Positions 1 to 64,000 of a DNA stretch of 64,000 nt are shown in pieces (positions within the stretch are counted from its first letter, which is position 1; each line of letters begins with the position of its first letter). A program made the translations under genes and the position numbers. The notes beneath the pieces were generated by a model. That model searched no databases and was not told the origin of the DNA. It saw only the letters and a list, made by a program, of their open reading frames with translations. The DNA comes from a virus (taxonomy: Duplodnaviria > Caudoviricetes): IMG/VR virus record IMGVR_UViG_3300021185_003947. The stretch is one strand, 5' to 3'.

Positions 1-316
1 CTGAAGCAACCAAAGTAAGTGTTGGCATACCTACAAACTTTACTGCCATAGCATTGAGAATTTTATTTCTCATTGAAGTATCTTGGTTAAATACAAAATT
101 CTCTAACCAATATACCTCGGCATGTTTAGAACGATTTGGGTTCCAATATGAAACTTCTTGTCTCATTGCAGGGCCAAAATCTTCAGAGTATTCGTATTCG
201 TTAATTTGACCCCTTTCTCTTAAAGTTTCTCTTTTAAAAAAATCAAGAACCCACTTATTAAAATAATTAAAATTATTTGGATCACGGGTCTGTTTTAACG
301 TTTTAAGCGAAATCAT
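1..316 (-). CDS. 5' part of a gene running off the left edge; candidate aGPT-Pplase/5-hmdU-DNA-kinase helical-domain family DNA-modifying enzyme
   Basis: Not in the ORF track. Manual translation from ATG at 316 (AAGGA RBS, overlaps the HAD stop) is open to position 1: MISLKTLKQTRDPNNFNYFNKWVLDFFKRETLRERGQINEYEYSEDFGPAMRQEVSYWNPNRSKHAEVYWLENFVF...KILNAMAVKFVGMPT. The spacing resembles the family pattern F.YW..ER...G...WT.DPIL..Y.F.N..R..D..T.WL. Family call is by eye. Confidence 0.5.
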   Translation of the reverse strand, partial: MISLKTLKQTRDPNNFNYFNKWVLDFFKRETLRERGQINEYEYSEDFGPAMRQEVSYWNPNRSKHAEVYWLENFVFNQDTSMRNKILNAMAVKFVGMPTLTLVAS

Positions 317-722
317 GCCGCACATTTTCCTTTTCAACTAAATCGTGTTGTAGCAATACCACATTAATGTGGGGCATCATTTTTCTAATGATTTCTGCTT
401 GAATTGGATCATCTTCATAATGTATTCCAAATCTATATCCAAGTGTTTCAAGATGAAAAAGTGTCCGGCCTTTATGGCGGCCGGAGTCTTCTCTTGATTT
501 TGATTCAAATGGTGTTGGATTTAAATACAATTCATTGGTTATATTTTTAGATTTAAGCATTGCTTCAGTTTCAGATCTTTCTTCATTAGATCGACCTGTA
601 ATGATAACATCTCTATCACCTGGATAAACACCATCATATTTATCCATAAAAATAACACCATCAATATCAAAAGAATTAATTATTTTATCTGGAACAGCAT
701 TTTGCTCTACATAATTATTCAT
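303..722 (-). CDS. HAD-superfamily phosphatase (small, capless)
   Basis: Motif I FDIDGV, motif II ITGR, Lys (RHKG), motif IV YEDD. Likely start ATG 722 overlaps the MIPS stop. Confidence 0.8.
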   Translation of the reverse strand: MNNYVEQNAVPDKIINSFDIDGVIFMDKYDGVYPGDRDVIITGRSNEERSETEAMLKSKNITNELYLNPTPFESKSREDSGRHKGRTLFHLETLGYRFGIHYEDDPIQAEIIRKMMPHINVVLLQHDLVEKENVRHDFA

Positions 723-2010
723 AATCAGTTTTTCCATCTTGGTATGTATATGGCAAATCTTTAGCTTTAGGATTAGATTTAGCTAATTGTGGCCGAGTCA
801 TATTAGTAAGCTCTCGACGAGCAAGGGCATCACATTCAAACTTTGCATCAGATGTTGTAAGCTGAACAGGTGGAGTTTTTTGTGTATAAGCACTTGGCCC
901 ACGAAGAATGCCAACAATTCCCATTTCAGCAGCTACTCGACAGAAACGAATTGCTGATATAACAACACCACCTGAGTTTGGTGAGTCTTGACATGATAGT
1001 CTAGCTTGAAGAGTATAACGAGCTCCACCAAATCCAAATGCTACAATATCAAGATCTGCAATCTTATTATCAGATCCAACATAATCACCACCTGGTTTTT
1101 GCATAACAGTTAGAGATGGGCCGGCATATAGTGTATCACCGGCATAGTCAACACCACGGACAGTATTCTGTCCTTTTAAAACATTTTCTTTTGAGATATG
1201 TTTATTATGTAAACGCTCTTTTTCAGCCATATTAATAAAGTCAGTGTTTGATGTAACACCATTACGAATATGTTCACGGCCTTGGGTTGCTCCACCAATT
1301 CGATTGGTTTGAGTATGATATGTAACATGTAAACCACCATCAATCATTGCACCCTGCAATACCTCAGATAAACGAGATGCTCCCCAAGCTGAACGCATAT
1401 CAGATCCAACAAAAGTAAGACCTGCATTAATAAATTTTTGTTCGATTTCTTGAGTTTCTTTTGTTTCAATCAATGTTGGAATACAATTAACAAAATGTAC
1501 TTCAGCAGCAAGAGCAACGTCTAAATAAAAGCGAGTAGCTTTTTCAGATCCAACTGGCAGATAATTAATAAGAACTTCGACACCAGATGATTTGATAAGA
1601 CTAACAATATCATCAAATGACTTAGCTGATTCAGCACCAACTCTAAATGATACTTCTTCAGGGTAATATTCCATCCATTCTGCAACACCATCAAGTGTTG
1701 GGCTTGAATACACTTGAGCGCCTTTGGCTACAGCTCCAGGTGAATTGTTTCCAGATTCTAATATTTCTTGAACATGATTCATTGCGCAATTTGGTTTTGC
1801 TCGTAAAGCTTCAATAAGAGGACGATTAACTTTACGACGGTCTACGTCAAAGCCAATTACAAATTCAACAGAGCTTGTATCGTATCCACCAATATCTGGA
1901 TACATAAGACCTACAGTATCATTTGGATTTTCATTATAATATTGCATGCCTTCAACAAGCGACTGTGCGCAGTTTCCTACACCAATAATACCAACTTTAA
2001 TTTTCTTCAT
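715..2010 (-). CDS. ino1: myo-inositol-1-phosphate synthase (bacterial/archaeal type)
   Basis: KVGIIGVGNCA NAD-binding start, FDVD..KV, NYLPVGS, VNCIP, NTDFINM, ISK, DSPNSGG and QKTPP all match the MIPS pattern. Confidence 0.92.
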   Translation of the reverse strand: MKKIKVGIIGVGNCAQSLVEGMQYYNENPNDTVGLMYPDIGGYDTSSVEFVIGFDVDRRKVNRPLIEALRAKPNCAMNHVQEILESGNNSPGAVAKGAQVYSSPTLDGVAEWMEYYPEEVSFRVGAESAKSFDDIVSLIKSSGVEVLINYLPVGSEKATRFYLDVALAAEVHFVNCIPTLIETKETQEIEQKFINAGLTFVGSDMRSAWGASRLSEVLQGAMIDGGLHVTYHTQTNRIGGATQGREHIRNGVTSNTDFINMAEKERLHNKHISKENVLKGQNTVRGVDYAGDTLYAGPSLTVMQKPGGDYVGSDNKIADLDIVAFGFGGARYTLQARLSCQDSPNSGGVVISAIRFCRVAAEMGIVGILRGPSAYTQKTPPVQLTTSDAKFECDALARRELTNMTRPQLAKSNPKAKDLPYTYQDGKTDYE

Positions 2011-2039
2011 TTTTACTTCCTTTATTTCAGTTTTTTAAA

Positions 2040-2071
2040 GTGAGATTGGCTGCATAAGCAGAGTAGCTCAC
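2040..2071 (-). other. Stem-loop in the 5' leader of the MIPS gene
   Basis: On the minus strand GTGAG/CTCAC outer stem, 5x5 internal loop, CTGC-TTAT-GCAG inner hairpin. Lies between the promoter and the RBS. Confidence 0.4.
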
Positions 2072-2100
2072 GTTATAGTTATAATAGTTTTAGTGATTAT

Positions 2101-2129
2101 ATTATATTACATTTTTAATAAAATGTAAA
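2101..2129 (-). promoter_or_regulatory. sigma70-type early promoter for the MIPS operon
   Basis: TTTACA-N17-TATAAT on the minus strand. Confidence 0.8.
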
Positions 2130-2137
2130 CTAAAAGT

Positions 2138-2671
2138 TTACAAATTAACCCATCTATATTTAAGACCAGCTTCTTTGTAATATGACTTAGATCTTTGCCA
2201 TGAGTCATGCCATTTTTCATCAATCTTTTGCCGTGGCATGACTAGTTCAGCAACTCCTACTTGAATAAGTCCTTTTGCGCAATCAGAACAAGTAGGAAGA
2301 CCTGATACGTAAACAGTTGATTTATTTAAACACACACCATTAAAAGATGCATTATAAATCATGTTCATTTCAGCATGAACAATTCTAACATATTTCTCTT
2401 TTCGATTACTATATAGGTTAGGACTATCAAGCATTCCTCGAGGAAATCCATTATATCCTTGAGCTAAGACTTGCCCTTTTGAACCTACAGCAATGGCTCC
2501 AATTTGGCTTGAAGGATCTTTAGACCATCCAGCAATAGTTTTAGCTAGCTCTAAATATCTTAGATCCCACTTATGTTGTCGGGCAAGAAAAGCTTTATCA
2601 TTTTTTTTATGAGCATTCTCTCTATCTTTCATATCATTATAATTATTTGACAAGATTAAAATGCCTTTCAT
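2138..2671 (-). CDS. cd: dCMP deaminase
   Basis: HAEMN and PTCSDC zinc motifs, WSKDPS, GYNGFPRG. True start may be the ATG at 2632. Confidence 0.93.
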   Translation of the reverse strand: MKGILILSNNYNDMKDRENAHKKNDKAFLARQHKWDLRYLELAKTIAGWSKDPSSQIGAIAVGSKGQVLAQGYNGFPRGMLDSPNLYSNRKEKYVRIVHAEMNMIYNASFNGVCLNKSTVYVSGLPTCSDCAKGLIQVGVAELVMPRQKIDEKWHDSWQRSKSYYKEAGLKYRWVNL

Positions 2672-3332
2672 ATACGTGAAGATTTTGTACCTGCCAGATC
2701 ATCATACCAGCGCTAACTGGATCTTTAACTATACAGATATTATTTAAATCATCTACTAATTTATTTTGTACATGTCGTTGCCAAGCATAATCGTTCTTAT
2801 AACCAAACACCACATCATTAGACCGCATTTGGACTACACAATGAAGTAAATTATCACGAATATAGTAAGTGACAGCGTTAGTACAAATGAAATCAGATTT
2901 TCCATTTTCGTTAAACTCCACCCAAATAGAAGGCCGATTGTAGATCATAGAAGCACGTCTACCATCGGGATTTTTGTCTAGTTCAGCCAATACGTTTTGA
3001 TATTGATCATAGTATTTATTCGAATAAATTAGATGACCATAGTTTGAATTAATTTCACCATGTGTATTAGCAGCATATTTCCAAGCAGCTGGAGCATCTT
3101 CGCCAGACTCTTTATTAATATCAAAGATATTAGTTGATTGGCTATCATACCAATCCAATTCTTTTTGAATATATGAAAGAGACGGTTTACCAAATATAGA
3201 TGGCTCATCAGCAATAAATGATGCACCAATCATTTCAATAGTGCGTGCGCCAGTTTTATCAATAGTAAATGCTTCATCATTTAATTCATCAATAAAGAAT
3301 TGACGAACATCTTTTACAGAATTCATTTTCAT
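2643..3332 (-). CDS. 42: dCMP hydroxymethylase (T4 gp42 homolog; thymidylate synthase fold)
   Basis: Collinear with T4 gp42: DKTG..TIE.IGASF.ADEP.IFG, GEINSNYG, DF.CTN, MRSNDVVFG.KNDYAWQ, LHVY.RHF. The Asp of NDYAW is the dCMP-specificity residue. Confidence 0.92.
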   Translation of the reverse strand: MKMNSVKDVRQFFIDELNDEAFTIDKTGARTIEMIGASFIADEPSIFGKPSLSYIQKELDWYDSQSTNIFDINKESGEDAPAAWKYAANTHGEINSNYGHLIYSNKYYDQYQNVLAELDKNPDGRRASMIYNRPSIWVEFNENGKSDFICTNAVTYYIRDNLLHCVVQMRSNDVVFGYKNDYAWQRHVQNKLVDDLNNICIVKDPVSAGMMIWQVQNLHVYERHFNLVK

Positions 3333-3736
3333 TGCTCACATACTCTCTTTCTTAGATCGCTTGTTGAAAAGCGATGATCACGTTTATTAAAATAAAGATC
3401 TATACCACGTTGTCGACATTCATCTTTACCAGTAAAATCTTTACTCCTATATTCTTCACCAAGTATCCTAACATCAATTGGATACATGTTTATTATATCA
3501 CATAAATCGCTTTCTGTACAATAAATAATCACTTCATCTACATATTTTATTGCATTGAGCTGTACCTGTCTTTCCACAATATTTTGAATTGGAGCATTCT
3601 TTTCTTTACGATCGATGGTAGGATCTACTTGCAGACCGCAGATCAAATAGTCACACTGTGACTTTGCTTCTCTGAGCATAGATACATGTCCAGCATGAAG
3701 TAAATCAAAAGTACTACAAGTAAATCCCACTTTCAT
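3329..3736 (-). CDS. HIGH-type cytidylyltransferase (TagD / glycerol-3-phosphate cytidylyltransferase-like)
   Basis: FDLLHAGH, KYVDEV, FSTSDLR. Its stop overlaps the gp42 start (ATGA). Confidence 0.88.
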   Translation of the reverse strand: MKVGFTCSTFDLLHAGHVSMLREAKSQCDYLICGLQVDPTIDRKEKNAPIQNIVERQVQLNAIKYVDEVIIYCTESDLCDIINMYPIDVRILGEEYRSKDFTGKDECRQRGIDLYFNKRDHRFSTSDLRKRVCEQ

Positions 3737-4041
3737 TAGTCGTGTTCTCCATTATTTCTACGACCGTTATATCCATCAATTCTATCAAAAAGCTTAGGAT
3801 TGCGCTTTGCAGTATCAAATGTGCCGACTGTAATCACAATTGCTGCTAATAGCAATGTATGAACGATTGCGTTAATACCCCAAAACATAATGCTTCCTAA
3901 ATACATAGAGCATACAGATACCCACATCCAAGCAAGTATCTGCATAATCAAATGTCTAACTTGAAGATTTGGTATATTTCTTAAAGGATTAATATCTGCA
4001 TCCATGACACTATTCCAAGCATCATTAATAAATTCTCTCAT
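3736..4041 (-). CDS. Hypothetical membrane protein (two predicted TM helices)
   Basis: Two hydrophobic segments (ILAWMWVSVCSMYLGSIMFWG; IVHTLLLAAIVITVG); coupled to its neighbours. Confidence 0.65.
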   Translation of the reverse strand: MREFINDAWNSVMDADINPLRNIPNLQVRHLIMQILAWMWVSVCSMYLGSIMFWGINAIVHTLLLAAIVITVGTFDTAKRNPKLFDRIDGYNGRRNNGEHD

Positions 4042-4384
4042 TGTCCGATCTCCCTACAGTTTCTCTTATGATATCGTTGTGGTTAAACTCAGCCCAGTAT
4101 AACTCAAAAGCTACACCAGGTTCAATACATTCAAATTGATGATAAACTCCTGGTTTCACTTTAGTATATTCACCAGCTTGTAAAATAGTTTCATCGATTA
4201 AATCGTAATCATTTTGCCATACGCGTACAAGCATTATTCCTGACTCGATATAGAAACCATTCCATTTGTACTCATGCAGATGTTTTGAGCATACTCCTGT
4301 AGCTTCCATTTCAATACGATGAAATTCTAAAGTGCCATTAGCTTCAATGAGTTCAGTCATTCCCCAGACTTTACCAGCTTTCAA
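4025..4384 (-). CDS. Cupin (RmlC-like) protein, possible sugar isomerase
   Basis: KVWG start, H.H..K...F.I.SG and VKPGVYHQF cupin metal motifs. Confidence 0.7.
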   Translation of the reverse strand: MKAGKVWGMTELIEANGTLEFHRIEMEATGVCSKHLHEYKWNGFYIESGIMLVRVWQNDYDLIDETILQAGEYTKVKPGVYHQFECIEPGVAFELYWAEFNHNDIIRETVGRSDNERIY

Positions 4385-4860
4385 TTATTTACTCCTTCAT
4401 AGTTAGCAAGAAATTCTCTATCAATTTCTAAAGACCAATCTTTAGTAACATATGTTTTACCATTCCATTTGTATGTACCAGCAAAAACATAATCACGAGT
4501 TTTTTTATCATTTAAATATATGATAACCCAATCAGGCTGATATAAGTTAGGATACTTTTTACGCTTTTCTTTCAAACGATATAATACATTAGGAATGTAA
4601 TTAAAAACTTTTGTTACTTTTACTTCAACATCAATACCTTCTGGAGATATTACATCCTGATATGGTAAAGGATTATCAGTAAAATTACATTTTTCAATAA
4701 GAAACTGTTCAGCCGCCAGACCGTACATACTAGTAACAGTAATATCATCAAGAGTTCTACCCTTTCGAGTAGACTCTTTATCAAAAATAAGTTGACTCTC
4801 AGCCTTTGCCTTGGCCAAGAGTTCTATCAAATTTATATCTTTAAGACTGAACGTTCTCAT
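4381..4860 (-). CDS. Putative PD-(D/E)xK nuclease
   Basis: G..AE helix followed by QD...DVEVK, the restriction-endonuclease-like signature. Confidence 0.5.
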   Translation of the reverse strand: MRTFSLKDINLIELLAKAKAESQLIFDKESTRKGRTLDDITVTSMYGLAAEQFLIEKCNFTDNPLPYQDVISPEGIDVEVKVTKVFNYIPNVLYRLKEKRKKYPNLYQPDWVIIYLNDKKTRDYVFAGTYKWNGKTYVTKDWSLEIDREFLANYEGVNN

Positions 4861-5212
4861 TTGGTTTTCCTTTAGGCACTATAGGACGATTTAGAAAATC
4901 ACGATCATCTGTCTGGCCATCAATGGCACCATTCATATAAGCAGCAAAGAATGACGCATAATTAGTAAGATCAACACATGAGTCTTCAAGGGACTCGAAA
5001 TTTGGTTCATAGTTTGGATCTAGTTCCATAGCCTCAAGAACAGATTGTAACCGCAAAACTTTTGCAGCCATAGTATCAAGAAGACTAGCGCAGCCTCGAG
5101 GATAATAATGAGCTTGTTTTACTCGAGAATTTGGATTTTGATAATCATTACTTTTTTTGATTTGTACTTCTGCACATTTTTGCAGAAATCTAATTGAATA
5201 TTTGTCTTTCAT
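4841..5212 (-). CDS. DUF1599 / nucleotide-modification-associated domain 1-like protein
   Basis: KKSNDY...KVLRL...EDSCVDLTNYA pattern. Start moved to internal Met (MKDKYS, ATG 5212). Confidence 0.6.
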   Translation of the reverse strand: MKDKYSIRFLQKCAEVQIKKSNDYQNPNSRVKQAHYYPRGCASLLDTMAAKVLRLQSVLEAMELDPNYEPNFESLEDSCVDLTNYASFFAAYMNGAIDGQTDDRDFLNRPIVPKGKPNENVQS

Positions 5213-5213
5213 T

Positions 5214-5402
5214 TTATAATCCTTTTTCTGTTGAAACATAGGCATTGTTTGCCTTTGCTTTTGATAAAGATCTTCTATTAAGATAATAATTTGGTTTCTC
5301 CAAATTAGTATGTTTTTTGATCCTGGATGTTGGAATTTTTTGAATTCTACCACCATTATCAAGATAAGCTTTTACTAAATTATTAATTTCAGCTTTATGC
5401 AT
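5214..5402 (-). CDS. Hypothetical early protein (62 aa)
   Basis: Tightly packed in the operon below the early promoter at 5607-5635. Confidence 0.55.
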   Translation of the reverse strand: MHKAEINNLVKAYLDNGGRIQKIPTSRIKKHTNLEKPNYYLNRRSLSKAKANNAYVSTEKGL

Positions 5403-5583
5403 CTGGCAATTCCTTTCTGTCTCGTTGAAAGATGATTTCTTCGATTTCTTCTAGAGTCTCTCTGCATGTAGCTAGAAGAGGAGAGTCTGATGCAAGGATA
5501 AGTCTCTTAGCAGCGAAGATTTGATCGTAACGATCTAGACCTGTAGGGATTTGATTAGCGATTGTTTGAGTAAATAGGTTCAT
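5395..5583 (-). CDS. Hypothetical early protein (62 aa)
   Basis: AAGGAG RBS; first gene after the early promoter. Confidence 0.65.
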   Translation of the reverse strand: MNLFTQTIANQIPTGLDRYDQIFAAKRLILASDSPLLATCRETLEEIEEIIFQRDRKELPDA

Positions 5584-5606
5584 TGGTAACTCCTTTTGTT
5601 ATATTC

Positions 5607-5635
5607 TTTATATAACACTTTTAAGCAAATGTAAA
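5607..5635 (-). promoter_or_regulatory. Early promoter driving the operon that contains gp42
   Basis: TTTACA-N17-TATAAA followed by GAATATAACAAA; near-copy at 32074-32102. Confidence 0.75.
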
Positions 5636-5650
5636 GGATTATTTTCAATA

Positions 5651-6586
5651 TTATGCATTTTTATATGCATATTCTATAGCTCTATCAGCTTCAATATTTA
5701 ATGGTCGTTTTTCATATCTACGGCTTGTTTCATTATCCAATTCTCTTACTAATTGTTCAATTTCATATGACGATATTGGATATTCTTTTTTAATAGCACT
5801 TATTGCTGTTGATACCATGATCTTATATATCATAGCGTATCTACCAGAATTATCAATACCAGATATAGCAAACCATTCTTTAATATGATTCTTATTAATA
5901 AATGGACAGTCTCTATATCCAGACCAATTAAAATTAGTATTTTCCATTTTATTTTTACGATGTTCTATAACCTGAGCTTGCATTTCAGGTGTAAGCCTAT
6001 CCATAAATGATGACCCTCGTTTTTCAGTATATGGATGTTTGGATATTAACTGCTCAGGATCAATATACACACCACTATTACTGAATATAAAATTGTTAGC
6101 GCCAGCATACGTTGCAGGGATGTAATACATTCGAGATAAATCTTTAGTTTGTCCATCTCCAATTTCGCCGAGTTCTTTATTGAGGGCGAACCAAAAATGT
6201 CTAATTTTATCAGATTTAATCTTTGCTTTAATTGGAAAGACAAGTCTAAACTTTGGATGATTATCGGAACTACTAGCAGTACTATAGCAAACATAATGAA
6301 AACTGCCGAAACGATTATATAATTCATCCTTTAGGTTTCCTTTAAACTCATGATCATCAACATCAACAGCAGTCCAACCTGACCAATCCAAAACATTTTT
6401 GTTTGCCCGAGTCGTATCATCAACATAACTAGCTGGTGATATAAGTTCAGCATCTTTTTTTCCTTTCCGAGGTATCTCAGACAATTTATACAACAGCTTC
6501 TCAAATTGAGAGAAGCTTTTAAATTTCATGTTACGATTAGTTTTGTTATCGTATATAGATTTAAAGAATGTCGCTGAGACTTCCAT
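5651..6586 (-). CDS. Archaeo-eukaryotic primase (AEP/prim-pol)-like protein
   Basis: AVDVDD, YSTAS...KFRLVFP and DLSRMYYIP motifs, with a helical C-terminal domain. Start moved to MEVSAT (6586). Confidence 0.7.
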   Translation of the reverse strand: MEVSATFFKSIYDNKTNRNMKFKSFSQFEKLLYKLSEIPRKGKKDAELISPASYVDDTTRANKNVLDWSGWTAVDVDDHEFKGNLKDELYNRFGSFHYVCYSTASSSDNHPKFRLVFPIKAKIKSDKIRHFWFALNKELGEIGDGQTKDLSRMYYIPATYAGANNFIFSNSGVYIDPEQLISKHPYTEKRGSSFMDRLTPEMQAQVIEHRKNKMENTNFNWSGYRDCPFINKNHIKEWFAISGIDNSGRYAMIYKIMVSTAISAIKKEYPISSYEIEQLVRELDNETSRRYEKRPLNIEADRAIEYAYKNA

Positions 6587-6974
6587 GATTACCTCTATGA
6601 GTTGGTGCAGTCCATCCTTCAGGCTTAAGCAAATCAGGCAATCCAAATGGATTAGGACGACCAGGCTTTACGCCAGGAGATTTAGTCATATTAGCATCAA
6701 ATACTTTTGTCCAAGCCTCATTACCATTTACACCTAAAACTTCAAGTGTACCAATAGCAAATACACACATATCAATTAAACCATCAACTACTTCTTCAGC
6801 ATCTTTTGCTTCAATAGCATCCATAGTCTCGTCATATTCTTCTTTAATCATTGACATACGAAATGCAAGATATTTTGCCATCAATTCCTTATTATCTTTA
6901 TTAGCTTCAAACCAATCATTTACTCCGAATTTTTTATGCATTTGCTCGATGTCATTAAACCATACTTTAGTCAT
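6561..6974 (-). CDS. MazG-like / PRA-PH all-alpha NTP pyrophosphohydrolase (candidate dCTPase/dUTPase)
   Basis: MIKEEYDE...EEVVDGLID acidic motif, V.DANMTK, GRPNPFGLPDLLKP. Confidence 0.8.
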   Translation of the reverse strand: MTKVWFNDIEQMHKKFGVNDWFEANKDNKELMAKYLAFRMSMIKEEYDETMDAIEAKDAEEVVDGLIDMCVFAIGTLEVLGVNGNEAWTKVFDANMTKSPGVKPGRPNPFGLPDLLKPEGWTAPTHRGNHGSLSDIL

Positions 6975-6999
6975 TTAGTTCTCCATTATTATATAAAGT

Positions 7000-7028
7000 A
7001 TTATAACATATTTTTAACAGCTTGTAAA
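7000..7028 (-). promoter_or_regulatory. Early promoter inside the 3' end of PMM
   Basis: TTTACA-N17-TATAAT. Confidence 0.7.
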
Positions 7029-7717
7029 TAAGAAAATGTATCTTCCCAACTATTCACTTGATATGTACTATTTTCTCCTCCACGATCATGTACAGCTAAT
7101 GCGATTTCATGATCATTTCCACCTTTATCACATTTGTCTCCAAAGAAATAGATAACATCTGAAGAATCAAAATCATCAAGAATTTGTGATTTATTATTTC
7201 CTTTAGCAGTAATATCTATACCGGTTTCGCCAGCGACTTGAAATTCAAACAATGGAAATCGCTCTCGTAGCTTAGCAGCAATATTATTTCTTTCATTAGT
7301 ATAATTGTCATATGCTACGTATTGAATTCGAGTACGATTACCTATATTTCTTCCTGGAATAGACAAGTTATATAGACCCGGACGTTCCTCAATATGCTGT
7401 CCGTTTTTAACTGGAAATGAACTGTCAGTAATTGCTTTGTTTAAATAGCCCCACATTTCATCTGGTAACTTTAAAGTAGAAGTACGAACATTCTTACCGC
7501 GTTCCCACACGTCATTTCCACAACATTGATAATTGCGCTTAGTCATTCCCCAAATAACTTCTCCAACTTGCTCTCGTGTTTTTTGAATATCGCTACCTGT
7601 TACTAAATACACTTTATTTAAAGTACAAAAATCAAAGAAAAACTTTGAAAACTCTTCATCCATTTTACCTCTGCTTGGAGTAAGAGTTCCATCAACATCA
7701 AAAATAAAATTAATCAT
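7001..7717 (-). CDS. Phosphomannomutase, eukaryotic HAD-IIB type
   Basis: FDVDGTLTP.R, VTGSD, IEER, IAGETGIDI, FFGDKC..GGND.EI. Confidence 0.85.
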   Translation of the reverse strand: MINFIFDVDGTLTPSRGKMDEEFSKFFFDFCTLNKVYLVTGSDIQKTREQVGEVIWGMTKRNYQCCGNDVWERGKNVRTSTLKLPDEMWGYLNKAITDSSFPVKNGQHIEERPGLYNLSIPGRNIGNRTRIQYVAYDNYTNERNNIAAKLRERFPLFEFQVAGETGIDITAKGNNKSQILDDFDSSDVIYFFGDKCDKGGNDHEIALAVHDRGGENSTYQVNSWEDTFSYLQAVKNML

Positions 7718-8942
7718 TTATTAAGCTTTCTAGAATGTTTAACACACTTTCACTATCGTCATGAGTACCACGTCTAATAGCTCCCTTGACACAATTTCTA
7801 GTAAAGTCCAATGGATATCGCTTGCCTTCTTTATCCATTCCCGTATTGATTAAATATACATTGCATTTATTATCATTAATTTTACTCATTAGTAAATCAC
7901 TATAAACATGTATCGGTCTTGGCATAAAAGGTGAGCCATAGCATGGACTAAAGAGTGGCTTGATTTCTGTTGCTCCCTGCTCAGTTCCGGGCATTTGGCT
8001 TGTGTATCCAGTTTCAAAGAAACGTCGTACAGTCTCATCAGAAATTTTAGATACCGGAGGAAACACGCCTTTCGCATCCATAGTAAGAAAAAAGATATTA
8101 GTTGGATGATTAAATTGTTGAGGTTTATGATATGCGTTTTCAACACAAGTAATTGGATAACTTAATCTTGCATTTGGTACACCTGGATTTTCTACAACTA
8201 AGCAATCTTCTGATCTTGCTTTTTCTACTGCATCAAATATAGTCTTATGTGTCTCTGGTGTTAATCCTTCACTTTTTGCGTAACAACCAGTTTCTATCAT
8301 TTCAATTCCATCGTGATTCCAAGATACTTCGTCATCACTAATTAATCTATAATCCGGATCGCTACTAAGAGTAGTTTTACCAGTACCACTTAATCCAAAC
8401 ATTAAATTAGTTGTATCATTATATGTAAAGGCACTACAATGCATTGGTAAAATATCATATCTTGGTAGTTCAAAACTAACTATACCAAATATACCTTTTT
8501 TGATTTCACCTAAAAATGTTGTTCCAGCAATTAACATAGTTTTAGTATCAAGATTTACATAGATTTTTGGTTCATCGACCTTTAATTCTGTGTTATGCCA
8601 AATCGTCCAATCAGAATCATGTGCGCTATGTGGATAAACTTGAGGATCAAACCCATCAGGCAATACATCAAACATATTCTTAACAAATTGCTCATGTCTC
8701 GCATCATTAGTAATTATTTTAAATCTGATATTACATGTCTCAAGGCATAAAGGTTCTTTATAAATCAATTGAGATATTAACCTAGGCATCATCAAATCTG
8801 CAAGTTGAAGAAAGTCTTCCATCTCTCCAACTTTATAATACTTTGGTCGAGTCTTATCTAAACACTTTGTTTTTTCTCCAAAAAAGTATTTATTTTCTGG
8901 GCTTCGGCCAGTTGGATTTGTTGTAATATTAATATTTGTCAT
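7710..8942 (-). CDS. pckA: Phosphoenolpyruvate carboxykinase (ATP), compact form
   Basis: [22 protein letters not shown]-loop [33 protein letters not shown]. 410 aa versus about 540 aa in cellular PckA. Confidence 0.9.
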
Positions 8943-11530
8943 CCAAAGAAATCCTCTAATGTTGCTCTATCTTCAACTGACCAGCCAACAGCATCAAGAA
9001 TTGGCGTGAGCGGTTCAATAAAAGTTTTATTAAATTGTATATCATAGTTTATATATTTATGAAGATTAAGCTCAGGTGGTAAGTATTCAGGAAAGGATAT
9101 GACATTTTCTTTAATAGGATTAGGCATCTTAAGATAAGTAAATTTAATCTTTTCACCATTTTGTATCATATCATATTTCTTATTAAGAGCTTTGTCTTTA
9201 ATTTCATGATTATATAAAAGAGAACCACGAACATGAATTGGTGTACCCTTTTTATAAATTAAATTTCTATCTTGCCATTTGGATACTTCTGAAACGCCAC
9301 GAGGAAATGATACTTTTTCAGGAGGTAATGATTTAAATTCTTGTCTAAAGTTATCTATAAACTTACGAGTTGCAAGTTCAGATCCAGTAACGATTATTTT
9401 AAAAGCTTCTTTAAATTTATCACGAACTACTTCGGGAGTACTTGATTTAATAGCTTCAATCCCCATGATTTTAAGTTTTGGTTCAGCGTATTGTACACCT
9501 TCATTATTATGTACATTGAGAATATATCTTTTCTTTGCTGTCCATATGCCACGATCAGCTATAACTTCTCTACCCATTTCCATACGAGGAGTATAAGCAT
9601 TTAATCTATGAAATAATTTATCATATGACTTAGCAATTATGGGTTCGAAGTGTGTCTTACAAATTTTGTCCAATGCTTTAACAGAGTCCTTTGGCGCCAG
9701 TTGAGCAATAAGAGGACCAAAATTAATGTAGACTGAGTCAGTGTCAATAGCAATAACATAATCTTTTCCTTTAGTTTTAAGTATTTTATTCATTTCAACA
9801 TTGATAGCTCTTTCAGCCCACTTTATTGAAAGTTGACCAGTAAGAGTTACACTTTCGGCAAGAGCATTATCAAAATATTTAAAATACTTATTTGCCATTG
9901 CGCCATACAAAGAATTAAGTAGAATCTTAATAGCCATTTGATTATTTTCTAGCTGATTAATTTCTGACTCAAGAGCTGTATTTTTTGTTTGCTCATACTC
10001 TTGTTTTACTTTAAGCATTTTTTGTTTAATTACACTACGTTCAGCATAGTATTCAACAATTAATTCAGGAATAATACCTTGCTTATTTTTACTAAATGGA
10101 ACACCACTTGCACATATAGAATACTCATCAGAAGCAGCCTGACCATCAATAAAATAGTGATCAACACCTTGGGTATATTCACCAAATGATTTATCTTTTA
10201 CAAGAGTTTCAGGAGATATATTAGATTGAACAATTATGTTTGGATATAGAGAATTTAAATCAAATGATACGACCCAATCATGTGAACCAACATGTGGATC
10301 TTTAACATAACCTCCAGCAATTGCGTGAGATTTTTGTGGTTCACGGGTACGATCTAAATTACCAGCTGGGTTTTTCTTTGAAGTTTCAGTAGCTCCATGA
10401 ACAGCATACATACATGGTTTAATCTGTTCAATTGGTGATATTACATTATTTTTAAGAAGTCTTCGATAAATGATTGATTCCCATATTGAAGTTGTACCCA
10501 TTGTATCACCAAGATTAACACCACCTTTATATGCCATAGTCAATCCAAGATTAATAAGACCCATCTTTTGATCAATACGGTCTACAAGTTGAACATCTTT
10601 AATATTATAGTCAATAAACTTTTGATGGTCAGCTTTATATAAACTGTGAAGATTACCATGTTCTTCATAAGATAATTTTTTTTCATTGAGGACTGTATAA
10701 GCAATATGGTCAAGCTTATAAGATTCTTGAGCGCCATATGAATAACCAAACTTTTTGAATAATTCAATATAGTCTGCGGTTTGAATACCAACTAATTCAT
10801 AACTATACTGAGTACGACCCATCTTAGTTATTTGTCTATCATTAACTAGCTTCCATGGAGAAAGTTTATTGGCTGCTTCTTCAGTACCAATATTTTTGAT
10901 ACGATTTACAAGATAAGGAATATCAAAGAAACGAATATGCCAACCTGTAATAACATCTGGATAATTGTTTACCCAATAGTGTAAAAAGGAAGCTAACATA
11001 GCTTTTTCAGTATCAAATTTATGATACTTGATTAGATCACCATTCATTTCTAATTCTGTTTTATTTGTATCGTATTCACCTAAACCCCACACTTCGTAAA
11101 TAGAAGATTTACTAGATTTAAGAGCAATTGATATAATAGGATATGCTGCTTCTTCTGGAATAGGAAAACCATCATCAGATGCTACTTCAATATCAAAATT
11201 AACAACGTTAATGTGATTTTGATTAAAATTTATATTATCTGGAAATTTATCTGTAATAAATTGTTGGATATAGTTTCGAGTGCCATAGACTTTAACGCCT
11301 TCCATTTCTTTATAAGTTTCAAGAAAATCTTTTGACTCACTCATTTTTTGAAATTTAATAGCATTTAGATATCCACCATCGAAAGAACGAAATTTTGTGG
11401 GTTCTTTCGATGGCAAATATTGTGTTGGACCGAATTTAATACGATCTTCTATTCGAGTACCATTTTCAGTATAGCCTCTATATAAAATAGTATTACCATA
11501 CCGATTAACTGATGTGTAAAAATTATTCAA
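8939..11530 (-). CDS. 43: Family B DNA polymerase
   Basis: FDIEV (ExoI), [48 protein letters not shown]. Confidence 0.97.
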
Positions 11531-11553
11531 AACATTCCTCCGTCATTGGAGTA

Positions 11554-11582
11554 ATTATAACATAATATAGAAGTAATGTAAA
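11554..11582 (-). promoter_or_regulatory. Early promoter of the DNA polymerase gene
   Basis: TTTACA-N17-TATAAT, then GGAGGA RBS. Confidence 0.8.
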
Positions 11583-11585
11583 CCT

Positions 11586-11807
11586 TTAATCTTTCTTCGA
11601 GACAAAAGAATACATTTCTTTGGCCTTTGCCATCATGTCTTCAACTGAATACATTTTGTAAGCATCCTGCAATTCTACCATATTTTTTTGACCTTGATCA
11701 TACATATCAGTTGCAAGTTGAATATTCATTTTATATTGCTGATCCATATAGTCTTTAGCCATTTGAAGCATTTCAGCTCTAATTTCAAAGGGGTTTTTCT
11801 GTGTCAT
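11586..11807 (-). CDS. Hypothetical protein (73 aa)
   Basis: AAGGA RBS; coherent helical ORF. Confidence 0.65.
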   Translation of the reverse strand: MTQKNPFEIRAEMLQMAKDYMDQQYKMNIQLATDMYDQGQKNMVELQDAYKMYSVEDMMAKAKEMYSFVSKKD

Positions 11808-11841
11808 GTGTGTGTTCCTTTTATATTTGTGTTAAAAAGTT

Positions 11842-11866
11842 AAAAAGGGCATTTCTGCCCTTTTTT
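11842..11866 (-). terminator. Rho-independent terminator after the hsp20 operon
   Basis: GGGCA-GAAA-TGCCC followed by a T run; A/T tails on both sides. Confidence 0.8.
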
Positions 11867-11867
11867 G

Positions 11868-12050
11868 TTAGCTACGCAATTTTTGTATTTCCATCATACA
11901 TTTTCTCGATTCCTCGTAATATCCCATTCGTGCGAGTTCCGCCGCTGCCTTGGAATATCCCATTGTCAAGTTGAAGCGTTCTAATGCAGACCAAAATCCC
12001 GACAATGGCGAAAATATAGTAGATGCTATACTTGTTGCCATTAGCTCCAT
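11868..12050 (-). CDS. Hypothetical protein (60 aa)
   Basis: AAAGGA RBS; overlaps the DUF1127 stop. Confidence 0.55.
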   Translation of the reverse strand: MELMATSIASTIFSPLSGFWSALERFNLTMGYSKAAAELARMGYYEESRKCMMEIQKLRS

Positions 12051-12319
12051 CCTTTTAAATTAGGATTGGATGATGGTTCGGAATAACGATGGTTTGCTCT
12101 TCGAACAAATTCCCAGTCACCTCGTGCAATTGCTTCAATATCACCTCTTGTGATACCAATATCACGCAATTCTTTATCATTTAATGATTTAAGTTCATTA
12201 CGTGTTTCTCTAACACCGTTTCTAAATTTTAGATGCTTCCAAAATGAAGATAGTGATTCAATAATTAGTTCAATTGCTTTCGTTGAGTAGTTGTGTGCTA
12301 TTAATATTACTTGTGTCAT
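12041..12319 (-). CDS. DUF1127 (YjiS-like) small protein
   Basis: R.TRNELKSLNDKELRDIGITRGDI signature. Start moved to MTQVIL (GAGG RBS). Confidence 0.8.
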   Translation of the reverse strand: MTQVILIAHNYSTKAIELIIESLSSFWKHLKFRNGVRETRNELKSLNDKELRDIGITRGDIEAIARGDWEFVRRANHRYSEPSSNPNLKGWS

Positions 12320-12740
12320 TTGTTTTCCTCGTTTGACCAATATTGATTTTACGAGGACGCATTTCTTCTGGTATTTCATACTTCAATTCTACTGCAAGTA
12401 TGCCATCCTGAATATCTGCTCCGTTTACTTGAACGTGTTCAGACAATCGAAAAGTACGTTTAAACTTCTTGGTACTAATACCACGATGAATAAAGTCTCT
12501 TCCTTTGCTTACGTGTTCTCCTGTTATCATTAAAGTTCTATCTTTAACTTCAATTGATAATTCATCTTTTGAAAAACCAGCAACTGCAAGTTCAATAAGA
12601 TACTCGTGTTCAGATGCTCTAATAATATTATGGGGTGGATAATGATCAGCTGCGTGACGAACGGTATGTTCCATTTCATTAAACAGATGATCGAATCCTA
12701 CAAAAGATGATCGCGGAAATAGTGTTTGTATGCCTGTCAT
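12270..12740 (-). CDS. hsp20: Small heat-shock protein Hsp20 (IbpA-like)
   Basis: VGFDHLF, YPPHNI, IELAVAGF, HRGIS..KFKRTF.L, A...DGIL.V.L, P...I. Start at ATG 12740 with GAGGAG RBS. Confidence 0.93.
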   Translation of the reverse strand: MTGIQTLFPRSSFVGFDHLFNEMEHTVRHAADHYPPHNIIRASEHEYLIELAVAGFSKDELSIEVKDRTLMITGEHVSKGRDFIHRGISTKKFKRTFRLSEHVQVNGADIQDGILAVELKYEIPEEMRPRKINIGQTRKTNDTSNINSTQLLNESN

Positions 12741-12827
12741 TTTGGTGTTCTCCTCTTCCAAGCAAGAATGTTCTGGGACCAGATTATTCTGCATCCCTCC
12801 GTCTTTGGACAATTCCTACGAATTGCC
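12738..12827 (-). promoter_or_regulatory. ROSE-like RNA thermometer in the hsp20 5' UTR
   Basis: Three hairpins (12808-12827, 12775-12797, 12748-12768). The last pairs UUCUU(G)CUU with the SD-containing GAGGAGAA and leaves the G of UUGCU bulged. Confidence 0.75.
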
Positions 12828-12886
12828 TCTATAGTATATATAGTACTTTATTTAAAAAAGTAAATAGGTTATATCAAAAAAAAATA

Positions 12887-13300
12887 TTATTTTCGACCAA
12901 TATTATACTTTGGACATAATTCCCATTGGCCTTTATCTTTAAAAGAAATTATTTTAATTTGTCTTAAAGGTGCAACTGGTAAAGCTTTTTGAGGATTATC
13001 TATCGTAATCAACCCCCAGTCGGAAATTAATGTAGCAATTGTATTTCTTCTAGATATATCACTTTCTTCAAGAGTCGATTTTTTACCATCAAGTAAAAAC
13101 AATTCTTTAAAATGGACAACAAAATATCTACCTTGTTTATGTAATATATGACAAGATTGAAATAATTTTTTTTCTTTTCGAGATGCAACGCCAATGCGTG
13201 TAAGAGTTTCTCTAACTTTTAGAAAATCATCTGGATCGTTAAGAGTAATCTCCAACATAGATTCAGGAGACCAGTCTACTAAAGTAGCTTCTTCATTCAT
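12887..13300 (-). CDS. regA: Translational repressor RegA
   Basis: DDFLKVRETLTRIGVAS, LFQSCHILHKQGRYF.VHFKELF.LDG, IKII..K.K..W.L..KY.IG. Confidence 0.96.
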   Translation of the reverse strand: MNEEATLVDWSPESMLEITLNDPDDFLKVRETLTRIGVASRKEKKLFQSCHILHKQGRYFVVHFKELFLLDGKKSTLEESDISRRNTIATLISDWGLITIDNPQKALPVAPLRQIKIISFKDKGQWELCPKYNIGRK

Positions 13301-13355
13301 TTTTTCAACTCACTTTTAATATATTCTATTCACGATAATGTACTCATGATAGATA

Positions 13356-13363
13356 TATTTATA
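13356..13363 (-). promoter_or_regulatory. gp55-type late promoter upstream of regA
   Basis: TATAAATA on the minus strand in the intergenic gap. Confidence 0.6.
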
Positions 13364-13375
13364 CTAATTAAATTT

Positions 13376-13756
13376 TTAGCGGGTTTTACCACCTTTACTA
13401 ATTAATGAATGAATTTTTTCTAGGTGATCCTTCGTCATCAATGGAAGAACTTGATACGCTTTTGCTTTTGAATATCCATAATATTCTTTAATAGCATCAA
13501 TATCTTTTGACTTATCTTCTTTAGTCCATTTAGAAAACCTTTTTCTTTTACGAACAATTTCAAGATAAAAGTCATACTGTAATCTACTATCAATATGAGC
13601 ATTTAAATTCATCTCATTTGCCATTAACACAGTATCATTAAAATAAGATAAACTACGATTTATCATAAAAGCTGGATAATTTTTTTCATCTAAATCATCA
13701 TTCATAATATCTTGTTTAGTTGTATTAATACTATTAAGATAATCAAAAGGACTCAT
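13376..13756 (-). CDS. 62: Clamp loader small subunit
   Basis: PFDYLNSIN, YPAFMINRSLS, QYDFY, RKRFSKW, IKEYYGYS. Confidence 0.92.
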   Translation of the reverse strand: MSPFDYLNSINTTKQDIMNDDLDEKNYPAFMINRSLSYFNDTVLMANEMNLNAHIDSRLQYDFYLEIVRKRKRFSKWTKEDKSKDIDAIKEYYGYSKAKAYQVLPLMTKDHLEKIHSLISKGGKTR

Positions 13757-14337
13757 AATGCTTGCGCCAATGCTTGAATTCTCATGACATCTACAGAAAT
13801 ATCATGTTTTGGATCATGATGAATAAATTTATCTGCTACATCAGCTGGCATAAATTTATTATTTAAATTAGATCCCCATGCCATGCCATCAATAAGAGAC
13901 CGTGTATCTCTTATGGTCCACCAAGGATATGGTGTAACTTGATCAGTGTCTTTCATTAAAAAATCAAAAAAGATTGGATCAAATGTATTACCTCGAGTAT
14001 AAACTTTTTTAAGTTCATCTGGTCTATTTTCAACAAAGAAATCATATAGTTCAGTAATAGATACATCTTCAGTAGATGGTTTTAACTGATATTGAGCTTC
14101 TTTCGGTTGGTTTTTCCACCAATCAATAGTGCTTTGCTGAACAGATCGACCATATTCTTTAACCTGTTCATCAACATTAAATTTAATCATGTGACAATTC
14201 TTTAACAGTTCTTCATACAAATATGGTTTACTAATAAATCGAGATTCATCAAATGAAAGCATAGCAAATGAAATTACTACACCTTTAACTGGATCTTGTG
14301 ATAAGGTTTCAAAATCGTATACAACTGCATTATCCAT
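13753..14337 (-). CDS. DEDD 3'-5' exonuclease (DexA-like)
   Basis: YDFETL, RGNTFD, RDTRS and HD..HD.S.D motifs. Confidence 0.8.
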   Translation of the reverse strand: MDNAVVYDFETLSQDPVKGVVISFAMLSFDESRFISKPYLYEELLKNCHMIKFNVDEQVKEYGRSVQQSTIDWWKNQPKEAQYQLKPSTEDVSITELYDFFVENRPDELKKVYTRGNTFDPIFFDFLMKDTDQVTPYPWWTIRDTRSLIDGMAWGSNLNNKFMPADVADKFIHHDPKHDISVDVMRIQALAQAL

Positions 14338-15281
14338 TATTGGAACTCCACATTAGCCATTAGCTCTGTCATACATGCTACCACATTTAATTCATGGTCA
14401 GCAACAAAAGCATGTTTGTATTGATAGTCTGCAAGAATAAGAACAACCTGTGGTACAGAAGCTGGTTTCATATGGTTATTCATACGATCGTAAATTCCAC
14501 GAAAAATAGCTGAAGCATCGGTGTCAATATTATTAACAACCCAGCTTCTCATTTTCTTAAAATCTTTTTCTTTAATATATTTTAAGAGTAAGTCAATTTC
14601 AGTAACAGAAGAACTAGAAGAACCACTACTACTAAAACTACCACCCACTGATCGTCTTTGAAGTTCATTTAAAACTCTCCTCCAATCTGGAGCATGTTTC
14701 ATAATAATATTAACAAGATCTTTTTGGTCATATGTAATATTTTCTTGTTCAAGAATATTACGAGCATGTTTAAAAAAATCTTTAGCTAATTCGCTTAGAT
14801 CTTTCTTTGAAGTATTAAATTCATATACACCACATCGAGAATGAAGTGGTTCAATGATACGATTCTTAAAATTACAGGTTAAGATAAACCGACAATTGTT
14901 AGAAAACTCTTCAATAAAAGCTCTTAAAGCCGGTTGAGTTGATTGAGCGTTTAAGTAATCAGCTTCATCAAGGATGACTACTTTGTAGCCACCCTGTAAA
15001 GATAATGATGAAGCAAATTGTTTTATTTTACCACGAAGGGTATCAATGTTACCTTCTTCAGAACCATTCACTAAAATGTAATCTAAGTCAAGAGAATTAC
15101 ATAACGCTTTTGCAACAGTAGTTTTGCCAAGACCAGCACTTCCTGTAAATAACATGTTTGGAAGTTCACCGGTCTTAACAATTTCTAAAAATGTTGATTT
15201 TAGTTCAGAAGGTAGGATAGTTCGTTCAATAGTTTGTGGGCGATATTTTTCGACCCACAGAAATTCATTATCAAGATTCAT
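14337..15281 (-). CDS. 44: Clamp loader large subunit (AAA+)
   Basis: WVEKYRP, G.AG.GKTT, ILDEAD, SRC. Confidence 0.96.
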   Translation of the reverse strand: MNLDNEFLWVEKYRPQTIERTILPSELKSTFLEIVKTGELPNMLFTGSAGLGKTTVAKALCNSLDLDYILVNGSEEGNIDTLRGKIKQFASSLSLQGGYKVVILDEADYLNAQSTQPALRAFIEEFSNNCRFILTCNFKNRIIEPLHSRCGVYEFNTSKKDLSELAKDFFKHARNILEQENITYDQKDLVNIIMKHAPDWRRVLNELQRRSVGGSFSSSGSSSSSVTEIDLLLKYIKEKDFKKMRSWVVNNIDTDASAIFRGIYDRMNNHMKPASVPQVVLILADYQYKHAFVADHELNVVACMTELMANVEFQ

Positions 15282-15305
15282 TATATAGTCTATCCTTATT
15301 GGAGT

Positions 15306-15500
15306 TTACTCTTCTTCAGCTTCTTCTTGTTTAAACGATTCGACTACTTGTACTGCTTGAGCACATTGATCACGTAGTTGACCAATTGTGGAAAGCTCTT
15401 CGCCTCGAAATCCACCACGCTGAGTAATAGTATCAATAATAGCAATAGAAGATCGAGAGATCTGATTCATTAGATCATAAGATTTTTTGTGGTCGGCCAT
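15306..15500 (-). CDS. Hypothetical protein (64 aa)
   Basis: Packed between gp45 and gp44; I.D....RG.F.GEEL..IG.LR pattern. Confidence 0.65.
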   Translation of the reverse strand: MADHKKSYDLMNQISRSSIAIIDTITQRGGFRGEELSTIGQLRDQCAQAVQVVESFKQEEAEEE

Positions 15501-15503
15501 AGT

Positions 15504-16187
15504 TTATTGTTCTCCATAAGTTGATGTTTTTTCAAGTGCAATCCAATAATTCATTGAATTTGCTGAGTTAGTAAATTTAGAAATTAGTTTTGATGAAATT
15601 TCAACGTCGTAATCTCCGGCTAAAACTTTAATATTAGATATATTAAATACAAGTTTATATATACTCTCGTTAGACTCAACTGGTACTGAAATAGAATAAG
15701 TATTTGCTGTTTTATTTTCTACAGTAGTTACAGTTAAACTTGCTAGACCATCGCCATCTGGCTCAATAACTAGTTCATTATGGCCGAGTGCAGCTGCAGC
15801 TCGTTTAATTCTACCTAGTGTAGTATTATCAAGTGTGAAGCTAATATCATGAGCTGGCATTTTGACATCTTTGGTAACAGTAGTAAGCATATCGACATCG
15901 GCATATCTATATTTAATTTTAGATCTACCACTTGAATCAGCAATCGATACATATTCTTCATGAAATTCTAGTTGAGGTGAATCAACTAAGTTGAGTACGC
16001 CAAGGAATTCACTTAAGTCGTAAATGCCAAAGCCTTTTGGAAAGTTTTCTACAACTTCAGCTTTTGCTAAAAGATTTTTAGCTTCTGCAATTGTCTGTAA
16101 AGTATAACCTTCGTTGATAACAATATTCGAATTAATTGCTGAAAAATTCTTAAGAATTTGTAGAGTATTTTCAGTTAGTTCCATCAT
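15504..16187 (-). CDS. 45: Sliding clamp
   Basis: T..ILKNFS.IN, FGIYDL.EFL, Y.IALE C-terminus. Confidence 0.95.
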   Translation of the reverse strand: MMELTENTLQILKNFSAINSNIVINEGYTLQTIAEAKNLLAKAEVVENFPKGFGIYDLSEFLGVLNLVDSPQLEFHEEYVSIADSSGRSKIKYRYADVDMLTTVTKDVKMPAHDISFTLDNTTLGRIKRAAAALGHNELVIEPDGDGLASLTVTTVENKTANTYSISVPVESNESIYKLVFNISNIKVLAGDYDVEISSKLISKFTNSANSMNYWIALEKTSTYGEQ

Positions 16188-16212
16188 ATATTCTCCATTT
16201 TGATATTAGACT

Positions 16213-16241
16213 ATTATATCATATTTTAGTAATAATGTAAA
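16213..16241 (-). promoter_or_regulatory. Early promoter of gp45
   Basis: TTTACA-N17-TATAAT. Confidence 0.78.
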
Positions 16242-16245
16242 CAAT

Positions 16246-17961
16246 TTATTTGACTTTACTAAAATTTTTATCTTTATAAAATTCAAGTTTTTCTTTAAAC
16301 TTGCCGTCAAGAATTTCTCCTTTATGTGATATTACAAAAACATTAGTATCATCATCAAGTGTATGAAGTATTTTCATTAGATTGTCTACACCATCATGAT
16401 CAAGAGAGCTATCGAATGTTTCATCAAGTATTAGAAGATTTGTTGCAACTGAGTTTTTCATCTTAGCAATTTGACGCCAAGTAAAGAGAAGTGCCAAATC
16501 AATTCGTTGTTTTTCTCCTTCTGAAAATGAATCATATGAGAAGGCATCACGATGACGAGAGCGAATTGTTTCTTGGAAACTTTCATCTAGATTAAAATGA
16601 ACAAAGAAATCTAGAACCTGAAGATACTGATTAACCAGTTTGTTGATAACAGGAATATATTGTTTGATGACCTTCGTCTTAATTCCAGTATCTTTAAGCA
16701 TTTCACTCATAACACTATTGTAAGAATGTTGCTCATTTAATTCAAATCTTGATTCCATATATCCTTCCATTTTAGTTCGCATATCAAGTAGATCAGAATT
16801 AGCAGTAGAAAGATCACCTTCTCTTGATGTCAGTCTAGAAATATCATTATTATATTCACTAATTTGGTTTTGGTATATTTCTATATTTTGATTATTAGAA
16901 TGTAATGTTGATTGTTTTTCTCTTATTTCTTCGTGTACTTTTGTCCATTTATCTAAATTTTCTGTTATCTCTTCGGCATGTACCTGTAATTGATCCATCT
17001 TCTTTTTAATGTCAACCGCTTCGGTTTTGAGGCTATCAATTTTCCCTTGCTTAAAATTCGGTTCAATCGCCTGTGTACAGGTAGGACAGTTGTCATTCTC
17101 TTTGTAAAATTTTGAATTGATAACGATGTTCTTAATGGAAGATGATGCTGTAGCCTTATCTGACAAAATGATCTGTTTTTTATCATTTGCTGTTTTGAGG
17201 GCCGTGGAACATTTTTCGGCATACTCTTGAATAAAAGATGAAAGTTCGGAATTAGATAATTGTAGGTCTTTGATGATCTCTTGTACTTCTTTAATTTTTT
17301 CTTCTTTATCATTGATCTCATCCGTGTTAATTTGAGTTATATCTCTAATATATTTTTTTTGAGATTCTATTTTATTTTTTACAATGTCCAATTTATAATT
17401 TAATTCTTTAAGATTTTCTTTTAATATAGCATTTTTTTCTTTAATAAGAATATTCATTTTTGAAAATATATTAATATCAAGTAAATCTTCAATCACATCT
17501 CTTCGATGTTGAGCTGGCAACTGCATGAATGGAATAAATGAACTGCTACCAAGAACAACAATTTGATGAAATGATTTATGATTTAATTTAAGAAGATTTT
17601 GTTCAAGTATTTTTTGATATTCTTTAGCATGTGATGATTGATTTAATAATTGATCATTACGCCAAATTTCAAATATTCCAGGTTTAATTCCTCGTACAAC
17701 TTTATATTCGTATTTACCAATTGTAAAGTTAACTTCAACAATACAATCTTTATTATTAATAGAGTTTACCAATTGAGGTTTATTAATATTACGATGAGGT
17801 TTTCCAAACAACGCAAAGGACAAAGCATCTAGCATAGTTGATTTGCCAGACCCATTATGACCAACAATTAATGTTGAAGATATTTTATTTAAGTTTATTT
17901 CTGTCCACTTATTACCAGTTGATAAAAAGTTTTTCCATCTAAGATTTTTAAATACTATCAT
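16246..17961 (-). CDS. 46: Recombination endonuclease ATPase subunit (Rad50/SbcC-like)
   Basis: G.NGSGKST, CPTC zinc hook, FSEGEK, LILDE.FDSSLD. Confidence 0.96.
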   Translation of the reverse strand: MIVFKNLRWKNFLSTGNKWTEINLNKISSTLIVGHNGSGKSTMLDALSFALFGKPHRNINKPQLVNSINNKDCIVEVNFTIGKYEYKVVRGIKPGIFEIWRNDQLLNQSSHAKEYQKILEQNLLKLNHKSFHQIVVLGSSSFIPFMQLPAQHRRDVIEDLLDINIFSKMNILIKEKNAILKENLKELNYKLDIVKNKIESQKKYIRDITQINTDEINDKEEKIKEVQEIIKDLQLSNSELSSFIQEYAEKCSTALKTANDKKQIILSDKATASSSIKNIVINSKFYKENDNCPTCTQAIEPNFKQGKIDSLKTEAVDIKKKMDQLQVHAEEITENLDKWTKVHEEIREKQSTLHSNNQNIEIYQNQISEYNNDISRLTSREGDLSTANSDLLDMRTKMEGYMESRFELNEQHSYNSVMSEMLKDTGIKTKVIKQYIPVINKLVNQYLQVLDFFVHFNLDESFQETIRSRHRDAFSYDSFSEGEKQRIDLALLFTWRQIAKMKNSVATNLLILDETFDSSLDHDGVDNLMKILHTLDDDTNVFVISHKGEILDGKFKEKLEFYKDKNFSKVK

Positions 17962-19019
17962 ACTACTTCAAGCGCCTGTGCTTCTGTTAAAAGTTTTCTC
18001 ATATCAATCTTAATTCTGTCTTTATCTAATTCAGTGTCAACTGATTCAACATAACTATCTAACAATGTTGAAGTATCTTCAAGTGATATACCTTCATCTT
18101 CAACATTTTCTCCAATAAACTCTTCAAAGTTTTCGGCAATTTTTAGTTCATGTATCTTCCTATTCTGTATTCTATCAACAAATCGATCAAATGTAAATAG
18201 GTCTTGTTTATTTTTTACAACTATTTTTACAAATTTATAATCTAAATGATCTAGTTTCATATCTAAATAATTATAATTCGAATCATCATATATAATTCGC
18301 TCATACAAAGTATGAGGATTACGAATGGCTTCAATGTTTCGAGTTTCAGTATCAATGACATGAAAGTACTTGTTATCATGAGCATCATTCCAAAAAAATT
18401 CCATTTGCGAACCAAGATACATTACGTTGTCTCGTTGTGATTTTGTATGAAAATGACCAGATAATACTTTTTCAAATCTATTAAAAATATTATGATCCAT
18501 GCCATGTTGGTTAACAATACCAGCCATCAGATTAAAACCAGATAATTCTAAATGACCGCCTAGCCAATCAGCTTTACAGTTTTTAATAAAGTTCATAGAC
18601 TCATCATGATTTTCTGGAGTAATCCATGGCAACATTGCAAACTTAAATGAATCATATTCCATTACTGTTGGTTTCATCACAATGTGAATTTCATTCATAA
18701 AGTGACCAAGTAGTTCTTTAAGAGAATTCAGATCATTTGTATTTTTATAATAAGTATCATGATTACCTGGCATAATGTCCATAGCAATACCAAGATCTCT
18801 TAATCGATTAAGAAAATGTTTTCTATTTGAATTAAGAGCTTTAAAATTAACAAACTTACGATGATCATAGTAATCACCAAGGTGAATTATTTGTTTAATA
18901 TTATGTTCTTTACAATATGGAAAAAATATTTTGTCATAAAAAGTATTTGCATTATCTAAGAATATGTCTGAGCTATTTCTAATACCACAATGAGTATCAT
19001 TCAGTACGGCTATTTTCAT
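17958..19019 (-). CDS. 47: Recombination endonuclease nuclease subunit (Mre11/SbcD-like)
   Basis: DTH.G, HLGD.YD, GNHD, GHLE, SGHFH. Start moved to MKIAVL. Confidence 0.96.
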   Translation of the reverse strand: MKIAVLNDTHCGIRNSSDIFLDNANTFYDKIFFPYCKEHNIKQIIHLGDYYDHRKFVNFKALNSNRKHFLNRLRDLGIAMDIMPGNHDTYYKNTNDLNSLKELLGHFMNEIHIVMKPTVMEYDSFKFAMLPWITPENHDESMNFIKNCKADWLGGHLELSGFNLMAGIVNQHGMDHNIFNRFEKVLSGHFHTKSQRDNVMYLGSQMEFFWNDAHDNKYFHVIDTETRNIEAIRNPHTLYERIIYDDSNYNYLDMKLDHLDYKFVKIVVKNKQDLFTFDRFVDRIQNRKIHELKIAENFEEFIGENVEDEGISLEDTSTLLDSYVESVDTELDKDRIKIDMRKLLTEAQALEVV

Positions 19020-19237
19020 GCTTTTACGTCCCAATCTGCTTTTTCTTCAAGAGTCCATTGTACTGCTTGATAATAGTCTTTGTCTTCGTCGTTCATATGT
19101 GCAGCAAATAAACTAACTTTCGCCATTTGATTTAGTAGGTCAGTTTTACCTTCTATTAAATGATCCTGTCCAGGTGATTCCATAATAGCTTGAATAGCAT
19201 CCATATGAAGCTTAATTCTTTCTTGTATTTTACTCAC
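19016..19237 (-). CDS. Hypothetical protein (73 aa)
   Basis: ATGA-coupled to both gp55 and gp47. Confidence 0.65.
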   Translation of the reverse strand: MSKIQERIKLHMDAIQAIMESPGQDHLIEGKTDLLNQMAKVSLFAAHMNDEDKDYYQAVQWTLEEKADWDVKA

Positions 19238-19824
19238 TCTAAGAAATCCTGTAAGTCTGAGTCAACTGTACGAGCTCTTTTCTTTGGTGTCTTATTAGCT
19301 TTAGCAAAAGTTTTAAGCTCGGTATCATATTCTTTTACTTTACTAATTCTATCTTTTAAAGTATCAACAAAGTGCGTAGCTACCTGAGTCGATTCTTCAC
19401 TACTAGAAGAAGTGATAAACGCTTCAACTCCAGATTGCAACATATACTTTTCTTTAATCTCTTGCTGTTTCTTTTCCTTTGTAATTCTACGAAGAAAAGC
19501 AAACCAAATAATTTGAGTAAAATAAGCAAATGCGTTTGGTTTGCCTGAACGAGTTTTAGCATCAATATTATAGTTTTCAACAGCTTTTAGACAATTTTCA
19601 ACTGCATCCATAACCATTTCTTCACGATAAGTATATCGTATAAAATTAGACTTATGTGAAAGATTTTCAGCAATTTTTAAAAAAGATATAGCAATATCAT
19701 CAGGAACAATTGGTAAAACATCGTTATTTTCTTTAGCTTCAGAAACAGTTTTTACATAGTTGACTACTGATAATGAGAATTCAGCATTATTTACATAATG
19801 TACATTTTTAGTTTTTTTGGGCAT
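19234..19824 (-). CDS. 55: Late-transcription sigma factor
   Basis: HYVNN.EF, NF..YTYREEM..DA.ENC, NAFAYFTQI...AF.RRI.KEK. Confidence 0.95.
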   Translation of the reverse strand: MPKKTKNVHYVNNAEFSLSVVNYVKTVSEAKENNDVLPIVPDDIAISFLKIAENLSHKSNFIRYTYREEMVMDAVENCLKAVENYNIDAKTRSGKPNAFAYFTQIIWFAFLRRITKEKKQQEIKEKYMLQSGVEAFITSSSSEESTQVATHFVDTLKDRISKVKEYDTELKTFAKANKTPKKRARTVDSDLQDFLE

Positions 19825-19855
19825 AATGTTTATATCTCCACATAATATATTAGTA

Positions 19856-19884
19856 ATTATAAACTATTTTTTGTTGTTTGTAAA
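19856..19884 (-). promoter_or_regulatory. Early promoter of gp55
   Basis: TTTACA-N17-TATAAT. Confidence 0.78.
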
Positions 19885-19916
19885 TAAATTTATTTTTAAA
19901 ATATTGAAAATAACTG

Positions 19917-19945
19917 TTTACATACCGCAAAAAATGTGGTATAAT
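19917..19945 (+). promoter_or_regulatory. Plus-strand early-type promoter facing antisense to uvsW/uvsY
   Basis: TTTACA-N17-TATAAT with an extended -10 TG; no long plus-strand ORF for about 3 kb downstream. Confidence 0.6.
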
Positions 19946-19975
19946 AAAGAGTATTCTTTAAAGGGAAGGTAGTAT

Positions 19976-20404
19976 CTAATGAAGTTTATTCTTCGAAATC
20001 TTATTAAATGATAAGGTTACTACGTTTTTATTCTGATGATCAGATTCTCCGATAAGATCTAATTGAACTAAATCTTTTTCTCTAATTTCTTCATTTGCCA
20101 TATCTACTATTCTAGATAGAGCTAATTCATATTGTTTAAGTAATTCAGTATGCGGATTAGACAACGCCATACAATGATACGCATTAATAGTAATTACTTC
20201 ATCTTTATGTTCAACATATGTCATCCAAGGTTTAAGAACATATAAAGTTGTAGTGTATTGTTCTGTATCATTACTTTGAGCTCTAAACTTATCAATTAAT
20301 AAACAGTATCTTACAACTAAATCATCTTCAAGTTCTTCTAAAATTTCACAAATAATTTCGTCGCCGTTTACCATTTTGATTTGTTTAACGTTATCTACAA
20401 TCAT
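19976..20404 (-). CDS. Conserved T4-like hypothetical protein
   Basis: IKMVNGDEIIC ... LKPWM pattern; usual position between uvsW and gp55. Confidence 0.7.
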   Translation of the reverse strand: MIVDNVKQIKMVNGDEIICEILEELEDDLVVRYCLLIDKFRAQSNDTEQYTTTLYVLKPWMTYVEHKDEVITINAYHCMALSNPHTELLKQYELALSRIVDMANEEIREKDLVQLDLIGESDHQNKNVVTLSFNKISKNKLH

Positions 20405-20408
20405 TACT

Positions 20409-21911
20409 CTAAACCTTTATTTTATATATTTTGAAATTAAATTGCTCTCTTTTATATATTTTGATTCTTTCTTCGGAATGTAACAGCGTATAATTTTTCT
20501 TCGATTTATGTTGTATATCGTCTGATATATCATATAGTTTAGTAGTTACTCCATTGTCGCTTTTTCTGAGTCCTCGTCCAATGCTTTGGAGGACTTTGAT
20601 TTGTGATTTTGATGGGCTCGCAAAAATGATATTATGAAGATTACGTATGTTAATCCCTGTACTAAAAGTCCCGAGACTAGCCACGATAATCGCATCTTTT
20701 TGTTTCTCCGTTATTTTTCTTATAGCTTCTCTATCAGTAGCTTCAGTTGCACCACTAACAAAGAACACCTTTCTATTTATATCAGCTTTAGATTGTATTA
20801 ATTCATATAAAATTTTACCATGTTTTTCCACAAATTGAAATAATACTAATGAATTACCTTTTTGATCAAGAGCAAGATTTCTTATAAAATGATTTCGTTT
20901 TTCATTTCCAATTATAAAGTTTATTTCTTGTTGGTAAGTACTTCCACTAATTAATTGTCTTACATCATCAGCATGTTCTAATCTTAAAATAAAAATATCA
21001 AGAGCAGCTAATGTCTCTTTATCCTGTAATGCTTTAGTTGTAGTAACTTTCATTACCTTTCCAAACAATCCTTCAAGTACTAATTTATGTGTTTGTGTAC
21101 CATCAAGTGTTCCAGTTGTACCAAATCTATAAACTGTTGTTTTAGCTTTGTTCATAATATTAGATAACGATTTTGATTTGAATCCATGAACCTCATCACC
21201 AAATATAACGCCAAATTGACTAAACCATGTCATAGGTAATTTATATATTGATTGCCATGTACTAATAAAAACGTTTTCAGATATATTCATTTTAGCTTGA
21301 CCAGAAAAAATTGCATGACAATCATCTTTAGAAAAGCTATCATCATGAGATGAATAATCATCAAAGTCTGATAACATTTGTTGAACAAGCGAAGTTGTTG
21401 GTACGATTACTAAAACCTTTTCATCGTGATTGGCCATGTACCATCTCATCAAAACATAAATTATTAATGATTTTCCAGATCCAGTTGGTGATAGTAAAAT
21501 TGCTCGTTTTTTTCTAATGCTTTCACAAATAGCATTAAACTGATAATCTCTTACTTCAATTTGATTACCTTTACTATGAATATTAAGAGATTTAATAAAA
21601 TCCATTATATCTTTAACATCAATTTTATTAAATGATTCTGGAGGACCAAATGGACCGTCTTCATATTCAACAGCATAATCACGTTTTTCAGCAAACTCTT
21701 TTACATATGGCAATAAACCAACTGGCAATTCATAATTTGCGGGATTAAATAATCTTACCTTACCATCCCAGACTTTATTACGATATAAAGGCATGTACTT
21801 ATAACCTGGAACAAAAAACGAAAAGTACTCACTTAATTCCATTGCAATACCATTATCACAACCAATAAGTAACATAGCTTCATTTTTCTTTTGTAGTAAA
21901 ATTCTATCCAC
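20409..21911 (-). CDS. uvsW: SF2 RNA-DNA/DNA helicase UvsW
   Basis: RDYQ, SPTGSGKS, DEVH, GTTGT, FSTGINI, QSIGRGLR. Confidence 0.96.
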   Translation of the reverse strand: MDRILLQKKNEAMLLIGCDNGIAMELSEYFSFFVPGYKYMPLYRNKVWDGKVRLFNPANYELPVGLLPYVKEFAEKRDYAVEYEDGPFGPPESFNKIDVKDIMDFIKSLNIHSKGNQIEVRDYQFNAICESIRKKRAILLSPTGSGKSLIIYVLMRWYMANHDEKVLVIVPTTSLVQQMLSDFDDYSSHDDSFSKDDCHAIFSGQAKMNISENVFISTWQSIYKLPMTWFSQFGVIFGDEVHGFKSKSLSNIMNKAKTTVYRFGTTGTLDGTQTHKLVLEGLFGKVMKVTTTKALQDKETLAALDIFILRLEHADDVRQLISGSTYQQEINFIIGNEKRNHFIRNLALDQKGNSLVLFQFVEKHGKILYELIQSKADINRKVFFVSGATEATDREAIRKITEKQKDAIIVASLGTFSTGINIRNLHNIIFASPSKSQIKVLQSIGRGLRKSDNGVTTKLYDISDDIQHKSKKNYTLLHSEERIKIYKREQFNFKIYKIKV

Positions 21912-22350
21912 CGGCTTGAAACATCTTCCATTTTATAATATTGCTAATTGTTTGGTGCTTCCAACGTAATGTATCTACTATTTCTGTAAGTGTTTCCACT
22001 GTTGTTTTAAAATAAATTACTTTTTCTTCACTCTGTTGTATATCTATATCTGAATCATAATAGCGATTCATATCACCTTTCATGATTTTCATTCCACGAA
22101 ATGGATCAAATTCCCATCCTTTTTCGATAAGTTCATCTTCAGTCATCTTTCCATTATAATAAAGCCATTTTTCTTTAAGCAATATTTTTTGGTTAAGTTC
22201 TGTCTTTTTTAGCTTGAGTTTTGTAATAGATAACATTTCAAGATATTTTGCGTGCAACTTAGCTATTTCAATTGAACTTTTATCTAAATTGTTTTCATCT
22301 ATTTCGCAGTCGGTCTGCCATTCTTCAAGTATATTTTCAAGTGTTAACAA
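21904..22350 (-). CDS. uvsY: Recombination mediator UvsY
   Basis: LHAKYL, KW.YYNGK, Y.DSD.DI; adjacent to uvsW. Confidence 0.88.
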   Translation of the reverse strand: MLTLENILEEWQTDCEIDENNLDKSSIEIAKLHAKYLEMLSITKLKLKKTELNQKILLKEKWLYYNGKMTEDELIEKGWEFDPFRGMKIMKGDMNRYYDSDIDIQQSEEKVIYFKTTVETLTEIVDTLRWKHQTISNIIKWKMFQAGG

Positions 22351-22383
22351 ATCATTTCTCCATAATATAAAAATATATATACA

Positions 22384-22902
22384 TCAAGTTATAGTAAAAT
22401 ACTCATTTCTAAATGAGGCTTGAAATGTAACCTGTGATGGTTCACCTACTGTTGCAGCAAAATTTAATGAGCTTAGTGACGTTGGAACACAATCAATATA
22501 TTTTATTGTTTTAACAACTTTGTTCGAATTTGTTAATAGTAAAACAGTGATGTCTGCTTCATGTGTGTCTGTTGGAGATGGTATGTCACGATATAAAGGA
22601 TTATCACCAAGAATTCCTCTTCTATCTTCTGTTTGAGATTTTGCCCAATTATACATCTCGATGTAAGAATTCATATTTTCATCTACTATTACTTCAAAAC
22701 CTAATTCATCAATGGTTAAAGTGTCACCAGGCAAACCAACTGTAGAAATTCTTTTATACGCCATTGGAGCAGAAGTAACCGTAACACCAGGATGCTGAAA
22801 TGATTGAGCAAAAAATTCTAAATTGCCGAATTTTTTTCTATCAATTATTACTTTAAACTGCGTACTTTGTAGAAAATTAATGTTAGTTGTTAATTCTGCC
22901 AT
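22384..22902 (-). CDS. 3: Tail completion / tube terminator
   Basis: N.NFL..TQF, PG.T, PGD.L....L.....VDENM..YIEMYNW. Confidence 0.85.
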   Translation of the reverse strand: MAELTTNINFLQSTQFKVIIDRKKFGNLEFFAQSFQHPGVTVTSAPMAYKRISTVGLPGDTLTIDELGFEVIVDENMNSYIEMYNWAKSQTEDRRGILGDNPLYRDIPSPTDTHEADITVLLLTNSNKVVKTIKYIDCVPTSLSSLNFAATVGEPSQVTFQASFRNEYFTIT

Positions 22903-22924
22903 ATTAAACTCCTTTAACTACTAC

Positions 22925-22950
22925 TATTTATATTTTTCTACATATAAATA
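22925..22950. promoter_or_regulatory. Divergent pair of gp55-type late promoters
   Basis: TATAAATA on minus (22925-22932, toward gp3) and on plus (22943-22950, toward the fibre cassette). Confidence 0.75.
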
Positions 22951-22988
22951 CACATATAATATAAAATTTAAGTAATGGTATAATTTTA

Positions 22989-24638
22989 ATGGCTAGACGC
23001 ATAACTGTAAACTTAAGTGACACTATCAACACTTGGAGAATAAAGACAAATGCTCTCAGTCTTTTGATAGGTGATTTAGATGATTTATCTTCTGAATTTA
23101 CTGGTCATGATTCTGATTTTGTAGAAGCTATGAATTTTGCATTTGATAAAAAAGGCCTCTACTCAGCAGGTCTTGGAATAACCAAATCAACTAGTGGAGA
23201 TTCTTCAGGTGTATTTAATGTTTTAGCTGGAACTGGATTAACACAGGATTCAAATGGTTTAAGTATAGGCCCTGCTCCGGGAAATACAATTAAAGTTAGA
23301 GATGCAAATTCTGCCGGAGCTTTGTCTGATAAAGAAATAATTAATGAACAAATTTTAATTGGTAATGGCAATGGTTTTACATCTGCTGCTTTATCTCAAG
23401 ATGTTCTTATGACAAATGCTGGTGTTGTTACAATTCAACCTGATGTTGTTACGTATTCTAAAATGCAAAATGTTGTAGGCGCAAACAAAGTTCTTGGAAG
23501 TTCAACCGCAAATGGAATTATAACAGAGACTCAAGTGCAAACTGGAATGATTGCAGATGACGCTGTTACTACTGTTAAAATTCTAGATGATAATGTTACA
23601 TATGCTAAAATTCAAGATGCAGGCGCCAATTCAATTCTAGTTAGAGACGGAGCTGCAGCTGGAGATATATCAGCAAAAACTTTAACAGATACTCAAATCT
23701 TAATTAATAATGGAGCAGGATTTACTGCTGCAGCATTATCTGGTGATATTACAATGAATAATGCTGGAGTAGTAACAGTTGATCCGTCAGTAATCGGGAG
23801 TGTAGGCATTACTATCGGTGGAAACGCCCCAACTTCACCTGCAAATGGAACAGCCTGGTTTGACGATGTAACAGCCGGCGAAATGTTTGTATATAGCGAT
23901 AGCGCATCAAATTGGATACAGGTCACAGGGTCTATCACTTCTTTTTCAGCTATAAGTGGAACACCACCGGCGGCACCTTTAGATGGTACTTTTTGGTTTG
24001 ATGATGTAACAGACGGAGAACTGTTCATTTATAGTGATAGTGCATCAAATTGGATACAGGTTACTGGATCAATCACTTCTTTTTCAACAATAGGCGCATC
24101 GCCTCCAGCTGCACCTTTAAATGGTACTTTTTGGTTTGATGACAGCGCAACTGGAGAACTGTTTATTTATAGTAATGATGCATCAAATTGGATACAGGTT
24201 ACTGGCGTAGTCGCTAATGTAGCATTCTCCGATTTAACAAGTACTCCAACTACTTTAGCTGGCTACGGAATTACAGATGCACCGTCGGTATTAACTGACC
24301 TAAGTATTACTGATGGAACAAGCGGACAAGTACTAACAACAGACGGTAGTGCTGGATTTACATTTACATCTGCATCAAGTAGTACAACCTTTAATGCCAT
24401 TGGAACTTATTGTTTGGGGTTCTATACTGGTCTTGGCATTCACAATGGAGGTGCTACTTTCTCAGGAAGTTCAATTGCTACTGCTAATACTTATGCCGGT
24501 ACTAGTGGCTGGAGTGGATCTAGTACTTCTACTTTATCAGGAACTTGGCGCCTTATGGGAAACATAGGCTATTATAATCAAGGTACCACTGCAAGTAACG
24601 CAAACGTATCCGGCAGTTTATTTGTGAGGATTTCATAA
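22989..24638 (+). CDS. Modular tail-fibre/whisker-like virion protein (549 aa)
   Basis: N-terminal VNLSDTINTWRIKTN anchor-like motif, A.T..KI.D..VT repeats, three 42-aa WFDD repeats, VAFSDLTS linker, C-terminal SGTWR.M..LF.RIS domain. Confidence 0.75.
   Translation: MARRITVNLSDTINTWRIKTNALSLLIGDLDDLSSEFTGHDSDFVEAMNFAFDKKGLYSAGLGITKSTSGDSSGVFNVLAGTGLTQDSNGLSIGPAPGNTIKVRDANSAGALSDKEIINEQILIGNGNGFTSAALSQDVLMTNAGVVTIQPDVVTYSKMQNVVGANKVLGSSTANGIITETQVQTGMIADDAVTTVKILDDNVTYAKIQDAGANSILVRDGAAAGDISAKTLTDTQILINNGAGFTAAALSGDITMNNAGVVTVDPSVIGSVGITIGGNAPTSPANGTAWFDDVTAGEMFVYSDSASNWIQVTGSITSFSAISGTPPAAPLDGTFWFDDVTDGELFIYSDSASNWIQVTGSITSFSTIGASPPAAPLNGTFWFDDSATGELFIYSNDASNWIQVTGVVANVAFSDLTSTPTTLAGYGITDAPSVLTDLSITDGTSGQVLTTDGSAGFTFTSASSSTTFNAIGTYCLGFYTGLGIHNGGATFSGSSIATANTYAGTSGWSGSSTSTLSGTWRLMGNIGYYNQGTTASNANVSGSLFVRIS
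23826..24207 (+). repeat. Three tandem 126-bp coding repeats (P..P..GT.WFDD...GE.F.YS..ASNWIQVTG)
   Basis: Visible in both DNA and protein; ends approximate. Confidence 0.8.
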
Positions 24639-24744
24639 TGACTATTGGAGTAGTTCTGAAGCAAATAGCGGTTCAAAGGGGTATACTGGTGGTACAGAAA
24701 CCCGGCCAAGAAACATTGCATTTCTAGCTTGTATTAAATATTAA
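24628..24744 (+). pseudogene. Orphan 3' remnant of a tail-collar gene (...GGTETRPRNIAFLACIKY*)
   Basis: Start-less frame after TGA 24625-27. Its last ~50 nt, including the next RBS taaggaga, nearly match 25800-25851. Confidence 0.75.
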
Positions 24745-24756
24745 GGAGACATTGGT

Positions 24757-25152
24757 ATGAACGTATATCAGACAGATTTAAATGGTGTTTATGTAGGCAC
24801 TACAACAGCAGATCAAGACCCTTTAGATGACACTAACTGGCTTATTCCAGCGGGTTGCGTACAGACTGCACCACCAACAATAACTGACAGCCAACTTGCT
24901 AAGTGGGATGGTTCAGGATGGGTTGTAGAGAATATACCCATTGTAGAACCTGATCCAGAACCTGAGTCTATTGCACCAGAAGTTTTAGCCCGTGGAAAGC
25001 GTGACGGACTATTGATAACTTCAGATTGGACACAGGTTGATGACTCTCCTGTAGATAAGTCTGCTTGGGCAACATACAGACAACTTTTACGGGACGTACC
25101 AACTCAAGCAGGATTTCCAAACACAATAACATGGCCCACTTCACCCGAATAG
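24757..25152 (+). CDS. Tail-fibre assembly chaperone
   Basis: Tfa-like N-terminus (YQ.D..G.YVG...LIPAG...PP) plus R..RD.LL..SDW...W..YRQ.LRD.P.Q.GFP..I.WP. Confidence 0.85.
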   Translation: MNVYQTDLNGVYVGTTTADQDPLDDTNWLIPAGCVQTAPPTITDSQLAKWDGSGWVVENIPIVEPDPEPESIAPEVLARGKRDGLLITSDWTQVDDSPVDKSAWATYRQLLRDVPTQAGFPNTITWPTSPE

Positions 25153-25178
25153 AGTATGCATAATTAGGAGAAAAAGGA

Positions 25179-25847
25179 ATGCCATATCCATTAAACCCGA
25201 CAACAGGTGATGAATATATTTTAGGATCAAAAACTTGGAAATACAATGGTTCGCGCTGGGTAAAATTAGGACTTTCACAAACTGTATCTGCAGATGTAGC
25301 ATTCTCAGATTTAACAAGTACTCCAACTACATTATCAGGCTATGGAATTACTGATGCTGCAAGTTCATCAAGTGCATCAGTTCCTGCCGGTACATTAATT
25401 TATCATGCAGCTAATACAGCCCCTACAGGCTTTATTAAGGCTAATGGTGCTGCTATATCAAGAACAACTTATGCTGATTTGTTTGCAGCAATAGGCACTA
25501 CGTATGGCGCTGGTGATGGATCTTCTACTTTTAATGTCCCCGACCTTCGTGGTGAGTTTATGCGTGGATGGGATGACGCGCGCGGAATTGATACCAGTCG
25601 TTCTTTTGGTTCTGCACAGGCTGATGAATTTAAGCTACACGGTCACCCTTCAAGGCGGGGCACTGAATTTAATGTTACCAACGATACTGGCGGCGGCGGT
25701 ATACTCATGGACAGTAATGGAGGTCAAGCAAACAGGTCAGCGTTTACAGGAACACCATCAAATACTGATGGGCAACATATTGGCGGCTCTGGAGGTTCAG
25801 AAACACGTCCAAGAAACATTGCATTTCTAGCTTGTATTAAATATTAA
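25179..25847 (+). CDS. Short tail-fibre protein with one tail-collar domain
   Basis: P.GT.I..A....P.GF..ANGA..SRT.YA.LF..IGT.YG.GDG..TFN.PDLRGEF.RGWD ... ETRPRN.A...CIKY. Confidence 0.85.
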   Translation: MPYPLNPTTGDEYILGSKTWKYNGSRWVKLGLSQTVSADVAFSDLTSTPTTLSGYGITDAASSSSASVPAGTLIYHAANTAPTGFIKANGAAISRTTYADLFAAIGTTYGAGDGSSTFNVPDLRGEFMRGWDDARGIDTSRSFGSAQADEFKLHGHPSRRGTEFNVTNDTGGGGILMDSNGGQANRSAFTGTPSNTDGQHIGGSGGSETRPRNIAFLACIKY

Positions 25848-25859
25848 GGAGAAACAATA

Positions 25860-26276
25860 ATGTCTGTTACAATTACACAAGTGCGTAATGCACAATCACT
25901 TAACGTAGAGAATACTGCATATGATGTAGAAATTAATCATCCCGATTACGGTTGGATACCTTACACTTTGGACCCTAGCGACACTGATATGACTATCGAT
26001 AACAATGCTGTAATGTCTTTGATAAGCACAAACTTTACATCTTATGTAGCACCTACTCAGGCAGAGTTAGATGCAGAACTTGAAGCAAATCTAAGAAGTC
26101 AACGTGACCAGAAGTTAGTAGAAGAATTGGACCCTATAGTAACTAACCCTTTACGTTGGGCAGAACTTACATCTGATAAGCAAACAGAGTGGACACAATA
26201 TAGAACTGACTTATTAAATGTACCACAACAGTCAGGGTTTCCTACAAATGTAACTTGGCCAGATAAACCTGTATAA
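25860..26276 (+). CDS. Tail-fibre assembly chaperone
   Basis: LR.QRD..L ... W..YR..L..VPQQ.GFP..V.WP C-terminus. Confidence 0.8.
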   Translation: MSVTITQVRNAQSLNVENTAYDVEINHPDYGWIPYTLDPSDTDMTIDNNAVMSLISTNFTSYVAPTQAELDAELEANLRSQRDQKLVEELDPIVTNPLRWAELTSDKQTEWTQYRTDLLNVPQQSGFPTNVTWPDKPV

Positions 26277-26279
26277 ATA
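26272..26279 (+). promoter_or_regulatory. Late promoter inside the fibre cassette
   Basis: TATAAATA about 20 nt before the ATG at 26300. Confidence 0.65.
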
Positions 26280-26299
26280 TATAATCAGGAGAAACAGAA

Positions 26300-28072
26300 A
26301 TGGCATATCCAACAAATCCAACGACCGGTGACACCTATGTTTTAGGATCAAAAACTTGGACCTACAATGGCACGAACTGGGTAAATCAAGCAACGTTTGC
26401 ATCAGGTAGTAGTGCTAGTGTAGCATTCTCCGATTTAACAAGTACTCCAACTACATTAGCTGGCTACGGAATTACAGATGGTGGCAGTGGTAGCGGTGGC
26501 GGAGCAATGGAATTCATTGCTTCATCAGGGGCTTTAAGTAATGTGGCTGATGTTAGCTTTACACAGTTTGATGCAACTAAGTATGATCATTATGTCTTTG
26601 CGCTTCAAAATGTCATACCTGATACAAATGGTGCAAACTTATTTGCACGCTTAAGGCCAACTGGAAGTTCGACTTATTCTGCCACTAGTGGAAATTATGA
26701 AACGGCTGGTAGTGCTAGAACAGCGTTTGTATTAGCTGATAGTGTGGGGACTAATACACATGGCTATGGTGTAGGTGGTTTATTTAATTTATATGCGCTA
26801 CATTTAACTGATGAATACACGTTCGCAGATACCGTTAATTTGATATATACACGAAATAATGGAGTAACGACACAAACAATATCGTATGCTGGGGCTGGTA
26901 ATATTTACAAGCAAGCAACAGCGGTCGATGCGATTCGATTCTTTTTTTCGTCAGGGAACATCTTCTCGGGCGAAATAGTAATGTACGGAATTAGGAATTC
27001 AGCATCGGGTGGAGGAGGAGCCGGAGGCGGTAGTGTAGCATTCTCCGATTTAACAAGTACTCCAACTACCTTAGCCGGCTACGGAATTACAGATGGTGCA
27101 AGTGAATCAGCTGCAGTTGGTACAGTAATTTATCATTCAGCTAATACAGCCCCTACAGGCTTTATTAAGGCTAACGGCGCTGCTATATCAAGAACAACTT
27201 ACTCTGATTTGTTTACGGCAATTGGTACAACTTTTGGTAGTGGCGATGGATCTTCTACTTTTAATGTCCCCGACCTTCGCGGCGAGTTTCCTAGAGGTTG
27301 GGATGACGGCCGTGGAATTGATGCCAGCCGTTCTTTTGGTTCTGCACAGGCTGACCAAATGGAATCCCACAATCACAGCGTACCTTCTGCCGCTAACTTT
27401 GGTGGTAATCATGACCGAATAGTAGTTGGTACCGGAGTGTTTTCAAGCAACAATGCGTCTACAGATTTCACCGGTGGAACGTCTAATTCTTCTGAAAACC
27501 GCCCAAGAAACATAGCCCTACTTGCTTGTATTAAATATCAATCAACCTCTTCTGGTGGTGGTGGCGGTTCTCTCAGCAACATAGTTGAAGATACCACACC
27601 ACAGCTTGGTGGCAATCTGGACGCCCAAACATTTGATATCACTACCACAGGAAAGATACTATACGCGAATATGTATGCTACAGAAGGTGATTTGCCAAGT
27701 GCAACCACCTATCACGGTATGTTTGCACATGTTCACGGTACAGGAGCAGGTTACTTTGCTCATGGCGGTAATTGGATTAAACTAGCAAATCATGCAGACC
27801 TGAGTAGTGCATCAGGTAGTACAACAGCTGGAGGTGTTGGTACTTACTCACTACTTGGTAAAGCTGATGGTAGCACTACATCTCTTGGCACAGATGTATC
27901 GGGCAGTTCACTTCGGTATAGTAGCACTTATTCTTACAGTCCAAGTTACTATGGCATGTCAGGGTCTGCGCCTAGCGGCACATGGCGCTGCATGTCTGTC
28001 GGCGGGGCTTATAATTTATCAACAACTGCTGCGAATTCAACAACAGTTACTATATTTCTAAGGATTTCATAA
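26300..28072 (+). CDS. Modular tail-fibre protein (590 aa, one collar domain)
   Basis: YPTNPTTGD N-terminus, two VAFSDLTS linkers, collar domain, YHGMFAHVH module, SGTWR.M..FLRIS C-terminus. Confidence 0.82.
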   Translation: MAYPTNPTTGDTYVLGSKTWTYNGTNWVNQATFASGSSASVAFSDLTSTPTTLAGYGITDGGSGSGGGAMEFIASSGALSNVADVSFTQFDATKYDHYVFALQNVIPDTNGANLFARLRPTGSSTYSATSGNYETAGSARTAFVLADSVGTNTHGYGVGGLFNLYALHLTDEYTFADTVNLIYTRNNGVTTQTISYAGAGNIYKQATAVDAIRFFFSSGNIFSGEIVMYGIRNSASGGGGAGGGSVAFSDLTSTPTTLAGYGITDGASESAAVGTVIYHSANTAPTGFIKANGAAISRTTYSDLFTAIGTTFGSGDGSSTFNVPDLRGEFPRGWDDGRGIDASRSFGSAQADQMESHNHSVPSAANFGGNHDRIVVGTGVFSSNNASTDFTGGTSNSSENRPRNIALLACIKYQSTSSGGGGGSLSNIVEDTTPQLGGNLDAQTFDITTTGKILYANMYATEGDLPSATTYHGMFAHVHGTGAGYFAHGGNWIKLANHADLSSASGSTTAGGVGTYSLLGKADGSTTSLGTDVSGSSLRYSSTYSYSPSYYGMSGSAPSGTWRCMSVGGAYNLSTTAANSTTVTIFLRIS

Positions 28073-30384
28073 TGTCATATCCAACAAATCCAACTACGGG
28101 CGATACGTATATTTTAAGTGGAAAAACTTGGAAATATGATGGTGCGAACTGGTTAAAATTAGGACTTTCACAAGCTGTATCTACTAATGTAGCATTTTCA
28201 GATTTAACAAGTACTCCAACTACTTTAGCTGGCTATGGAATTACAGATGGTGCAACAGGAACAGGTGAATCAGTTCCAGTTGGTACGGTAATTTATCATT
28301 CAGCCAACACACCCCCTACGAATTTCATAAAAGCCAATGGTGATGCTGTATCGAGGACAACTTACTCTGATTTGTTTACAGTTATTGGAACTACGTATGG
28401 CGCTGGTGATGGGTCCACTACATTTAACGTGCCTGACCTTCGTGGTGAGTTTATGCGTGGCTGGGATGATAGTCGTGGAATTGATAACGGTCGTTCCTTT
28501 GGCTCGGCTCAAGCGGATGAGCTAAAAGCACACACTCACAACTACACAGACGGGACAAACGGAACAAACCCAACAGGCACCGGGGCCGGAACAAATAATT
28601 CGTTTCCTGTGGTGAATGGACGAGCAACCAGCGAGACAGGCGGTACAGAAACCCGTCCAAGAAACATAGCCCTACTTGCTTGCATTAAATATCAATCAAC
28701 GTCTGGATCAGGTAGTAGTGCTGGTGTAGCATTCTCCGATTTAACAAGTACTCCAACTACCTTAGCCGGCTACGGAATTACAGATGGTGGCGGTGGTGGT
28801 TCATATGCAAATAGTGATGTTGATACACACTTGAACCAAGGTACTGCGACATCTAATCAAGTGTTAAGTTGGAATGGTACAGATTATGCATGGGTATCAA
28901 ATAGCATTGCAAATTCATCAGTTTCTGCCGGTACAGTAATTTATCATGCAGCTAATACTCCCCCTACAAATTTCATAAAAGCTAATGGTGCTGCTATATC
29001 GAGGACAACTTACTCTGATTTGTTTGCAGCAATTGGTACAACTTTTGGTAGTGGTGACGGCTCTTCCACGTTCAATGTTCCTGACCTTCGTGGTGAGTTT
29101 CCCAGAGGTTGGGATGACGGCCGTGGAATTGATACTAGTCGAGCTTTTGGTTCTGCACAGGCTGATGAGTTAAAAAGTCACACACACACTGTTTACAACG
29201 GTACAGCGGTTGATGACAACCGTGCCTACTCAGCGGCGGATTCTACACAACGATTATATTCAGGCTCTCCGAATAGGGAAACGGCAGCTACAGGTGGTAC
29301 AGAAACCCGCCCACGCAACATAGCCCTACTTGCTTGCATTAAATATCAATCAACCTCTTCTGGTGGTGGTGCTGGTGTAGCATTCTCAGATTTAACAAGT
29401 ACTCCAACTACATTATCAGGCTATGGAATTACAGGTGATATTGATGCCGGAGGCAACAAAGTATTATTTGCAAACATGTATGCTACAGAAGGTGATTTGC
29501 CAAGCGCGACCACCTATCATGGTATGTTTGCTCATGTTCATTCTACAGGCGCAGGCTACTTTGCTCACGCTGGTAACTGGGTTAAACTAGCAAATCATAC
29601 AGACCTAAGTAGTATATTAGCTTCTGATTACCCAGTAGAACCTAATTGGAATTCACACACAGAAGAAATTACTACATCAAGCACTTGGACTAAACCAGCC
29701 GCTTTAAGTGATGACGCTTGGGTCATTGCTTATGGTGTTGGTGGTGGAGGTGCCGGTGGACATACGTTTGCGAATAAGACTGGTTTTTCATCTATCCAAA
29801 AGGCGAGGGCTGGGGCAGGTGGTGGTGCTATGATCATTGCTTTGAAGGCTAGCACACTTAACGGCGCTTCATTTACAATTGGCAGTGGTGGTATTGGTTC
29901 TACTTCCAGTCAAGGACCGGCCGGTGGCAATACTACTATTACAACCATAGGAACTGGTAGTACAATATATACAGCTGCTGGCGGCGAAGGCGGAATAGCG
30001 GCTAACTCAGGTGCTTCTACTGGCGGCGGTGGACAGATAATTTGGTGGACAAGGCCAGGTGAAAATGATATATCCGCTAGTTGGGATGTAACTGGTGGTG
30101 GTTCAGGAGCTGGCGCAGATACAAGCTTTACTCCTGCTACTGAACAATTTGCAGGTGGTGCATCACAAGGCATGACAGGAAATGCCGGCGGTGGTGCCTT
30201 TGGTGTCTCAACTTACGCAGGTGATGGTGTAGCTGCATCTACTACAAATGTAGATGGTGTAAACGGTGGATTTCCAGGTGGTGGCGGCGGTGCTACACAC
30301 GTTAATTTCGGCGGTAGTACTACAACAACCGTAGTGACTGGTGATGGTGCAAACGGTTCAATTAGACTATACTATACAATATAA
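28072..30384 (+). CDS. Modular tail-fibre protein (770 aa, two collar domains, Gly-rich C-terminus)
   Basis: YPTNPTTGD start, two collar domains, three linkers, YHGMFAHVH module, GGGGAGG glycine-rich tail. Confidence 0.82.
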   Translation: MSYPTNPTTGDTYILSGKTWKYDGANWLKLGLSQAVSTNVAFSDLTSTPTTLAGYGITDGATGTGESVPVGTVIYHSANTPPTNFIKANGDAVSRTTYSDLFTVIGTTYGAGDGSTTFNVPDLRGEFMRGWDDSRGIDNGRSFGSAQADELKAHTHNYTDGTNGTNPTGTGAGTNNSFPVVNGRATSETGGTETRPRNIALLACIKYQSTSGSGSSAGVAFSDLTSTPTTLAGYGITDGGGGGSYANSDVDTHLNQGTATSNQVLSWNGTDYAWVSNSIANSSVSAGTVIYHAANTPPTNFIKANGAAISRTTYSDLFAAIGTTFGSGDGSSTFNVPDLRGEFPRGWDDGRGIDTSRAFGSAQADELKSHTHTVYNGTAVDDNRAYSAADSTQRLYSGSPNRETAATGGTETRPRNIALLACIKYQSTSSGGGAGVAFSDLTSTPTTLSGYGITGDIDAGGNKVLFANMYATEGDLPSATTYHGMFAHVHSTGAGYFAHAGNWVKLANHTDLSSILASDYPVEPNWNSHTEEITTSSTWTKPAALSDDAWVIAYGVGGGGAGGHTFANKTGFSSIQKARAGAGGGAMIIALKASTLNGASFTIGSGGIGSTSSQGPAGGNTTITTIGTGSTIYTAAGGEGGIAANSGASTGGGGQIIWWTRPGENDISASWDVTGGGSGAGADTSFTPATEQFAGGASQGMTGNAGGGAFGVSTYAGDGVAASTTNVDGVNGGFPGGGGGATHVNFGGSTTTTVVTGDGANGSIRLYYTI

Positions 30385-30405
30385 TATACTAGTAAGGATA
30401 AACTA

Positions 30406-30681
30406 ATGTCTAAAATATTTTATAACAAAGAAACAGGTCTTGGTGCAGTATTTGATAATTCTGCAAACATAAGTGATTGGCCTGACTTTCAGGAAAGTGC
30501 TGTGGTAGCAAACGCAATACAAGTACGAGCGGATCGGGATGCATTACTAGTGGCAGCTGACTACATGGCTTTAGCTGACCGCATAACAGATGAGTGGCGC
30601 ACTTATCGACAAGCATTGAGAGACTTGCCTGCCCAAGAAGGGTTTCCCACAAATGTAACTTGGCCAGATAAACCTGAATAA
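30406..30681 (+). CDS. Tail-fibre assembly chaperone
   Basis: VRADRD.LL...D ... WR.YRQALRDLP.Q.GFP..V.WP. Confidence 0.85.
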   Translation: MSKIFYNKETGLGAVFDNSANISDWPDFQESAVVANAIQVRADRDALLVAADYMALADRITDEWRTYRQALRDLPAQEGFPTNVTWPDKPE

Positions 30682-30706
30682 TTAATTATGTAAATAAAGG
30701 TGATCA

Positions 30707-31402
30707 ATGACACATAATGATAAAGTATTTTATTCTCAAATACAAAATATTTCTGTTGCAAATACTGTTCTTGGAAGTTCAACTGCAAATGGAATTATAA
30801 CAGAGACTCAAGTTTTTAATGAAATGATTGCAGATGATGCAATAACAGCAGTCAAAATTCCAGATGATGAAATCACATATGCTAAAATTCAAGATATGGA
30901 TGCTAATTCAGTTTTAGTTAGAGATGACGCTGCAGATGGTGATGCATCATCTAAAATGCTATTAGATACTCAAATTTTAATTAATAACGGCGCAGGGTTT
31001 ACTGCAGCTTCTTTGTCTGGTGACGTTACAATGACTAATACAGGAGTAGTAACTGTATTAAAATTAAATAAAGCAATAATTAATATCGATAATAATAAAA
31101 AAAATATTGCTATTAATAAAAAAAATATTGCTACTAATACAGATAACATCAATAGCAATACTAAAGCAATTGAAAATATTAATCTTCCATCAGGAAGTAT
31201 TATGACTTTCTCAGTTGGAATAGAACCCAAAGGTTGGCTAGAATGCGATGGTTCAGGTATTGATAGAAAATTATATTCAAATCTATTTTCTGCAATTGAT
31301 ATTAAATATGGAATAGGTGATGGCACTAACTCCTTCAATGTTCCAGATTTTAGAGGTACTTATATAAATGATATTGAAGTAATGTACTGCATTAAAATAT
31401 AA
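30707..31402 (+). CDS. Chimeric short fibre: repeat module of the 549-aa gene, coiled segment and minimal collar domain
   Basis: VLGSSTANGIITETQV is shared at DNA level with ~23490-23540. The collar lacks the variable loop (VPDFRG-TYINDIEVMYCIKI). Confidence 0.7.
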   Translation: MTHNDKVFYSQIQNISVANTVLGSSTANGIITETQVFNEMIADDAITAVKIPDDEITYAKIQDMDANSVLVRDDAADGDASSKMLLDTQILINNGAGFTAASLSGDVTMTNTGVVTVLKLNKAIINIDNNKKNIAINKKNIATNTDNINSNTKAIENINLPSGSIMTFSVGIEPKGWLECDGSGIDRKLYSNLFSAIDIKYGIGDGTNSFNVPDFRGTYINDIEVMYCIKI

Positions 31403-31412
31403 GGAATTAATT

Positions 31413-31826
31413 ATGACGTTAATATATAATTATGATAAAAAAACTAAAGTGTATACCAATACAACTACTGCAAAACCATGCCCTTTAGGAGGTAATGATC
31501 GCGTTCCAGCCCACGCAACTACAATTGCTATTCCAGATCTATCAGATAAGGAATGTGCGGTTTGGGATGGATCTGCTTGGACTATAGGACCTGATTTTAG
31601 AGGAACCGTATATTGGATAAATCATTATGAATCTAAAACTATAACAGAAGCTAATATTGACATTCCTTTTGACGCATACCTTACTCAGCCATTTGCACCA
31701 CCAGAAGAAGAATCGACTAAAGAAAAACTTGCTGCTTATGAATTGGCAATAGAAAAATCAATAGATGCAATAGATGATAGAAACGAACGAATTCGTTTAC
31801 ATTTACAATCTATATCTAATTCGTAG
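31413..31826 (+). CDS. Tfa-like tail-fibre assembly protein
   Basis: IYNYD..T..Y.......PA.AT..A.P......WDG..W....D.RG.VY. Confidence 0.75.
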   Translation: MTLIYNYDKKTKVYTNTTTAKPCPLGGNDRVPAHATTIAIPDLSDKECAVWDGSAWTIGPDFRGTVYWINHYESKTITEANIDIPFDAYLTQPFAPPEEESTKEKLAAYELAIEKSIDAIDDRNERIRLHLQSISNS

Positions 31827-32045
31827 TTAATTAAATGCTACTTTAACAACATTACCATTTGGATCAAACATTGTACTAACTCTATTGACTTTACAATTAG
31901 TACTAGTTCTACATTTCCACCATTCTTCAGCTTCTTCTTGAGTTTTAACTGTTATTGCAGTCCACTCAAGAGGACCTTCAGTTCTAGGTTTTCCTGTAGT
32001 TTCATCGAATTGCCTAACGCTGAATTGTCCTCTGAGTGTCCACAT
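31827..32045 (-). CDS. Hypothetical early protein (72 aa)
   Basis: AAGGA RBS and its own early promoter. Confidence 0.6.
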   Translation of the reverse strand: MWTLRGQFSVRQFDETTGKPRTEGPLEWTAITVKTQEEAEEWWKCRTSTNCKVNRVSTMFDPNGNVVKVAFN

Positions 32046-32073
32046 AATATTTCCTTTATCATTTGTTATATTC

Positions 32074-32102
32074 TTTATAATACATTTTAGAGTAAATGTA
32101 AA
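32074..32102 (-). promoter_or_regulatory. Early promoter, near-duplicate of 5607-5635
   Basis: CCTTTACATTT..N..TATAAAGAATATAACAAA shared by both sites. Confidence 0.72.
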
Positions 32103-32143
32103 GGAGTATTTTCAATGTTTTTTATTTTATTTCCACATAAATA

Positions 32144-32165
32144 AAGGGCGCCCGAAAGCGCCCTT
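32144..32165 (-). terminator. Terminator downstream of the major capsid gene
   Basis: AAGGGCGCT-TTCG-GGCGCCCTT then T-rich. Confidence 0.8.
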
Positions 32166-32206
32166 GGTAGTTATTCTTAGAGAGAGGTTGGTTCCTCTCT
32201 TTTTTC

Positions 32207-33553
32207 TTATACGTCGAGGATATTATCTACGCGGAAGATTCTGTAGTACTGGTTAGTCTTTGCATTAGCAAGACCGTTTGCTGGAGCGTTTCCAACAAAT
32301 GGGTTTGATACCATACCATAACGAGTTTTGAACCCGATACGTGGCTGGAAGTCATTCTCACCTACGGCACGGACCATAGTCAGCGGTACGTATGGGCAAT
32401 AGAAGAGACCTGCGTCATAAGCATTGGTACCTTTGTATCCAACGTTAATATAGTCTACAGTTGCATACGGATCGATGTATACTTTGGTACGACCATTAAG
32501 AACACCAGCAAAAGTATTACCAGTATCGTCGACTGTCAGGCTATCTTTCAGAGCTGGAGCATAGTCCAACATTCCAGTAGCAGACAAGCAAGAAGCAACA
32601 TCAGAAGAAGTAATGATGAAATTACCACGACCTCTACGAGTCAGTTTTGCAATTGCATTTGCTTCACGTTCGATCTGAACCATCAGACCTTTGAAACGCT
32701 CTACACTCCAACGACCATCAGCATCATTCTTCAGATCAAAGACACCGTCAACTGCTGTTTGAGATGTAGAAGCACCAGTTCTAGCTTGGCTATTAATAGT
32801 ACGGATTACTTCCCGGTTGATTTCAGCAAGAATTTCAGTTGAAAGAATGTTAGCCAGTTCGCTTTCAGCGTCCAGACCGTGGATTGCTTTCAGATCCTGT
32901 GCGAGTTCAAGCGAATATTCTGCTTTCAATGCACGTGTTTTTGCTGATACAGTTGCTTTCTCAATGGTGAAACCCATTTCATTGAAAGCAGAGTTAGGAC
33001 TAGTACCAGTAGTACCAAGACCTTCACCGTTTGCTGTATCCATACCACCTCTTGGATGAACAGCTGAACGCTCATCATCGATAGTACCTGAAGTGTTAGC
33101 ATCTGTAAGACCACTAAGACCAGAACCATCAGTGGGCATAGCTGTACCAGATGAATCACCAGAGAACTTGGTATTTGCTTCGTTAAACAGTGCTTCGTCA
33201 TTAGTAGTTACACCACCATTGAAACGTGATTTCATCGCAAAGATCAGTCCAGTTGGACCAGTCATTGGCTGAACACCACAGACGTCATATGCCATCATGT
33301 TGGGCATTGCACGACGTACGAGCGAAATAAGGATTGGATCCCACTTATCGATCGAACCAGTATTTGCACCAGCAGGTGCATCCTCTGTCAAGTAACCTTG
33401 CTGAGCAGAACGGGCTTCTTGAAGAGCTTTTTCTTGGTTTTCAAGAACAACAGCCGTTACCGACTTTCTATATTGATCTTGAATTGTACCGGCTGATTCT
33501 TCGTTCAGAACCGGTGCCCACTTTTCAGTAAGCGATTTGTATGCGTTAGACAT
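32207..33553 (-). CDS. 23: Major capsid protein
   Basis: KWAPVL, LENQE, DPILISLVRR, VQPMTGPTGLIFAM, LKAEYSLELAQDLKAIHGLDA, FQPRIGFKTRYG. Confidence 0.98.
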   Translation of the reverse strand: MSNAYKSLTEKWAPVLNEESAGTIQDQYRKSVTAVVLENQEKALQEARSAQQGYLTEDAPAGANTGSIDKWDPILISLVRRAMPNMMAYDVCGVQPMTGPTGLIFAMKSRFNGGVTTNDEALFNEANTKFSGDSSGTAMPTDGSGLSGLTDANTSGTIDDERSAVHPRGGMDTANGEGLGTTGTSPNSAFNEMGFTIEKATVSAKTRALKAEYSLELAQDLKAIHGLDAESELANILSTEILAEINREVIRTINSQARTGASTSQTAVDGVFDLKNDADGRWSVERFKGLMVQIEREANAIAKLTRRGRGNFIITSSDVASCLSATGMLDYAPALKDSLTVDDTGNTFAGVLNGRTKVYIDPYATVDYINVGYKGTNAYDAGLFYCPYVPLTMVRAVGENDFQPRIGFKTRYGMVSNPFVGNAPANGLANAKTNQYYRIFRVDNILDV

Positions 33554-33564
33554 CTTTTGTCTCC

Positions 33565-34716
33565 TTAGTTATTTGATCTGATTGCAGTTAGATATTGGTC
33601 CATCCGTGTGCTTGTTACAACTTCTTCACCATCATCGAGCTCATTAGCTTCGGTGATTGATTGGCTAGGTGTAGAAGCTTCAACTTCTACTTGAGGTTGA
33701 TCTGAAAAGTAAGATTCTACAAGAGTATCTACTTTAGCAGCAAATGCTTCAGATGATTCAAAATCAATTGATTCTGCAAGTTTAGTTAGTTTGTCGGCTT
33801 GAGTTCCAGCAAGATCTTTTGAAGCTTCTGCAATAATTGCATGCCGCTCAAGATTTTGCATTTCAGATCTCATTTCGATGATAGTAGATGTTTCTTGATT
33901 GAGTTTTTCTTCCAGAGCAATTACCTGCTCAGCAAGATCATCAACAAGATCAACTTTGGATTCTGGAACTTCGATGTAAGATTCAGTGAACAAGTCTTTC
34001 AGACTTCCCATGAATGTTTCAGCGATTTCAGTTCTAAGACCGGATTCAACAGCCAGTCTATTTTCTTCCATCCATGTTTCAACAACGTAGTTTAGATAAC
34101 CGTCGACTTTTTCGACAAGCTCTTCACGTGCTTCAACGACAGCTTCAGAGATTTCAGAAGTATATTGTTCTTCCAGCTCTTCTACTTTTTCAGCAATAAG
34201 GGTTGCAGTGACAAGTTCCATATCTGCAGCTTTTTCCATAATTTTGGAATTAACAGCAGCTTCGAAAATTGTAGAAGCTTTACCTTTAAAGTCGTCTGAA
34301 AGAGTTGCTTCGGATTCAACCAAAGCTTCCAGATCGTCATCAAAGTTATACTCTACCAATTCTTCATCGGACTCATCTAGATCCAAGTCAGTGCCAAATG
34401 CTTCTTGATACAATGTATTAATAACATCAGCAGGCAAAGCTGCCAACTTAGTCATATTTTCCATTTTGTTTTCGTATCCGTATCCAGCATTCAGTTTTTG
34501 CATTGGTTCTTGACCGGAAGTATCACCGTTTTTGGCTTTACTTGTTCCGGCCGCGCCTTTTTTAGCTTGGGCTTTAGGATCAGTCTTTGTCATTCCATCA
34601 GTTTCGGAATGATCAGGGTCTGGTGCCTTACCTTTTGTAGTTGGTGCCTTAGCCTCGTCCACAACTTCCGTTGCTTCATCGAGGTCGACATCCTGTTCGT
34701 AATTTTGATCAGTCAT
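33565..34716 (-). CDS. 22: Prohead core scaffold protein
   Basis: Acidic; K..TIFEAAV, VDGYLNYVVETWMEEN, F...LK.LF.ESYI.VP. Confidence 0.93.
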   Translation of the reverse strand: MTDQNYEQDVDLDEATEVVDEAKAPTTKGKAPDPDHSETDGMTKTDPKAQAKKGAAGTSKAKNGDTSGQEPMQKLNAGYGYENKMENMTKLAALPADVINTLYQEAFGTDLDLDESDEELVEYNFDDDLEALVESEATLSDDFKGKASTIFEAAVNSKIMEKAADMELVTATLIAEKVEELEEQYTSEISEAVVEAREELVEKVDGYLNYVVETWMEENRLAVESGLRTEIAETFMGSLKDLFTESYIEVPESKVDLVDDLAEQVIALEEKLNQETSTIIEMRSEMQNLERHAIIAEASKDLAGTQADKLTKLAESIDFESSEAFAAKVDTLVESYFSDQPQVEVEASTPSQSITEANELDDGEEVVTSTRMDQYLTAIRSNN

Positions 34717-34731
34717 GTTTTGACTCCTCTA

Positions 34732-35382
34732 TTATTTAAGCAACGAGAGGAAATTCTTAAACTCACGAGTTTGTACTTCATACAATCTCGATCGTGGAGC
34801 TTTCTTAATTTCAGTCTCAATCTTTTCAATGTCTCGAGCTTCTATCACGCCATTGTTCCATATCCAGTCGACCCCCTCCATAATGCCATTAACGAAAGCG
34901 TCTGGGGCGGATGGATCTTGAACAATGTCAACCGTTGCTAACATAAAATCTTCTTTTACATAGTTGGTTCCATTACGATTCTCTAGACTTCCCATACCAC
35001 GAGTTGATACACCTAGTTGAACGCCACCATCGAGTAAACCTTTAACGATCTGCCCCATTGGAGTGTCTAATATAAGTGCCTTACCCATCACGTTATTACC
35101 GGACCAATTTAGTTCGGTAATGCGATGGGATACTTTGTCTAAGTTTACAGTGGGACCATCTGGATGGTTCAATTCACCTACTGCTCTCTTAGGAATTACT
35201 TGTTCTTTGTTATACTTAGCGATTGCTTTTTCCATAATAGCTTTTGGATAAATTCTGCCATTACGGTTTTTGCTTTCAGCTTGTGCGAAAATACCTTCAA
35301 TTACATGATTTTTTCCACCGTTTTCGGTAGCTTCTGTCATATAAGATATTTCTTGATCTTGGTATTCTGCAATTAATTTCAT
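34732..35382 (-). CDS. 21: Prohead protease
   Basis: NRNGRIYP, GELNHP, GVSTRGMGS, DIV.DPSAP.AFV. Confidence 0.96.
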   Translation of the reverse strand: MKLIAEYQDQEISYMTEATENGGKNHVIEGIFAQAESKNRNGRIYPKAIMEKAIAKYNKEQVIPKRAVGELNHPDGPTVNLDKVSHRITELNWSGNNVMGKALILDTPMGQIVKGLLDGGVQLGVSTRGMGSLENRNGTNYVKEDFMLATVDIVQDPSAPDAFVNGIMEGVDWIWNNGVIEARDIEKIETEIKKAPRSRLYEVQTREFKNFLSLLK

Positions 35383-35397
35383 TTTTTTTACCTTATT

Positions 35398-35823
35398 TTA
35401 ACCTACACGGTATTCAACACCGTCGTCTTCAGGTGCATTATGTGGTACATGCATGTCTGCTGCTGCATGTGCTTTTTTTGATGCATCATTTGCCTTTTCA
35501 GTTGGCCGCTTCATTCTTTTACCGCCCATTTGATCGTGACCTTGCTGTGGATTTTTACCTAATTTTGCATAATGATCTGCAGCACTGTAATGAAAAGCTG
35601 CAGCTTCACGATGTGCATAATGAGCTTCACTTTCTGTAGGAAACTCCTCTGCATCCTTTTCATGTTGGTATCCACGGTCTTCATGGTGTATTTCTTGCCG
35701 CTCGGCAAAATTTTTCACATGCTTAATGTCTCTATGACTCAATTCGGCGTCGTGGGGGTGATTGTGAAGTGGATACTGTGCCGCCTCATTAACTTCATTC
35801 ATAAAATTAGTAAATGTTTTCAT
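35398..35823 (-). CDS. His-rich hypothetical protein, candidate internal head protein
   Basis: Start MKTFTNFMNEVNE resembles T4 capsid-targeting leaders; about 16 His in 141 aa. Confidence 0.6.
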   Translation of the reverse strand: MKTFTNFMNEVNEAAQYPLHNHPHDAELSHRDIKHVKNFAERQEIHHEDRGYQHEKDAEEFPTESEAHYAHREAAAFHYSAADHYAKLGKNPQQGHDQMGGKRMKRPTEKANDASKKAHAAADMHVPHNAPEDDGVEYRVG

Positions 35824-35824
35824 T

Positions 35825-36094
35825 TTATCCTCCAAGATACCCGACGGGTACTAGTTTAACTGTTGCAGCTGCCGCGAATATTTTCTCGTCAGAATTTTTA
35901 TTTAAGTAAATTACTTCTTTTGGTCCAATAGTAGCAGTTCCAATAGTAACACCTGCTGCTGTACAACGTGTTACCAAAAGACTAGCAGTATGGCTATTGA
36001 ATACCCTTACACATTTTGCGCTGGAAAGATTGGTTGCAGCTCCATGCGTAGTAGCCGCATTTACTTCTGAACCCATGAGTGTAACCATTGTCAT
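35825..36094 (-). CDS. Hypothetical protein (89 aa) in the head cluster
   Basis: Beta-rich ORF with AAGGA RBS. Confidence 0.65.
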   Translation of the reverse strand: MTMVTLMGSEVNAATTHGAATNLSSAKCVRVFNSHTASLLVTRCTAAGVTIGTATIGPKEVIYLNKNSDEKIFAAAATVKLVPVGYLGG

Positions 36095-36106
36095 ATTATT
36101 TTTCCT

Positions 36107-36574
36107 TTAACTTTCTTTAAGCGCGTTGTGCCCACGCTTAGTAAGATCTGATATTTTTTCAGCTGCTTCACCGTGATCAGCTTTGTGAAAAAAACTCTTT
36201 TTTTGACTTGCCAAGCTTCGACCTGGGTTTACATCACCTGATAGGCCTGTATGTTGTGCAGCAATCATATTGTGTTCACTACTTTTTTCTTTGTTACCTA
36301 TAAATCCGTGCACATTCGCAAGACCTGTATGAAACTTGGATAATTCATTATGATGGGTACTAAGAGCATTCAGATGTTTCTTTTCTTTTTCACTATGCAT
36401 GCCTTCACTATTTTTATACTTATTGTGAATTTTATTAATAGCGTCTGTATGTTCTTTATATACCGATACATGAGGACCTACAAGATGAAGACTACTTACA
36501 TCTTTGTCTTCTCTTATATTTTGCAGCAAAGAAGCATATGTCGTAAGTCGTTTTTCATTATTATTACTAAACAT
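36107..36574 (-). CDS. His-rich hypothetical protein
   Basis: About 15 His in 155 aa with helical H..A...H spacing; GGAGG RBS. Confidence 0.6.
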   Translation of the reverse strand: MFSNNNEKRLTTYASLLQNIREDKDVSSLHLVGPHVSVYKEHTDAINKIHNKYKNSEGMHSEKEKKHLNALSTHHNELSKFHTGLANVHGFIGNKEKSSEHNMIAAQHTGLSGDVNPGRSLASQKKSFFHKADHGEAAEKISDLTKRGHNALKES

Positions 36575-36577
36575 TTG

Positions 36578-36790
36578 CTACCTCCCTTTGTACTGCTTAA
36601 TGAATTCTTTAGCCATTGCCATAGCTTCTTTTTCATTTGGATATGTGTCTAATTCATCGCCGTCAATCATTGTTTTAAATTTATTATGTGCAAGTTTATG
36701 AATGACTACATTTTTGCGGCCAATCTTTACTTTTTTAACTATATTAGAAGCTTCTTGTAAATTAGCTTTTAATTCTTTAAACTTAAGCAT
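36578..36790 (-). CDS. Small head-cluster protein (gp68 position)
   Basis: MLKFKELKANLQE leader; IDG.ELD.Y motif. Confidence 0.6.
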   Translation of the reverse strand: MLKFKELKANLQEASNIVKKVKIGRKNVVIHKLAHNKFKTMIDGDELDTYPNEKEAMAMAKEFIKQYKGR

Positions 36791-37037
36791 CTACCATTTC
36801 TTCCTGATCGCCACCAAATATATTACTAGAAACACTAATTCTTTCTTGCTCAATTGCATCACTTAATCTATCATTTAACTGACTTGAAAATATATTAGAA
36901 GCAGACGACAAATCTCCATCACCAATTGCATTAACCATATCCATTAAAGGATTAGCTTCAACTTCTGGCTCATCGAGATCCATATCTTCTTCTGCTGTAG
37001 TTTCAATTTCATAATCATTTTCAAATTCATCTTCCAT
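36783..37037 (-). CDS. 67: Prohead core protein, gp67-like
   Basis: Small acidic protein right after the portal; A...F......RL.DA.E. Confidence 0.65.
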   Translation of the reverse strand: MEDEFENDYEIETTAEEDMDLDEPEVEANPLMDMVNAIGDGDLSSASNIFSSQLNDRLSDAIEQERISVSSNIFGGDQEEMVDA

Positions 37038-37060
37038 TGTATTCTCCGCTTATTTAGTTA

Positions 37061-37068
37061 TATTTATA
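37061..37068 (-). promoter_or_regulatory. Late promoter for the head genes
   Basis: TATAAATA. Confidence 0.65.
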
Positions 37069-37093
37069 CATTTAAATCTTTTAAATAATATTT

Positions 37094-38731
37094 TTATTGT
37101 TGTGGTGGCTCTTCAGTAGCTTGTTGTTGGCTCATTTGTTGTTGAATTGCAGCTTGTTGATCTGCTTGCTGTTGTTGTGCACTCATATGATTTTGTATAG
37201 CTTCATCTTCTCGTTCTTTGTTTTTATCTTCTAACTCATCAACTTTATCTTCTAATTCTTTTATATCTTCTTCAGATAACTTTAAAACATTTTTCATAAC
37301 CCAGTCTTTTGTAAAATACTCTCCTACATATTGACTAACCATATCTAATGTTTGTACTCTTTCTTTTAAAATTTCTGATTCTTTTAATTCTACAAAATGA
37401 TTATCTCTATTATAGTTAACTCGAATATCTTTTTCCCATTTTGCCCAATCTGCTTCAGTTATAACTTTCTTAAGTACAAGTTGTTTTTTAAGAATTCGTA
37501 AAAACAAATGAGAAAATCTATTACGAAGTCTATCAATAAACTTCTGAAACTTAACTTCATCTCTACTAATTTCAGTTGATCTTCCAATACTAAAACCATT
37601 ATTTTCTTGATCTAATCTTTGTAATGGAACATTTAAAGCCTTATACAAACGTTTTTGAAAGTAAATGATGTCATCAATCTGTCCTAGGTTGTCACCACCT
37701 GGAAGGCTTGAAATCTCAGTACTTCTATTACCTTCTCGGCGAGGTAACCAGAAATCTTCAAGCATTGACATATGTTTACGATCATCTCGTAAGTCACCAG
37801 TATTAGCATCATATACTAGTTTATTACGATATTTAGCCATAATATTTTTCATATATTCTTCGGCTTTACCTTTTGGAAGATTACCAACATCGATGTAAAA
37901 AATTCTTCTTTCCGGAGCTCGAGCTAGTCTATAAATGACAAGCGAGTCTTCCATCATTCTTAATTGATTAACAGGCTTAATAGCCTTCTGTAAATGCGAA
38001 AGAACTTTTTTTCTTTTTTCATCTAATAAACCTGATGTGACATAACTAATAGAATCTTCAGTAAATTTGACAGCCTGCCTATTTTGTGATGTATTAATAG
38101 ATCCAGCTCCACCTTTTCCAGGTGTTTCTTGATAAATGTAATACTCTTTTACGTTTTCAATAATATCAGCATTTGTTAATGGATCTTTTTTCTTTTTAAC
38201 TTCTTTTACTTTACGCATTTTTGGAGAATCAATAAATCGAATATCTTGAATACCCATTTTTTCATTATTTGGATCTACCACTAAATGATGATAAATTTTG
38301 CCATCAATATACCATCTGCGAAAGATATCATGGCCATCTTCTATAAAATTTAACATTCTTAAAATATTAGCAAATTCTTCTGTAATTTGTTCTTTAATAC
38401 TTTCACTGGCTTCAATTTTTTCTAGTTCAATTGATACTCCAGGACTTTCTTCATCTATAACAATTGATTCATTTACAATATCTTCAATTGCAGCATCACA
38501 TTCTGGATGTATAGCAACACCTCTATATTTCATTACTAATTGATAATTATCTTTAGATCCACTACCATCAATATCTACGTATTGGCCAAAATGCCCAGCT
38601 CCTGAAGCAGTCACATAACCTGCACCATCGTCGTCCTTTGCAGTAACAACTGATTTTAGCTTTTCTTCTTTGTCTTTTGATCCAGATCTTTTTATTTCAA
38701 AACCAAAAAGCTTAAGTGAATTATCTGCCAT
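37094..38731 (-). CDS. 20: Portal protein
   Basis: RRWYIDG, QLRMMEDSLVIYRLARAPERRIFYIDVGNLP, EDFWLPRREG. Confidence 0.98.
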   Translation of the reverse strand: MADNSLKLFGFEIKRSGSKDKEEKLKSVVTAKDDDGAGYVTASGAGHFGQYVDIDGSGSKDNYQLVMKYRGVAIHPECDAAIEDIVNESIVIDEESPGVSIELEKIEASESIKEQITEEFANILRMLNFIEDGHDIFRRWYIDGKIYHHLVVDPNNEKMGIQDIRFIDSPKMRKVKEVKKKKDPLTNADIIENVKEYYIYQETPGKGGAGSINTSQNRQAVKFTEDSISYVTSGLLDEKRKKVLSHLQKAIKPVNQLRMMEDSLVIYRLARAPERRIFYIDVGNLPKGKAEEYMKNIMAKYRNKLVYDANTGDLRDDRKHMSMLEDFWLPRREGNRSTEISSLPGGDNLGQIDDIIYFQKRLYKALNVPLQRLDQENNGFSIGRSTEISRDEVKFQKFIDRLRNRFSHLFLRILKKQLVLKKVITEADWAKWEKDIRVNYNRDNHFVELKESEILKERVQTLDMVSQYVGEYFTKDWVMKNVLKLSEEDIKELEDKVDELEDKNKEREDEAIQNHMSAQQQQADQQAAIQQQMSQQQATEEPPQQ

Positions 38732-38756
38732 AATTAATCCTTTAAATACATTGGTA

Positions 38757-38777
38757 AGGGGGAAAGTATTTCCCCCT
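38757..38777 (-). terminator. Stem-loop between gp19 and gp20
   Basis: AGGGGGAAA-loop-TTTCCCCCT perfect 9-bp stem; weak U-tail. Confidence 0.5.
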
Positions 38778-38810
38778 ATACCTTTTCAATTAGTACTATT
38801 TATTACTTAA

Positions 38811-39362
38811 TTAAGAAGTAACTTTTTGACCAGTACCTGTTCCTGTGAAACTTTCCCAGTATTGTACCTGAAAACTGACGCCAAATTCTTCTACAGTATC
38901 ATTATTACCGTATGCAAGCTGTATTTCAGAAACATTTGTTGGAAAACACCCTCTAAATATATAAGTATATAGAGTTGATTCATTTTTATCAAGTTGCTCA
39001 ACAGTTAAATCAGCTTGATAGTCTAACGGTGAAGTAACACCTGTATTTGTTTGGTGAGCATTCATAGAGTTCATCCAAATTTCCATACTTTTTCTTACTT
39101 CGAAATTAGTATCGTTAATGATATTTACTGACCAAGGCTCAAATGTTCTATCACCAGCCATGTATAACATTCTGCCGCGATATGGAACAGTAACTGGATT
39201 AATAGTAGATGCTGGTAGTTGTCCGGCATTACACATAAATGATGTTAGTTCAACATCACCAGTCATGATTCTTGGATAAGCAAGTGTGATTTTAAACAGA
39301 TTCGGGCGAGCGCCTCCACCTGCTAATTTAGCTTTAAATTGGTCTACACCTAAAATTGCCAT
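38811..39362 (-). CDS. 19: Tail tube protein
   Basis: GGARPNLF, V.YRGR...AGDRTFEPW, FP......L......VEEF.V. Confidence 0.95.
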   Translation of the reverse strand: MAILGVDQFKAKLAGGGARPNLFKITLAYPRIMTGDVELTSFMCNAGQLPASTINPVTVPYRGRMLYMAGDRTFEPWSVNIINDTNFEVRKSMEIWMNSMNAHQTNTGVTSPLDYQADLTVEQLDKNESTLYTYIFRGCFPTNVSEIQLAYGNNDTVEEFGVSFQVQYWESFTGTGTGQKVTS

Positions 39363-39379
39363 TTTATTCTCCTATCCCT

Positions 39380-41128
39380 TTATGTAGCCTGACCAACAAC
39401 TTCTTCAAACGAAACACCGGTGCGAACAGCAACGAAGTTAAGAGTGATAAAGTTAATGGACCGCGCTGGTTTAATAAAGAGACTTGCTACAAATTGATTT
39501 GTATCAATAATCGATGGAGTATTATTTGTCTCATCGGCCAATAGCCTAAAGTCAGTAATACCTCTTCGACCTTTTATATCTCTCAATAATGGTTCAATGA
39601 TATTTACAAATTCTGCTCTTGTAAATTCATCATTAAATTCGAATAGAATATTTTTAGCAGCTTCTGCAATGGCTCTTTCGATAACCAAGAAGAGTCTACG
39701 AACATTAATTCTATCAAATGCTGATGGTCTATCTAAGTGTGTTTTATCACCAAATAATAGAATACCGTTTCCAGGCATATTAGTTACTGGATTAATACCA
39801 TTTCTATAAAGCTCATCTCTTTGAGATTTATTAGGTGAATAAGCTAATCCAGTTACACCAAAATATTGACCTCTTCGTGTACCAGCTGGTGACACCCAAG
39901 GAGCAAAATTATTATCAGTAGCTGCACATAGGCCAGCTGTTGATGATGCTGCAGGAATATGAATATACTTATCATTGTATTTATCATACACTTTTAAGAA
40001 GTTATTATCTACAGATAGATATGAGCTTCTTGTTAAGTTTTTAAGACCAGTTAAAATAGAAGCATTTGCTGTTGCTGGGCTATTAACAACACCAGTTCTC
40101 ATTGGAGAAGCAAAAACCATACAATCTTTTCTAGTTTGAGCAGCTATGCTTGTTAAGTGATTAGTAAGAGTAACATGATCTGTAGAACCATTTAAACTTG
40201 GTGCAATTATAAAATCAACTAGATACTGATTAGGATCATCAATTAAATCATAACATAGTTGATAATCGCCAACTTCTAAAGGATCACTATTTTCACCAGT
40301 GGTTAGTGTGACAGCTACTGGAGCAGATAGTTTCATATCACTCGTCGTTGTTGCTGCTGCACCGGAACCAACTCCCATACCGGTTGGGAATGTAACCATT
40401 CGAATATATTGTGATCTAATATTAATAGCATCAACAATATAATTATTGGTACCGTCGGCGTTTTGAGCACCTTTAGCTTGTGAAACATATGGATATGTTT
40501 CTAAAACTGACATTTTAATTCCAGAAATAAGTCCAGTTGTATCAATAACTGCTACATGTACTTCATCATTTTTACCGCCAATATTTGCAGTATGAGCTGA
40601 TGTTCCTGGACCTGTATCATAGTTATTTTTGTATGCCCAGGCATTAAAGTCTGTGTGATATGTAGCATTTGTAGGATCAGCGTGGTTTGATCCAATTATT
40701 TCTACTTTTATTGAATTTCCTAAATCACCAGGATGTCTTGCTATAAATGTGTGACCAACTGCTGTGGCAGAAGATATTTGTGATTCAAAATCTGTATCAT
40801 TTTTAACTGTGATATCATCTCTTGTACCCCCGGCTTCAAAAGCATTTACTCCTGTATTTGAATCCATGCCTCTAATAACAAGTAAGTCACTTGAATACCT
40901 CAAATAATATGAGGCGCTATGAAAGTCTACTGAATTTGTATCATTTGGTGTTCCAAATGTAGCTACTAAAGTACCTTCATTGTTTATGAGAATCGGTTCG
41001 TTTACAGGACCCCAACGAAAATCGCCTACAATAACACCTGTAGAAGTAGGTACATTGGGTACGCCATTTGTTAAGTCAATTTCTCTTGTAACTACTGCCG
41101 GAGACTCTGATGGTGCATATATTGCCAT
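39380..41128 (-). CDS. 18: Tail sheath protein
   Basis: SP.V..REIDLT, WGP, GILLFGDKT, FDRINVRRLF, FEFND.FTR, IKPARSINFI. Confidence 0.97.
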   Translation of the reverse strand: MAIYAPSESPAVVTREIDLTNGVPNVPTSTGVIVGDFRWGPVNEPILINNEGTLVATFGTPNDTNSVDFHSASYYLRYSSDLLVIRGMDSNTGVNAFEAGGTRDDITVKNDTDFESQISSATAVGHTFIARHPGDLGNSIKVEIIGSNHADPTNATYHTDFNAWAYKNNYDTGPGTSAHTANIGGKNDEVHVAVIDTTGLISGIKMSVLETYPYVSQAKGAQNADGTNNYIVDAINIRSQYIRMVTFPTGMGVGSGAAATTTSDMKLSAPVAVTLTTGENSDPLEVGDYQLCYDLIDDPNQYLVDFIIAPSLNGSTDHVTLTNHLTSIAAQTRKDCMVFASPMRTGVVNSPATANASILTGLKNLTRSSYLSVDNNFLKVYDKYNDKYIHIPAASSTAGLCAATDNNFAPWVSPAGTRRGQYFGVTGLAYSPNKSQRDELYRNGINPVTNMPGNGILLFGDKTHLDRPSAFDRINVRRLFLVIERAIAEAAKNILFEFNDEFTRAEFVNIIEPLLRDIKGRRGITDFRLLADETNNTPSIIDTNQFVASLFIKPARSINFITLNFVAVRTGVSFEEVVGQAT

Positions 41129-41193
41129 GTCGTTTCCTTTTCCAATCTAATTGAATTATAAGTTTCATAATACGGTTGTTTATCAATTACCTA

Positions 41194-41201
41194 TATTTAT
41201 A
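41194..41201 (-). promoter_or_regulatory. Late promoter for gp18
   Basis: TATAAATA. Confidence 0.65.
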
Positions 41202-41212
41202 TACATATGATT

Positions 41213-42838
41213 TTAAAGATTTGCCCCATCCCAATTTTGTACCATCCATTCTTGATCTGGTGATTCTATTTGCCATTGATCAGATGTTAATGCTGGATGT
41301 GAAATATTATCTAAACCATCATCTACAAAACCCCAATTTAATACATCGTTTTCAATCTCTTGCATTCGCTGTTGAAACATCAAATCGCGTATGCTAATAT
41401 CAGTTAATTCGCCAAATGCACTAGTGCCAGCAAAATATCCAAACATAATTAAATTCATAACAATGTCATCATGATTACCATCCGATGCTTCGTATGACGA
41501 ACCTCTTGCAGTAAATGTAGAAATTTCTATAATTGTATCTTCATCTACAATTTCAAGTTTATTGTTTTCTAATAAATCTTTAAATGAAGAACATCCAATT
41601 CGTTTTACTTTACGAGTCATAAGAATACCAAGTGCATCCGCTTTAATAGCTGATTCAACAAACATATTTTCATATTCTAATTCATGATATAAGCCATTAC
41701 ATACAACCATACCAGCATCATTTGATTCTATTACAACCATTGCTTGATTATAAGAATTTGCATACTTATATATAATATTAGGGAAGAGGAGAGGAGAGAT
41801 AAGATTATTGCGATATACAGCAACCTGCTTAAACGGCTCCGCGCTAATATCGATTACACTAAAAGTACTATAGTCCTGTCCTCTTCCTTTAGCAACATCA
41901 ACTAACATTACATAATTGTGATCTTTGATTGGTTGATTATAAACTTTTACATCATCCTTTGTAATTTCTAATGGATCATGTCTTCTTAATTCAAGAAGTG
42001 TATTAGCATTAATAAGAGTGTCACCTGTACCAAAGAATGTGTTTCCAAACTCTTGATCAAATTGTACAGGCGAAGTATTAGCTACTGTAGCTTTTTTCCA
42101 CTCTTCGTCCCTTCCTGGAACGTCCCACCAGTCGACTCTAAATGGAATAAATTCGTTTGTTTCTTGTATTGCACCTTCCCATAATTTATGAAAAACATTA
42201 CCTAAACCGTTTGCTGTAGATGTAATAATAACTTTTGTATCTTTACCAGATGATACAACTGGATAAGTTGAGGTATAAAACTCAGAAGCTCTTTCAACAA
42301 ATGCAAACTCGTCAAGGTAAAGCAAATTAACTGACATCCCGCGAATAGATGATCCAGATGTCGCAGCAGCAACAATCCTTGAATTATTACTAAATTCAAT
42401 AGACCCTTTATTAAGAGCTTTACATCCAGGTTGTAAAAAAAATGGTAAGTTTTCTAGCATAAGTGTGACTCTACCAAGCATCTCACGAGCGGTAGCACCC
42501 TTGTTTGCCATAACAGCAATAACTTTTTCGCTATTAAAAAGTGCAAACCAAAGTAGATATGCCACTGATGAAATAGATTTACCAGATTGTCGACAGGCTA
42601 AAACAATATTAAATCTGTTTGTATTAAACTGATTAAACATTTTTTCTTGGTAGGGATATAAATCAAATGGAACTAAACCTTTATCAAGGTGAATTACTTT
42701 ACAATATTTTCTCGCAAAGTATGTAGGATCTTGCATGCATCTAGCATATTCTTTAACTTCGTCATTTGTCCAATTAGTAACAACACCATCACGCTTAACA
42801 CTTGGGTTGCCTAAATAAGAATCATTCTTTTCCATCAT
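41213..42838 (-). CDS. 17: Terminase large subunit
   Basis: LYPYQ, RQSGKS, YLDEFAF, TSTANG, DVAKGRG.DYS, HDD.VM; no intein seen. Confidence 0.97.
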   Translation of the reverse strand: MMEKNDSYLGNPSVKRDGVVTNWTNDEVKEYARCMQDPTYFARKYCKVIHLDKGLVPFDLYPYQEKMFNQFNTNRFNIVLACRQSGKSISSVAYLLWFALFNSEKVIAVMANKGATAREMLGRVTLMLENLPFFLQPGCKALNKGSIEFSNNSRIVAAATSGSSIRGMSVNLLYLDEFAFVERASEFYTSTYPVVSSGKDTKVIITSTANGLGNVFHKLWEGAIQETNEFIPFRVDWWDVPGRDEEWKKATVANTSPVQFDQEFGNTFFGTGDTLINANTLLELRRHDPLEITKDDVKVYNQPIKDHNYVMLVDVAKGRGQDYSTFSVIDISAEPFKQVAVYRNNLISPLLFPNIIYKYANSYNQAMVVIESNDAGMVVCNGLYHELEYENMFVESAIKADALGILMTRKVKRIGCSSFKDLLENNKLEIVDEDTIIEISTFTARGSSYEASDGNHDDIVMNLIMFGYFAGTSAFGELTDISIRDLMFQQRMQEIENDVLNWGFVDDGLDNISHPALTSDQWQIESPDQEWMVQNWDGANL

Positions 42839-43214
42839 CTAATCTATCTGTAATATCAATTACGTTATCATCTTTAACAGGGTTATTCATATCTTGTAAC
42901 ATTCTTTGTAAATCTACTGTAGATCCTACAAATAAATTATTTGTTGTGCCTTCTGGCGCAGTTACTTGAAGTACATCTTTTTGATCATATGCCTTTTTCT
43001 TCTTATGTAAATCCATAAGACGGTCATTTACATCTGAAACATTTTTAATCATACCAGACACAACTTCAAAAGCTCGAGGATGTTCAAGATTCCTAGCTAC
43101 TTCAATCATATCTTCTAGTGCAGCATTACCTTTTTCGATTAAATCGTAATATGTTCTACGAGAATAATCAAAGTCATCTTCTGGTAAATTGTCTGATTTT
43201 TTCCAATCACTCAT
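42822..43214 (-). CDS. 16: Terminase small subunit
   Basis: DF.YSR, HPRAFEVV, NNLFVGST.DLQ. Confidence 0.92.
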   Translation of the reverse strand: MSDWKKSDNLPEDDFDYSRRTYYDLIEKGNAALEDMIEVARNLEHPRAFEVVSGMIKNVSDVNDRLMDLHKKKKAYDQKDVLQVTAPEGTTNNLFVGSTVDLQRMLQDMNNPVKDDNVIDITDRLDDGKE

Positions 43215-43454
43215 TTATCTAACTCTTTTTGTTCCGCTTAGCGAAGAAGCAGGTCCTGAAGGACTCGATGTAGAAGCTCTTTGCTCAATATCACGCATTG
43301 CTTTTGCCTGTGGTGATATTGTAACTCTATCAGGCAGTATCTCACGTGTTTTCTTTGTCTTATTTGGATTATGATTAGGACCATGCGGACTCATTAAGGC
43401 GCCTTTCATTGCTCCAACAAATGATTCTGAATTATATTGTTTAAATGATAACAT
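43215..43454 (-). CDS. Hypothetical protein (79 aa), candidate internal head protein
   Basis: MLSFKQYNSE leader; basic, low complexity. Confidence 0.5.
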   Translation of the reverse strand: MLSFKQYNSESFVGAMKGALMSPHGPNHNPNKTKKTREILPDRVTISPQAKAMRDIEQRASTSSPSGPASSLSGTKRVR

Positions 43455-43475
43455 TATTAATTCCTTTATATTTAT

Positions 43476-44096
43476 TTACGGTGCTGGCCGACCAGTTACA
43501 GCTGCATAAGCATTTTTATAAATATTTCTAACAGCTTGTCTTCGTACCGCTGGCGCTGCAGCTCTTTTTTGAGCTTTTTGCTGAGTTCTCCAATTTTGAG
43601 TTGCTCTTTTTGCAGCATTTTTTATTATTGCTGCGTGTTGCTTAAAATCAGGATGATTATGAGAAATAGTTGTTGCTTTGCCATCAACACCTCTTAAAAC
43701 TTTTTTTCCAGTAGAAGTTGTCATAACTTTACCATGATCTGGATGAACCACTGATGATGGTGGTGTAGGTTTCATTGCTTCTATACCAGCACGACCAACA
43801 CTTTTTGCTACTTTTTTAATTCCTCTTCCAGTTGCATTTATTGCATTTGTGCGAGCTTTATTACCAGTAATAAAATCACCAATTTTTCCTCCAATGTTTC
43901 CGCCGGCGCTTCCACCCGCAAGCCCACCTGCTGCGAATCCAGCCATATTACCAATCCCAGGAGCAATAAAGCCGCCCGCAGTGCCACCAGCAATTGCTCC
44001 ACCTAATCCACCGACAGCCCGACCAATCCCTGTGCCAATAGCTTTACCTAATTTGCCTTCATTAAGTTCTTCTCTTAATTCAAAATATGTTTTCAT
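43476..44096 (-). CDS. Glycine-zipper, basic-tailed protein; candidate internal (ejected) head protein
   Basis: MKTYFELREELNE leader, GxxxG repeats, K/R-rich C-terminus; ATGA-coupled to gp15. Confidence 0.6.
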   Translation of the reverse strand: MKTYFELREELNEGKLGKAIGTGIGRAVGGLGGAIAGGTAGGFIAPGIGNMAGFAAGGLAGGSAGGNIGGKIGDFITGNKARTNAINATGRGIKKVAKSVGRAGIEAMKPTPPSSVVHPDHGKVMTTSTGKKVLRGVDGKATTISHNHPDFKQHAAIIKNAAKRATQNWRTQQKAQKRAAAPAVRRQAVRNIYKNAYAAVTGRPAP

Positions 44097-44890
44097 TGTG
44101 ATGAATCTCCGTAATATTCTGTAACAGTTGTAAATCCAAAATCACTAAATGGTTGAGCATTTGCTGGGTTAGGCGTAGTAATTTGTTTAACATATAAACC
44201 ATCAGAATCCGATCCGGAAGTTAATAATGTGGTTTTGTCTATATAAACATCGGTTGTAGTTTTCTTAATAATTTTACTTTGACGAATTGGACCATGAAAA
44301 TTAACTCTCATTCCAAAATCAAGAGTATAAATTATAGTTCTTCTTTGTTCCAATGATCCTTCAAAATCATCTTGAAATGATACTGATTGTAATGTAATCG
44401 GAACATCTTCTTTTATATCTTCAAATCCAGAAAATGGTTTAAGAGTTAAAGTGTATTGTGGATTGAAATATGGTAAAATTTGTTCTACAATTTGTAAAGC
44501 ATCATCTTGCAATTTAGCATAAATGTTTAATGAGAAAAATATAGTGTATGGTGCTGGAGAATACATTTTATTTGAATGAGTAGTACTTGTACCATATGCT
44601 TTATTATAATTATTATTCTTTGGAAGAATTCTTTCTGGATCATAAGCTAATGAAGTAATTTCAAAAGACATTCGTGGCAACTTTAAAGCCACTTTAGTAT
44701 TGTCAACTAAAGATGGATTTTCTCTGATTCTTTCTAAATATTTATCTTTTGGTGCATATGCTAAAGGCACTTTTGTTTGGTCTATTATAGAACCATTTTT
44801 TGCAGTCCTTTGAACATAAATATCGTTAAATATTGTGCCAAATGTAGCAACAGCTTTTCTAATTCTTTCGTGATAAAAATATTGAAACAT
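44093..44890 (-). CDS. 15: Tail sheath stabilizer / completion protein
   Basis: YFYH..IRK....FG..FN, VPL.Y.PK.K, LPRMSFE, QI.EQILPYFNP. Confidence 0.94.
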   Translation of the reverse strand: MFQYFYHERIRKAVATFGTIFNDIYVQRTAKNGSIIDQTKVPLAYAPKDKYLERIRENPSLVDNTKVALKLPRMSFEITSLAYDPERILPKNNNYNKAYGTSTTHSNKMYSPAPYTIFFSLNIYAKLQDDALQIVEQILPYFNPQYTLTLKPFSGFEDIKEDVPITLQSVSFQDDFEGSLEQRRTIIYTLDFGMRVNFHGPIRQSKIIKKTTTDVYIDKTTLLTSGSDSDGLYVKQITTPNPANAQPFSDFGFTTVTEYYGDSSQ

Positions 44891-45942
44891 TATGGATCCT
44901 CTGCATCACCAAATGGGTTACCTTCAGAAAAATCTAAAAAGTCTATAGATGCTGTTGAATTAGCATCAAATATATCGTTTTGCGCTGAAAGGTATCCAGT
45001 GTCTTCATTAATTGAAAGAATAGTTCGTGTTCTCGGATATAGGTATGTATTTGAATCTACATTTCTTCCATAGAACACATTAAATGGGAATACAAACTGA
45101 TCATCAGGTCTATCATTAACAATTGTTTTACCAACCGTAAATCCAATTAATCCAGTTGCACCTGCTCCATTTGAATCAAGAGCACTATCTGCACCAACAT
45201 GTCCGAGTACAAGTGTTCGAGTAGTAGGACTGTATTCAATAACTTCTCCAACAATTTTAGGATGTCTACCAGTAATAGTTCTAAGTGCAGAATCAATCTG
45301 ATAAATATTTTCTCCAACAAAGAAGTCTACACCACCTTCCATTCTATCGCTATCACCAAAGAGAACCCCATTTTGATTACGTGCTGAATCAAGACCAAGC
45401 GTAATATTTGCAGCATCATTTTCAATACTGTCAATTGTTTCTATTCCAGTATCTAGATCTTCTCCACTATATACGAATAGCTCACAACGTAAATTATATG
45501 TTGGAACATTATTTAACTGATAAAACGGTTGCTCATGTTCAACATGCATAATTTCAAACATTGAATTAGAAAGTGGAAGATATAATACATCACCTTCTCT
45601 TGGTCTTTCTGATGAAATTTCATTTGCGTTTTGTTCAACAACATGCCGCCATCTTCTACGTGATACTACAAAATTAGCAGCATCTCTGATTTCAACACCA
45701 AATTTTGTAAAGAGATCTCCTTCTCCATCAAATCCTTGCTGATTCTCAATATACATTTCAATTTTATAAGCAGTTGAAAATTTAGATGGGACATCTTCAC
45801 CCAAAATTTTATCTTCATTAACGATTTCACGCGGCATGTAATAAACATCTTGACCATAGATTTTTAACGATTCTATGATAATATCTTCGTATAAATTTTG
45901 TTCATTTACCGGTTTATCGGCAAAAAAGAGATTCTTTGCCAT
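44890..45942 (-). CDS. 14: Neck protein with a C-terminal insertion
   Basis: E..K.YG.DVYY.PR, GFDGEGD..TKFG.EIRD, P.EGD..Y.P, FYQL, GNPFG. Confidence 0.93.
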   Translation of the reverse strand: MAKNLFFADKPVNEQNLYEDIIIESLKIYGQDVYYMPREIVNEDKILGEDVPSKFSTAYKIEMYIENQQGFDGEGDLFTKFGVEIRDAANFVVSRRRWRHVVEQNANEISSERPREGDVLYLPLSNSMFEIMHVEHEQPFYQLNNVPTYNLRCELFVYSGEDLDTGIETIDSIENDAANITLGLDSARNQNGVLFGDSDRMEGGVDFFVGENIYQIDSALRTITGRHPKIVGEVIEYSPTTRTLVLGHVGADSALDSNGAGATGLIGFTVGKTIVNDRPDDQFVFPFNVFYGRNVDSNTYLYPRTRTILSINEDTGYLSAQNDIFDANSTASIDFLDFSEGNPFGDAEDP

Positions 45943-45945
45943 AAG

Positions 45946-46710
45946 TTATCCTACAAATAAATCAATTGGTAATTCAAATTCTAGTCTAAGTTTTTCATCT
46001 AATTGTTGTATTTCAATATTTGCATCATCATATATTTGTCTACCATTTAGCATTACTCCACCTGGTAAAGTCATTCCTTCAAATTTCATGAGGTTTGATC
46101 CCCATTGTCTTTTAATTAAAGCAGTAGCATACATCTTTAACCACATATCGTTAAAAATAGATTTAGTTCCTGATGTTGTTGATGGATCTACAAGAGCATA
46201 ACATTCGGCTACAAGATAATCACCTTCTTTAATATCTCTATCTGAAAAGTCACCAAAAATATGTAATCTATTTTGTCTACGCTGATAAGATACCTGGGGA
46301 GTGCCATTTAGCGTCATATTAATAAGATCAAGATATTGTTTCATCTGTACAAAGTAGTCTAAACCACCAGTAAAATTATTTAAATTTACCATGTCGTTAA
46401 GCATCATTTGATACTTAATATCAAACATTCCAGCGCCAGATGATGAACCAACCCTAATAGGAAATAAATGAGTTACGAAAATAATATTATCTGGAACTGG
46501 AATGTATTTGTTCGTAACATCAGTCGCAGTAACTAAATGTTTAAAGTAGGTTTTTACGGTAGCATCAGAATGATATTCTTGGTATACTTCAAGAGCTTCG
46601 TCTATTCTATCATCGATTTGTTCGTCTGCAACATTAATATCAATTACAGGAGCGCCTAGTTTACGTAAACAATATTCCTCTAAATCAGTCCGCGAAGTTA
46701 CTATAGCCAT
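45946..46710 (-). CDS. 13: Neck protein
   Basis: LRKLGAPVIDINV..EQI.DRI, W.K.YATALIKRQWG.NL.KF.G..LPGGV.LNG. Confidence 0.95.
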   Translation of the reverse strand: MAIVTSRTDLEEYCLRKLGAPVIDINVADEQIDDRIDEALEVYQEYHSDATVKTYFKHLVTATDVTNKYIPVPDNIIFVTHLFPIRVGSSSGAGMFDIKYQMMLNDMVNLNNFTGGLDYFVQMKQYLDLINMTLNGTPQVSYQRRQNRLHIFGDFSDRDIKEGDYLVAECYALVDPSTTSGTKSIFNDMWLKMYATALIKRQWGSNLMKFEGMTLPGGVMLNGRQIYDDANIEIQQLDEKLRLEFELPIDLFVG

Positions 46711-46740
46711 ATTGACATCCTATTTAAATAGTCTTTGTAC

Positions 46741-46748
46741 TATTTATA
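46741..46748 (-). promoter_or_regulatory. Late promoter for the neck genes
   Basis: TATAAATA. Confidence 0.65.
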
Positions 46749-46776
46749 TAGTTTTTGCTTTAACTTTTACATTACT

Positions 46777-48168
46777 TTAAAACTGACTAAATCCGCTTGG
46801 TATTGAATAAACATATGTATCACTAGCAGATTGTTTTCCAGCTTCCCAAACACTAGTGTAACTACTTCCAGTACCAGTGGCTAAAATTAATGAATAGCCA
46901 GTTACACCACCAGCAGTAGCATCTACACTAATGCCAGCACCGCCCGCACCTGGATCACCACTGAGTGTACTCCATGTATTATTTTTACCTAACCAGACTT
47001 TTCCAGCATCGGTGTCATATGCAAGTTGTACAACATCACCGATGACAATCGAAGTTAGACCCTGTGCAGTTCCGCCTGGGTATTTATTGCCATTGTAGCC
47101 ATAGTAATAAGCAACATTAGTAGCAGTACCACTATATCCCACAACCGAACTATATTGTTCTGCATAGTATCTTGTTGCAACTCCTATCATAGCCCTGCGA
47201 CCATAGCTAGAAGAAGTTGTTGAAATATATTTGAACTCGATATATCTTTTACCAAGTGGAGCAATATTCGTTCCGCCGTATGGAAGATACAAAGTAGCAG
47301 TTGAACCTCCAGAATTTGTATTGTACCAGGATAGCGTCCCATTTGTAGTTGGTTGAATAGTATTACTACTTTGGCTCTGTTGTGTGTCTACAGTCACATA
47401 AGTAACAAAACTAAGTATTACGTTTGATATTGCTGGTGTTGAAAGAACTCCATCTGAGGCTTTGAACCTAAATGAAAAACTACCTGCATGAGCTTCATCT
47501 GATGACGGTGTTAATGTAATTACACCACTATCTCTAGAACTAGCCGTAATTTGTGGTGGTAGGTTTGATGAATCGTATACTGTTGAGCCACTAAATGCAT
47601 CCCAATCATATGTCACTGGAAATCCACCATCATCTAATGCAACACCAGTTATAGTAGTCGTAGAACCATCTTGTGGCAAAATAATGTCTGCTGAAGGAGT
47701 TGTAGTATATCTGGGACCAAGTTGATTACCGATAGACATTCTTTGCCAAGAAGAATCATCCCACATATATACGGCCTTAGTATCTGTTGCAAATCCCATA
47801 GCCCCAGAAAGATTATTAGAACTGGGAAATGCAGCAAAATTTGCATATGTGGTAACGGCTGCTCCTCCAACATCTTCCTCATCCTGATCTACTCCACCAA
47901 CTACTTTTCTAGTTTTTAATTTTCCACTTGCACTTGCTTGTAATTTAACTTTAGTATTTCCAGTGCCTATTTCAATTGATGGTAGTTCTATTACTCCACC
48001 ACTCCCAGCTGAAATAGAACCAGAATCACCGAGAAATAATGTATTACCACTTAAATGTAAAGATTTCCACTTTTTAGATGATGATCCTAAATCATATGCA
48101 GAATCTGCATCTGGAACTAATGATCCGTGCAGTGTTAAATTAGCTAATGATCTACCTTTAGTTGACAT
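46777..48168 (-). CDS. Virion structural protein with Ig-like and C-terminal SPRY/lectin-like domains
   Basis: PD.D.AYDLGSS.KKW..L.LSG fibre motif; GK.Y.EF, IGVA, GDVV..AYD.D.GK.W.GKN SPRY pattern. Confidence 0.7.
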   Translation of the reverse strand: MSTKGRSLANLTLHGSLVPDADSAYDLGSSSKKWKSLHLSGNTLFLGDSGSISAGSGGVIELPSIEIGTGNTKVKLQASASGKLKTRKVVGGVDQDEEDVGGAAVTTYANFAAFPSSNNLSGAMGFATDTKAVYMWDDSSWQRMSIGNQLGPRYTTTPSADIILPQDGSTTTITGVALDDGGFPVTYDWDAFSGSTVYDSSNLPPQITASSRDSGVITLTPSSDEAHAGSFSFRFKASDGVLSTPAISNVILSFVTYVTVDTQQSQSSNTIQPTTNGTLSWYNTNSGGSTATLYLPYGGTNIAPLGKRYIEFKYISTTSSSYGRRAMIGVATRYYAEQYSSVVGYSGTATNVAYYYGYNGNKYPGGTAQGLTSIVIGDVVQLAYDTDAGKVWLGKNNTWSTLSGDPGAGGAGISVDATAGGVTGYSLILATGTGSSYTSVWEAGKQSASDTYVYSIPSGFSQF

Positions 48169-48201
48169 ACTTTAAATCCTATTTTACTTAGTTAACTCTA
48201 T

Positions 48202-50787
48202 TTATACACTTTTAATACTATAACTATTTTTAACACCAAAGCTTTGAACAGAACTTGTTGCAGTAGAAGATAAATCAGATCTTCCAGTAGTAATTAATTC
48301 AGAACCATTACCATTCCAATCAACACCAAATGCTGCTGCTTCAGATGGAGAGGCAAGAGTTAAAATAGCAGAATCTAATACACTACTATTAAGTATATTA
48401 TGATCAATATCTATTTCACGTATTTTATTTTCACTAGAAAAATTTAAAGTGTTATTTCTTAAATTCAGGGCAGATATACCAACAATTCCTAAAGAGTCTT
48501 CTTCCCACATACTATCAAGAGACATACTAGAAACACCAGCATTAGCATTGAAGCTATACTTGTGTATTTCAAATCCAGTACCTGCGCCGATGTAAAATTT
48601 AGATCGATCGCTATCGATTGCTAAACCACTTGCTCCAATAATATACCCACCAGTTCCTACATTTAATGTTTTAATTTTATTCGTATGTTCTCTTACAGCA
48701 GTTGAGGGATCATTTAATGTTGTCATCTTCCACTGATTAATTGTTCCGCTATCGTCATGAACTAATATTTTGTCGTCAACAATATTAACCCCAAAAATAG
48801 AATTTGAAGAATCCATACTTACATTAGAATCAGATTGTATAAGACTAGATACTAAATTAAATTGATTTAATTGAACTGTATGTAAATACTTATCTCCGGA
48901 TATTATCATTTTATTTGAGTCTATAATATTAATAGTATTAAATGTTCCAAGATCTTGTCCAATTTTAGATGCAGGAGAACCTAAAGAATTTAATTCTATT
49001 TTTAAATCCCATCCTCCAGCACTAATTTCTTTACTTAAAGATGTAATAGGCTGAGTTAATTGTGATATATTAAATAAATTAGAATCAGTTGTTATGTTTA
49101 AATTATATTGATAAATTTGATTTAATTTTTTATTTAATACATAAAATTTATTTCCATCTGGATTAAATCTTATAGACTCTGGCCCGTGAGGTCTTCTAGT
49201 TGCGAATCCATCTGACTGTGATAAATCTACTCCAAAACTAGGACTTGGATCTTCTAAGGATAGACTATTCATTTTAGTGCCTATTTCATGCGTCGCAGAA
49301 TCAAATGCAACTGCAGTACTAACATCCCACGGTGATGTTAGAGTATATTGTCTAAATTTTCCATCCACTGCTGCTATAGCTTCACCAGTATACATTTTGG
49401 TTCCATCATAATTAAAACACATAGATTGAGGCAAACCATAATGTTCAAATGTAGATATATATTTACGCCCAGTTGAGACAAAAGTGCTGCCACGTATACG
49501 TGCACCAGCTCGAGCTCTGCTTGCTATTCCAGAAGAACCCAACACCACTCCATCTTCAACGAATGTATGTGTATAAAATCCTGTTTCAAAAGATTTTGTT
49601 ATAGCATTTGAGTCAACTGATAGTGTATGTATTTGCCCAGAATCGTATAAAGTATATCTTTTGATTGTACCAGCATTAACAGATTTAGGCATACCTCTAC
49701 TACCTTCAAAGGTATTGGTCGTTCCACTAGGCTCAAGAGATATAACTGGTGTTTCTAATGTATAATAATACTTTCCATCAGGACTTACGTAAGTATCTTC
49801 AATATTTTTTAACTCAGTGGTGTTAGTTTTAAAATTGTCTTTTCTAATAGCAGTGTGTATATCCCATGGTGTAAGTAACCAATATTCTGCTATTTGATTT
49901 AATGTTTTGTCTAAAATAAATAATCTATAACCAGTATTATTAAATTTAAATGCCGATGGATTTTCAGCATTCCAGCTATCACTCTTTAAATTTAATGTTT
50001 TTTCTTGTGTATAATCAATTTCTCTTAACGAATATGGATTAGCCATAGGATAAGATAATAGCCTATTTTGATTATCATCCAATAAAAAGATAATTGACCC
50101 AGCAGAACTTCCTGTTGCAATTTGCATATCAACGTATTGATCAGTAGTTCTTGACGCATCTTTAATTTCTAAAAATTGTACATCTGGAACTGTAAATGTA
50201 GAAAGCTCTATTGCCTTATCATGATTAAAACCAGAAACACTTGTTTGTTCCCAATTATAAAAATATTGTATTTCAAGTTTATCTATAAAATTACTTCTTA
50301 ATCCTAATGAATCTGCGGTAAATGCACTATCAAAAAGTGGTAAAAAATTAATTTCTTTAAATCTAGGAGCTGAATCTACTCCAGACACATTAATTACACC
50401 ATTAAATACAATTTGATTTGATAATGAAGTATCACCAAGATTTTTTTTCGGAACTAAATCAAAACTTGGAGAAGTTCCACTAATATCTACTATAGCATTA
50501 GCCGGATCACCTATAATAGTATGAGTCCAAGTAATAGTATTTCCGTCGCTGTCAACACCGATCAAATTTATTCCAGATGACATTGATCTTTTTAAAGCAT
50601 CAAAATTTGAATCGTAACCAAAATTTAAACCATTAGGTCCTACACTACTACTTATATGCTGTGGATTAATTATTCCTACTGAAACCCAGCTATTAGATAA
50701 TTCGCTATATTGATAAATTTGTTTTTCTTTTTTAGAAAAAACTATTCCACCATTTTCCTTTACTTTTGATATATCAACTATACTCAT
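48202..50787 (-). CDS. Large beta-propeller-like virion protein (861 aa)
   Basis: Repeated F..DG.K.Y...I.QY.L..PWD.STA blades. Confidence 0.65.
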   Translation of the reverse strand: MSIVDISKVKENGGIVFSKKEKQIYQYSELSNSWVSVGIINPQHISSSVGPNGLNFGYDSNFDALKRSMSSGINLIGVDSDGNTITWTHTIIGDPANAIVDISGTSPSFDLVPKKNLGDTSLSNQIVFNGVINVSGVDSAPRFKEINFLPLFDSAFTADSLGLRSNFIDKLEIQYFYNWEQTSVSGFNHDKAIELSTFTVPDVQFLEIKDASRTTDQYVDMQIATGSSAGSIIFLLDDNQNRLLSYPMANPYSLREIDYTQEKTLNLKSDSWNAENPSAFKFNNTGYRLFILDKTLNQIAEYWLLTPWDIHTAIRKDNFKTNTTELKNIEDTYVSPDGKYYYTLETPVISLEPSGTTNTFEGSRGMPKSVNAGTIKRYTLYDSGQIHTLSVDSNAITKSFETGFYTHTFVEDGVVLGSSGIASRARAGARIRGSTFVSTGRKYISTFEHYGLPQSMCFNYDGTKMYTGEAIAAVDGKFRQYTLTSPWDVSTAVAFDSATHEIGTKMNSLSLEDPSPSFGVDLSQSDGFATRRPHGPESIRFNPDGNKFYVLNKKLNQIYQYNLNITTDSNLFNISQLTQPITSLSKEISAGGWDLKIELNSLGSPASKIGQDLGTFNTINIIDSNKMIISGDKYLHTVQLNQFNLVSSLIQSDSNVSMDSSNSIFGVNIVDDKILVHDDSGTINQWKMTTLNDPSTAVREHTNKIKTLNVGTGGYIIGASGLAIDSDRSKFYIGAGTGFEIHKYSFNANAGVSSMSLDSMWEEDSLGIVGISALNLRNNTLNFSSENKIREIDIDHNILNSSVLDSAILTLASPSEAAAFGVDWNGNGSELITTGRSDLSSTATSSVQSFGVKNSYSIKSV

Positions 50788-53700
50788 AATAGATCTCCAA
50801 AACTGTCTGCAATACCAAAGAATGCGCCACCTTCTTCATAGGGGTCAAAACCACTAATTCCTTCTGCAGCAAATCCCCCTTGAGATATTTGATCCATAGT
50901 CATAAGTCTTAATACCGATTCGTTTGAACTTACTATGTGAAACTCATTTCTATTATATGCAGTATTGATTATTACTTCTTCGCCCGACATTTTTGTGCCG
51001 AAAGTATCTACATATAATACTGGCATTTCACCTGTATTTTTATTCTTTCCAGTAATAGTTGAAAATGCGTTTATAGGTCTAGAAGCAAATGAATCAGTCG
51101 AGCTAAAATAATCATTAAAATAAAAATTAGTATAATTGGTTGTGCTATCTCGAATGGTTTCGACTATTGGTTCAAAAAGTTGTGAAGTTTGTATCTGCCA
51201 ATCAATTCGTTGTTGATCATCATCTTTATTATACATACCAAGCTTTAATTGTAAACCTGGTATGTATCCAATTTCTCCAGATTCTTTTAGTTCTTCCCAG
51301 CTTGGATAATCGCTATCAGATCTTGTAATATGTAAATAACCGTATGAGTCATCTGGTAAATCTAAACCCAAACCATCTAATGCATTATCGGTTTTAGACA
51401 CTACGCTATCAGCATTAAAATCTATATTATTTTTATTAATAACTCCAACCTTAAACCAGTCTATTGTTGAAACTCCATCACCGAATGGGCTCCAGTCAAT
51501 CCCTCTTACTATATCGCCTGTAATAGTATCTTTTTTTATCTTACTAATAGGATTAAAAATAGTTACGCCTGAACTTGGTATAACACCTGGTATATTTACA
51601 GAAGTATTAAAAGCAAATGTATTACCTGCTGCCGTAATTTGATCAGTGGTAGGTAGATCAAAACTATCCCCAGTAAATTGTATTCCGGTTTGTATTCTAA
51701 AATCTTTTATATTACCTTGATATGTTCTAAATAAATTAGGTTCATTTCCGGCTATCCGGCCAGCTTGAATCGGCCGACCTTTAACTTGATTCCCGGCTCC
51801 AATAAATAATCTAGAATTTTTTATTGGAATGTGTGTAGTCATAAATGGTCCATATGGCGCTCGGCCATTAACACTGTCAAATTGCACGCCGTCTTTCCAT
51901 AATCTTATTTTATCTTGCTCAACCACTATTGCATTATGACACCATTTTGCTCCTGCTCCATATGCCATTGAAGTAGAATCTTGAGCATGAATCGTCAGCA
52001 CTTCGCGCTGATCTACAGTATAATTATAGTTTACATTTTTGGCTACAACTATCTGACCTAACGTATCAAAAGAAAGTAATGGCCCACCTTTAAATTCTCC
52101 TCCACCTTTTGCTTGAATTCCTCCCATTATCTGTAGAGCAGAATCCTTTGAAGCAAGACCGGATAAATCATTATTCCAGTTATTAATATGAAAAGAGGCA
52201 TAACTATCATCTGGAAGTCCAATTTCTGAGCCACTATTAGGAGATCTAATATATGAATAAACTACATATGAGTCAAGTTGCTGATGAAAATTAATTCCTG
52301 AATTCACTACATTCCAACCACCAGCTTTACCACTAGAAATTCTATTATCAGCAATATCATTAAATAAATGAAAATCTTTCATATGGCCTTTAAATGGCGA
52401 CGTTACAAAATTTGAATCATTAATTGAACTAAAATCATTAGTATTCCACCAAGGTTCTAGCTCGGTATGGTCAAATTTTGGCTGATCTACACCATCAAGA
52501 ATCTGATTAGAAATGCCACTTCCCTTAGAAAATATCGGATCTATAACTTTAGCATTTGCATATGGTTTACCAGTATAATAATCTTCTTCATCTTTTACAT
52601 TCTTATAGTTTGAAAACACACATTTTTCAAACACATTTTGAGTACCTGGTTTAAACTTATTATTTATTAAAGCCCACGACCAACTGAAAAGATCAGCACC
52701 AGAAAAATCAAAATGTACTTTATATGCCTTTGCGCCAGTTGAAGCATAACATAATGCTGTTTCACCAGCGGCTTCATTTTTCTTTGTCTGTATAAATTTC
52801 TTAAATGTTAAAAATGCTAATTCTGTATTTTCGTCTTGATTTGGACCAAATATAGGAGAAATTCCATCATAATTATTTCCACTCGCCACATAATTAATAT
52901 GTACAGCCGCAATATCATTAGTATTACCACATATCATAATATTTTTTATGCCAAAGGGTGTAGATAAACTTTCTGTACCTTTAGGTACAGATGTGTCGGG
53001 TACGGTTGTGTTAACGCCAAAAGCCCCACCTGGAGAAGCGGTAATACTATAATTACCCGGTTCTAATAATAAACAATTACCATCCGCTAATCCTGATATA
53101 ACAGAAGTTATATCTCCAGCCGTAGAATGATTTACTATACTTCCACCAGTTCTTAAAATATATGCTCTAGCTTTATTAATTCCATGATCAGTTCCTTTAT
53201 GTGTTGCTACTCTTCCAGCCCAACTAGCTCGAGCATTTTTATATTCATCAGTTTCACCTGTTAAATTAGTAATTGTTCCTGTGCTAATAGCTGGATTATA
53301 TGCTTCTTTATAGTATATTAAGTGATCAGCTAGTGGCCAAGAAAATTTTCCTGTTCCCCATATACTATTTTTTAAATAAAAATCTCTTACATTCGCATTT
53401 GGCGCTACACTATGATCTATGAATGGATTAATATCATTAGGATTTATATTACCAGTAGTAGAATTAAATATTCCATCATTAACAAAAGCTGGAGTACTAG
53501 TAGCTGTTCTTGCCGCGTTAATTAATTTAGCTGGATCATAAACCCAATCCTTTGCTAAAAGTGCAACCTTTGCTTCATATCTTTCTCCTTCAGCTGCAAG
53601 AAAATTTACGTATCCCTTTGGAGCAGGGTTTCCACTTGAACTTTTCCATCCTTTAGAATATACTATTGGAGGATCAAACACTAATGCAGGATCTGGATGA

Positions 53701-55982
53701 TAGCTAGTGCCAATTGCACTTTGAATCGCACTCGTAAGACCATCAACAGGATTTATATGATAACGTGAGGCAAACCATAGATTTCGAAATTGAAATCCTA
53801 ATTCCATAGTGGTATCAGTTCCTGGACTTGAATTAAAGGCTTTACTTCCTACATAAGCTCCATCTTTAAAGGTATGTAACTGTCCAGTTTGTTCATCAAT
53901 TATAAAACTACTTAACGATTCTTCTAGAGATTTAGTAACAGTATCAGTATAAGGAAATAAATATGAATTTGGAGCAGATGTGTTATCTAATATTTCTGCC
54001 CCAAAGTGTCCAGCTGAATTCGGATTTCTTACATTGACTGTATCATCTGCATCATATGGAGTATCTTGATGTACCATATTAGTAGAAGCAATAAACGGTA
54101 TAAACCGCATTATATCTGAAATACCAGTTACGGTTACTCTTTGATCACCTGCACTATTTTTATTATGTATTTCAAAATAAATTATTCTACCAGTTGAATT
54201 TGGGCTAGATGTTGTTCCGCAATCACTTAATAATATTTTATCGTTGCCTCCACCATCACTTTTTAAAATAGAATATCCAAAATTGGTTTTTTCAAATAGC
54301 CTTAAAAATAAATTACCAGCATTATCTGTTCTAAAGGGATCTCGTCCTGGAAGACCAGTGTGTATCTCTAATAGTGCATCAGTTCCAGATGTATATGTCC
54401 TTTTATCTCCTTCATGCTTCACGCCCATATTTGCTTGATTTGTTAAAACTTTAAATTCACTTATTCCAGTATTGTTATTAGCCCATCTTAATAATCCTGA
54501 AGAACTACTAGGTCGGTGGCTAGATATTCTTATATCGTCCCCGCCATTCGGATAATATTTCTTTGAACCCTGTTGACTTGGTAAATTACCAATTTTTTTA
54601 GTCATTAAAGTTACTTCTGCTGGAAATAACTTAACAGAGAATCTTACTTCATGCCATCTATTTCCTCTTTTTCTTTTAGAAGTTCCGGCCGGAACTGGAT
54701 ATCCAGTGTAATCAGAATCTATTTCAATATTATTATTACCTGAAGTAGTTGGTAAAGGTAACTCACATGCTAAAGCCCCGTTTCCAGCAGAAAGATTTAG
54801 TTTAGGTGTACCACCTGAATTAATTACTTTTAACTCTAAAGCCTCAGTATCACCTCCAGCTTTAAATAAGAGTTTATCATAAACAGGTGAACTATCGATC
54901 CAAAAATACCCAGCAAAAGTTGCATCGTTATAAACATCAAAATTGTTAGTAATAATATTACGTTTGCCGGTAAGATAAGAACTATTCATAACATCATTTG
55001 TAGCATATAGCCTATCACTGTCAGGAACCAAATACCCACCACTAAGATAATCATACGTTTTAACTGGATCGCTAACAGAAAGATAACCCATTTTTGGAGC
55101 TGTCATATCTATATCAGTTGTAATTTGCTCCCATTTTAAATTATTTCCAATTCTATATTCATATGGTGCACTATCATGATAAGACCAGTCTAAACCTCTA
55201 ATACGAATACCATTTGTATGTACCATTGCAATATTATCTAAGCCGTCGTCTAGACTCTGATAAGAAAAATTAGAAGTATTATAAGTATGTTTATTATCGC
55301 CTATTGTCGTATTCGGCATTGAATTATCATTTTTTCTATACCAAGCGCCCATTGTGGTATGAGTTGATTTAGATGAACTTAGTGCATCAGATGAGAATAC
55401 AGCATACATCCCAGAGTCTTTTCCATCCGGAGATGCTCTTTCATGAACAACATCTGTTATAGGAGAAATTGAAGGGGTTGTGTATATACCTGAAGGATGT
55501 GATGTGGTGGCATGTAAACTTTTTCCAAATAAATATGAGCTTCCTCCCCAAGAATCACTGTAAGGATTAACTCCTCTATCAATTTGTACTTCACCGCCCG
55601 CTATTTCAATTGAATGGCTTCTATCTGGAATTAAATTTATTGGCTCACCAAGACTTGAATCATTTTCTACAATATCAAAAATAACTGCTGCATGATCAAG
55701 CGTATCTAAAGTAGTAAATTGCCAAAAATCTATACTAAAATTATCAGTAATTTGATCGTAACCAGTAATTGGAACTTTAAACGCGCTATCAATTCTTAAG
55801 TGAGCACCGATTGGATTAACTAGATCATGACCAGAAAAATACATACTCCTACTAGGAAGTATATTTAAATTTAATTTAGTTCTAATAGATCCATCTTCTT
55901 TAACAAAGGCTACTTTACCAATATCAACCGGATCTGATGGAAGCGATAAATCACTTATTAAATTTTTAATATAATTAGCCAA
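50784..55982 (-). CDS. Giant virion protein (1732 aa) with LamG/ConA-like lectin domains
   Basis: FSIDFW, WH...V, W.DGV...S, G.I.DFRI..G LamG-like motifs; TTG start with AAGGA RBS. Confidence 0.65.
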   Translation of the reverse strand: MANYIKNLISDLSLPSDPVDIGKVAFVKEDGSIRTKLNLNILPSRSMYFSGHDLVNPIGAHLRIDSAFKVPITGYDQITDNFSIDFWQFTTLDTLDHAAVIFDIVENDSSLGEPINLIPDRSHSIEIAGGEVQIDRGVNPYSDSWGGSSYLFGKSLHATTSHPSGIYTTPSISPITDVVHERASPDGKDSGMYAVFSSDALSSSKSTHTTMGAWYRKNDNSMPNTTIGDNKHTYNTSNFSYQSLDDGLDNIAMVHTNGIRIRGLDWSYHDSAPYEYRIGNNLKWEQITTDIDMTAPKMGYLSVSDPVKTYDYLSGGYLVPDSDRLYATNDVMNSSYLTGKRNIITNNFDVYNDATFAGYFWIDSSPVYDKLLFKAGGDTEALELKVINSGGTPKLNLSAGNGALACELPLPTTSGNNNIEIDSDYTGYPVPAGTSKRKRGNRWHEVRFSVKLFPAEVTLMTKKIGNLPSQQGSKKYYPNGGDDIRISSHRPSSSSGLLRWANNNTGISEFKVLTNQANMGVKHEGDKRTYTSGTDALLEIHTGLPGRDPFRTDNAGNLFLRLFEKTNFGYSILKSDGGGNDKILLSDCGTTSSPNSTGRIIYFEIHNKNSAGDQRVTVTGISDIMRFIPFIASTNMVHQDTPYDADDTVNVRNPNSAGHFGAEILDNTSAPNSYLFPYTDTVTKSLEESLSSFIIDEQTGQLHTFKDGAYVGSKAFNSSPGTDTTMELGFQFRNLWFASRYHINPVDGLTSAIQSAIGTSYHPDPALVFDPPIVYSKGWKSSSGNPAPKGYVNFLAAEGERYEAKVALLAKDWVYDPAKLINAARTATSTPAFVNDGIFNSTTGNINPNDINPFIDHSVAPNANVRDFYLKNSIWGTGKFSWPLADHLIYYKEAYNPAISTGTITNLTGETDEYKNARASWAGRVATHKGTDHGINKARAYILRTGGSIVNHSTAGDITSVISGLADGNCLLLEPGNYSITASPGGAFGVNTTVPDTSVPKGTESLSTPFGIKNIMICGNTNDIAAVHINYVASGNNYDGISPIFGPNQDENTELAFLTFKKFIQTKKNEAAGETALCYASTGAKAYKVHFDFSGADLFSWSWALINNKFKPGTQNVFEKCVFSNYKNVKDEEDYYTGKPYANAKVIDPIFSKGSGISNQILDGVDQPKFDHTELEPWWNTNDFSSINDSNFVTSPFKGHMKDFHLFNDIADNRISSGKAGGWNVVNSGINFHQQLDSYVVYSYIRSPNSGSEIGLPDDSYASFHINNWNNDLSGLASKDSALQIMGGIQAKGGGEFKGGPLLSFDTLGQIVVAKNVNYNYTVDQREVLTIHAQDSTSMAYGAGAKWCHNAIVVEQDKIRLWKDGVQFDSVNGRAPYGPFMTTHIPIKNSRLFIGAGNQVKGRPIQAGRIAGNEPNLFRTYQGNIKDFRIQTGIQFTGDSFDLPTTDQITAAGNTFAFNTSVNIPGVIPSSGVTIFNPISKIKKDTITGDIVRGIDWSPFGDGVSTIDWFKVGVINKNNIDFNADSVVSKTDNALDGLGLDLPDDSYGYLHITRSDSDYPSWEELKESGEIGYIPGLQLKLGMYNKDDDQQRIDWQIQTSQLFEPIVETIRDSTTNYTNFYFNDYFSSTDSFASRPINAFSTITGKNKNTGEMPVLYVDTFGTKMSGEEVIINTAYNRNEFHIVSSNESVLRLMTMDQISQGGFAAEGISGFDPYEEGGAFFGIADSFGDLL

Positions 55983-56010
55983 CCATACATTCCTTAATAG
56001 TATTTTCTAC

Positions 56011-56018
56011 TATTTATA
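56011..56018 (-). promoter_or_regulatory. Late promoter
   Basis: TATAAATA. Confidence 0.6.
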
Positions 56019-56049
56019 TACTTAAAATGGATAATATATTAAGGTTTAG

Positions 56050-57654
56050 CTATTGAACTAACACTTTCATAAGATCTCCTGATCCAATTCCATAAACACA
56101 AGCAGTCAATCCATCTCCACTTAATCGTACATCTCTTCCCATTTGCGTGTTTGCTGGACCCGTATAAGTGCCTTCTTTAGTCCAAGTTGATCCAGACCTC
56201 CTAAAAAATTCTACTATACCATTTGATGATGCGCCACCACCCTGTTGGCCAAATGCAGCGACATTTCCGTCATTACTTAAATCTGGACGAATTTCCGTTG
56301 TTTGGTTAAGAGTAAGAGTTGCTTGTAAAGAGTTGGTAACCCAATTGTCTGTTGTTACATAAATTTTATTGCCATACGCAAATGTGTTACCATCACCAGA
56401 AATAGCACCGTTTAATCCTGTACCAGAATTATAAATGGCGGCTCTGGTCGTCCAAGTTGATCCACTGCGAGTAGCAATAGTGTGTTCTCCTACCCGCGTA
56501 CCATACTTATATGCACTATGAATTACATTACCGTCAAAACTTATTCCAGAGTTAAAATAAGATACTCCGTTCTCACCGCCCATTTGTGCATTATCAACAA
56601 AACTATGAGGTCCAAATTTTGCCTCATATGCCCAATTGGTACCAGTTCTTTTATAAACTATAATTGCTCCTGCTCTGTTTCCAAAAGTACTACTTTGGTG
56701 ATCTACTACCATAACTGTTGAACCATCACCAGAAATGGCGGCTCTCATTGCATAATTAGTATATGATGTAATACTTGCATTAAATTGTTGAGACCATGAA
56801 GAACCATCGTAATACCATATTTCAAGATATTGATTATTCTCATGCATAGCAGCAACATATAATCCATTTGCGCTCATATCTGCATGTCTCACACCATATT
56901 GAGTAGATGAAACTGTGTGTGCTAATGAGTGATTTGTCCCAGAATTTGCACGTTCATGTATCCTAAAGTCATAAGCAGTAGGAATTCCTCCAATACAAAA
57001 GCTATTACCATTAGTACTAAGAGAAAAAGTGGTACTGGCACTGACCCCAGCTGTCGTTTCGAAAGCGGTAGTTGGTGTTGCCCAAGACGCAAATGCTAAT
57101 GTAAATCCACTTACATAACTTACTGATCCATTAACTCCATCAGTCACACTAAATGTTAAACTAAAAGTTCCAGCATGAGCTTCAGTTGTTGAAGGTGTAA
57201 TAGTAAATACGTTATCAGCTTGAGATACTGTTGCTGTAGAACCAAGCGATCCTGTTGTAACTGCATAGGACCATGTAAGCGGGAATCCTTCTGGGTCGGT
57301 AGAAACTGCAGTAATTGTGGTAGCAGTGCCATCAGATGCTAAATCATATGTTGCGTCAACTCCTGAAATTGCGGATGGAGATGAATTTGTAATAGTAGCA
57401 ATTAAATACCAACCAACACCATCAAAAATATATAATTTATCAGTATTAGTTACGAGAACAATATCACCGCTATTCATTCCTGTTAAAGCTGATAACTCGC
57501 TAAATGCAGTGACAGTTCTCATTCCGCCAGCGCCTTCTGCCAGAGAATCAGCTGTTATTTTTCTATTTTCTGCAGTTAATGATTCATCAGCTATTGGTGC
57601 TAAAGCGCCAGTTTTACCAAATGCCTTTGAAATGAGAGCTGCTTTCGATACCAT
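56050..57654 (-). CDS. Virion structural protein with Ig-like and FG-GAP-type propeller domains
   Basis: DPEG..LTWSY module shared with the 463-aa protein; AISGDG..., VY.R.G..W repeats. Confidence 0.7.
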   Translation of the reverse strand: MVSKAALISKAFGKTGALAPIADESLTAENRKITADSLAEGAGGMRTVTAFSELSALTGMNSGDIVLVTNTDKLYIFDGVGWYLIATITNSSPSAISGVDATYDLASDGTATTITAVSTDPEGFPLTWSYAVTTGSLGSTATVSQADNVFTITPSTTEAHAGTFSLTFSVTDGVNGSVSYVSGFTLAFASWATPTTAFETTAGVSASTTFSLSTNGNSFCIGGIPTAYDFRIHERANSGTNHSLAHTVSSTQYGVRHADMSANGLYVAAMHENNQYLEIWYYDGSSWSQQFNASITSYTNYAMRAAISGDGSTVMVVDHQSSTFGNRAGAIIVYKRTGTNWAYEAKFGPHSFVDNAQMGGENGVSYFNSGISFDGNVIHSAYKYGTRVGEHTIATRSGSTWTTRAAIYNSGTGLNGAISGDGNTFAYGNKIYVTTDNWVTNSLQATLTLNQTTEIRPDLSNDGNVAAFGQQGGGASSNGIVEFFRRSGSTWTKEGTYTGPANTQMGRDVRLSGDGLTACVYGIGSGDLMKVLVQ

Positions 57655-57666
57655 TACTTTCGTCCT

Positions 57667-60600
57667 TTATTTTTCTATGAACAGCCAACCATTAGCTACA
57701 TTATAATATACTAATCCAAATGCTGCTCTATTAACATCAATTGTTAGATCTGAATCTCCGCCTTCAATTTTATGACCATTTCTTCCAATTGTAATAGCGT
57801 TTGTAGCAGCCTGACCAGTTCCATCAATAATTCTAATTTCATCTCCAAGCGATGCAGCTACTGGAAGATTAACTGTTTTAGTAGTGCTTGTATCAATAAT
57901 TAATCTTTGCCCAGCGACCGCAGTAATCGGTGTTGTAGTAATCTCTGCCCATGCTGCAGGAAGATTAACTCTTGCTGCAACATATGCACTATCAACTAAT
58001 CCCTGTAATGCTTGTTCATTAACAGTAACATTACCTGCTTTATTTTCAATTGCAGTAATTGTGATTTCATCAGATGCGGAAGCACCAGACGTTAGTGTAA
58101 TAGTATTTGTTATTGGATTAGATGTAAAGTCATCTGAATCCATAAGTTTAATACCATTTTGGAATACACTAAAGTTACTTGAATCGATTCCTAATGTTTT
58201 AGAATTAGCATCAGCACCAGTAAACGCTGTTTGACCATTTGTAGCGATAAACTTAAAGGTGTTTATAAATGTATCGCCAACCATAATATGTGATGTCGTT
58301 TGTAATAAAGTATTAATTACAAGATCATCACCCGAGTCAGCAGTAAATCCATTTAATGTTATTGAATTTGCTGCAGCATTAACTGTATAATCTACAGCAG
58401 ATATTAAACGAATACCATTATTAAATACTTGATAATTATCAGTATCAATTGCTAGAGGTAAGCCATTTTTATCATTACCAGAGAATACTGTTTGTCCAGA
58501 ATCAGCTTCAAAATAATAATTAGCAAAACTAACGCCAGTCGTAGCTGTTCCGCCCGATGATCGAGCCGCAACATATGCGCTATCAATCATTCCAGTTACA
58601 GCAGCAGAATCTGTACCTGCTGGTAACACGCCTGGAGCCCAATACTTATTTGAGTTGTCCCAAATTAATATCTGACCTTCAGTTGGCGGAGTTGTATGAA
58701 CATCTTGAGCTAATGTAATGATATTACCTGTTGTTGATCTAGTTAATGTTTGAATAACTACATCATCTGAATCAGCTGCGCCTAATGTTAAAGTAACAGT
58801 ATTAGTACTAGAGTTAACATTATAATCTTCAACTCTATTTAAACGAATACCATTTAAATATACTTGATGATTACTATCTGTTATTGATAGAGATTGTGAA
58901 TTGAGATCATTACCAGTAAATGCTGTTTGACCAGCTGTTGCTCTAAACTTATAGTCTTTAAAATTAGTTTTACCAGCAAGAATATAGTTAGCTCCAGTAC
59001 CAGTGCTAATATTAGTTATGACTAAATCATCTCCAACATTTGCTCCAGTAGTAAGAACAACTCCTGTTGTTCCAGATACTGTATAATCAATATCTTTAAG
59101 AAGGTGAATACCATTTAAATATACTTGAATTCCAGTAGCAGTTACTGCAAGAGTATTACCAGCAACATCAGTACCACTAAATGTTGTTTGGTTAGCAGTT
59201 GCAGTAAATCTAAAGTTAGAATATTCAGATGAAACTGCAGCACCACCACTAGAAGTTTGTCTTGCTTGAATATAATCGCTATCAATTAAAGCTATTATTG
59301 TTGCACTATCAGCTGAACCGCCAGCGCTAGAAGCTGCTCCTGGAATCCATTTACTTGTTGCGGTATTATATACTAATGCTTGTCCATTTGTTGGAGATGG
59401 AGCATTAACATCTGTAAGAGCACCAAGTGTTGTTACTCCAGCTGAAGATCTTGCTAAAACATATGCTGAATCAATCATCCCACTTACGGCTGAACTATCA
59501 ATCCCTTGTGGAACAACTCTTGCTTGAACATATGCTGAATCAACTAATGTTCTTACGCCGACAGAATCATATTTTTCTCCAATAAGAGCTGTAATAGTAG
59601 TTGAGAAATTAGCATCATTTCCAAGTGCAGTTGCAAACTCATTTAGAGTATCCATTGCAGCTGGAGCCCCATCAATTAAATTATTAATAGCAGTGGTAAT
59701 ATCAGCGCCAGAAGCAAGATCTACCCAAGAACCAGCATGAGCAAAATATGCTTTGCCTGTTGCATGGACATGGGCGAACATACCATGATAAGACGCAGCG
59801 CTTGGAAGATCACTTAGCGCTGAATAAACATTAGAATATAGGATCTTATTCGCACCCATATCCAGATCTTTACCGGTAATATTGCTATCAACTCGTAAAT
59901 CTGTATAATATAAATTTGAATCTTCGGCAAGATTCTTTGTAGTTGCTCCACTTAGATCAATTGGAAGAGCCACACCTAAAGAATCAGTAGTAGTAAATAC
60001 ACCATTACTTTCTTTAATTCTTATTCCACCAAGATGGATAGTTGAACCACTTAAATATAAATCTCTCCATGCAGCAGTTGAACTACCGAGATCAAATAAT
60101 TTATCTGCACCTGGAATAATAGTATTGAATGTTACGTTAGTATTTTCTAATGGAATGCCTTGCCAATTTCCGCCTTTTGCTATTCTTGCAGTATTATCAC
60201 CTGTAGTAACTGCAACCATACCAGTATGCGTAGCGGCATTGGGTAATGCACCAGTATTGGATGCACTTGATTTAAATGTAATATTATGGCTACCAAAATC
60301 AACTGGTCTACTGCCTATTCCAGTTATTAGATTAACATGAGCACTATCAGCTATTGATTTAATATAATCACTATCAGCTACAAACTTAATATAATCGCTA
60401 TCAGCTATTGATTTCACATAATCTGAATCTGCAATTGATTTCACATAATCTGAATCTGCAATTGATTTCACATAATCGCTATCAATGATTCCTTTAATAT
60501 AGTCACTATCAGCTATTGATTTTACATAATCTGAATCTGCTACTGATTTAATGTAATCACTATCAGCTATTGATTTAATATAGTCCGAATCTGCTGCCGA

Positions 60601-63600
60601 TTTAATATAATCGCTATCAGCTATTGATTTAATATAAACATCATTAGCAATAAATTTAATGTAATCACTGTCAGCTACCGTTTTAATATAATCGCTATCA
60701 GCTATTGATCTAATATAATCACTGTCAGCTACTGTTTTAACATAATCACTATCAGCAATTGATTTAATATATTCAGAATTAATAATAAATTTAAAATGAT
60801 CTGAATCAAGTTTACCAGCAGCAACCAGATCTCCTTTTTGTATTCTTCTGTTAATAAAGTCTGAATCCATAATGCCGTCAATAATATCAACACCATTAAT
60901 GTGATATTTCATACCTGCAGCAATATTAATACCGTCTTTTGCGATTTTGGGGAGAGCAGGTACGCCTATGTCAATTGCAAAATTGCCAGATGGAGAAGTG
61001 CGGTCATAAAGTATTGATGACCGAGTCGTTGTAGCTTCTGGATCAATCTCATAGCCACCAAGTTCTTGTGATAAAATATTTGATGTATTTAGAGCAACAC
61101 CATTTAGTAGTATTTGAGAGGTGCCGCCGATATTACCAATTTCTAAATTTCCTGCTTTACCATTACCAGACTGAATTTTTGCATTGCCGGAAACTAGTAA
61201 ATGATAATTAGGATCAGCAATTGCGCCTATACCCATTTTAAAGCCAGGAAGATCACCATTAAATACGCCGCTAAGTTCACGCCTCATGTAATTGTTAGTA
61301 GTTAATATTTGATTAACTAAACCAATTCCTTCATCCGAATTTAAAAATGCAGTATCATCAAGATTCGCCATAATATAATTTTGATCAATCGCCTGTTGAT
61401 AAGTTTGACCTTTTGTAAATCCATGATTTTGTTGTCTTTCAAATACATAATCAGAATCAAAATATTCTGTAGCAGAATCAGGACCAATATAAAATTGTGC
61501 AGTTTGGTGAGTAAGATAAACTTGATTTCCCTGATGCGAATCAAGAATCTTATCACCTTGCCAATACAGTGATTGTACGTTAACACTACCATTAACATCT
61601 AAATCGTAACCAGGTGATGAAGTTTTAATCCCGACTCTTGGAGCTGTAGTACAAAGATAACCAGTGGTTGCATCATTGTAAAAATACATTGATTTCGGCA
61701 TAGTTGCTCGATAGTGTGTAGGATCAATATGTGATTGTACCCACGCAGCATCAGCATTAAATCTTATCCAAGCTTGATTAGCAACATTGTTTCTAATGTA
61801 ATGATAAAGAGTTTGACCTTGATGATATGCATCACCCGACCAATTTATGCTTCCATCAATATCTACCATATAAGCCGTATTAGGACTTACTTTATTAACC
61901 CCTACTGTTCCACCCATCAGAGCTATGACATTATTAGCTGCAACAGTTGCTTGTACAGAACTACTTGTATATGAACCAATTGCAACAGAATTTGTTCCAG
62001 TTACAGATACACCGGAACCTATCGATATTGCACCGTTACCCGAAGCTTGAGCATATGAACCTAAAGCCATACCGCCATTACTGACAATGTTTTCTTTACC
62101 AAATCCAAACCCATTTTCGCTTACATTATTTTTATTACCAAATGCATAAGCAAGATTAGATGTGCCACCATCAACAGCGTTCTCGTAACCATAAGCGTGA
62201 CCTCCATTAACAATAGTATTTAGATCGCCATAAGCCCAGCCAAAATCAGTAATTATATTGTCTTTACCGTAAGCATCACCAAATCCAGTAATGTTATTAC
62301 GAGTACCGTAAATATTCCCGCCTTTGGTTTGTACATTTTGACCACCAAATATATAGTTACCCTGACCCCCATTTGCGGAACTGTTTCTACCGGTAAGGTT
62401 TTTGTTGTCTGAACCATATACCCTTGTTCCATACCAATTCTCATTAGAAGAGCCATATACTTCTGAATTATATACAATATTTTTATTTTCATTGCCATAA
62501 ACTTTAGCCGCGTTGTTTACAGTCTCATTTGCATCACCATAAATTTTAGCATTTTTAGATGCACCTGAATTAACAGAACCAAATACATGTGATTCAGAGA
62601 TACTAGTATTATCGCCACCAAAGACTCTAGAAGCTTTACCAGTGGTATTACTAACTCCAAATGTAACTGATCCATTACCAGATCCAACATTATCTTTACC
62701 AAAGACAGTGGAGTTATTGCCACTTGCTCTATTAGATACACCGTAAGATATAGCACTTTTTCCAGTTGCATCAGTATTAATACCAATTGCAACTGAGTTA
62801 TTAGCAGACGATTTACTTCCAATACCAATCGCGGTAGATGTAGTACCACTTGCTGCCACGCCTGAACCCATTGATACTGCGGTTTTTCCTGCAGCTGAAC
62901 TATGACCTATTGCTATACCACCAACACCAGTAGTATTATTTTGACCTATTAAAATAGAGTTTTTTGGCGGTGCTGTGCCTGCGCTGGTAGGATAATTATC
63001 TCTACCAATATTTAATCCTGCTTCTCCGCCTGTTAAATTATATCCAATTGTTACAGCATTTATTCTTGTATTAACAAGTAAAGATCCAATAGCAGTATTA
63101 TTTACGTGAGAAGGTTGATTGCCATCATCGCCAGTAATATCTCTACCAATTACAACTCCACGGCCAGTTTCAAGTGTTTTACCAATTGCAACTCCACCTT
63201 CATCTGTTTTAGATGTACCCTTTGCTCCTACGTTAGTGATACCAATACCAAGAGATAGTGAATTTTGCTTATTGCTATTTGTAATATCTTTACCTACCGC
63301 AACACTAAATTGTCCAGGATTGGTAATTGTATGTCCTATTGAAACAACTCTAGTAGTGTGTAATGGTTGTTTTGTATGGCCATCAGCAGCATAATCAACG
63401 TTACCAGCAGATACATTATAACCGATAGCTGTTGAATGATCAGTAGCTACAACATTTGCACCAATACCTTGTGAGAATATGCCAACTTCTCCACTATCCC
63501 AAGTTGCCTTTTTACCGTCAACCCAACCGGCTCTAAAGGCTGCATAGCCAGGAATCCACATTAATCTTGCGCCAGAATCGAGTTGTTCACCTCCACCTGT

Positions 63601-64000
63601 TCTTGGAACTACGCCTGCTTTTGGATGCTCTGAGCTATCAATTAGGATTGAGCTTAAGAATAATACATTACCAGAATCTACGGCAAATCTAGTTTGATCA
63701 AATGGATCGATCATATCTCTTTTACCGATAATCACGCCGCCTTCTTCATCATAGTATATTTGTTGATTCGGAGACGTTCCTATTCTATTCCAAGGATCGG
63801 TAATTCTTGATCCAATATAATCATCATTGACAATTCTCATAATATTAGAATCAAAAGATCTTCCAACATAAGGATTAACTAAATTAAAACCTTTTGCTGA
63901 ATCATATGATACTGGATAATATGGACCAAAATAGAATTCAGCAGATTCGCCAGATGTCATGGTTTGTCCAACAGAATCCCAAACAGCTCCACCATATAAT
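57667..64000 (-). CDS. Very long tail-fibre/adhesin (over 2100 aa), 5' end beyond the window
   Basis: Frame stays open from ATG 63960 to the edge (LYGGAVWDSVGQT). Contains YadA-head-like A.G..S.A.G repeats, a nonamer stalk, YHGMFAHVH, repeated F.AT.GQT.F.G domains and a C-terminal LPAAW...GWLFIEK domain. Confidence 0.8.
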   Translation of the reverse strand, partial: LYGGAVWDSVGQTMTSGESAEFYFGPYYPVSYDSAKGFNLVNPYVGRSFDSNIMRIVNDDYIGSRITDPWNRIGTSPNQQIYYDEEGGVIIGKRDMIDPFDQTRFAVDSGNVLFLSSILIDSSEHPKAGVVPRTGGGEQLDSGARLMWIPGYAAFRAGWVDGKKATWDSGEVGIFSQGIGANVVATDHSTAIGYNVSAGNVDYAADGHTKQPLHTTRVVSIGHTITNPGQFSVAVGKDITNSNKQNSLSLGIGITNVGAKGTSKTDEGGVAIGKTLETGRGVVIGRDITGDDGNQPSHVNNTAIGSLLVNTRINAVTIGYNLTGGEAGLNIGRDNYPTSAGTAPPKNSILIGQNNTTGVGGIAIGHSSAAGKTAVSMGSGVAASGTTSTAIGIGSKSSANNSVAIGINTDATGKSAISYGVSNRASGNNSTVFGKDNVGSGNGSVTFGVSNTTGKASRVFGGDNTSISESHVFGSVNSGASKNAKIYGDANETVNNAAKVYGNENKNIVYNSEVYGSSNENWYGTRVYGSDNKNLTGRNSSANGGQGNYIFGGQNVQTKGGNIYGTRNNITGFGDAYGKDNIITDFGWAYGDLNTIVNGGHAYGYENAVDGGTSNLAYAFGNKNNVSENGFGFGKENIVSNGGMALGSYAQASGNGAISIGSGVSVTGTNSVAIGSYTSSSVQATVAANNVIALMGGTVGVNKVSPNTAYMVDIDGSINWSGDAYHQGQTLYHYIRNNVANQAWIRFNADAAWVQSHIDPTHYRATMPKSMYFYNDATTGYLCTTAPRVGIKTSSPGYDLDVNGSVNVQSLYWQGDKILDSHQGNQVYLTHQTAQFYIGPDSATEYFDSDYVFERQQNHGFTKGQTYQQAIDQNYIMANLDDTAFLNSDEGIGLVNQILTTNNYMRRELSGVFNGDLPGFKMGIGAIADPNYHLLVSGNAKIQSGNGKAGNLEIGNIGGTSQILLNGVALNTSNILSQELGGYEIDPEATTTRSSILYDRTSPSGNFAIDIGVPALPKIAKDGINIAAGMKYHINGVDIIDGIMDSDFINRRIQKGDLVAAGKLDSDHFKFIINSEYIKSIADSDYVKTVADSDYIRSIADSDYIKTVADSDYIKFIANDVYIKSIADSDYIKSAADSDYIKSIADSDYIKSVADSDYVKSIADSDYIKGIIDSDYVKSIADSDYVKSIADSDYVKSIADSDYIKFVADSDYIKSIADSAHVNLITGIGSRPVDFGSHNITFKSSASNTGALPNAATHTGMVAVTTGDNTARIAKGGNWQGIPLENTNVTFNTIIPGADKLFDLGSSTAAWRDLYLSGSTIHLGGIRIKESNGVFTTTDSLGVALPIDLSGATTKNLAEDSNLYYTDLRVDSNITGKDLDMGANKILYSNVYSALSDLPSAASYHGMFAHVHATGKAYFAHAGSWVDLASGADITTAINNLIDGAPAAMDTLNEFATALGNDANFSTTITALIGEKYDSVGVRTLVDSAYVQARVVPQGIDSSAVSGMIDSAYVLARSSAGVTTLGALTDVNAPSPTNGQALVYNTATSKWIPGAASSAGGSADSATIIALIDSDYIQARQTSSGGAAVSSEYSNFRFTATANQTTFSGTDVAGNTLAVTATGIQVYLNGIHLLKDIDYTVSGTTGVVLTTGANVGDDLVITNISTGTGANYILAGKTNFKDYKFRATAGQTAFTGNDLNSQSLSITDSNHQVYLNGIRLNRVEDYNVNSSTNTVTLTLGAADSDDVVIQTLTRSTTGNIITLAQDVHTTPPTEGQILIWDNSNKYWAPGVLPAGTDSAAVTGMIDSAYVAARSSGGTATTGVSFANYYFEADSGQTVFSGNDKNGLPLAIDTDNYQVFNNGIRLISAVDYTVNAAANSITLNGFTADSGDDLVINTLLQTTSHIMVGDTFINTFKFIATNGQTAFTGADANSKTLGIDSSNFSVFQNGIKLMDSDDFTSNPITNTITLTSGASASDEITITAIENKAGNVTVNEQALQGLVDSAYVAARVNLPAAWAEITTTPITAVAGQRLIIDTSTTKTVNLPVAASLGDEIRIIDGTGQAATNAITIGRNGHKIEGGDSDLTIDVNRAAFGLVYYNVANGWLFIEK
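60325..60783 (-). repeat. 17 tandem 27-bp coding repeats (consensus ADSDYIKSI)
   Basis: Counted in the translation and DNA. Confidence 0.92.

Follow-up and report, generated by a model that had tools for sequence, protein, structure and literature searches.

Positions 1–3736 of the window, a 64,000-nucleotide stretch of viral DNA, form the right half of an island of DNA hypermodification genes belonging to a marine T4-like phage. In the best, albeit tentative, reading of the encoded enzymes, a free cyclitol may be coupled to the hydroxymethyl carbon of 5-hydroxymethylcytosine (hmC) in DNA. It is from the gene neighborhood only, namely a MIPS-family synthase gene followed by a HAD phosphatase gene, that we infer a cyclitol donor.

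Gene content of the island

ORF calling and family assignment place every ORF of 1–3736 on the minus strand, in the order nucleotidyltransferase, gp42, dCMP deaminase, promoter-like site, MIPS, HAD and the N-terminus of an HhH protein. Adjacent genes overlap by 4–35 nt. The single intergenic gap (2011–2137) contains, upstream of the MIPS gene, a sigma-70-like promoter match at 2101–2129 on the minus strand (TTTACA-17-TATAAT, 11/12); read from 2129 to 2101, it is the top such match within 6 kb, where the overall match count is not above that of shuffled controls. ORFs and Pfam and PHROG matches bear out the gene content and families originally assigned (cytidylyltransferase-like, gp42, deaminase, MIPS, HAD). 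Past the window edge lie a BGT-N-like/SGNH fusion protein and then a C5-methyltransferase-like (C5-MT-like) protein. PEPCK-like and PMM-like metabolic genes are also found near the island in the same window, together with a cupin gene and another, truncated, that resembles NDP-sugar dehydrogenase genes.

The gp42-type dCMP hydroxymethylase (229 aa; 2643–3332, minus strand) has a thymidylate-synthase fold, and its top solved relative is T4 dCMP hydroxymethylase (1B49/1B5E, E=1.3e-70). Equivalents of T4 Glu60, Cys148 and Asp179 are retained in all 46 distinct gp42 homologues, and the ThyA-D169 equivalent is Asp in 45 of the 46, which rules out a 5hoC synthase; the synthases of RB69 and DLP3, which make 5hoC, have Asn at this position, whereas the synthase here keeps Asp and matches T4 gp42 (PMC13326640). 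The gene proposed to be gp42-like is thus a genuine cytosine-specific hydroxymethylase. Next to it, as in most loci with a gp42 context, is a dCMP deaminase (177 aa; 2138–2671, minus strand; Pfam dCMP_cyt_deam_1 E=3.2e-15, phrog_174 E=5.6e-34). A MazG/PRA-PH-like NTP pyrophosphatase (137 aa; 6561–6974, minus strand; Pfam PRA-PH E=3.1e-8, phrog_671 E=7e-24, DR2231 MazG-like E=1e-3) has homologues of 45–60% identity upstream of gp42 in ~35 loci and is a candidate dCTPase travelling with the module. As established at the level of sequence, the gp42-type enzyme would produce 5-hydroxymethyl-dCMP, and the pyrophosphatase and deaminase would reshape the pyrimidine pools. The MIPS and HAD genes stand between these and the genes of three DNA-acting proteins: the HhH enzyme with its E-x3-C-Q motif, the SGNH fusion and the C5-MT-like protein.

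The MIPS-family enzyme (431 aa; 715–2010, minus strand; Pfam PF01658, Inos-1-P_synth, 37.7 bits, cut-off 27) aligns colinearly with M. tuberculosis Ino1 (1GR0) over its full length (E=4.7e-48); its second-best solved relative is Ari2 (6K96, E=7.7e-28). More than 7,600 metagenomic relatives exist, and 65 distinct phage homologues share 80 invariant residues, including N255/D257, K270/K274, D314/K316, D342/S343 and K378. The phage clade is ~60 residues longer than Ino1 and scores 197 bits against the NCBIfam Ino1 equivalog (cut-off 638), so its substrate could differ; judged by homology, the enzyme is a probable inositol-3-phosphate synthase. Directly after it, as in every case, is the gene for a minimal HAD phosphatase (139–144 aa, 144 here; 303–737, minus strand; motif I DIDGV, then ITGRS and YEDD; phrog_415 E=1.3e-7), present in almost every one of the 80 loci surveyed below and in phages Cr30, Mendera and RP13.

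Positions 1–337 (minus strand) encode the N-terminal ~105–112 aa of a 358-aa HhH/HMUDK_hel protein (Pfam HMUDK_hel E=1.2e-9; complete copy at L005:11695-12771). The original prediction of an aGPT-Pplase/HMUDK-like protein stands for its all-helical, DNA-glycosylase-like domain of the HMUDK_hel/aGPT-Pplase kind and falls for the kinase part; the protein consists of the helical HhH-like domain alone, with no P-loop or kinase domain, and therefore is not a kinase. Its AF2 model (pLDDT 91) retrieves HMUDK_hel in an AFDB structure search (E=2.4e-14, TM 0.78), and the nearest solved structure is the PaMx11 5-PmdU glycinyltransferase 8Z2N (VIA Z=9.7, modest for an all-helical protein, the HhH fold being found in repair glycosylases as well). 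An invariant E-x3-C-Q motif (E306, C310, Q311) is common to this protein and the AADTs, at an equivalent distance from the hairpin (99 vs 96 residues). A Pfam search gives no ADDT or aGPT-Pplase match, and a profile-profile comparison falls short of significance (E=0.22). AADTs depend on the Cys and Glu of this motif and can use hydroxyl nucleophiles (PMC8989533); the essential cysteine is Cys247 in PMC11472151. The protein is a candidate base-flipping transferase.

Recurrence of MIPS and HAD in modification clusters

We surveyed the neighborhoods of 80 viral contigs with a MIPS locus, which are close relatives and not independent. The conserved module comprises gp42, deaminase, MIPS, HAD, HhH enzyme, SGNH fusion and C5-MT-like protein, found in this order, with overlapping start and stop codons, in 65 of the 80. 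MIPS and HAD lie within modification clusters in 77; the remaining three are contigs shorter than 5.6 kb. In eight loci and in the cultured Caulobacter phage Cr30, the pair has an ADDT transferase (PF18724) on one side and a P-loop kinase on the other, and adjoins a TET/JBP oxygenase; these are clusters of TET/JBP, amino-acid:DNA-transferase and kinase genes. RP13 has an AADT-like gene on one side of it and an HMUD2 kinase gene on the other, and in four further loci and the Mendera-type phages (Stenotrophomonas phage Mendera, with Moby and IME-SM1 also among the cultured carriers) it falls within a FolE/QueC deazaguanine cluster. The pair is thus found inside these clusters, with AADT/kinase, FolE/QueC or deaminase/HhH genes on either side.

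MIPS identity holds at ~70% while that of UvsX falls from ~74% to ~31%, and therefore MIPS and HAD have moved between lineages into modification islands. Every context is a T4-like replication and nucleotide-metabolism region with DNA polymerase, UvsX and helicase genes. This region of T4-like genomes also gathers unrelated accessory genes.

The proposed tie of MIPS and HAD to base-hypermodification genes holds in 77 of the 80 loci, all of them related, and in cultured phages of three groups, and so is stronger than this one sequence could show. Occurrence of phage MIPS genes independently of gp42, named in advance as evidence against inositol modification, is also found: Cr30, Mendera and the contigs with TET/JBP or deazaguanine contexts lack gp42. 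Given that the gp42-less pair sits in other DNA-modification clusters, the idea is widened, not killed. The deazaguanine clusters carrying the pair contain no hydroxymethylpyrimidine source, and a simple model of inositol added to a hydroxymethylpyrimidine does not extend to them.

A proposed route and its alternatives

In the favored scheme, MIPS would convert glucose-6-phosphate to inositol-3-phosphate, from which HAD would release myo-inositol or a closely related cyclitol. The HhH enzyme would act after replication, flipping out hmC and attacking C6 with its cysteine. The 5-hydroxymethyl oxygen would then depart, perhaps once activated by the SGNH protein, proposed for this role because no DNA kinase is present, and the exocyclic methylene would take up a cyclitol hydroxyl to give an ether-linked 5-(inosityloxymethyl)cytosine. 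The scheme is modelled on serine and glycine transfer by aGPT-Pplase2/AADT in phages ViI and M6. It agrees with what the original prediction offered as a side branch, namely free inositol produced via HAD and transferred by the aGPT-Pplase-like enzyme at the left edge.

The main route first proposed, from glucose-6-phosphate through inositol-1-phosphate to CDP-inositol made by the 135-aa nucleotidyltransferase, with inositol or phospho-inositol then placed on hmC, appears very improbable. This TagD/HldE-like protein (3329–3736, minus strand; Pfam CTP_transf_like E=1.3e-12) is encoded by a gene that, in the present phage, overlaps the start codon of gp42, and CTP_transf_like genes occur somewhere in eight of ten larger MIPS-carrying records, although the family is broad and several matches are in frames of ~350–450 aa rather than of the 135-aa type. 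The gene accompanies the MIPS module in only one of the 80 loci, a near-identical relative, and is missing from the MIPS neighborhood of the other 79; it is peripheral, outside the conserved module, and the CDP-inositol route is therefore not supported. Its closest homologues (70% identity), from Vibrio and Acinetobacter phages, are absent among the MIPS matches, and its nearest NCBIfam families are heptose-1-P adenylyltransferase (rfaE_dom_II, 75 bits) and glycerol-3-P cytidylyltransferase (g3p_cytidyltrns, 70 bits), both far under their cut-offs. The CDP-inositol synthases known so far (IPCT) come from another family of nucleotidyltransferases. In cyanophage P-TIM68 the nucleotidyltransferase lies beside a cupin in a heptose/sugar-nucleotide cluster; here, too, a small cupin of that same family (119 aa; 4025–4384, minus strand; Pfam Cupin_2 E=5e-6, just under the cut-off; phrog_7851 E=4e-13), which no other MIPS locus of the 80-contig survey carries, is likely its peripheral partner. 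Another peripheral sugar-phosphate gene, a PMM-like HAD-IIB phosphomutase (238 aa; 7001–7717, minus strand; Pfam PMM E=2.8e-24), recurs among the 80 loci in the nearest relative only. Finally, the conserved HAD points to a dephosphorylated product, and no phosphotransferase was identified.

A serious competitor, if on balance an unlikely one, holds that the HhH, SGNH-fusion and C5-MT-like proteins hypermodify hmC while MIPS and HAD are a lodged auxiliary metabolic or anti-defence cassette, which would divert glucose-6-phosphate or supply inositol as an osmolyte or for a lipid head group. Aeromonas phages with SGNH-fusion and HhH proteins and gp42 lack MIPS, the pair enters deazaguanine clusters that lack a hydroxymethyl acceptor, polymerase, UvsX and helicase genes share its region in every context, and the PEPCK-like and PMM-like genes are nearby. 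Yet the pair lies inside clusters, not beside them, with overlapping codons, and has moved among distant lineages while staying in modification clusters, apart from the three short contigs. We give a considerably smaller chance to another carbocycle, or to tailoring of the product before attachment, such that the appended cyclitol is not myo-inositol: Ari2 makes a five-membered cyclitol-phosphate from fructose-6-phosphate, and the extra residues, low equivalog score and nearby dehydrogenase-like and cupin genes fit this idea, but the phage enzyme is clearly nearer Ino1 than Ari2, colinear throughout, with invariant residues at shared Ino1 motifs. Slightly less probable again is plain hmC with some 5mC from an ordinary C5-methyltransferase, the HhH and SGNH proteins acting in repair or elsewhere. 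The C5-MT-like protein does retain nearly all canonical methyltransferase motifs, the gp42-context cluster has neither a complete glycosyltransferase nor a DNA kinase, and repair glycosylases share the HhH fold; against this stand the invariant Cys-Glu motif typical of group-transfer enzymes, the joining of SGNH-fusion and HhH proteins in phage 44RR, and the close conservation of these proteins together with gp42 in two phage groups that are far apart.

Relation to known systems

Like the 5-HMUDK and aGPT-Pplase2/AADT system of ViI, M6, PaMx11 and PhiW-14 (PMC8989533, PMC11472151), the favored cyclitol route would modify a 5-hydroxymethylpyrimidine after replication with a helical HhH-like enzyme bearing a Cys and a nearby Glu, and a bona fide ADDT and P-loop kinase flank MIPS and HAD in Cr30 and L068-type contigs. 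It differs in that the base is hmC from gp42 rather than hmU, the HhH protein matches HMUDK_hel rather than ADDT, the SGNH fusion and C5-MT-like protein replace the DNA kinase, and the candidate donor is a cyclitol instead of an amino acid or polyamine. T4 hmC glucosylation (gp42, gp56, gp1, alpha/beta-glucosyltransferases) shares a gp42 orthologue with identical catalytic and specificity residues, together with a MazG-like pyrophosphatase and dCMP deaminase. In the 342-aa SGNH fusion protein, the N-terminal domain is faintly similar to the T4 beta-glucosyltransferase acceptor domain, but an SGNH domain stands where the UDP-glucose-binding half would be, no complete GT-B enzyme is present, and a gp1-type dNMP kinase is absent from the 73 kb examined.

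RB69 and DLP3, which make arabinosyl-5-hydroxycytosine, are likewise T4-like phages, in which a thymidylate-synthase homologue has as neighbors a small HAD phosphatase and genes for sugar activation that supply a DNA decoration, but they use UDP-arabinose and GT-B transferases (PMC13326640). In Aeromonas phage 44RR2.8t, the uncharacterised 795-aa ORF233c comprises an SGNH-fusion part (33% identity) followed by an HhH part (30% identity); this phage has gp42 and no glucosyltransferase (PMC2993671) and, unlike the phage here, has a sodium:solute symporter gene adjoining ORF233c and neither MIPS nor HAD. Cellular myo-inositol synthesis (Ino1/MIPS and inositol monophosphatase; mycothiol pathway) also couples a homologous synthase to a phosphatase, although the cellular phosphatase is of the IMPase family and not a minimal HAD, and the phage synthase, with its insertions, falls in a clade specific to phages and is set among DNA-modification genes.

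We found no description of an inositol- or cyclitol-decorated DNA base in the literature. The recurrence of MIPS and HAD in different modification clusters of distant phages makes such a base, as yet undescribed, a real and testable possibility.

The hydroxymethylase module and its genomic setting

The window belongs to a marine T4-like myophage genome. Its family B DNA polymerase shares 53% identity with that of phage C48C1 and ~46% with those of cyanomyophages; it also encodes a clamp, a clamp loader, a gp46-like protein and other replication proteins, together with homologues of gp23, gp20, gp18 and gp17. GC content is ~33%. A near-identity DNA search with the window returned no match in the phage collection, and identical copies of the window's gene for an inositol-phosphate-synthase family protein (MIPS) occur on marine metagenome contigs, TARA contigs among them, as long as 115 kb. 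The sole plus-strand block (22989-31826) has a GC content of 0.42-0.44, against ~0.32 elsewhere, and encodes a 549-aa protein that matches no PHROG as well as two large tail-collar/fibre proteins, of 590 and 770 aa, in which collar domains are repeated. On the minus strand, 48202-55982 and 57667-63999 hold three very large ORFs; those of 861 and 1732 aa have no PHROG match at E<=1e-10, and the third spans at least 2097 aa.

All six genes named in the original prediction are found on the minus strand where it placed them, and adjacent genes of the cluster indeed share from a few up to a few dozen bases. A promoter-like site also stands before MIPS, where the original prediction put a separate promoter: the highest-ranking sigma-70-like match in the first 6 kb (TTTACA-17-TATAAT) falls in the sole gap (2011-2137). 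Read with transcription, the order runs from DNA polymerase through PEPCK-like, PMM-like, MazG/PRA-PH-like and primase-like genes, small ORFs, a cupin and a 101-aa ORF to a nucleotidyltransferase, the gp42-like hydroxymethylase, dCMP deaminase, the promoter-like site, the MIPS-like gene (431 aa; 715..2010), a minimal HAD phosphatase (144 aa; 303..737) and a 358-aa HMUDK_hel protein, hereafter the HhH protein. The HhH ORF, the leftmost (1..337), is interrupted by the window edge; window base 1 corresponds to position 12010 of L005, one of the contigs retrieved via the MIPS protein. Next come a 342-aa protein, a 400-aa C5-methyltransferase-like protein, a 272-aa NDP-sugar dehydrogenase-like protein that is truncated, UvsX and a gp41-like helicase, with ThyX further along.

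The dehydrogenase-like gene (L005:15034-15852), outside the window past its left edge, overlaps the 3' end of the C5-methyltransferase-like gene and covers profile positions ~65-303 of 413, so that its product is without the C-terminal domain. Between DNA polymerase and the MazG-like gene, positions 7001-8942 encode two proteins that nearly all related contigs lack, a PMM-like HAD-IIB phosphomutase of 238 aa and a PEPCK_ATP-like protein shortened to 410 aa (Pfam E=1e-91). Within the HAD coding sequence lies a GC-rich hairpin with a perfect 7-bp match (464-485; TCCGGCC...GGCCGGA), which scores as terminator-like on both strands. A tblastn search for T4 gp1 (dNMP kinase) found none in the window plus 9 kb, nor in two fragmentary related records, a negative that carries no information on the presence of the gene.

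The top solved relative of the hydroxymethylase is T4 dCMP hydroxymethylase (1B49/1B5E, E=1.3e-70), with thymidylate synthases at ~3e-8. T4 Glu60, Cys148 and Asp179, the last being the cytosine-specifying residue altered in the deposited D179N mutant, are aligned and identical in the window's gp42 homologue and in 46 of 46 distinct homologues from related contigs. Some 'gp42' genes of T4-like phages yield 5-hydroxy-dCMP, with Asn at the ThyA-D169 position (2026 study, PMC13326640). In contrast to the RB69 gp48-type 5-hydroxy-dCMP synthase, which has this Asn, the window's enzyme possesses Asp, as do 45 of the 46 homologues. On the diagnostic residues, we rejected two alternative identities, 5hoC synthase and dUMP hydroxymethylase. 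Judged from its sequence, the window's hydroxymethylase is a genuine gp42-type enzyme predicted to produce hmC.

MIPS and HAD in DNA-modification clusters

Relatives of the MIPS protein occur on at least 160 IMG/VR viral contigs and number more than 7,600 in a wider metagenomic protein collection. Neighborhoods were classed in the best 80 of these at least 160 viral loci, which share phylogeny and are not independent, and 65 of the 80 display context A, namely (MazG), gp42, deaminase, MIPS, HAD, the HhH protein (in two clades), the 342-aa SGNH fusion and the C5-methyltransferase-like protein. Context B (8 of 80) comprises a TET/JBP oxygenase, an FkbM-type methyltransferase, ADDT (PF18724), MIPS, HAD and a P-loop nucleotide kinase. 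Context C (4 of 80), which has no hydroxymethylpyrimidine, comprises GTP cyclohydrolase I, an unknown protein, MIPS, HAD, a QueC-like protein and further unknowns. The 3 loci without any modification neighbor all lie on contigs shorter than 5.6 kb. Among cultured phages, Caulobacter phage Cr30 encodes TET/JBP, ADDT (E=1.3e-52), MIPS, HAD and a kinase; Stenotrophomonas phage Mendera encodes FolE, MIPS, HAD, a QueC-like protein and QueE; and Ralstonia phage RP13 encodes an ADDT-like protein, MIPS, HAD and an HMUD2 kinase.

Contexts A, B and C all fall within the plastic replication region. In contexts B and C, MIPS retains ~70% identity where UvsX drops to ~31%, a disparity which argues that the MIPS and HAD pair has been transferred horizontally. 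These comparisons demonstrate that the association of the pair with DNA-modification clusters is both recurrent and mobile.

Several contigs carry additional features at these loci. On the 129-kb viral contig L037, a TnpB/IS605 OrfB-type gene (8557-9828, minus strand; Cas12f1-like TNB, OrfB_IS605) is inserted directly upstream of MIPS, within a deazaguanine-type cluster. L038, a 359-kb IMG/VR contig with a CheckV completeness estimate of 100%, represents a jumbo T4-like genome in which MIPS, HAD, HhH and the SGNH fusion sit ~1 kb downstream of the gp23 major capsid gene, and a class I methyltransferase separates MIPS from HAD. On L004, a related TARA contig, from 21283-21296 onward, a cytochrome b gene (437-aa product) lies just past the lysozyme-like gene, where the other contigs have small ORFs.

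The original prediction had inositol-1-phosphate activated as CDP-inositol by the nucleotidyltransferase, a route that is not supported: the gene is not co-conserved and stands in the MIPS neighborhood of 1 of the 80 best loci. Across this set, the nucleotidyltransferase, cupin, PMM-like and PEPCK-like genes join MIPS solely in L023, a near-identical relative of the window. By NCBIfam, the nucleotidyltransferase is closest to heptose-1-P adenylyltransferase and glycerol-3-P cytidylyltransferase; homologues at 70% identity occur in phages without MIPS, and in cyanophage P-TIM68 the gene lies beside a cupin within a heptose/sugar-nucleotide cluster. Genome-level presence of CTP_transf_like was dismissed as support for CDP-inositol, the family being broad and several of its matches falling in open frames of ~350-450 aa. 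The nucleotidyltransferase, PMM-like and NDP-sugar dehydrogenase-like proteins of the window's phage may constitute a separate sugar branch.

Predicted activities of the module's proteins

The MIPS-like protein scores 37.7 bits against Pfam Inos-1-P_synth (cut-off 27), and its residues 3-391 align with residues 15-359 of M. tuberculosis Ino1 (1GR0) over the full length at E=4.7e-48. Ari2, a five-membered-cyclitol-phosphate synthase, is a weaker match (E=7.7e-28). The score against the NCBIfam Ino1 equivalog TIGR03450, 197 bits, is far under the cut-off of 638, and insertions are present. Across 65 distinct phage homologues, including those of cultured Cr30, Mendera and RP13, 80 residues are invariant, among them the motifs common to Ino1, N-x-D-F, K-x-x-S-K, D-x-K and D-S-x-N-S. 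K270, K274, K316, D314, D342 and K378 are invariant in all 65 sequences and lie within motifs shared with 1GR0; these Lys and Asp residues may be the counterparts of published catalytic residues, as numbered in A. fulgidus. Given full-length homology to Ino1 and invariant shared motifs, MIPS-type chemistry is likely for the 431-aa protein, with glucose-6-phosphate as a candidate substrate and inositol-3-phosphate as the candidate product. In the 144-aa protein, HAD motif I reads DIDGV, and motifs II to IV are plausible.

The sole Pfam match of the HhH protein is HMUDK_hel (PF18723, the 5-hmdU DNA kinase helical domain; E=1.2e-9), with no ADDT or aGPT-Pplase match at E<0.05. A role for this left-edge protein as a DNA kinase was rejected because it has no P-loop; searches returned no Walker A/P-loop or kinase family match, and its AF2 model (pLDDT 91) is all-helical. 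The model matches the AFDB HMUDK_hel cluster (E=2.4e-14, TM 0.78). Foldseek against the PDB gave nothing under E=0.1, and a second aligner, VIA, placed 8Z2N as the best solved match (Z=9.7, rmsd 4.5, 242 residues aligned), followed by the DUF2419 queuosine hydrolase and then OGG/AlkA glycosylases. 8Z2N is the PaMx11 5-phosphomethyl-dU glycinyltransferase, an aGPT-Pplase2. E306-x3-C310-Q311 is invariant in 18 HhH-protein sequences, E-x3-C-Q is likewise invariant in 5 ADDT proteins, and the helix-hairpin-helix-to-Cys distance is 99 residues in the HhH protein versus 96 in ADDT. Fold, motif and spacing together suggest kinship between the two families, the hhalign profile match (E=0.22 over 79 columns including the hairpin) not being significant. 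In aGPT-Pplase2 enzymes, the Cys attacks C6, the Glu is essential, and an exocyclic methylene is formed and captured by an amine or hydroxyl (PMC8989533, PMC11472151).

The model of the 342-aa protein (pLDDT 85) consists of an N-terminal Rossmann-like domain and a C-terminal SGNH/GDSL domain of ~200 aa. Its N-terminal part is faintly like the acceptor domain of T4 beta-glucosyltransferase (Pfam E=0.015; 1QKJ E=9.5e-4). Whereas the T4 enzyme (GT-B) contains two Rossmann-like domains, the C-terminal one binding UDP-glucose, the 342-aa protein has an SGNH-like C-terminus instead (2HSJ E=1.1e-5, target TM ~0.6). SGNH blocks I/II/III/V are represented by S157 (GDSH), G179, N204 (GNID) and H320, invariant in 18 sequences, with atypical spacing of blocks III and V.

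The 400-aa protein matches Pfam DNA_methylase (E=1.1e-18) and contains C5-methyltransferase motifs I, IV, VI, VIII, IX and X as LIGGE, PCA, ENA, QVRDR, RE and QNV, all invariant; canonical motifs IV and VI read PCQ and ENV, whereas this protein has PCA and ENA. C5-methyltransferases exchange groups at 5hmC in vitro, so the 400-aa protein could be a second catalyst, or it could be an ordinary methylase. The HhH protein, the SGNH fusion and the C5-methyltransferase-like protein all display folds and motifs of enzymes working on flipped-out pyrimidines.

A further line of evidence on the HhH and SGNH pair comes from Aeromonas phages 44RR2.8t and 31 and their relatives, where one 795-aa ORF combines both proteins. 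In 44RR2.8t this BGT-N/SGNH and HhH/HMUDK_hel fusion (ORF233c, L090:8001-10388) directly follows a sodium:solute symporter (L090:6408-7931), which might bring into the cell the group that MIPS and HAD make in marine phages. A gp42 homologue is present in 44RR (E=1.2e-59). A 2010 review (PMC2993671) counts phages 44RR, 31 and 25 among those that carry genes 42 and 56 and no glucosyltransferase, and leaves room for some other modification of their hmC.

A candidate cyclitol modification of phage DNA

We tentatively propose, as a possibility still on the doubtful side, that a widespread mobile two-gene cyclitol cassette, MIPS-like plus minimal HAD, feeds a carbocyclic polyol that is attached covalently to phage DNA bases. 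Under this proposal, hmC would be the acceptor in the window's clade, via the kinase-free set of HhH, SGNH and C5-methyltransferase-like proteins; a TET/JBP-made hydroxymethylpyrimidine would be the acceptor in Cr30-type phages, via the kinase and ADDT; and 7-deazaguanine may be the acceptor in Mendera-type phages. MIPS and HAD would supply free myo-inositol or a related cyclitol, which the HhH-Cys enzyme would join to hmC at its 5-methylene carbon, much as ViI gp247 couples the serine hydroxyl. Since a DNA kinase is lacking in context A, we speculate that activation of the hydroxymethyl group may fall to the SGNH protein, through acylation, which often takes the place of phosphorylation in biochemistry. 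Weighing against the proposal are the lack of a hydroxymethylpyrimidine in context C, the location of all three contexts in the plastic replication region, the phylogenetic dependence of the loci, and a kinship of the HhH protein with ADDT that shows in fold, motif and spacing but in no significant profile match.

The type of system, namely post-replication hypermodification of hydroxymethylpyrimidines, is already known. What would be new is the candidate donor, together with the kinase-free enzyme set. The literature searched, whose coverage did not extend to the 2013 family-defining paper, holds incidental mentions only and no report of inositol or a cyclitol on DNA, and assigns phage MIPS genes no function beyond annotation. 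To our knowledge, hydroxymethylpyrimidines in natural DNA are decorated with sugars, amino acids or polyamines.

If the proposal is true, thousands of marine phage genomes would bear a natural DNA modification of a chemically new class. Cyclitol ethers would resist glycosidases and would probably also withstand many modification-dependent nucleases. Given the abundance of the MIPS-like family, the modification could be common in ocean viromes, with possible bias in sequencing and in methods that rely on restriction. The presence of the cassette in three cultured phage groups makes the idea directly testable. The HhH-Cys enzyme, BGT-N/SGNH fusion and C5-methyltransferase-like protein may reveal a second way of activating the 5-hydroxymethyl group, and this kinase-free set may account for the fate of hmC in gp42-positive, glucosyltransferase-less phages such as Aeromonas phage 44RR (PMC2993671).

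Follow-up and report, generated by a model that had tools for sequence, protein, structure and literature searches.

The open reading frame at the very start of the window, i.e., of the whole 64,000-nucleotide stretch of viral DNA analysed here (IMG/VR record IMGVR_UViG_3300021185_003947), is by sequence comparison a strong candidate for an undescribed phage DNA decoration. Its gene, family and fold are solid: it encodes the N-terminus of a stand-alone HMUDK_hel protein. What the protein does is a matter of analogy, and we give an even chance to the proposal that it is a cysteine-dependent transferase attaching a cyclitol derived from a myo-inositol-phosphate synthase (MIPS) homologue to 5-hydroxymethylcytosine (5hmC) in DNA. 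The features of this end of the window, with the basis of each assignment in brackets, are listed below.

2..316, minus strand: edge ORF, the 105 N-terminal codons of a stand-alone HMUDK_hel (PF18723) protein of ~358 aa (reading frame, homologues and the metagenomic contig L015)
327..332, minus strand: AAGGAA, a Shine-Dalgarno-like sequence 10 nt upstream of the ATG at 316 (read directly; identical in L015)
303..737, minus strand: HAD-type phosphatase, 144 aa, with a DIDGV motif, overlapping both the MIPS gene and the edge ORF (phrog_415, E 1e-7; synteny)
715..2010, minus strand: divergent MIPS homologue, 431 aa (TIGR03450 and PDB matches)
2138..2671, minus strand: dCMP deaminase homologue (homology)
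2643..3332, minus strand: T4 gp42-type dCMP hydroxymethylase (T4 gp42, E 1e-70; MRSNDVVFG..NDYAWQ motif kept)
3329..3736, minus strand: cytidylyltransferase-like (PF01467) nucleotidyltransferase, 135 aa, not a core partner (homology, synteny)

On the minus strand the frame stays open between base 2 and a TTG at position 337; it contains in-frame ATG codons at 325 and 316, the latter matching the start of its relatives (MISLKTL.. versus MTSISLETL..). An earlier sequence-only reading had pointed out that the ORF track overlooked this gene. The frame was indeed missed because it runs off the end of the source, and it is listed only if such ORFs are allowed. The same reading had noted a ribosome-binding site and an overlap with the HAD gene, and both hold: AAGGAA (332–327) is plausible, its spacing before the ATG being slightly long, and the HAD-like ORF (737–303) ends 14 nt inside the edge ORF. 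Comparison of the 105-aa query with longer proteins yielded 40 full-length matches, nearly all of 350–364 aa and 62–88% identical, 38 of them containing PF18723; given these homologues, the frame is certainly coding.

Eighteen loci with the edge-ORF gene were found in IMG/VR, while a locus search with P0059 returned no locus and a megablast search of window positions 1–2500 against cultured phages gave no match. The contig L015 is ~99% identical to positions 1–760 of the window at the DNA level and carries an intact gene of 358 codons, whose product agrees with the edge-ORF fragment at 104 of 105 residues. The whole protein, the recovery of which had been proposed as a check, was thereby obtained: P0043 (L015:924–2000, 358 aa) serves as the full-length proxy throughout, its C-terminal 253 residues lying beyond the window edge and being taken from this near-identical contig.

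The edge ORF had been assigned to the helical aGPT-Pplase/5-hmdU DNA kinase family from its N-terminal residues. The assignment holds for the full protein, which passes the threshold of the Pfam family HMUDK_hel (PF18723; 37.0 bits, E 3e-9, cut-off 25), but not for the 105-aa fragment, which alone matches no Pfam family because the PF18723 match (residues 172–312, restricted to the profile's C-terminal half) lies outside the window. The fragment does match phrog_17781 (E 2e-7). A full scan of 1.8 billion representatives produced 59 relatives, of which 30 were aligned; PF18723 is found in every one of the aligned homologues (best E 7e-66), and the protein atlas places the protein in the same family. 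The peptide WNPNRSKH (residues 58–65), earlier described as a deviation from a typical F.NV.RE.D, is invariant in the close subfamily. A sequence of the latter type occurs at the aligned position in one distant member, P0099 (FTNVRREHD); most of the 30 homologues have x-P-[NTLI] there.

In 5-hmdU DNA kinases, HMUDK_hel is the part without kinase function, the ATP chemistry belonging to a P-loop domain. P0043 contains no Walker A motif (G-x4-G-K-[ST]) and matches no Pfam or NCBIfam kinase; without a P-loop it is therefore not a kinase, and its sequence identifies it as the helical non-kinase module standing alone. The ADDT family PF18724 was matched by neither P0043 nor the 30 homologues at E values up to 0.1. 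To our knowledge, activity among aGPT-Pplases has been shown only for clade 2, and we know of no biochemistry on any stand-alone HMUDK_hel protein and of no phage in which the function of this domain has been shown.

An AlphaFold2 model built on the 30-sequence alignment is all helical (pLDDT 94.3, pTM 0.90), and P0043 is assigned with high confidence to the HhH-glycosylase-like fold on this model. The best Foldseek match in the PDB is PaMx11 gp46 (PUGT, 8z2n; E 0.054, prob 0.94), a 5-PmdU glycinyltransferase, i.e., an amino-acid:DNA transferase (ADDT) of family PF18724. In VIA-align the model aligns to 8z2n with Z 9.8 and rmsd 4.5 over 235 of 288 residues, followed by the queuine-salvage enzyme DUF2419 (Z 9.0) and by the glycosylases OGG, AlkA, Nth and MagIII (Z 5–8). 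When the model was compared exhaustively with 48,161 chains, all 23 rows with Z of at least 4.5 (top 9.0) belong to the HhH-glycosylase superfamily, the first unrelated chain appearing at Z 4.4. The absence of an HhH-glycosylase-like fold, which the sequence-only reading had named as the outcome that would speak against it, is thus not what we found. PDB sequence and profile searches with the family gave no match, 8Z2M included.

The ranking of BFVD models begins with ORF233c of Aeromonas phage 31, two unnamed proteins and the 5-hmdU DNA kinase of SP10, followed by the HMUDK_hel proteins of Lucky3 and phiRSL1, by Pplase1, by the HMUDK_hel protein of PhiW-14 and by AADT. Matches to the family itself are F8WQ30 (E 6e-5), B2ZYD4 (E 3e-4) and C9DG43 (E 8e-3), with TM values of about 0.5–0.65. 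The all-alpha fold is common to P0043, the C-terminal part of the SP10 kinase and the PhiW-14 and phiRSL1 proteins. P0043 thus resembles the HMUDK_hel proteins of SP10 (gp186), PhiW-14 and phiRSL1 in both respects, passing the Pfam threshold and matching in structure. Unlike SP10 gp186, it stands alone, lacks a P-loop kinase domain, belongs to a divergent subfamily and is found in a hydroxymethylcytosine context.

Across the 30 aligned sequences, which go down to 18% identity, the invariant columns are W179, G211, G213, G243, G245, E306 and C310; Gln311, directly after Cys310, is invariant or nearly so. The local motif EITFCQF of P0043 resembles ETILCKW of PUGT, which contains Glu243 and Cys247, and Cys and Glu are essential in the ADDTs (PMC8989533, PMC11472151, PMC13458397). 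The similarity to the ADDT family in hhalign is marginal overall (probability 44–54%). The default family-versus-family alignment (54%, E 1e-4, 70 columns), itself marginal, spans the hairpin GIGPYxxYH against GFGPWIGFK and pairs Y215 and H219 with the glycine binders W146 and K150 of PUGT. A relaxed alignment over 243 columns pairs, at low confidence, E306 with E243 and C310 with C247, in agreement with the ranges of the structural alignment; comparison of the family with the single PUGT sequence was not significant, and global hhalign was meaningless. At the sequence level, Glu306 and Cys310 are therefore proposed only with low confidence as equivalents of Glu243 and Cys247. The conserved Glu-x3-Cys points, by analogy with the ADDTs, to a covalent mechanism acting at the pyrimidine C6.

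Several traits are shared with the ADDTs PaMx11 gp46/PUGT (8Z2M, 8Z2N), M6 gp51 and ViI gp247: these proteins likewise combine a fully helical HhH-glycosylase-like fold with a G-x-G-P-aromatic hairpin and, close to the C-terminus, a Glu-x3-Cys-x-aromatic motif, and they too are encoded in phages beside a thymidylate-synthase-type hydroxymethylase. There are also differences. The hydroxymethylase partner here is of the dCMP type and not of the dUMP type, a 5-HMUDK kinase was not found, and the other partners are MIPS, HAD and SGNH proteins in place of PLP, radical-SAM or FAD enzymes. Relative to PUGT, the protein is ~65 residues longer and has Tyr/His for the glycine-binding Trp/Lys. Of the ADDT metal site, Glu is kept, but the next residue is Ile or Val instead of Thr, and the N-terminal alignment is unreliable for the Asp. 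In Pplase2 the Thr next to the Glu helps to bind the metal (PMC13458397).

The neighbouring genes suggest which base and which donor the protein may use. The gp42 homologue of the window keeps two Asp residues, one that selects dCMP and one that is characteristically replaced in 5-hydroxy-dCMP synthases, and this gp42-type signature is present in all four aligned hydroxymethylases (window, L029, L043 and Aeromonas phage 44RR2.8t), so 5hmC and not 5hmU is the expected base. On this sequence evidence, 5hmC is the likely substrate of the edge-ORF protein. A dUMP hydroxymethylase partner was looked for at the neighbouring position, which is occupied by the dCMP-selecting gp42-type synthase. Assignment of the gp42 homologue as a 5-hydroxy-dCMP synthase was rejected by the Asp169 rule (PMC13326640).

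The MIPS homologue scores 197 bits against TIGR03450, below the 638-bit cut-off, and matches 1gr0 (E 5e-48) and the five-membered cyclitol-phosphate synthase 6k96 (E 8e-28) in the PDB. These matches suggest that it may be the cyclitol-phosphate source of the cassette and that, as a divergent member, it may make a different cyclitol phosphate. The HAD phosphatase is translationally coupled to MIPS, which argues for a free cyclitol, and not its phosphate, as the product.

Conservation of this arrangement was followed by tblastn in 48 viral loci extending beyond the gene on the side concerned, with 25–100% identity and sources ranging from T4-like contigs to a complete 293-kb genome. In each of the 17 close loci that extend far enough in that direction, MIPS and HAD genes are found immediately upstream of HMUDK_hel. 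Among the 30 distant loci (25–35% identity), which include records of 100–293 kb, one of them complete, MIPS is present in every one and HAD in all but L026, where it was undetected. Because of this fixed linkage, the edge-ORF protein is a prime candidate for base decoration, as the sequence-only reading had supposed, although the CDP-inositol mechanism proposed there did not fare as well (see below). dCMP-type hydroxymethylases are often found near HMUDK_hel in the related loci. The core of the marine cassette comprises four genes.

Another partner is a protein of ~350 aa, BGT-like/SGNH, encoded at varying positions in all loci that extend 2.6 kb or more past the HMUDK_hel gene on the side of this partner, except the short contig L014. 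Its C-terminal half has an SGNH/GDSL fold (Z 13.3), with the O-acetyltransferases PatB and OatA at Z 9–10.5; signs of similarity to T4 BGT are weaker (Pfam E 0.015, Foldseek E 1.4e-3). In some relatives an FkbM O-methyltransferase is fused to HMUDK_hel, and genes for FkbM, TylF-like proteins and sulfotransferases, i.e., tailoring functions of the sugar or polyol type, also occur in distant cassettes. Many cassettes encode a C5-methyltransferase-like protein whose Pro-Cys motif is intact; it was not found in most distant ones. Neither the loci nor five records, the complete genome among them, yielded a P-loop kinase of the 5-HMUDK/PaMx11 gp49 type. The compact PEPCK, with the P-loop GLSGTGKT, was considered as the missing kinase and rejected, being a full PEPCK_ATP match (E 1e-91) and absent from other cassettes.

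Among cultured phages, the T4-like Aeromonas phages 44RR2.8t and 31 encode an uncharacterised relative, ORF233c (795 aa, phrog_17781). Its C-terminal half is homologous to the edge-ORF protein (29–30% identity, E 1e-31; BFVD E 1e-16, TM 0.85) and its N-terminal half to the BGT-like/SGNH neighbour, so that the two proteins encoded separately here are fused there. The genome of 44RR2.8t encodes gp42 and gp56; MIPS and HAD genes were not found in it, and a sodium:solute symporter gene adjoins ORF233c. A further parallel is offered by the alpha- and beta-glucosyltransferases of T4, which, as the protein here is proposed to do, decorate gp42-derived 5hmC post-replicatively in a T4-like phage, and a BGT-like part is present in the partner here. 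Unlike these enzymes, the edge-ORF protein has an unrelated fold, lacks a nucleotide-sugar-binding domain and has a cyclitol, not UDP-glucose, as its predicted donor.

The C-terminus of the protein suggests where it may act. T4-family polymerases bind the sliding clamp through a C-terminal tail, and the gp43 polymerase of this phage ends in ATLEDFFG. Similar tails are found in the HMUDK_hel protein (PLESFMV), the SGNH partner (TLEDFF) and the C5-methyltransferase-like protein (TLEEFIC). Such a tail occurs in only 3 of 67 ORFs of the window, and L-x-x-[FL] forms the C-terminus of most of the 30 homologues. The HMUDK_hel tail is accordingly predicted to bind the sliding clamp as that of gp43 does, and replication-coupled action on DNA is therefore favoured over action on free nucleotides.

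Taken together, these data can be arranged into a pathway. Its substrate base, its donor and the whole of its chemistry are our inferences, drawn from residue conservation, synteny, domain fusions and the analogy with ADDTs. Judging by its signature, the gp42-type enzyme would make 5-hydroxymethyl-dCMP, giving phage DNA with 5hmC, and the edge-ORF protein would be held at the replication fork by its polymerase-like tail. By analogy with the ADDTs, the modified base would be flipped out and attacked at C6 by Cys310, with Glu306 four residues before it, and this attack would let the 5-CH2-O substituent leave. A hydroxyl of the cyclitol supplied by the MIPS homologue and the HAD phosphatase could then add to the exocyclic methylene, the predicted product being an ether-linked cyclitol-methyl-cytosine. 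We speculate that the BGT-like/SGNH protein either makes the leaving group ready through O-acylation or acts on the product as a tailoring enzyme; the former step would replace the P-loop kinase of thymidine hypermodification. Several points weigh against this proposal. Activation of the 5hmC hydroxyl without a kinase is unexplained, SGNH acylation being speculative; the Aeromonas phages have the fused enzyme but no MIPS; the Pro-Cys protein resembling C5-methyltransferases could perform the C6 chemistry instead; and the sequence similarity to ADDTs is marginal, with no PF18724 match and part of the metal/phosphate site not kept.

The C5-methyltransferase-like protein also enters an alternative in which HMUDK_hel would be a non-catalytic module that recognises and flips hydroxymethylpyrimidines in DNA and targets its partners (SGNH protein, FkbM methyltransferase or P-loop kinase) to them, the transfer being performed by the SGNH or the C5-methyltransferase-like protein. 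Fusion of the domain to unrelated catalytic domains (kinase in SP10, FkbM, BGT-like/SGNH) is consistent with this role, as are the intact Pro-Cys of the C5-methyltransferase-like neighbour and the fact that activity has been shown for no HMUDK_hel or Pplase1 protein (PMC8989533). We nevertheless find it unlikely, as the (near-)invariance of Glu306, Cys310 and Gln311 at the position of the ADDT catalytic pair would be unexpected in a pure binder and the C5-methyltransferase-like gene was not found in most distant cassettes. A role on free nucleotides, as a QNG1/DUF2419-like hydrolase or transferase acting on 5hm-dCMP or on a cyclitol-nucleotide before polymerisation, seems very improbable to us: DUF2419 does rival PUGT as a structural match (Z 9.0 vs 8.5–9.8), but the polymerase-like tail is shared with two neighbouring enzymes, the fusion partner resembles the DNA-binding T4 BGT, and DNA is the substrate of the nearest phage relatives that have been characterised. 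The matches to OGG, AlkA, Nth and MagIII would also suit an HhH DNA glycosylase or lyase that attacks host DNA or repairs phage DNA and has nothing to do with the inositol genes. This we consider extremely improbable, since it leaves the strict MIPS/HAD/SGNH synteny across unrelated phage backbones unexplained, and since the HhH-GPD signature requires an invariant Asp after the hairpin: in the 30 sequences the G-I-G-P hairpin is present while no such Asp is found among the conserved columns, as judged from sequence positions only.

The mechanism originally proposed for the edge ORF was attack on the beta-phosphate of CDP-inositol, produced by the nearby cytidylyltransferase, which would move phospho-inositol to the hydroxymethyl group and leave a phosphodiester-linked inositol. 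CDP-inositol is a metabolite of archaeal di-myo-inositol-phosphate synthesis, and a PF01467 nucleotidyltransferase gene is indeed located three genes away in the window and is also found in L013 and L018, with homologues elsewhere in three of five cassette-bearing records. However, we consider this route very unlikely. Only the window, L013 and L018 have the gene, each time accompanied by a phosphomannomutase (PMM)-like gene; both are missing from the gp43–uvsX region in L001, L002, L004, L005, L009 and L011, and none of the 30 distant loci contains the PF01467 gene, which puts it outside the conserved cassette. Its best matches, RfaE domain II and phrog_7878, are both heptose-1-phosphate adenylyltransferase, and by sequence it is more likely a sugar-1-phosphate nucleotidyltransferase. 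In the complete 293-kb genome G004, the closer homologue lies between an NAD-epimerase and a PfkB kinase, beside a GT9 heptosyltransferase and far from the cassette, a setting that is, by its gene content, an ADP-heptose-type operon. Moreover, the coupled HAD phosphatase would destroy the inositol phosphate needed by the cytidylyltransferase. The HMUDK_hel protein itself has neither a phosphotransferase motif nor a P-loop, and with the P-loop missing there is no gamma-phosphate chemistry to redirect to CDP-inositol.

Returning to the cyclitol transferase, we tentatively extend the proposal to a wider group, at a level of confidence clearly lower than that given to the enzyme itself: widespread marine and freshwater T4-like and jumbo phages might carry an undescribed DNA base, 5hmC ether-linked to an inositol-type cyclitol, in some lineages O-methylated or sulfated as well. 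This base would be made at the fork by clamp-tethered enzymes, with a Cys-transferase that works without a nucleobase kinase and SGNH acyl transfer giving the leaving group.

A literature search combining inositol-phosphate synthase or inositol with phage DNA modification retrieved no paper linking them; the mentions of 'inositol' in PMC13326640 are names of structural matches only. The aGPT-Pplase type of post-replicative pyrimidine hypermodification is known from thymidine analogues alone, and only once a dedicated kinase has phosphorylated them. Through the gene described here, the HMUDK_hel domain becomes linked with hydroxymethylcytosine and with a conserved gene pair for cyclitol synthesis in many uncultured phages. 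If the proposed activity is true, it would amount to a chemically new class of DNA modification, reached by a route that needs no kinase, and the DNA of abundant aquatic phages may withstand restriction enzymes and Cas nucleases and be refractory to some sequencing chemistries.

The cassette's MIPS homologue (window 715-2010, minus strand) scores just 197 bits on TIGR03450, for which the cut-off is 638, and its second PDB match is 6k96, a five-membered cyclitol-phosphate synthase. Taken together, this low score and this match hint that the product may be something other than myo-inositol phosphate.

Several proteins share a polymerase-like C-terminal tail.
Window 8939-11530, minus strand: DNA polymerase, ending in ...ATLEDFFG
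Window 19234-19824, minus strand: 196-aa ORF, ending in ...DLQDFLE
L015:3082-4266 and L001:12153-13349 (related viral loci): C5-cytosine-methyltransferase-like protein, 395-398 aa, with a Pro-Cys motif
Tails of the ...ATLEDFFG type are also found on the HMUDK_hel (putative DNA-base transferase), SGNH and C5-methyltransferase-like proteins (L015:924-4266). Judged by these motifs, the proteins carrying such tails, the 196-aa ORF included, are possible sliding-clamp clients. In many cassettes the C5-cytosine-methyltransferase-like gene comes after the SGNH gene; it is present despite the predicted replacement of cytosine by 5hmC in the phage.

Other metabolic genes lie elsewhere in the window and in related loci.
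Window 7001-7717, 4025-4384 and 3329-3736, minus strand: PMM-like HAD-IIB mutase, WbuC-like cupin and RfaE-domain-II-like nucleotidyltransferase (PF01467, at 3329-3736)
L013:35-1131 and 3368-4204, also L054: counterparts in related loci, with an NAD-epimerase in L013
Window 7710-8942, minus strand: ATP-dependent PEP carboxykinase, 410 aa (PF01293, E 1e-91)
The mutase and nucleotidyltransferase co-occur in the same three loci (the window, L013 and L018), accompanied by the cupin in the window and the NAD-epimerase in L013, and a complete 293-kb phage carries a nucleotidyltransferase homologue within a GT9-epimerase-nucleotidyltransferase-PfkB operon. These genes seem to form an NDP-heptose/mannose pathway of their own. 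At its end, the DNA polymerase gene overlaps the PEP carboxykinase ORF, a metabolic gene unusual for a phage and found in none of the related loci examined. G+C is 0.40-0.43 in window 24001-36000, compared with about 0.32 in the remainder. In 22989-31826 the coding strand changes to plus.

The cassette takes other forms in relatives.
L019:5154-9134: ORF234c and ORF233c of Aeromonas phage 44RR2.8t
L043:6168-7599 and 9503-11238, L051:7323-7991, L035:3613-4287, L025:6920-7627, L024:6666-7403: O-methyltransferase or sulfotransferase-family genes of distant cassettes
In the Aeromonas phage, which has gp42 and lacks MIPS, a sodium:solute symporter gene directly precedes a 795-aa BGT-like/SGNH + HMUDK_hel fusion; this putative importer might take up the group destined for attachment. 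A metagenomic protein (P0035, 629 aa) joins a PRA-PH/MazG-like pyrophosphohydrolase domain to an HMUDK_hel C-terminus. Distant cassettes encode FkbM-type and TylF-like O-methyltransferases together with two sulfotransferase-family genes, which suggests that the attached group is tailored differently by lineage.

What the first reader, a model, noticed from the sequence alone, without database searches (positions are those of the whole stretch)
22943..31826. Inverted cassette of mix-and-match tail fibres joined by near-identical DNA cassettes
Seen: five fibre genes and four chaperones on the opposite strand, inserted between gp23 and gp3, with their own late promoters. They are mosaics of a few modules: YPTNPTTGD start (x3), 60-bp VAFSDLTS linker (x7, nearly identical including third codon positions), collar domain (x5), YHGMFAHVH (x2), SGTWR..FxRIS end (x2) and a shared chaperone 3' end. 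Inference: the linkers serve as homologous-recombination junctions (the phage has UvsW/UvsY/gp46/47), giving a recombinase-free system for combinatorial receptor-binding diversity.
Basis: partly seen in the sequence, partly recalled or inferred. Interest (0 to 1): 0.72.

Follow-up and report, generated by a model that had tools for sequence, protein, structure and literature searches.

The report
Mix-and-match tail-fibre island, marine phage
A widespread marine T4-like phage carries an extra 8.9-kb block of five tail-fibre genes built from interchangeable parts joined by an almost identical 60-base connector. Related phages carry the same parts in other combinations joined at that connector, so this is an unusually clean natural example of a known way in which phages change what they bind.

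Summary
Window 22934-31826 is a plus-strand island of five fibre genes and four Tfa-type chaperones between gp3 and orf72/gp23 of a marine T4-like phage. A 60-nt in-frame joint encoding VAFSDLTSTPTTLAGYGITD occurs seven times. At amino-acid-invariant positions its codons are identical in 86% of copy pairs, against 56-64% in the neighbouring modules.

Related metagenome contigs carry no island, a smaller one, or a differently ordered one. In 69 joint occurrences, 8 kinds of left flank meet 16 kinds of right flank in 23 combinations, many seen in several assemblies. High-identity alignments end at joints more often than chance (8 of 29 positions, expected 6%, p=2e-4). A phage only about 70% identical in its backbone shares modules at 94-98% identity at a different genome position.

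So the joints do mark recombination borders. Three qualifications apply:
- The pattern is population-level mosaic evolution, the known mode for T-even gp37/gp38 and P2/Mu/lambda fibres, not a switching device.
- Gene borders and the conserved collar core are junctions too.
- The joint peptide is one unit of a widespread, unannotated fibre repeat.

The role of homologous recombination is inferred, and assembly chimeras are not fully excluded. I class it as a new variant of a known kind.

The parts
22934..31826 (+). Accessory tail-fibre island, absent from close relatives L004 and L010-L012, whose sequence joins window 22933 to 31827
22943..22950 (+). T4-type late-promoter motif TATAAATA upstream of F1; a divergent copy for gp3 lies at 22925-22932 on the minus strand
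22989..24638 (+). F1, 549 aa: unique N-terminal part, DUF5907-like repeats, three 138-nt tandem repeats (23812-24225), joint, SGTWR..FVRIS tip
24219..24278 (+). Joint 1 (VAFSDLTSTPTTLAGYGITD). The 96-97% identity of L001 and L002 to the window ends here, at 24280
24640..24744 (+). Scar in the F1-C1 spacer: its second frame reads the last 34 codons of a collar-type fibre (..GGTETRPRNIAFLACIKY, then a stop)
   Evidence: repeat D5
24757..25152 (+). C1 chaperone (PF16778). In relatives it follows collar-end fibres in 7 of 7 cases
25179..25847 (+). F2, 222 aa: 39-aa anchor, joint, gp12-like collar/HxH head
25296..25355 (+). Joint 2
25860..26276 (+). C2 chaperone (PF16778). In relatives it follows SGTWR-end fibres in 10 of 10 direct cases
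26272..26279 (+). TATAAATA motif upstream of F3
26300..28072 (+). F3, 590 aa: anchor, joint, 185-aa middle module, joint, collar head, YHGMFAHVH module, SGTWR..FLRIS tip
26420..26479 (+). Joint 3. Alignments of L007, L034, L035 and L056 end at 26477-26483
27035..27094 (+). Joint 4. Its 60 nt are identical to joint 6
28072..30384 (+). F4, 770 aa: anchor, joint, collar head A, joint, 45-aa spacer, collar head B, joint, YHGMFAHVH module, glycine-rich domain (weak match to PF21722)
28189..28248 (+). Joint 5
28541..28713 (+). Variable loop of collar head A. It is replaced by another loop in strains 98-99% identical to the window (L033, L038, L040), and that loop also occurs in the F1 of L001
28726..28785 (+). 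Joint 6. It is present in the window and L038 and absent, as a 72-nt in-frame gap, in L033, L040 and L034 and in part of runs X14 and X20
29377..29436 (+). Joint 7 (ends ..GYGITG)
30406..30681 (+). C4 chaperone (PF16778); it follows glycine-rich-end fibres in relatives
30707..31402 (+). F5, 231 aa: repeats shared with F1 (79% nt), a short collar domain, no joint. It is conserved at the right end of the island in relatives
31413..31826 (+). C5, a tail-fibre assembly protein of another type (phrog_105)
22384..22902 (-). Left flank: gp3-like protein. The match is to phrog_45; the name gp3 rests on its size and its position next to UvsY
31827..32045 (-). Right flank: conserved 72-aa ORF, also present in relatives that lack the island
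32207..33553 (-). gp23 major head protein
16246..22350 (-). Recombination genes of the phage: gp46 16246-17961, gp47 17958-19034, UvsW 20409-21911, UvsY 21904-22350

Best explanation
The island is an accessory host-recognition locus of a marine T4-like phage.

Construction of the fibres. Each fibre gene has three kinds of part:
- An anchor: either the long F1 N-terminus or a 39-40-aa YP(T/L)NPTTGD module.
- A 20-codon joint.
- One or more distal modules: a T4 gp12-like collar/HxH head with a variable loop, an SGTWR tip, a YHG module, or a glycine-rich domain. Each tip type is served by its own Tfa-type chaperone.

How the parts are exchanged. Every joint has the same reading phase and nearly the same DNA, so recombination between two joints always gives an in-frame swap, insertion or deletion of whole modules. 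The two joints may lie in co-infecting relatives or within one genome. Over evolutionary time this has produced a shared pool of modules, found in many combinations in related phages and even in a distantly related one. A second, nested level works the same way inside the collar head, where the variable loop lies between the conserved core and the conserved ETRPRNIA..ACIKY end.

Shown: the repeats, their common phase, their synonymous-site conservation, the alternative combinations and where identity breaks, and the transfer between divergent backbones.

Inferred: that the phage's own homologous-recombination enzymes make the exchanges, that all five fibres are mounted on the virion, and that the variation changes host range.
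For: 1. Seven joints, with 58 invariant alignment columns that lie almost entirely in the 60-nt core, between flanks that are only 60-82% identical.
2. Identical-codon fraction at amino-acid-invariant sites: 0.86 in the joint, 0.635 in the collar, 0.556 in the anchor. In 45 non-identical occurrences the core codons GAT TTA ACA AGT ACT CCA ACT are 89-98% fixed, while each codon of the equally conserved NPTTGD motif is split between two to four synonymous codons, the commonest at 47-74%.
3. 69 joint occurrences in the window plus 28 contigs give 8 left types, 16 right types and 23 combinations. All four combinations of L3/L4 with R4/R10 exist. Several combinations recur in 4-5 contigs.
4. Ends of alignments at 88% identity or more fall at joints in 8 of 29 positions, where 6% is expected (p=2.3e-4).
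5. Differences bounded by joints: the F3 homologue of L007 lacks the middle module plus one joint; the F4 homologues of L003 and L007 go from anchor and joint straight to the YHG module. L058 puts the F1 tip (97% nt) on the short F3 anchor.
6. L056 has a backbone 68-73% identical in nt but modules 94-98% identical, placed upstream of gp21, with one identity break at 26483.
7. Strains 98-99% identical to the window differ by one loop swap and by the presence or absence of joint 6. Both forms co-occur in runs X14 and X20.
8. Scars: a collar-end remnant in the F1-C1 spacer, and in the window alone the adjacency of chaperones C1 and C2 to their tip types is exchanged.
9. GC3 of the island genes (0.13-0.28) lies within the backbone range of 0.17-0.32.
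10. Recombination within or near conserved motifs that swaps adhesin segments is established for T-even phages (PMC3157838, read).
Against: - Nearly all comparative evidence comes from short-read metagenome assemblies, and a 60-nt repeat is exactly where assemblers break or mis-join. Many contigs end inside the island.
- The k=31 contigs that could be laid on the window break at every joint, so they cannot show the order of modules.
- Some contigs may be the same sample filed in two collections, which would inflate the recurrence counts.
- Many loci were fetched with a nucleotide pattern lying inside the joint. This biases the codon counts; the loci fetched through gp3 show the same codons.
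- Copies are related by descent, so the statistics are not from independent samples.
- The joint peptide is a widespread structural repeat, so protein-level constraint contributes to its conservation.
- No recombinant has been observed arising.
- No UvsX gene was looked for in the window.
Confidence: 0.75

Rival explanations
1. Assembly artefact. The different module orders in relatives, or in the window itself, are chimeric joins that short-read assemblers made through the 60-107-nt repeats, and the real genomes all share one order.
For: Contigs L001-L003, L005-L009 and others end inside the island. Logan k=31 contigs stop at each joint. Any false join through a joint would stay in frame, so intact ORFs prove nothing.
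Against: - The window's order through five or six joints is reproduced by L038, and parts of it by L040 and L033. These come from other samples and differ from the window at 28541-28780.
- Alternative junctions recur in 2-5 contigs.
- An anchor-joint-YHG junction lies in a Global Ocean Sampling contig (L057). From my own knowledge that data set is made of Sanger reads, which are much longer than the joint.
- Many right-hand modules (R8-R16) do not exist in the window at all.
- Loop swaps, island-free relatives and junctions at gene borders do not involve the repeat.
Confidence: 0.08
2. Structural repeat only. The joint is conserved because it is a required unit of the trimeric fibre shaft. Mosaics arise by any recombination, and only in-frame products survive. 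The DNA identity is a by-product of recent duplication and codon preference, not something that promotes exchange.
For: The same peptide repeat (consensus F..LTGKPTTLAGYGITDA) occurs in 576 representative proteins, up to 16 times per protein, some of which carry Peptidase_S74 or Mtd_N domains. All fixed codons end in A or T, as this genome prefers (GC3 about 0.2). Junctions also occur at places that have no joint.
Against: - Synonymous conservation in the joint is well above that of equally conserved neighbouring residues.
- For threonine, position-specific ACA and ACT codons are fixed although both end in A or T.
- Identity peaks sharply at the joint, while the flanks of the same duplicated units are 66-82% identical.
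- Joint 6 can be present or absent in otherwise identical fibres, so at that site it is not structurally required.
Confidence: 0.12
3. Programmed high-frequency switching. The island would be a dedicated diversity generator acting within single infections, comparable to shufflons, Mu G / P1 C inversion, or diversity-generating retroelements.
For: The density of joints (seven in 5.2 kb) and the co-occurrence of minority structural variants with the dominant form in single samples (joint 24640>25867 at depth 4.8 against about 30; 28714>28787 at depth 8-13).
Against: - None of the nine island ORFs is a recombinase or reverse transcriptase.
- There are no boundary or internal inverted repeats of note, and all joints are direct repeats.
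- The island has the same orientation in every relative that has it next to gp3.
- The unique modules sit at the same depth as the backbone in four runs, and the module set recurs in 14 studies over eight years.
- The co-occurring variants also differ by point substitutions, as separate lineages do.
Confidence: 0.05

Closest known systems
T-even distal tail-fibre/adhesin locus (gp37/gp38: His boxes, glycine-rich motifs flanking hypervariable segments; Tetart 1996/1998, Trojet 2011, PMC3157838)
   Same: Conserved short motifs flank variable recognition segments. Exchanges between related T4-type phages occur within or near the conserved motifs and give chimeric adhesins. No site-specific recombinase is involved. 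The collar-head loop between the conserved core and the ETRPRNIA end is the closest parallel.
   Different: Here the conserved element is one 60-nt joint reused at the borders of whole domains in several genes of one island, seven times in this genome. It joins unrelated folds and allows several heads to be strung in one polypeptide. The locus is an accessory island between gp3 and gp23, not the gp34-38 region. No crosses have been done.
Mosaic side tail fibres of P2, Mu, P1, lambda and relatives (Haggard-Ljungquist 1992; Sandmeier 1994; cited from my own knowledge)
   Same: Fibre genes are assembled from segments shared among unrelated phages, and the tip moves together with its Tfa-type chaperone. 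Here C1 goes with the collar end, C2 with the SGTWR end and C4 with the glycine-rich end.
   Different: Those are temperate enterobacterial phages with one fibre gene per locus, and in Mu and P1 an invertase switches the tips. Here there are several fibres, no invertase, and a dedicated repeated joint.
T4 gp12 short tail fibre receptor-binding domain (PDB 1OCY; also 9CUY, 8KEC)
   Same: The collar modules match PF07484 (E 1e-19 to 1e-42) and align to 1OCY, 9CUY and 8KEC. They include the HxH motif and the conserved C-terminal strand.
   Different: In gp12 the head is terminal and single. In F3 and F4 complete heads are internal and followed by further modules, and F4 has two.
Metaviromic islands / host-recognition clusters of marine phages (Mizuno 2014, PMC3909814; pelagimyophage HRC, PMC7029224)
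   Same: A variable region of an otherwise conserved marine phage genome that encodes fibres, with co-existing variants in one sample.
   Different: The pelagimyophage cluster described lies between VrlC and gp14, whereas this island lies between gp3 and gp23. Those papers do not describe a repeated in-frame joint.
Branched multi-receptor-binding-protein phages (CBA120, G7C, PhiK64-1; cited from my own knowledge)
   Same: Several receptor-binding proteins with a conserved N-terminal anchor and exchangeable distal parts in one virion.
   Different: Those are tailspike depolymerases with defined docking domains. Docking of F2-F4 has not been studied.

Membership tests
Phage tail collar-domain fibres (PF07484, T4 gp12-like head) | Significant match to the Collar domain profile | tested here: met
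   F2 1e-21, F3 3.6e-21, F4 2.5e-42 (two stretches), F5 7.9e-19; all are above the 24-bit cut-off
Phage tail collar-domain fibres (PF07484, T4 gp12-like head) | Sequence relation to solved short/long tail-fibre heads, including the HxH metal motif and the conserved C-terminal strand | tested here: met
   8KEC 3.5e-8, 9CUY 6.4e-4, 1OCY 1.9e-3. The alignment reaches ..ENRPKNIA.. against ETRPRNIA. Metal binding itself was not tested
Phage tail collar-domain fibres (PF07484, T4 gp12-like head) | Homotrimeric fibre fold | not tested
   The single-sequence monomer model was unusable (pLDDT 35). No trimer job was run
Tfa-type tail-fibre assembly chaperones (PF16778 / phrog_105) | Profile match and a position directly downstream of a fibre gene | tested here: met
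   C1 2.7e-22, C2 7e-12, C4 1.9e-21; C5 matches phrog_105 at 8.5e-12. Chaperone type tracks tip type in relatives
Recombination-driven mosaic fibre loci (T-even gp37/38 type) | Conserved DNA motifs flanking variable segments | tested here: met
Recombination-driven mosaic fibre loci (T-even gp37/38 type) | Relatives differ by exchanges whose borders fall in or at the conserved motifs | tested here: met
   (p=2.3e-4); the caveat about assembly applies
Recombination-driven mosaic fibre loci (T-even gp37/38 type) | Recombinants obtained in crosses, with changed host range | not testable with these tools
   The phage is uncultured and its host is unknown
Invertible / shufflon-type fibre switches (Mu Gin, P1 Cin, R64 shufflon) | Site-specific recombinase gene and inverted crossover sites | tested here: not met
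   No recombinase among the island ORFs. Only short chance-level inverted repeats are present, and all joints are direct
Diversity-generating retroelements | Reverse transcriptase with a template/variable repeat pair | tested here: not met
   No reverse-transcriptase match in the island ORFs, and the repeat copies differ at all base types. The rest of the window was not scanned for a reverse transcriptase

The most novel reading that the evidence does not exclude
The 60-nt joint is maintained at the DNA level as a dedicated, portable recombination adaptor. Its invariant 23-nt core would be kept because modules flanked by intact cores spread. This natural in-frame 'standard connector' would let T4-like phages that differ by about 30% in their backbone draw on one common pool of receptor-binding modules, at rates that matter ecologically. 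The core, which contains AGTACT and a near-palindrome, might also be a target for a nuclease that starts the exchange.
Probability: 0.2. Interest if true: 0.75.

Novelty: new variant of a known kind. Interest (0 to 1): 0.55.

Why it matters
Tail-fibre mosaicism is textbook, but the junctions are rarely this explicit. Here one short connector, in one reading phase, marks most domain borders of a multi-gene island. The same parts can be followed through dozens of natural combinations in an abundant, uncultured marine phage group.

This gives three things:
- A concrete, countable model for how fast host-recognition modules move in the ocean. Long reads across one 9-kb locus would give haplotype frequencies directly.
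- An unannotated fibre repeat (GYGITD-type, no Pfam family) that deserves a family definition and a structure.
- A natural design rule for joining fibre domains in frame, including stringing several gp12-like heads in one chain.

It does not reveal a new mechanism of recombination.

Tried and rejected
- The window's own assembly is not held, and the nearest record G001 (14.9 kb) does not cover the island.
- Megablast of the island against 50,697 phage records found no match. tblastn of anchor plus joint also found none. tblastn of F4 matched only through the collar domains.
- No bacterial or archaeal genome holds the 32-nt joint core, so there is no host clue.
- Logan contigs of four runs were laid on 21900-33600. 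They break at every joint because k=31 is shorter than the joint, so they neither support nor refute any module order. Several listed 'joints' with sides of 21-31 nt lie wholly inside joint variants and were disregarded.
- The 90-kb contig of island-free relative L010 has no F2 homologue, but it is only 53% complete, so nothing was concluded from it.
- The single-sequence AlphaFold model of F2 was unusable (pLDDT 35), so no fold search was run.
- Pfam at E up to 10 gave nothing credible for the anchor, the joint, the 46-aa repeats, the F3 middle module, the YHG module or the SGTWR tip. The protein-atlas look-ups gave only unnamed viral clusters.
- The repeat was not found in PDB by sequence.
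- Full-text searches for GYGITD and TLAGYGI found no paper.
- Foreign origin of the island, suggested by its higher G+C (0.42-0.44 against about 0.32), was rejected. GC3 matches the backbone, so the excess comes from Gly/Ala/Thr/Ser-rich proteins.
- A small hairpin inside the joint, flagged by the terminator scan, was rejected as a conserved structure because one stem position is a freely varying third codon base.

Full report
CONTEXT. The window is part of a T4-like phage genome.
- On the minus strand lie the prohead protease, scaffold and major head protein (34732-35382, 33565-34716, 32207-33553). Also on that strand are a gp3-like protein (22384-22902; it matches phrog_45, and I name it gp3 from its size and its position beside UvsY), UvsY, UvsW, and further on gp46/gp47 and the DNA polymerase.
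- The best isolate match of the head protein is only 65% (Phage C48C1). Pelagibacter, Methylophilales and Synechococcus myophages come next at about 58-59%.
- The island's 31-letter words are 85-97% present in 20 marine or seawater runs from 14 studies dated 2017-2025. The phage is therefore marine and widespread. Its host is unknown.

THE OBSERVATION. Between gp3 and a conserved 72-aa ORF next to gp23, nine genes run on the opposite strand: F1, C1, F2, C2, F3, F4, C4, F5 and C5.
- Pfam finds the tail Collar domain in F2, F3, F4 (twice) and F5, and the tail assembly chaperone family in C1, C2 and C4. C5 matches another tail-fibre assembly family.
- The repeat finder returns nine direct-repeat families.
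- The sharpest repeat is a 60-nt stretch encoding VAFSDLTSTPTTLAGYGITD at 24219, 25296, 26420, 27035, 28189, 28726 and 29377. The aligned stretch has 58 invariant columns, nearly all within the 60-nt core, and identity drops abruptly on both sides.
- Exact T4-type late-promoter motifs precede only F1 and F3, and the motif is not enriched in the window.
- The island's higher G+C comes from amino-acid content. GC3 of its genes (0.13-0.28) lies within the backbone range of 0.17-0.32.

IS THE DNA CONSERVATION MORE THAN PROTEIN CONSTRAINT?
- At columns where the amino acid is invariant and degenerate, pairs of joint copies use the same codon 86% of the time, and 13 of 18 columns are fixed in all seven copies. 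The figures are 63.5% for the four collar copies (29 of 78 columns fixed) and 55.6% for the three anchors.
- Across 45 non-identical occurrences from the window and relatives, the core codons GAT TTA ACA AGT ACT CCA ACT and GGA ATT are 89-100% fixed. The equally conserved NPTTGD motif of the anchor has each codon split between two to four synonymous forms, the commonest at 47-74%.
- Part of that data set was fetched with a nucleotide pattern inside the joint, which biases it. The loci fetched through gp3 show the same codons.

RELATIVES.
- A gp3-based search gave 28 loci, and joint-pattern scans gave more. No bacterial genome has the joint core.
- Mapping to the window shows that L004 (about 89% nt identity in the flanks) and L010-L012 (about 84%) join window 22933 directly to 31827. 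More distant relatives also have gp23, orf72 and gp3 adjacent. The island is therefore an insertion confined to one clade.
- Module maps show islands of different content:
  - L048 (gp3 99%): F1 ending in a collar head, a second collar fibre, C1, anchor-joint-SGTWR-like tip, C2, anchor-joint-glycine-rich domain, C4, F5, C5.
  - L064 and L003: F1 as in the window, then C2, then a collar fibre, then C1, then long other fibres.
  - L032: a compact island with three fibres.
- The window's own order is reproduced through five or six joints by L038, and in part by L040 and L033. These are 98-99% identical to the window but come from other samples.

JUNCTIONS.
- I clustered the 120 nt to the left and to the right of every joint occurrence at 85% identity. 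This covered 69 occurrences in the window plus 28 contigs.
- Eight left types meet sixteen right types in 23 combinations. All four combinations of left types L3 (F1 shaft) and L4 (F2 anchor) with right types R4 (collar head) and R10 (SGTWR-like tip) exist. Combinations recur in up to five contigs.
- The ends of alignments at 88% identity or more fall at a joint in 8 of 29 distinct positions, where 6% is expected (p=2.3e-4). All seven joints are hit.
- The remaining positions cluster at gene borders (24640, 25178, 25852-57, 28071, 30371) and at other places inside modules.
- Specific cases:
  - The 96-97% identity of L001 and L002 to the window ends at 24280, the last bases of joint 1, after which a collar head replaces the SGTWR tip.
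  - The F3 homologue of L007 lacks exactly the middle module plus one joint.
  - The F4 homologues of L003 and L007 go from anchor and joint directly to the YHG module.
  - L058 carries the F1 tip (97% nt) on the short F3 anchor.
  - L001 and L002 share their F2-type anchor and part company inside the joint.

RECENT EVENTS AND SCARS.
- Among strains 98-99% identical, three genotypes exist for collar head A: the window (loop 1, joint 6 present), L038 (loop 2, joint 6 present), and L033/L040 (loop 2, joint 6 absent as a 72-nt in-frame gap). L034, a more diverged relative, also has loop 2 without joint 6.
- Loop 2 is the loop of L001's F1 head. Loops therefore move between collar scaffolds, flanked by the conserved core and the ETRPRNIA..ACIKY end.
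- Both forms co-occur in runs X14 and X20 (joints 28540>28639 and 28714>28787). An L003-type F1-C2 adjacency is a minority form in X14.
- The F1-C1 spacer still reads the last 34 codons of a collar fibre in another frame.
- In relatives C1 always follows a collar end (7 of 7) and C2 follows an SGTWR end (10 of 10 direct cases). In the window alone the two are exchanged. Tips normally travel with their chaperone, and the window has undergone at least two further exchanges.

TRANSFER BETWEEN LINEAGES. L056 is a 75.7-kb contig whose gp21-gp23 and gp3-UvsW genes are 68-73% identical in nt to the window. It has no island between gp23 and gp3. It carries C2, anchor and joint at 96.4%, the YHG module at 94.1% and the F1 tip at 97.7%, upstream of gp21 on the same strand as the head genes. 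One identity break lies at 26483, the end of joint 3.

WHAT THE JOINT IS AS A PROTEIN.
- An exhaustive profile-free search with anchor plus joint found 576 representative proteins. Most match only the joint part, and up to 16 times per protein.
- Examples show tandem units of about 27 residues, often separated by HxH. Some of these proteins carry an endosialidase-chaperone domain or an Mtd N-terminal domain.
- There is no Pfam family, no detectable solved structure and no paper with the motif string.
- The joint is therefore one unit of a widespread, unannotated fibre-shaft repeat. This explains why it tolerates any neighbour, and it means that part of its conservation is structural.

WHAT IT IS NOT. 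There is no recombinase or reverse transcriptase among the island genes, no meaningful inverted repeats, and all joints are direct. The island has the same orientation in every relative that has it beside gp3. The unique modules sit at backbone depth in four runs. A programmed switch is therefore unlikely.

LIMITS.
- The comparative evidence rests on short-read assemblies, which tend to break or mis-join at such repeats. The contigs that could be laid (k=31) stop at every joint.
- Four things argue against artefact as the main explanation: junctions that recur across assemblies; modules that do not exist in the window; variation that does not involve the repeat; and a Global Ocean Sampling contig (L057), which from my own knowledge is built from Sanger reads, carrying an anchor-joint-YHG junction.
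- Individual contigs may still be chimeric.
- Homologous recombination by the phage's own enzymes, mounting of all five fibres on the virion, and an effect on host range are all inferences.

COMPARISON AND VERDICT.
- The principle is established: recombination within or near conserved motifs reshuffles adhesin segments. It holds for T-even gp37/gp38 (PMC3157838) and, from my own knowledge, for the P2/Mu/lambda side fibres. Variable fibre islands are known in marine phages (PMC3909814). The pelagimyophage host-recognition cluster lies elsewhere, between VrlC and gp14 (PMC7029224).
- What is new here is the form:
  - one reused in-frame connector at whole-domain borders in several genes;
  - several gp12-like heads strung in one chain;
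  - a nested loop-swap level;
  - an accessory island at gp3|gp23;
  - a module pool shared by phages whose backbones differ by about 30%.
- I rate it a new variant of a known kind and of moderate interest.

Noticed in passing
L056:1-13100 (contig Ga0209634_1000089): A T4-like phage with a backbone only 68-73% nt identical to the window carries fibre modules 94-98% identical to the window's. They lie upstream of gp21 on the same strand as the head genes, and nothing lies between gp23 and gp3. This points to a second insertion site for the same module pool.
   Followed up: partly
P0002, P0005, P0008, P0049: A widespread repeat of about 27 residues (F..LTGKPTTLAGYGITDA, often spaced by HxH), with up to 16 copies per protein. 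It has no Pfam family and no detectable solved structure, so it is a candidate for a new fibre-repeat family definition.
   Followed up: partly
window 24640-24744: The spacer between F1 and C1 encodes, in another frame, the last 34 residues and the stop codon of a collar-type fibre. It looks like a remnant left by a tip replacement.
   Followed up: yes
window 24757-26276 compared with L003, L048, L064: In relatives, chaperone C1 follows collar-end fibres and C2 follows SGTWR-end fibres. In the window the two adjacencies are exchanged, and F3 (SGTWR end) has no chaperone next to it. This implies that the chaperones act in trans.
   Followed up: partly
window 31827-32206: A conserved 72-aa minus-strand ORF lies between gp23 and the island and is present even in relatives without the island. 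Two strong terminator-like hairpins (32144-32165, 32179-32202) lie just downstream of gp23.
   Followed up: no
window 24246-24262 and the same place in the other joints: Each joint contains a near-palindrome (CCAACTA, three bases, TAGCTGG) next to AGTACT. The terminator scan flagged it on the minus strand. One stem position is a freely varying third codon base, so it is probably not a conserved structure.
   Followed up: partly
window 25179-25295, 26300-26419, 28072-28188 compared with 23812-24225: By eye, the 39-40-aa anchors of F2-F4 (P.NPTTGD.Y..G..W.Y.G..W) resemble single units of the three 46-aa tandem repeats in the F1 shaft (P.NGT.WFDD.T.GE.F.YSD.ASNW). The anchors may be the same kind of unit, or may dock on it.
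   Followed up: no
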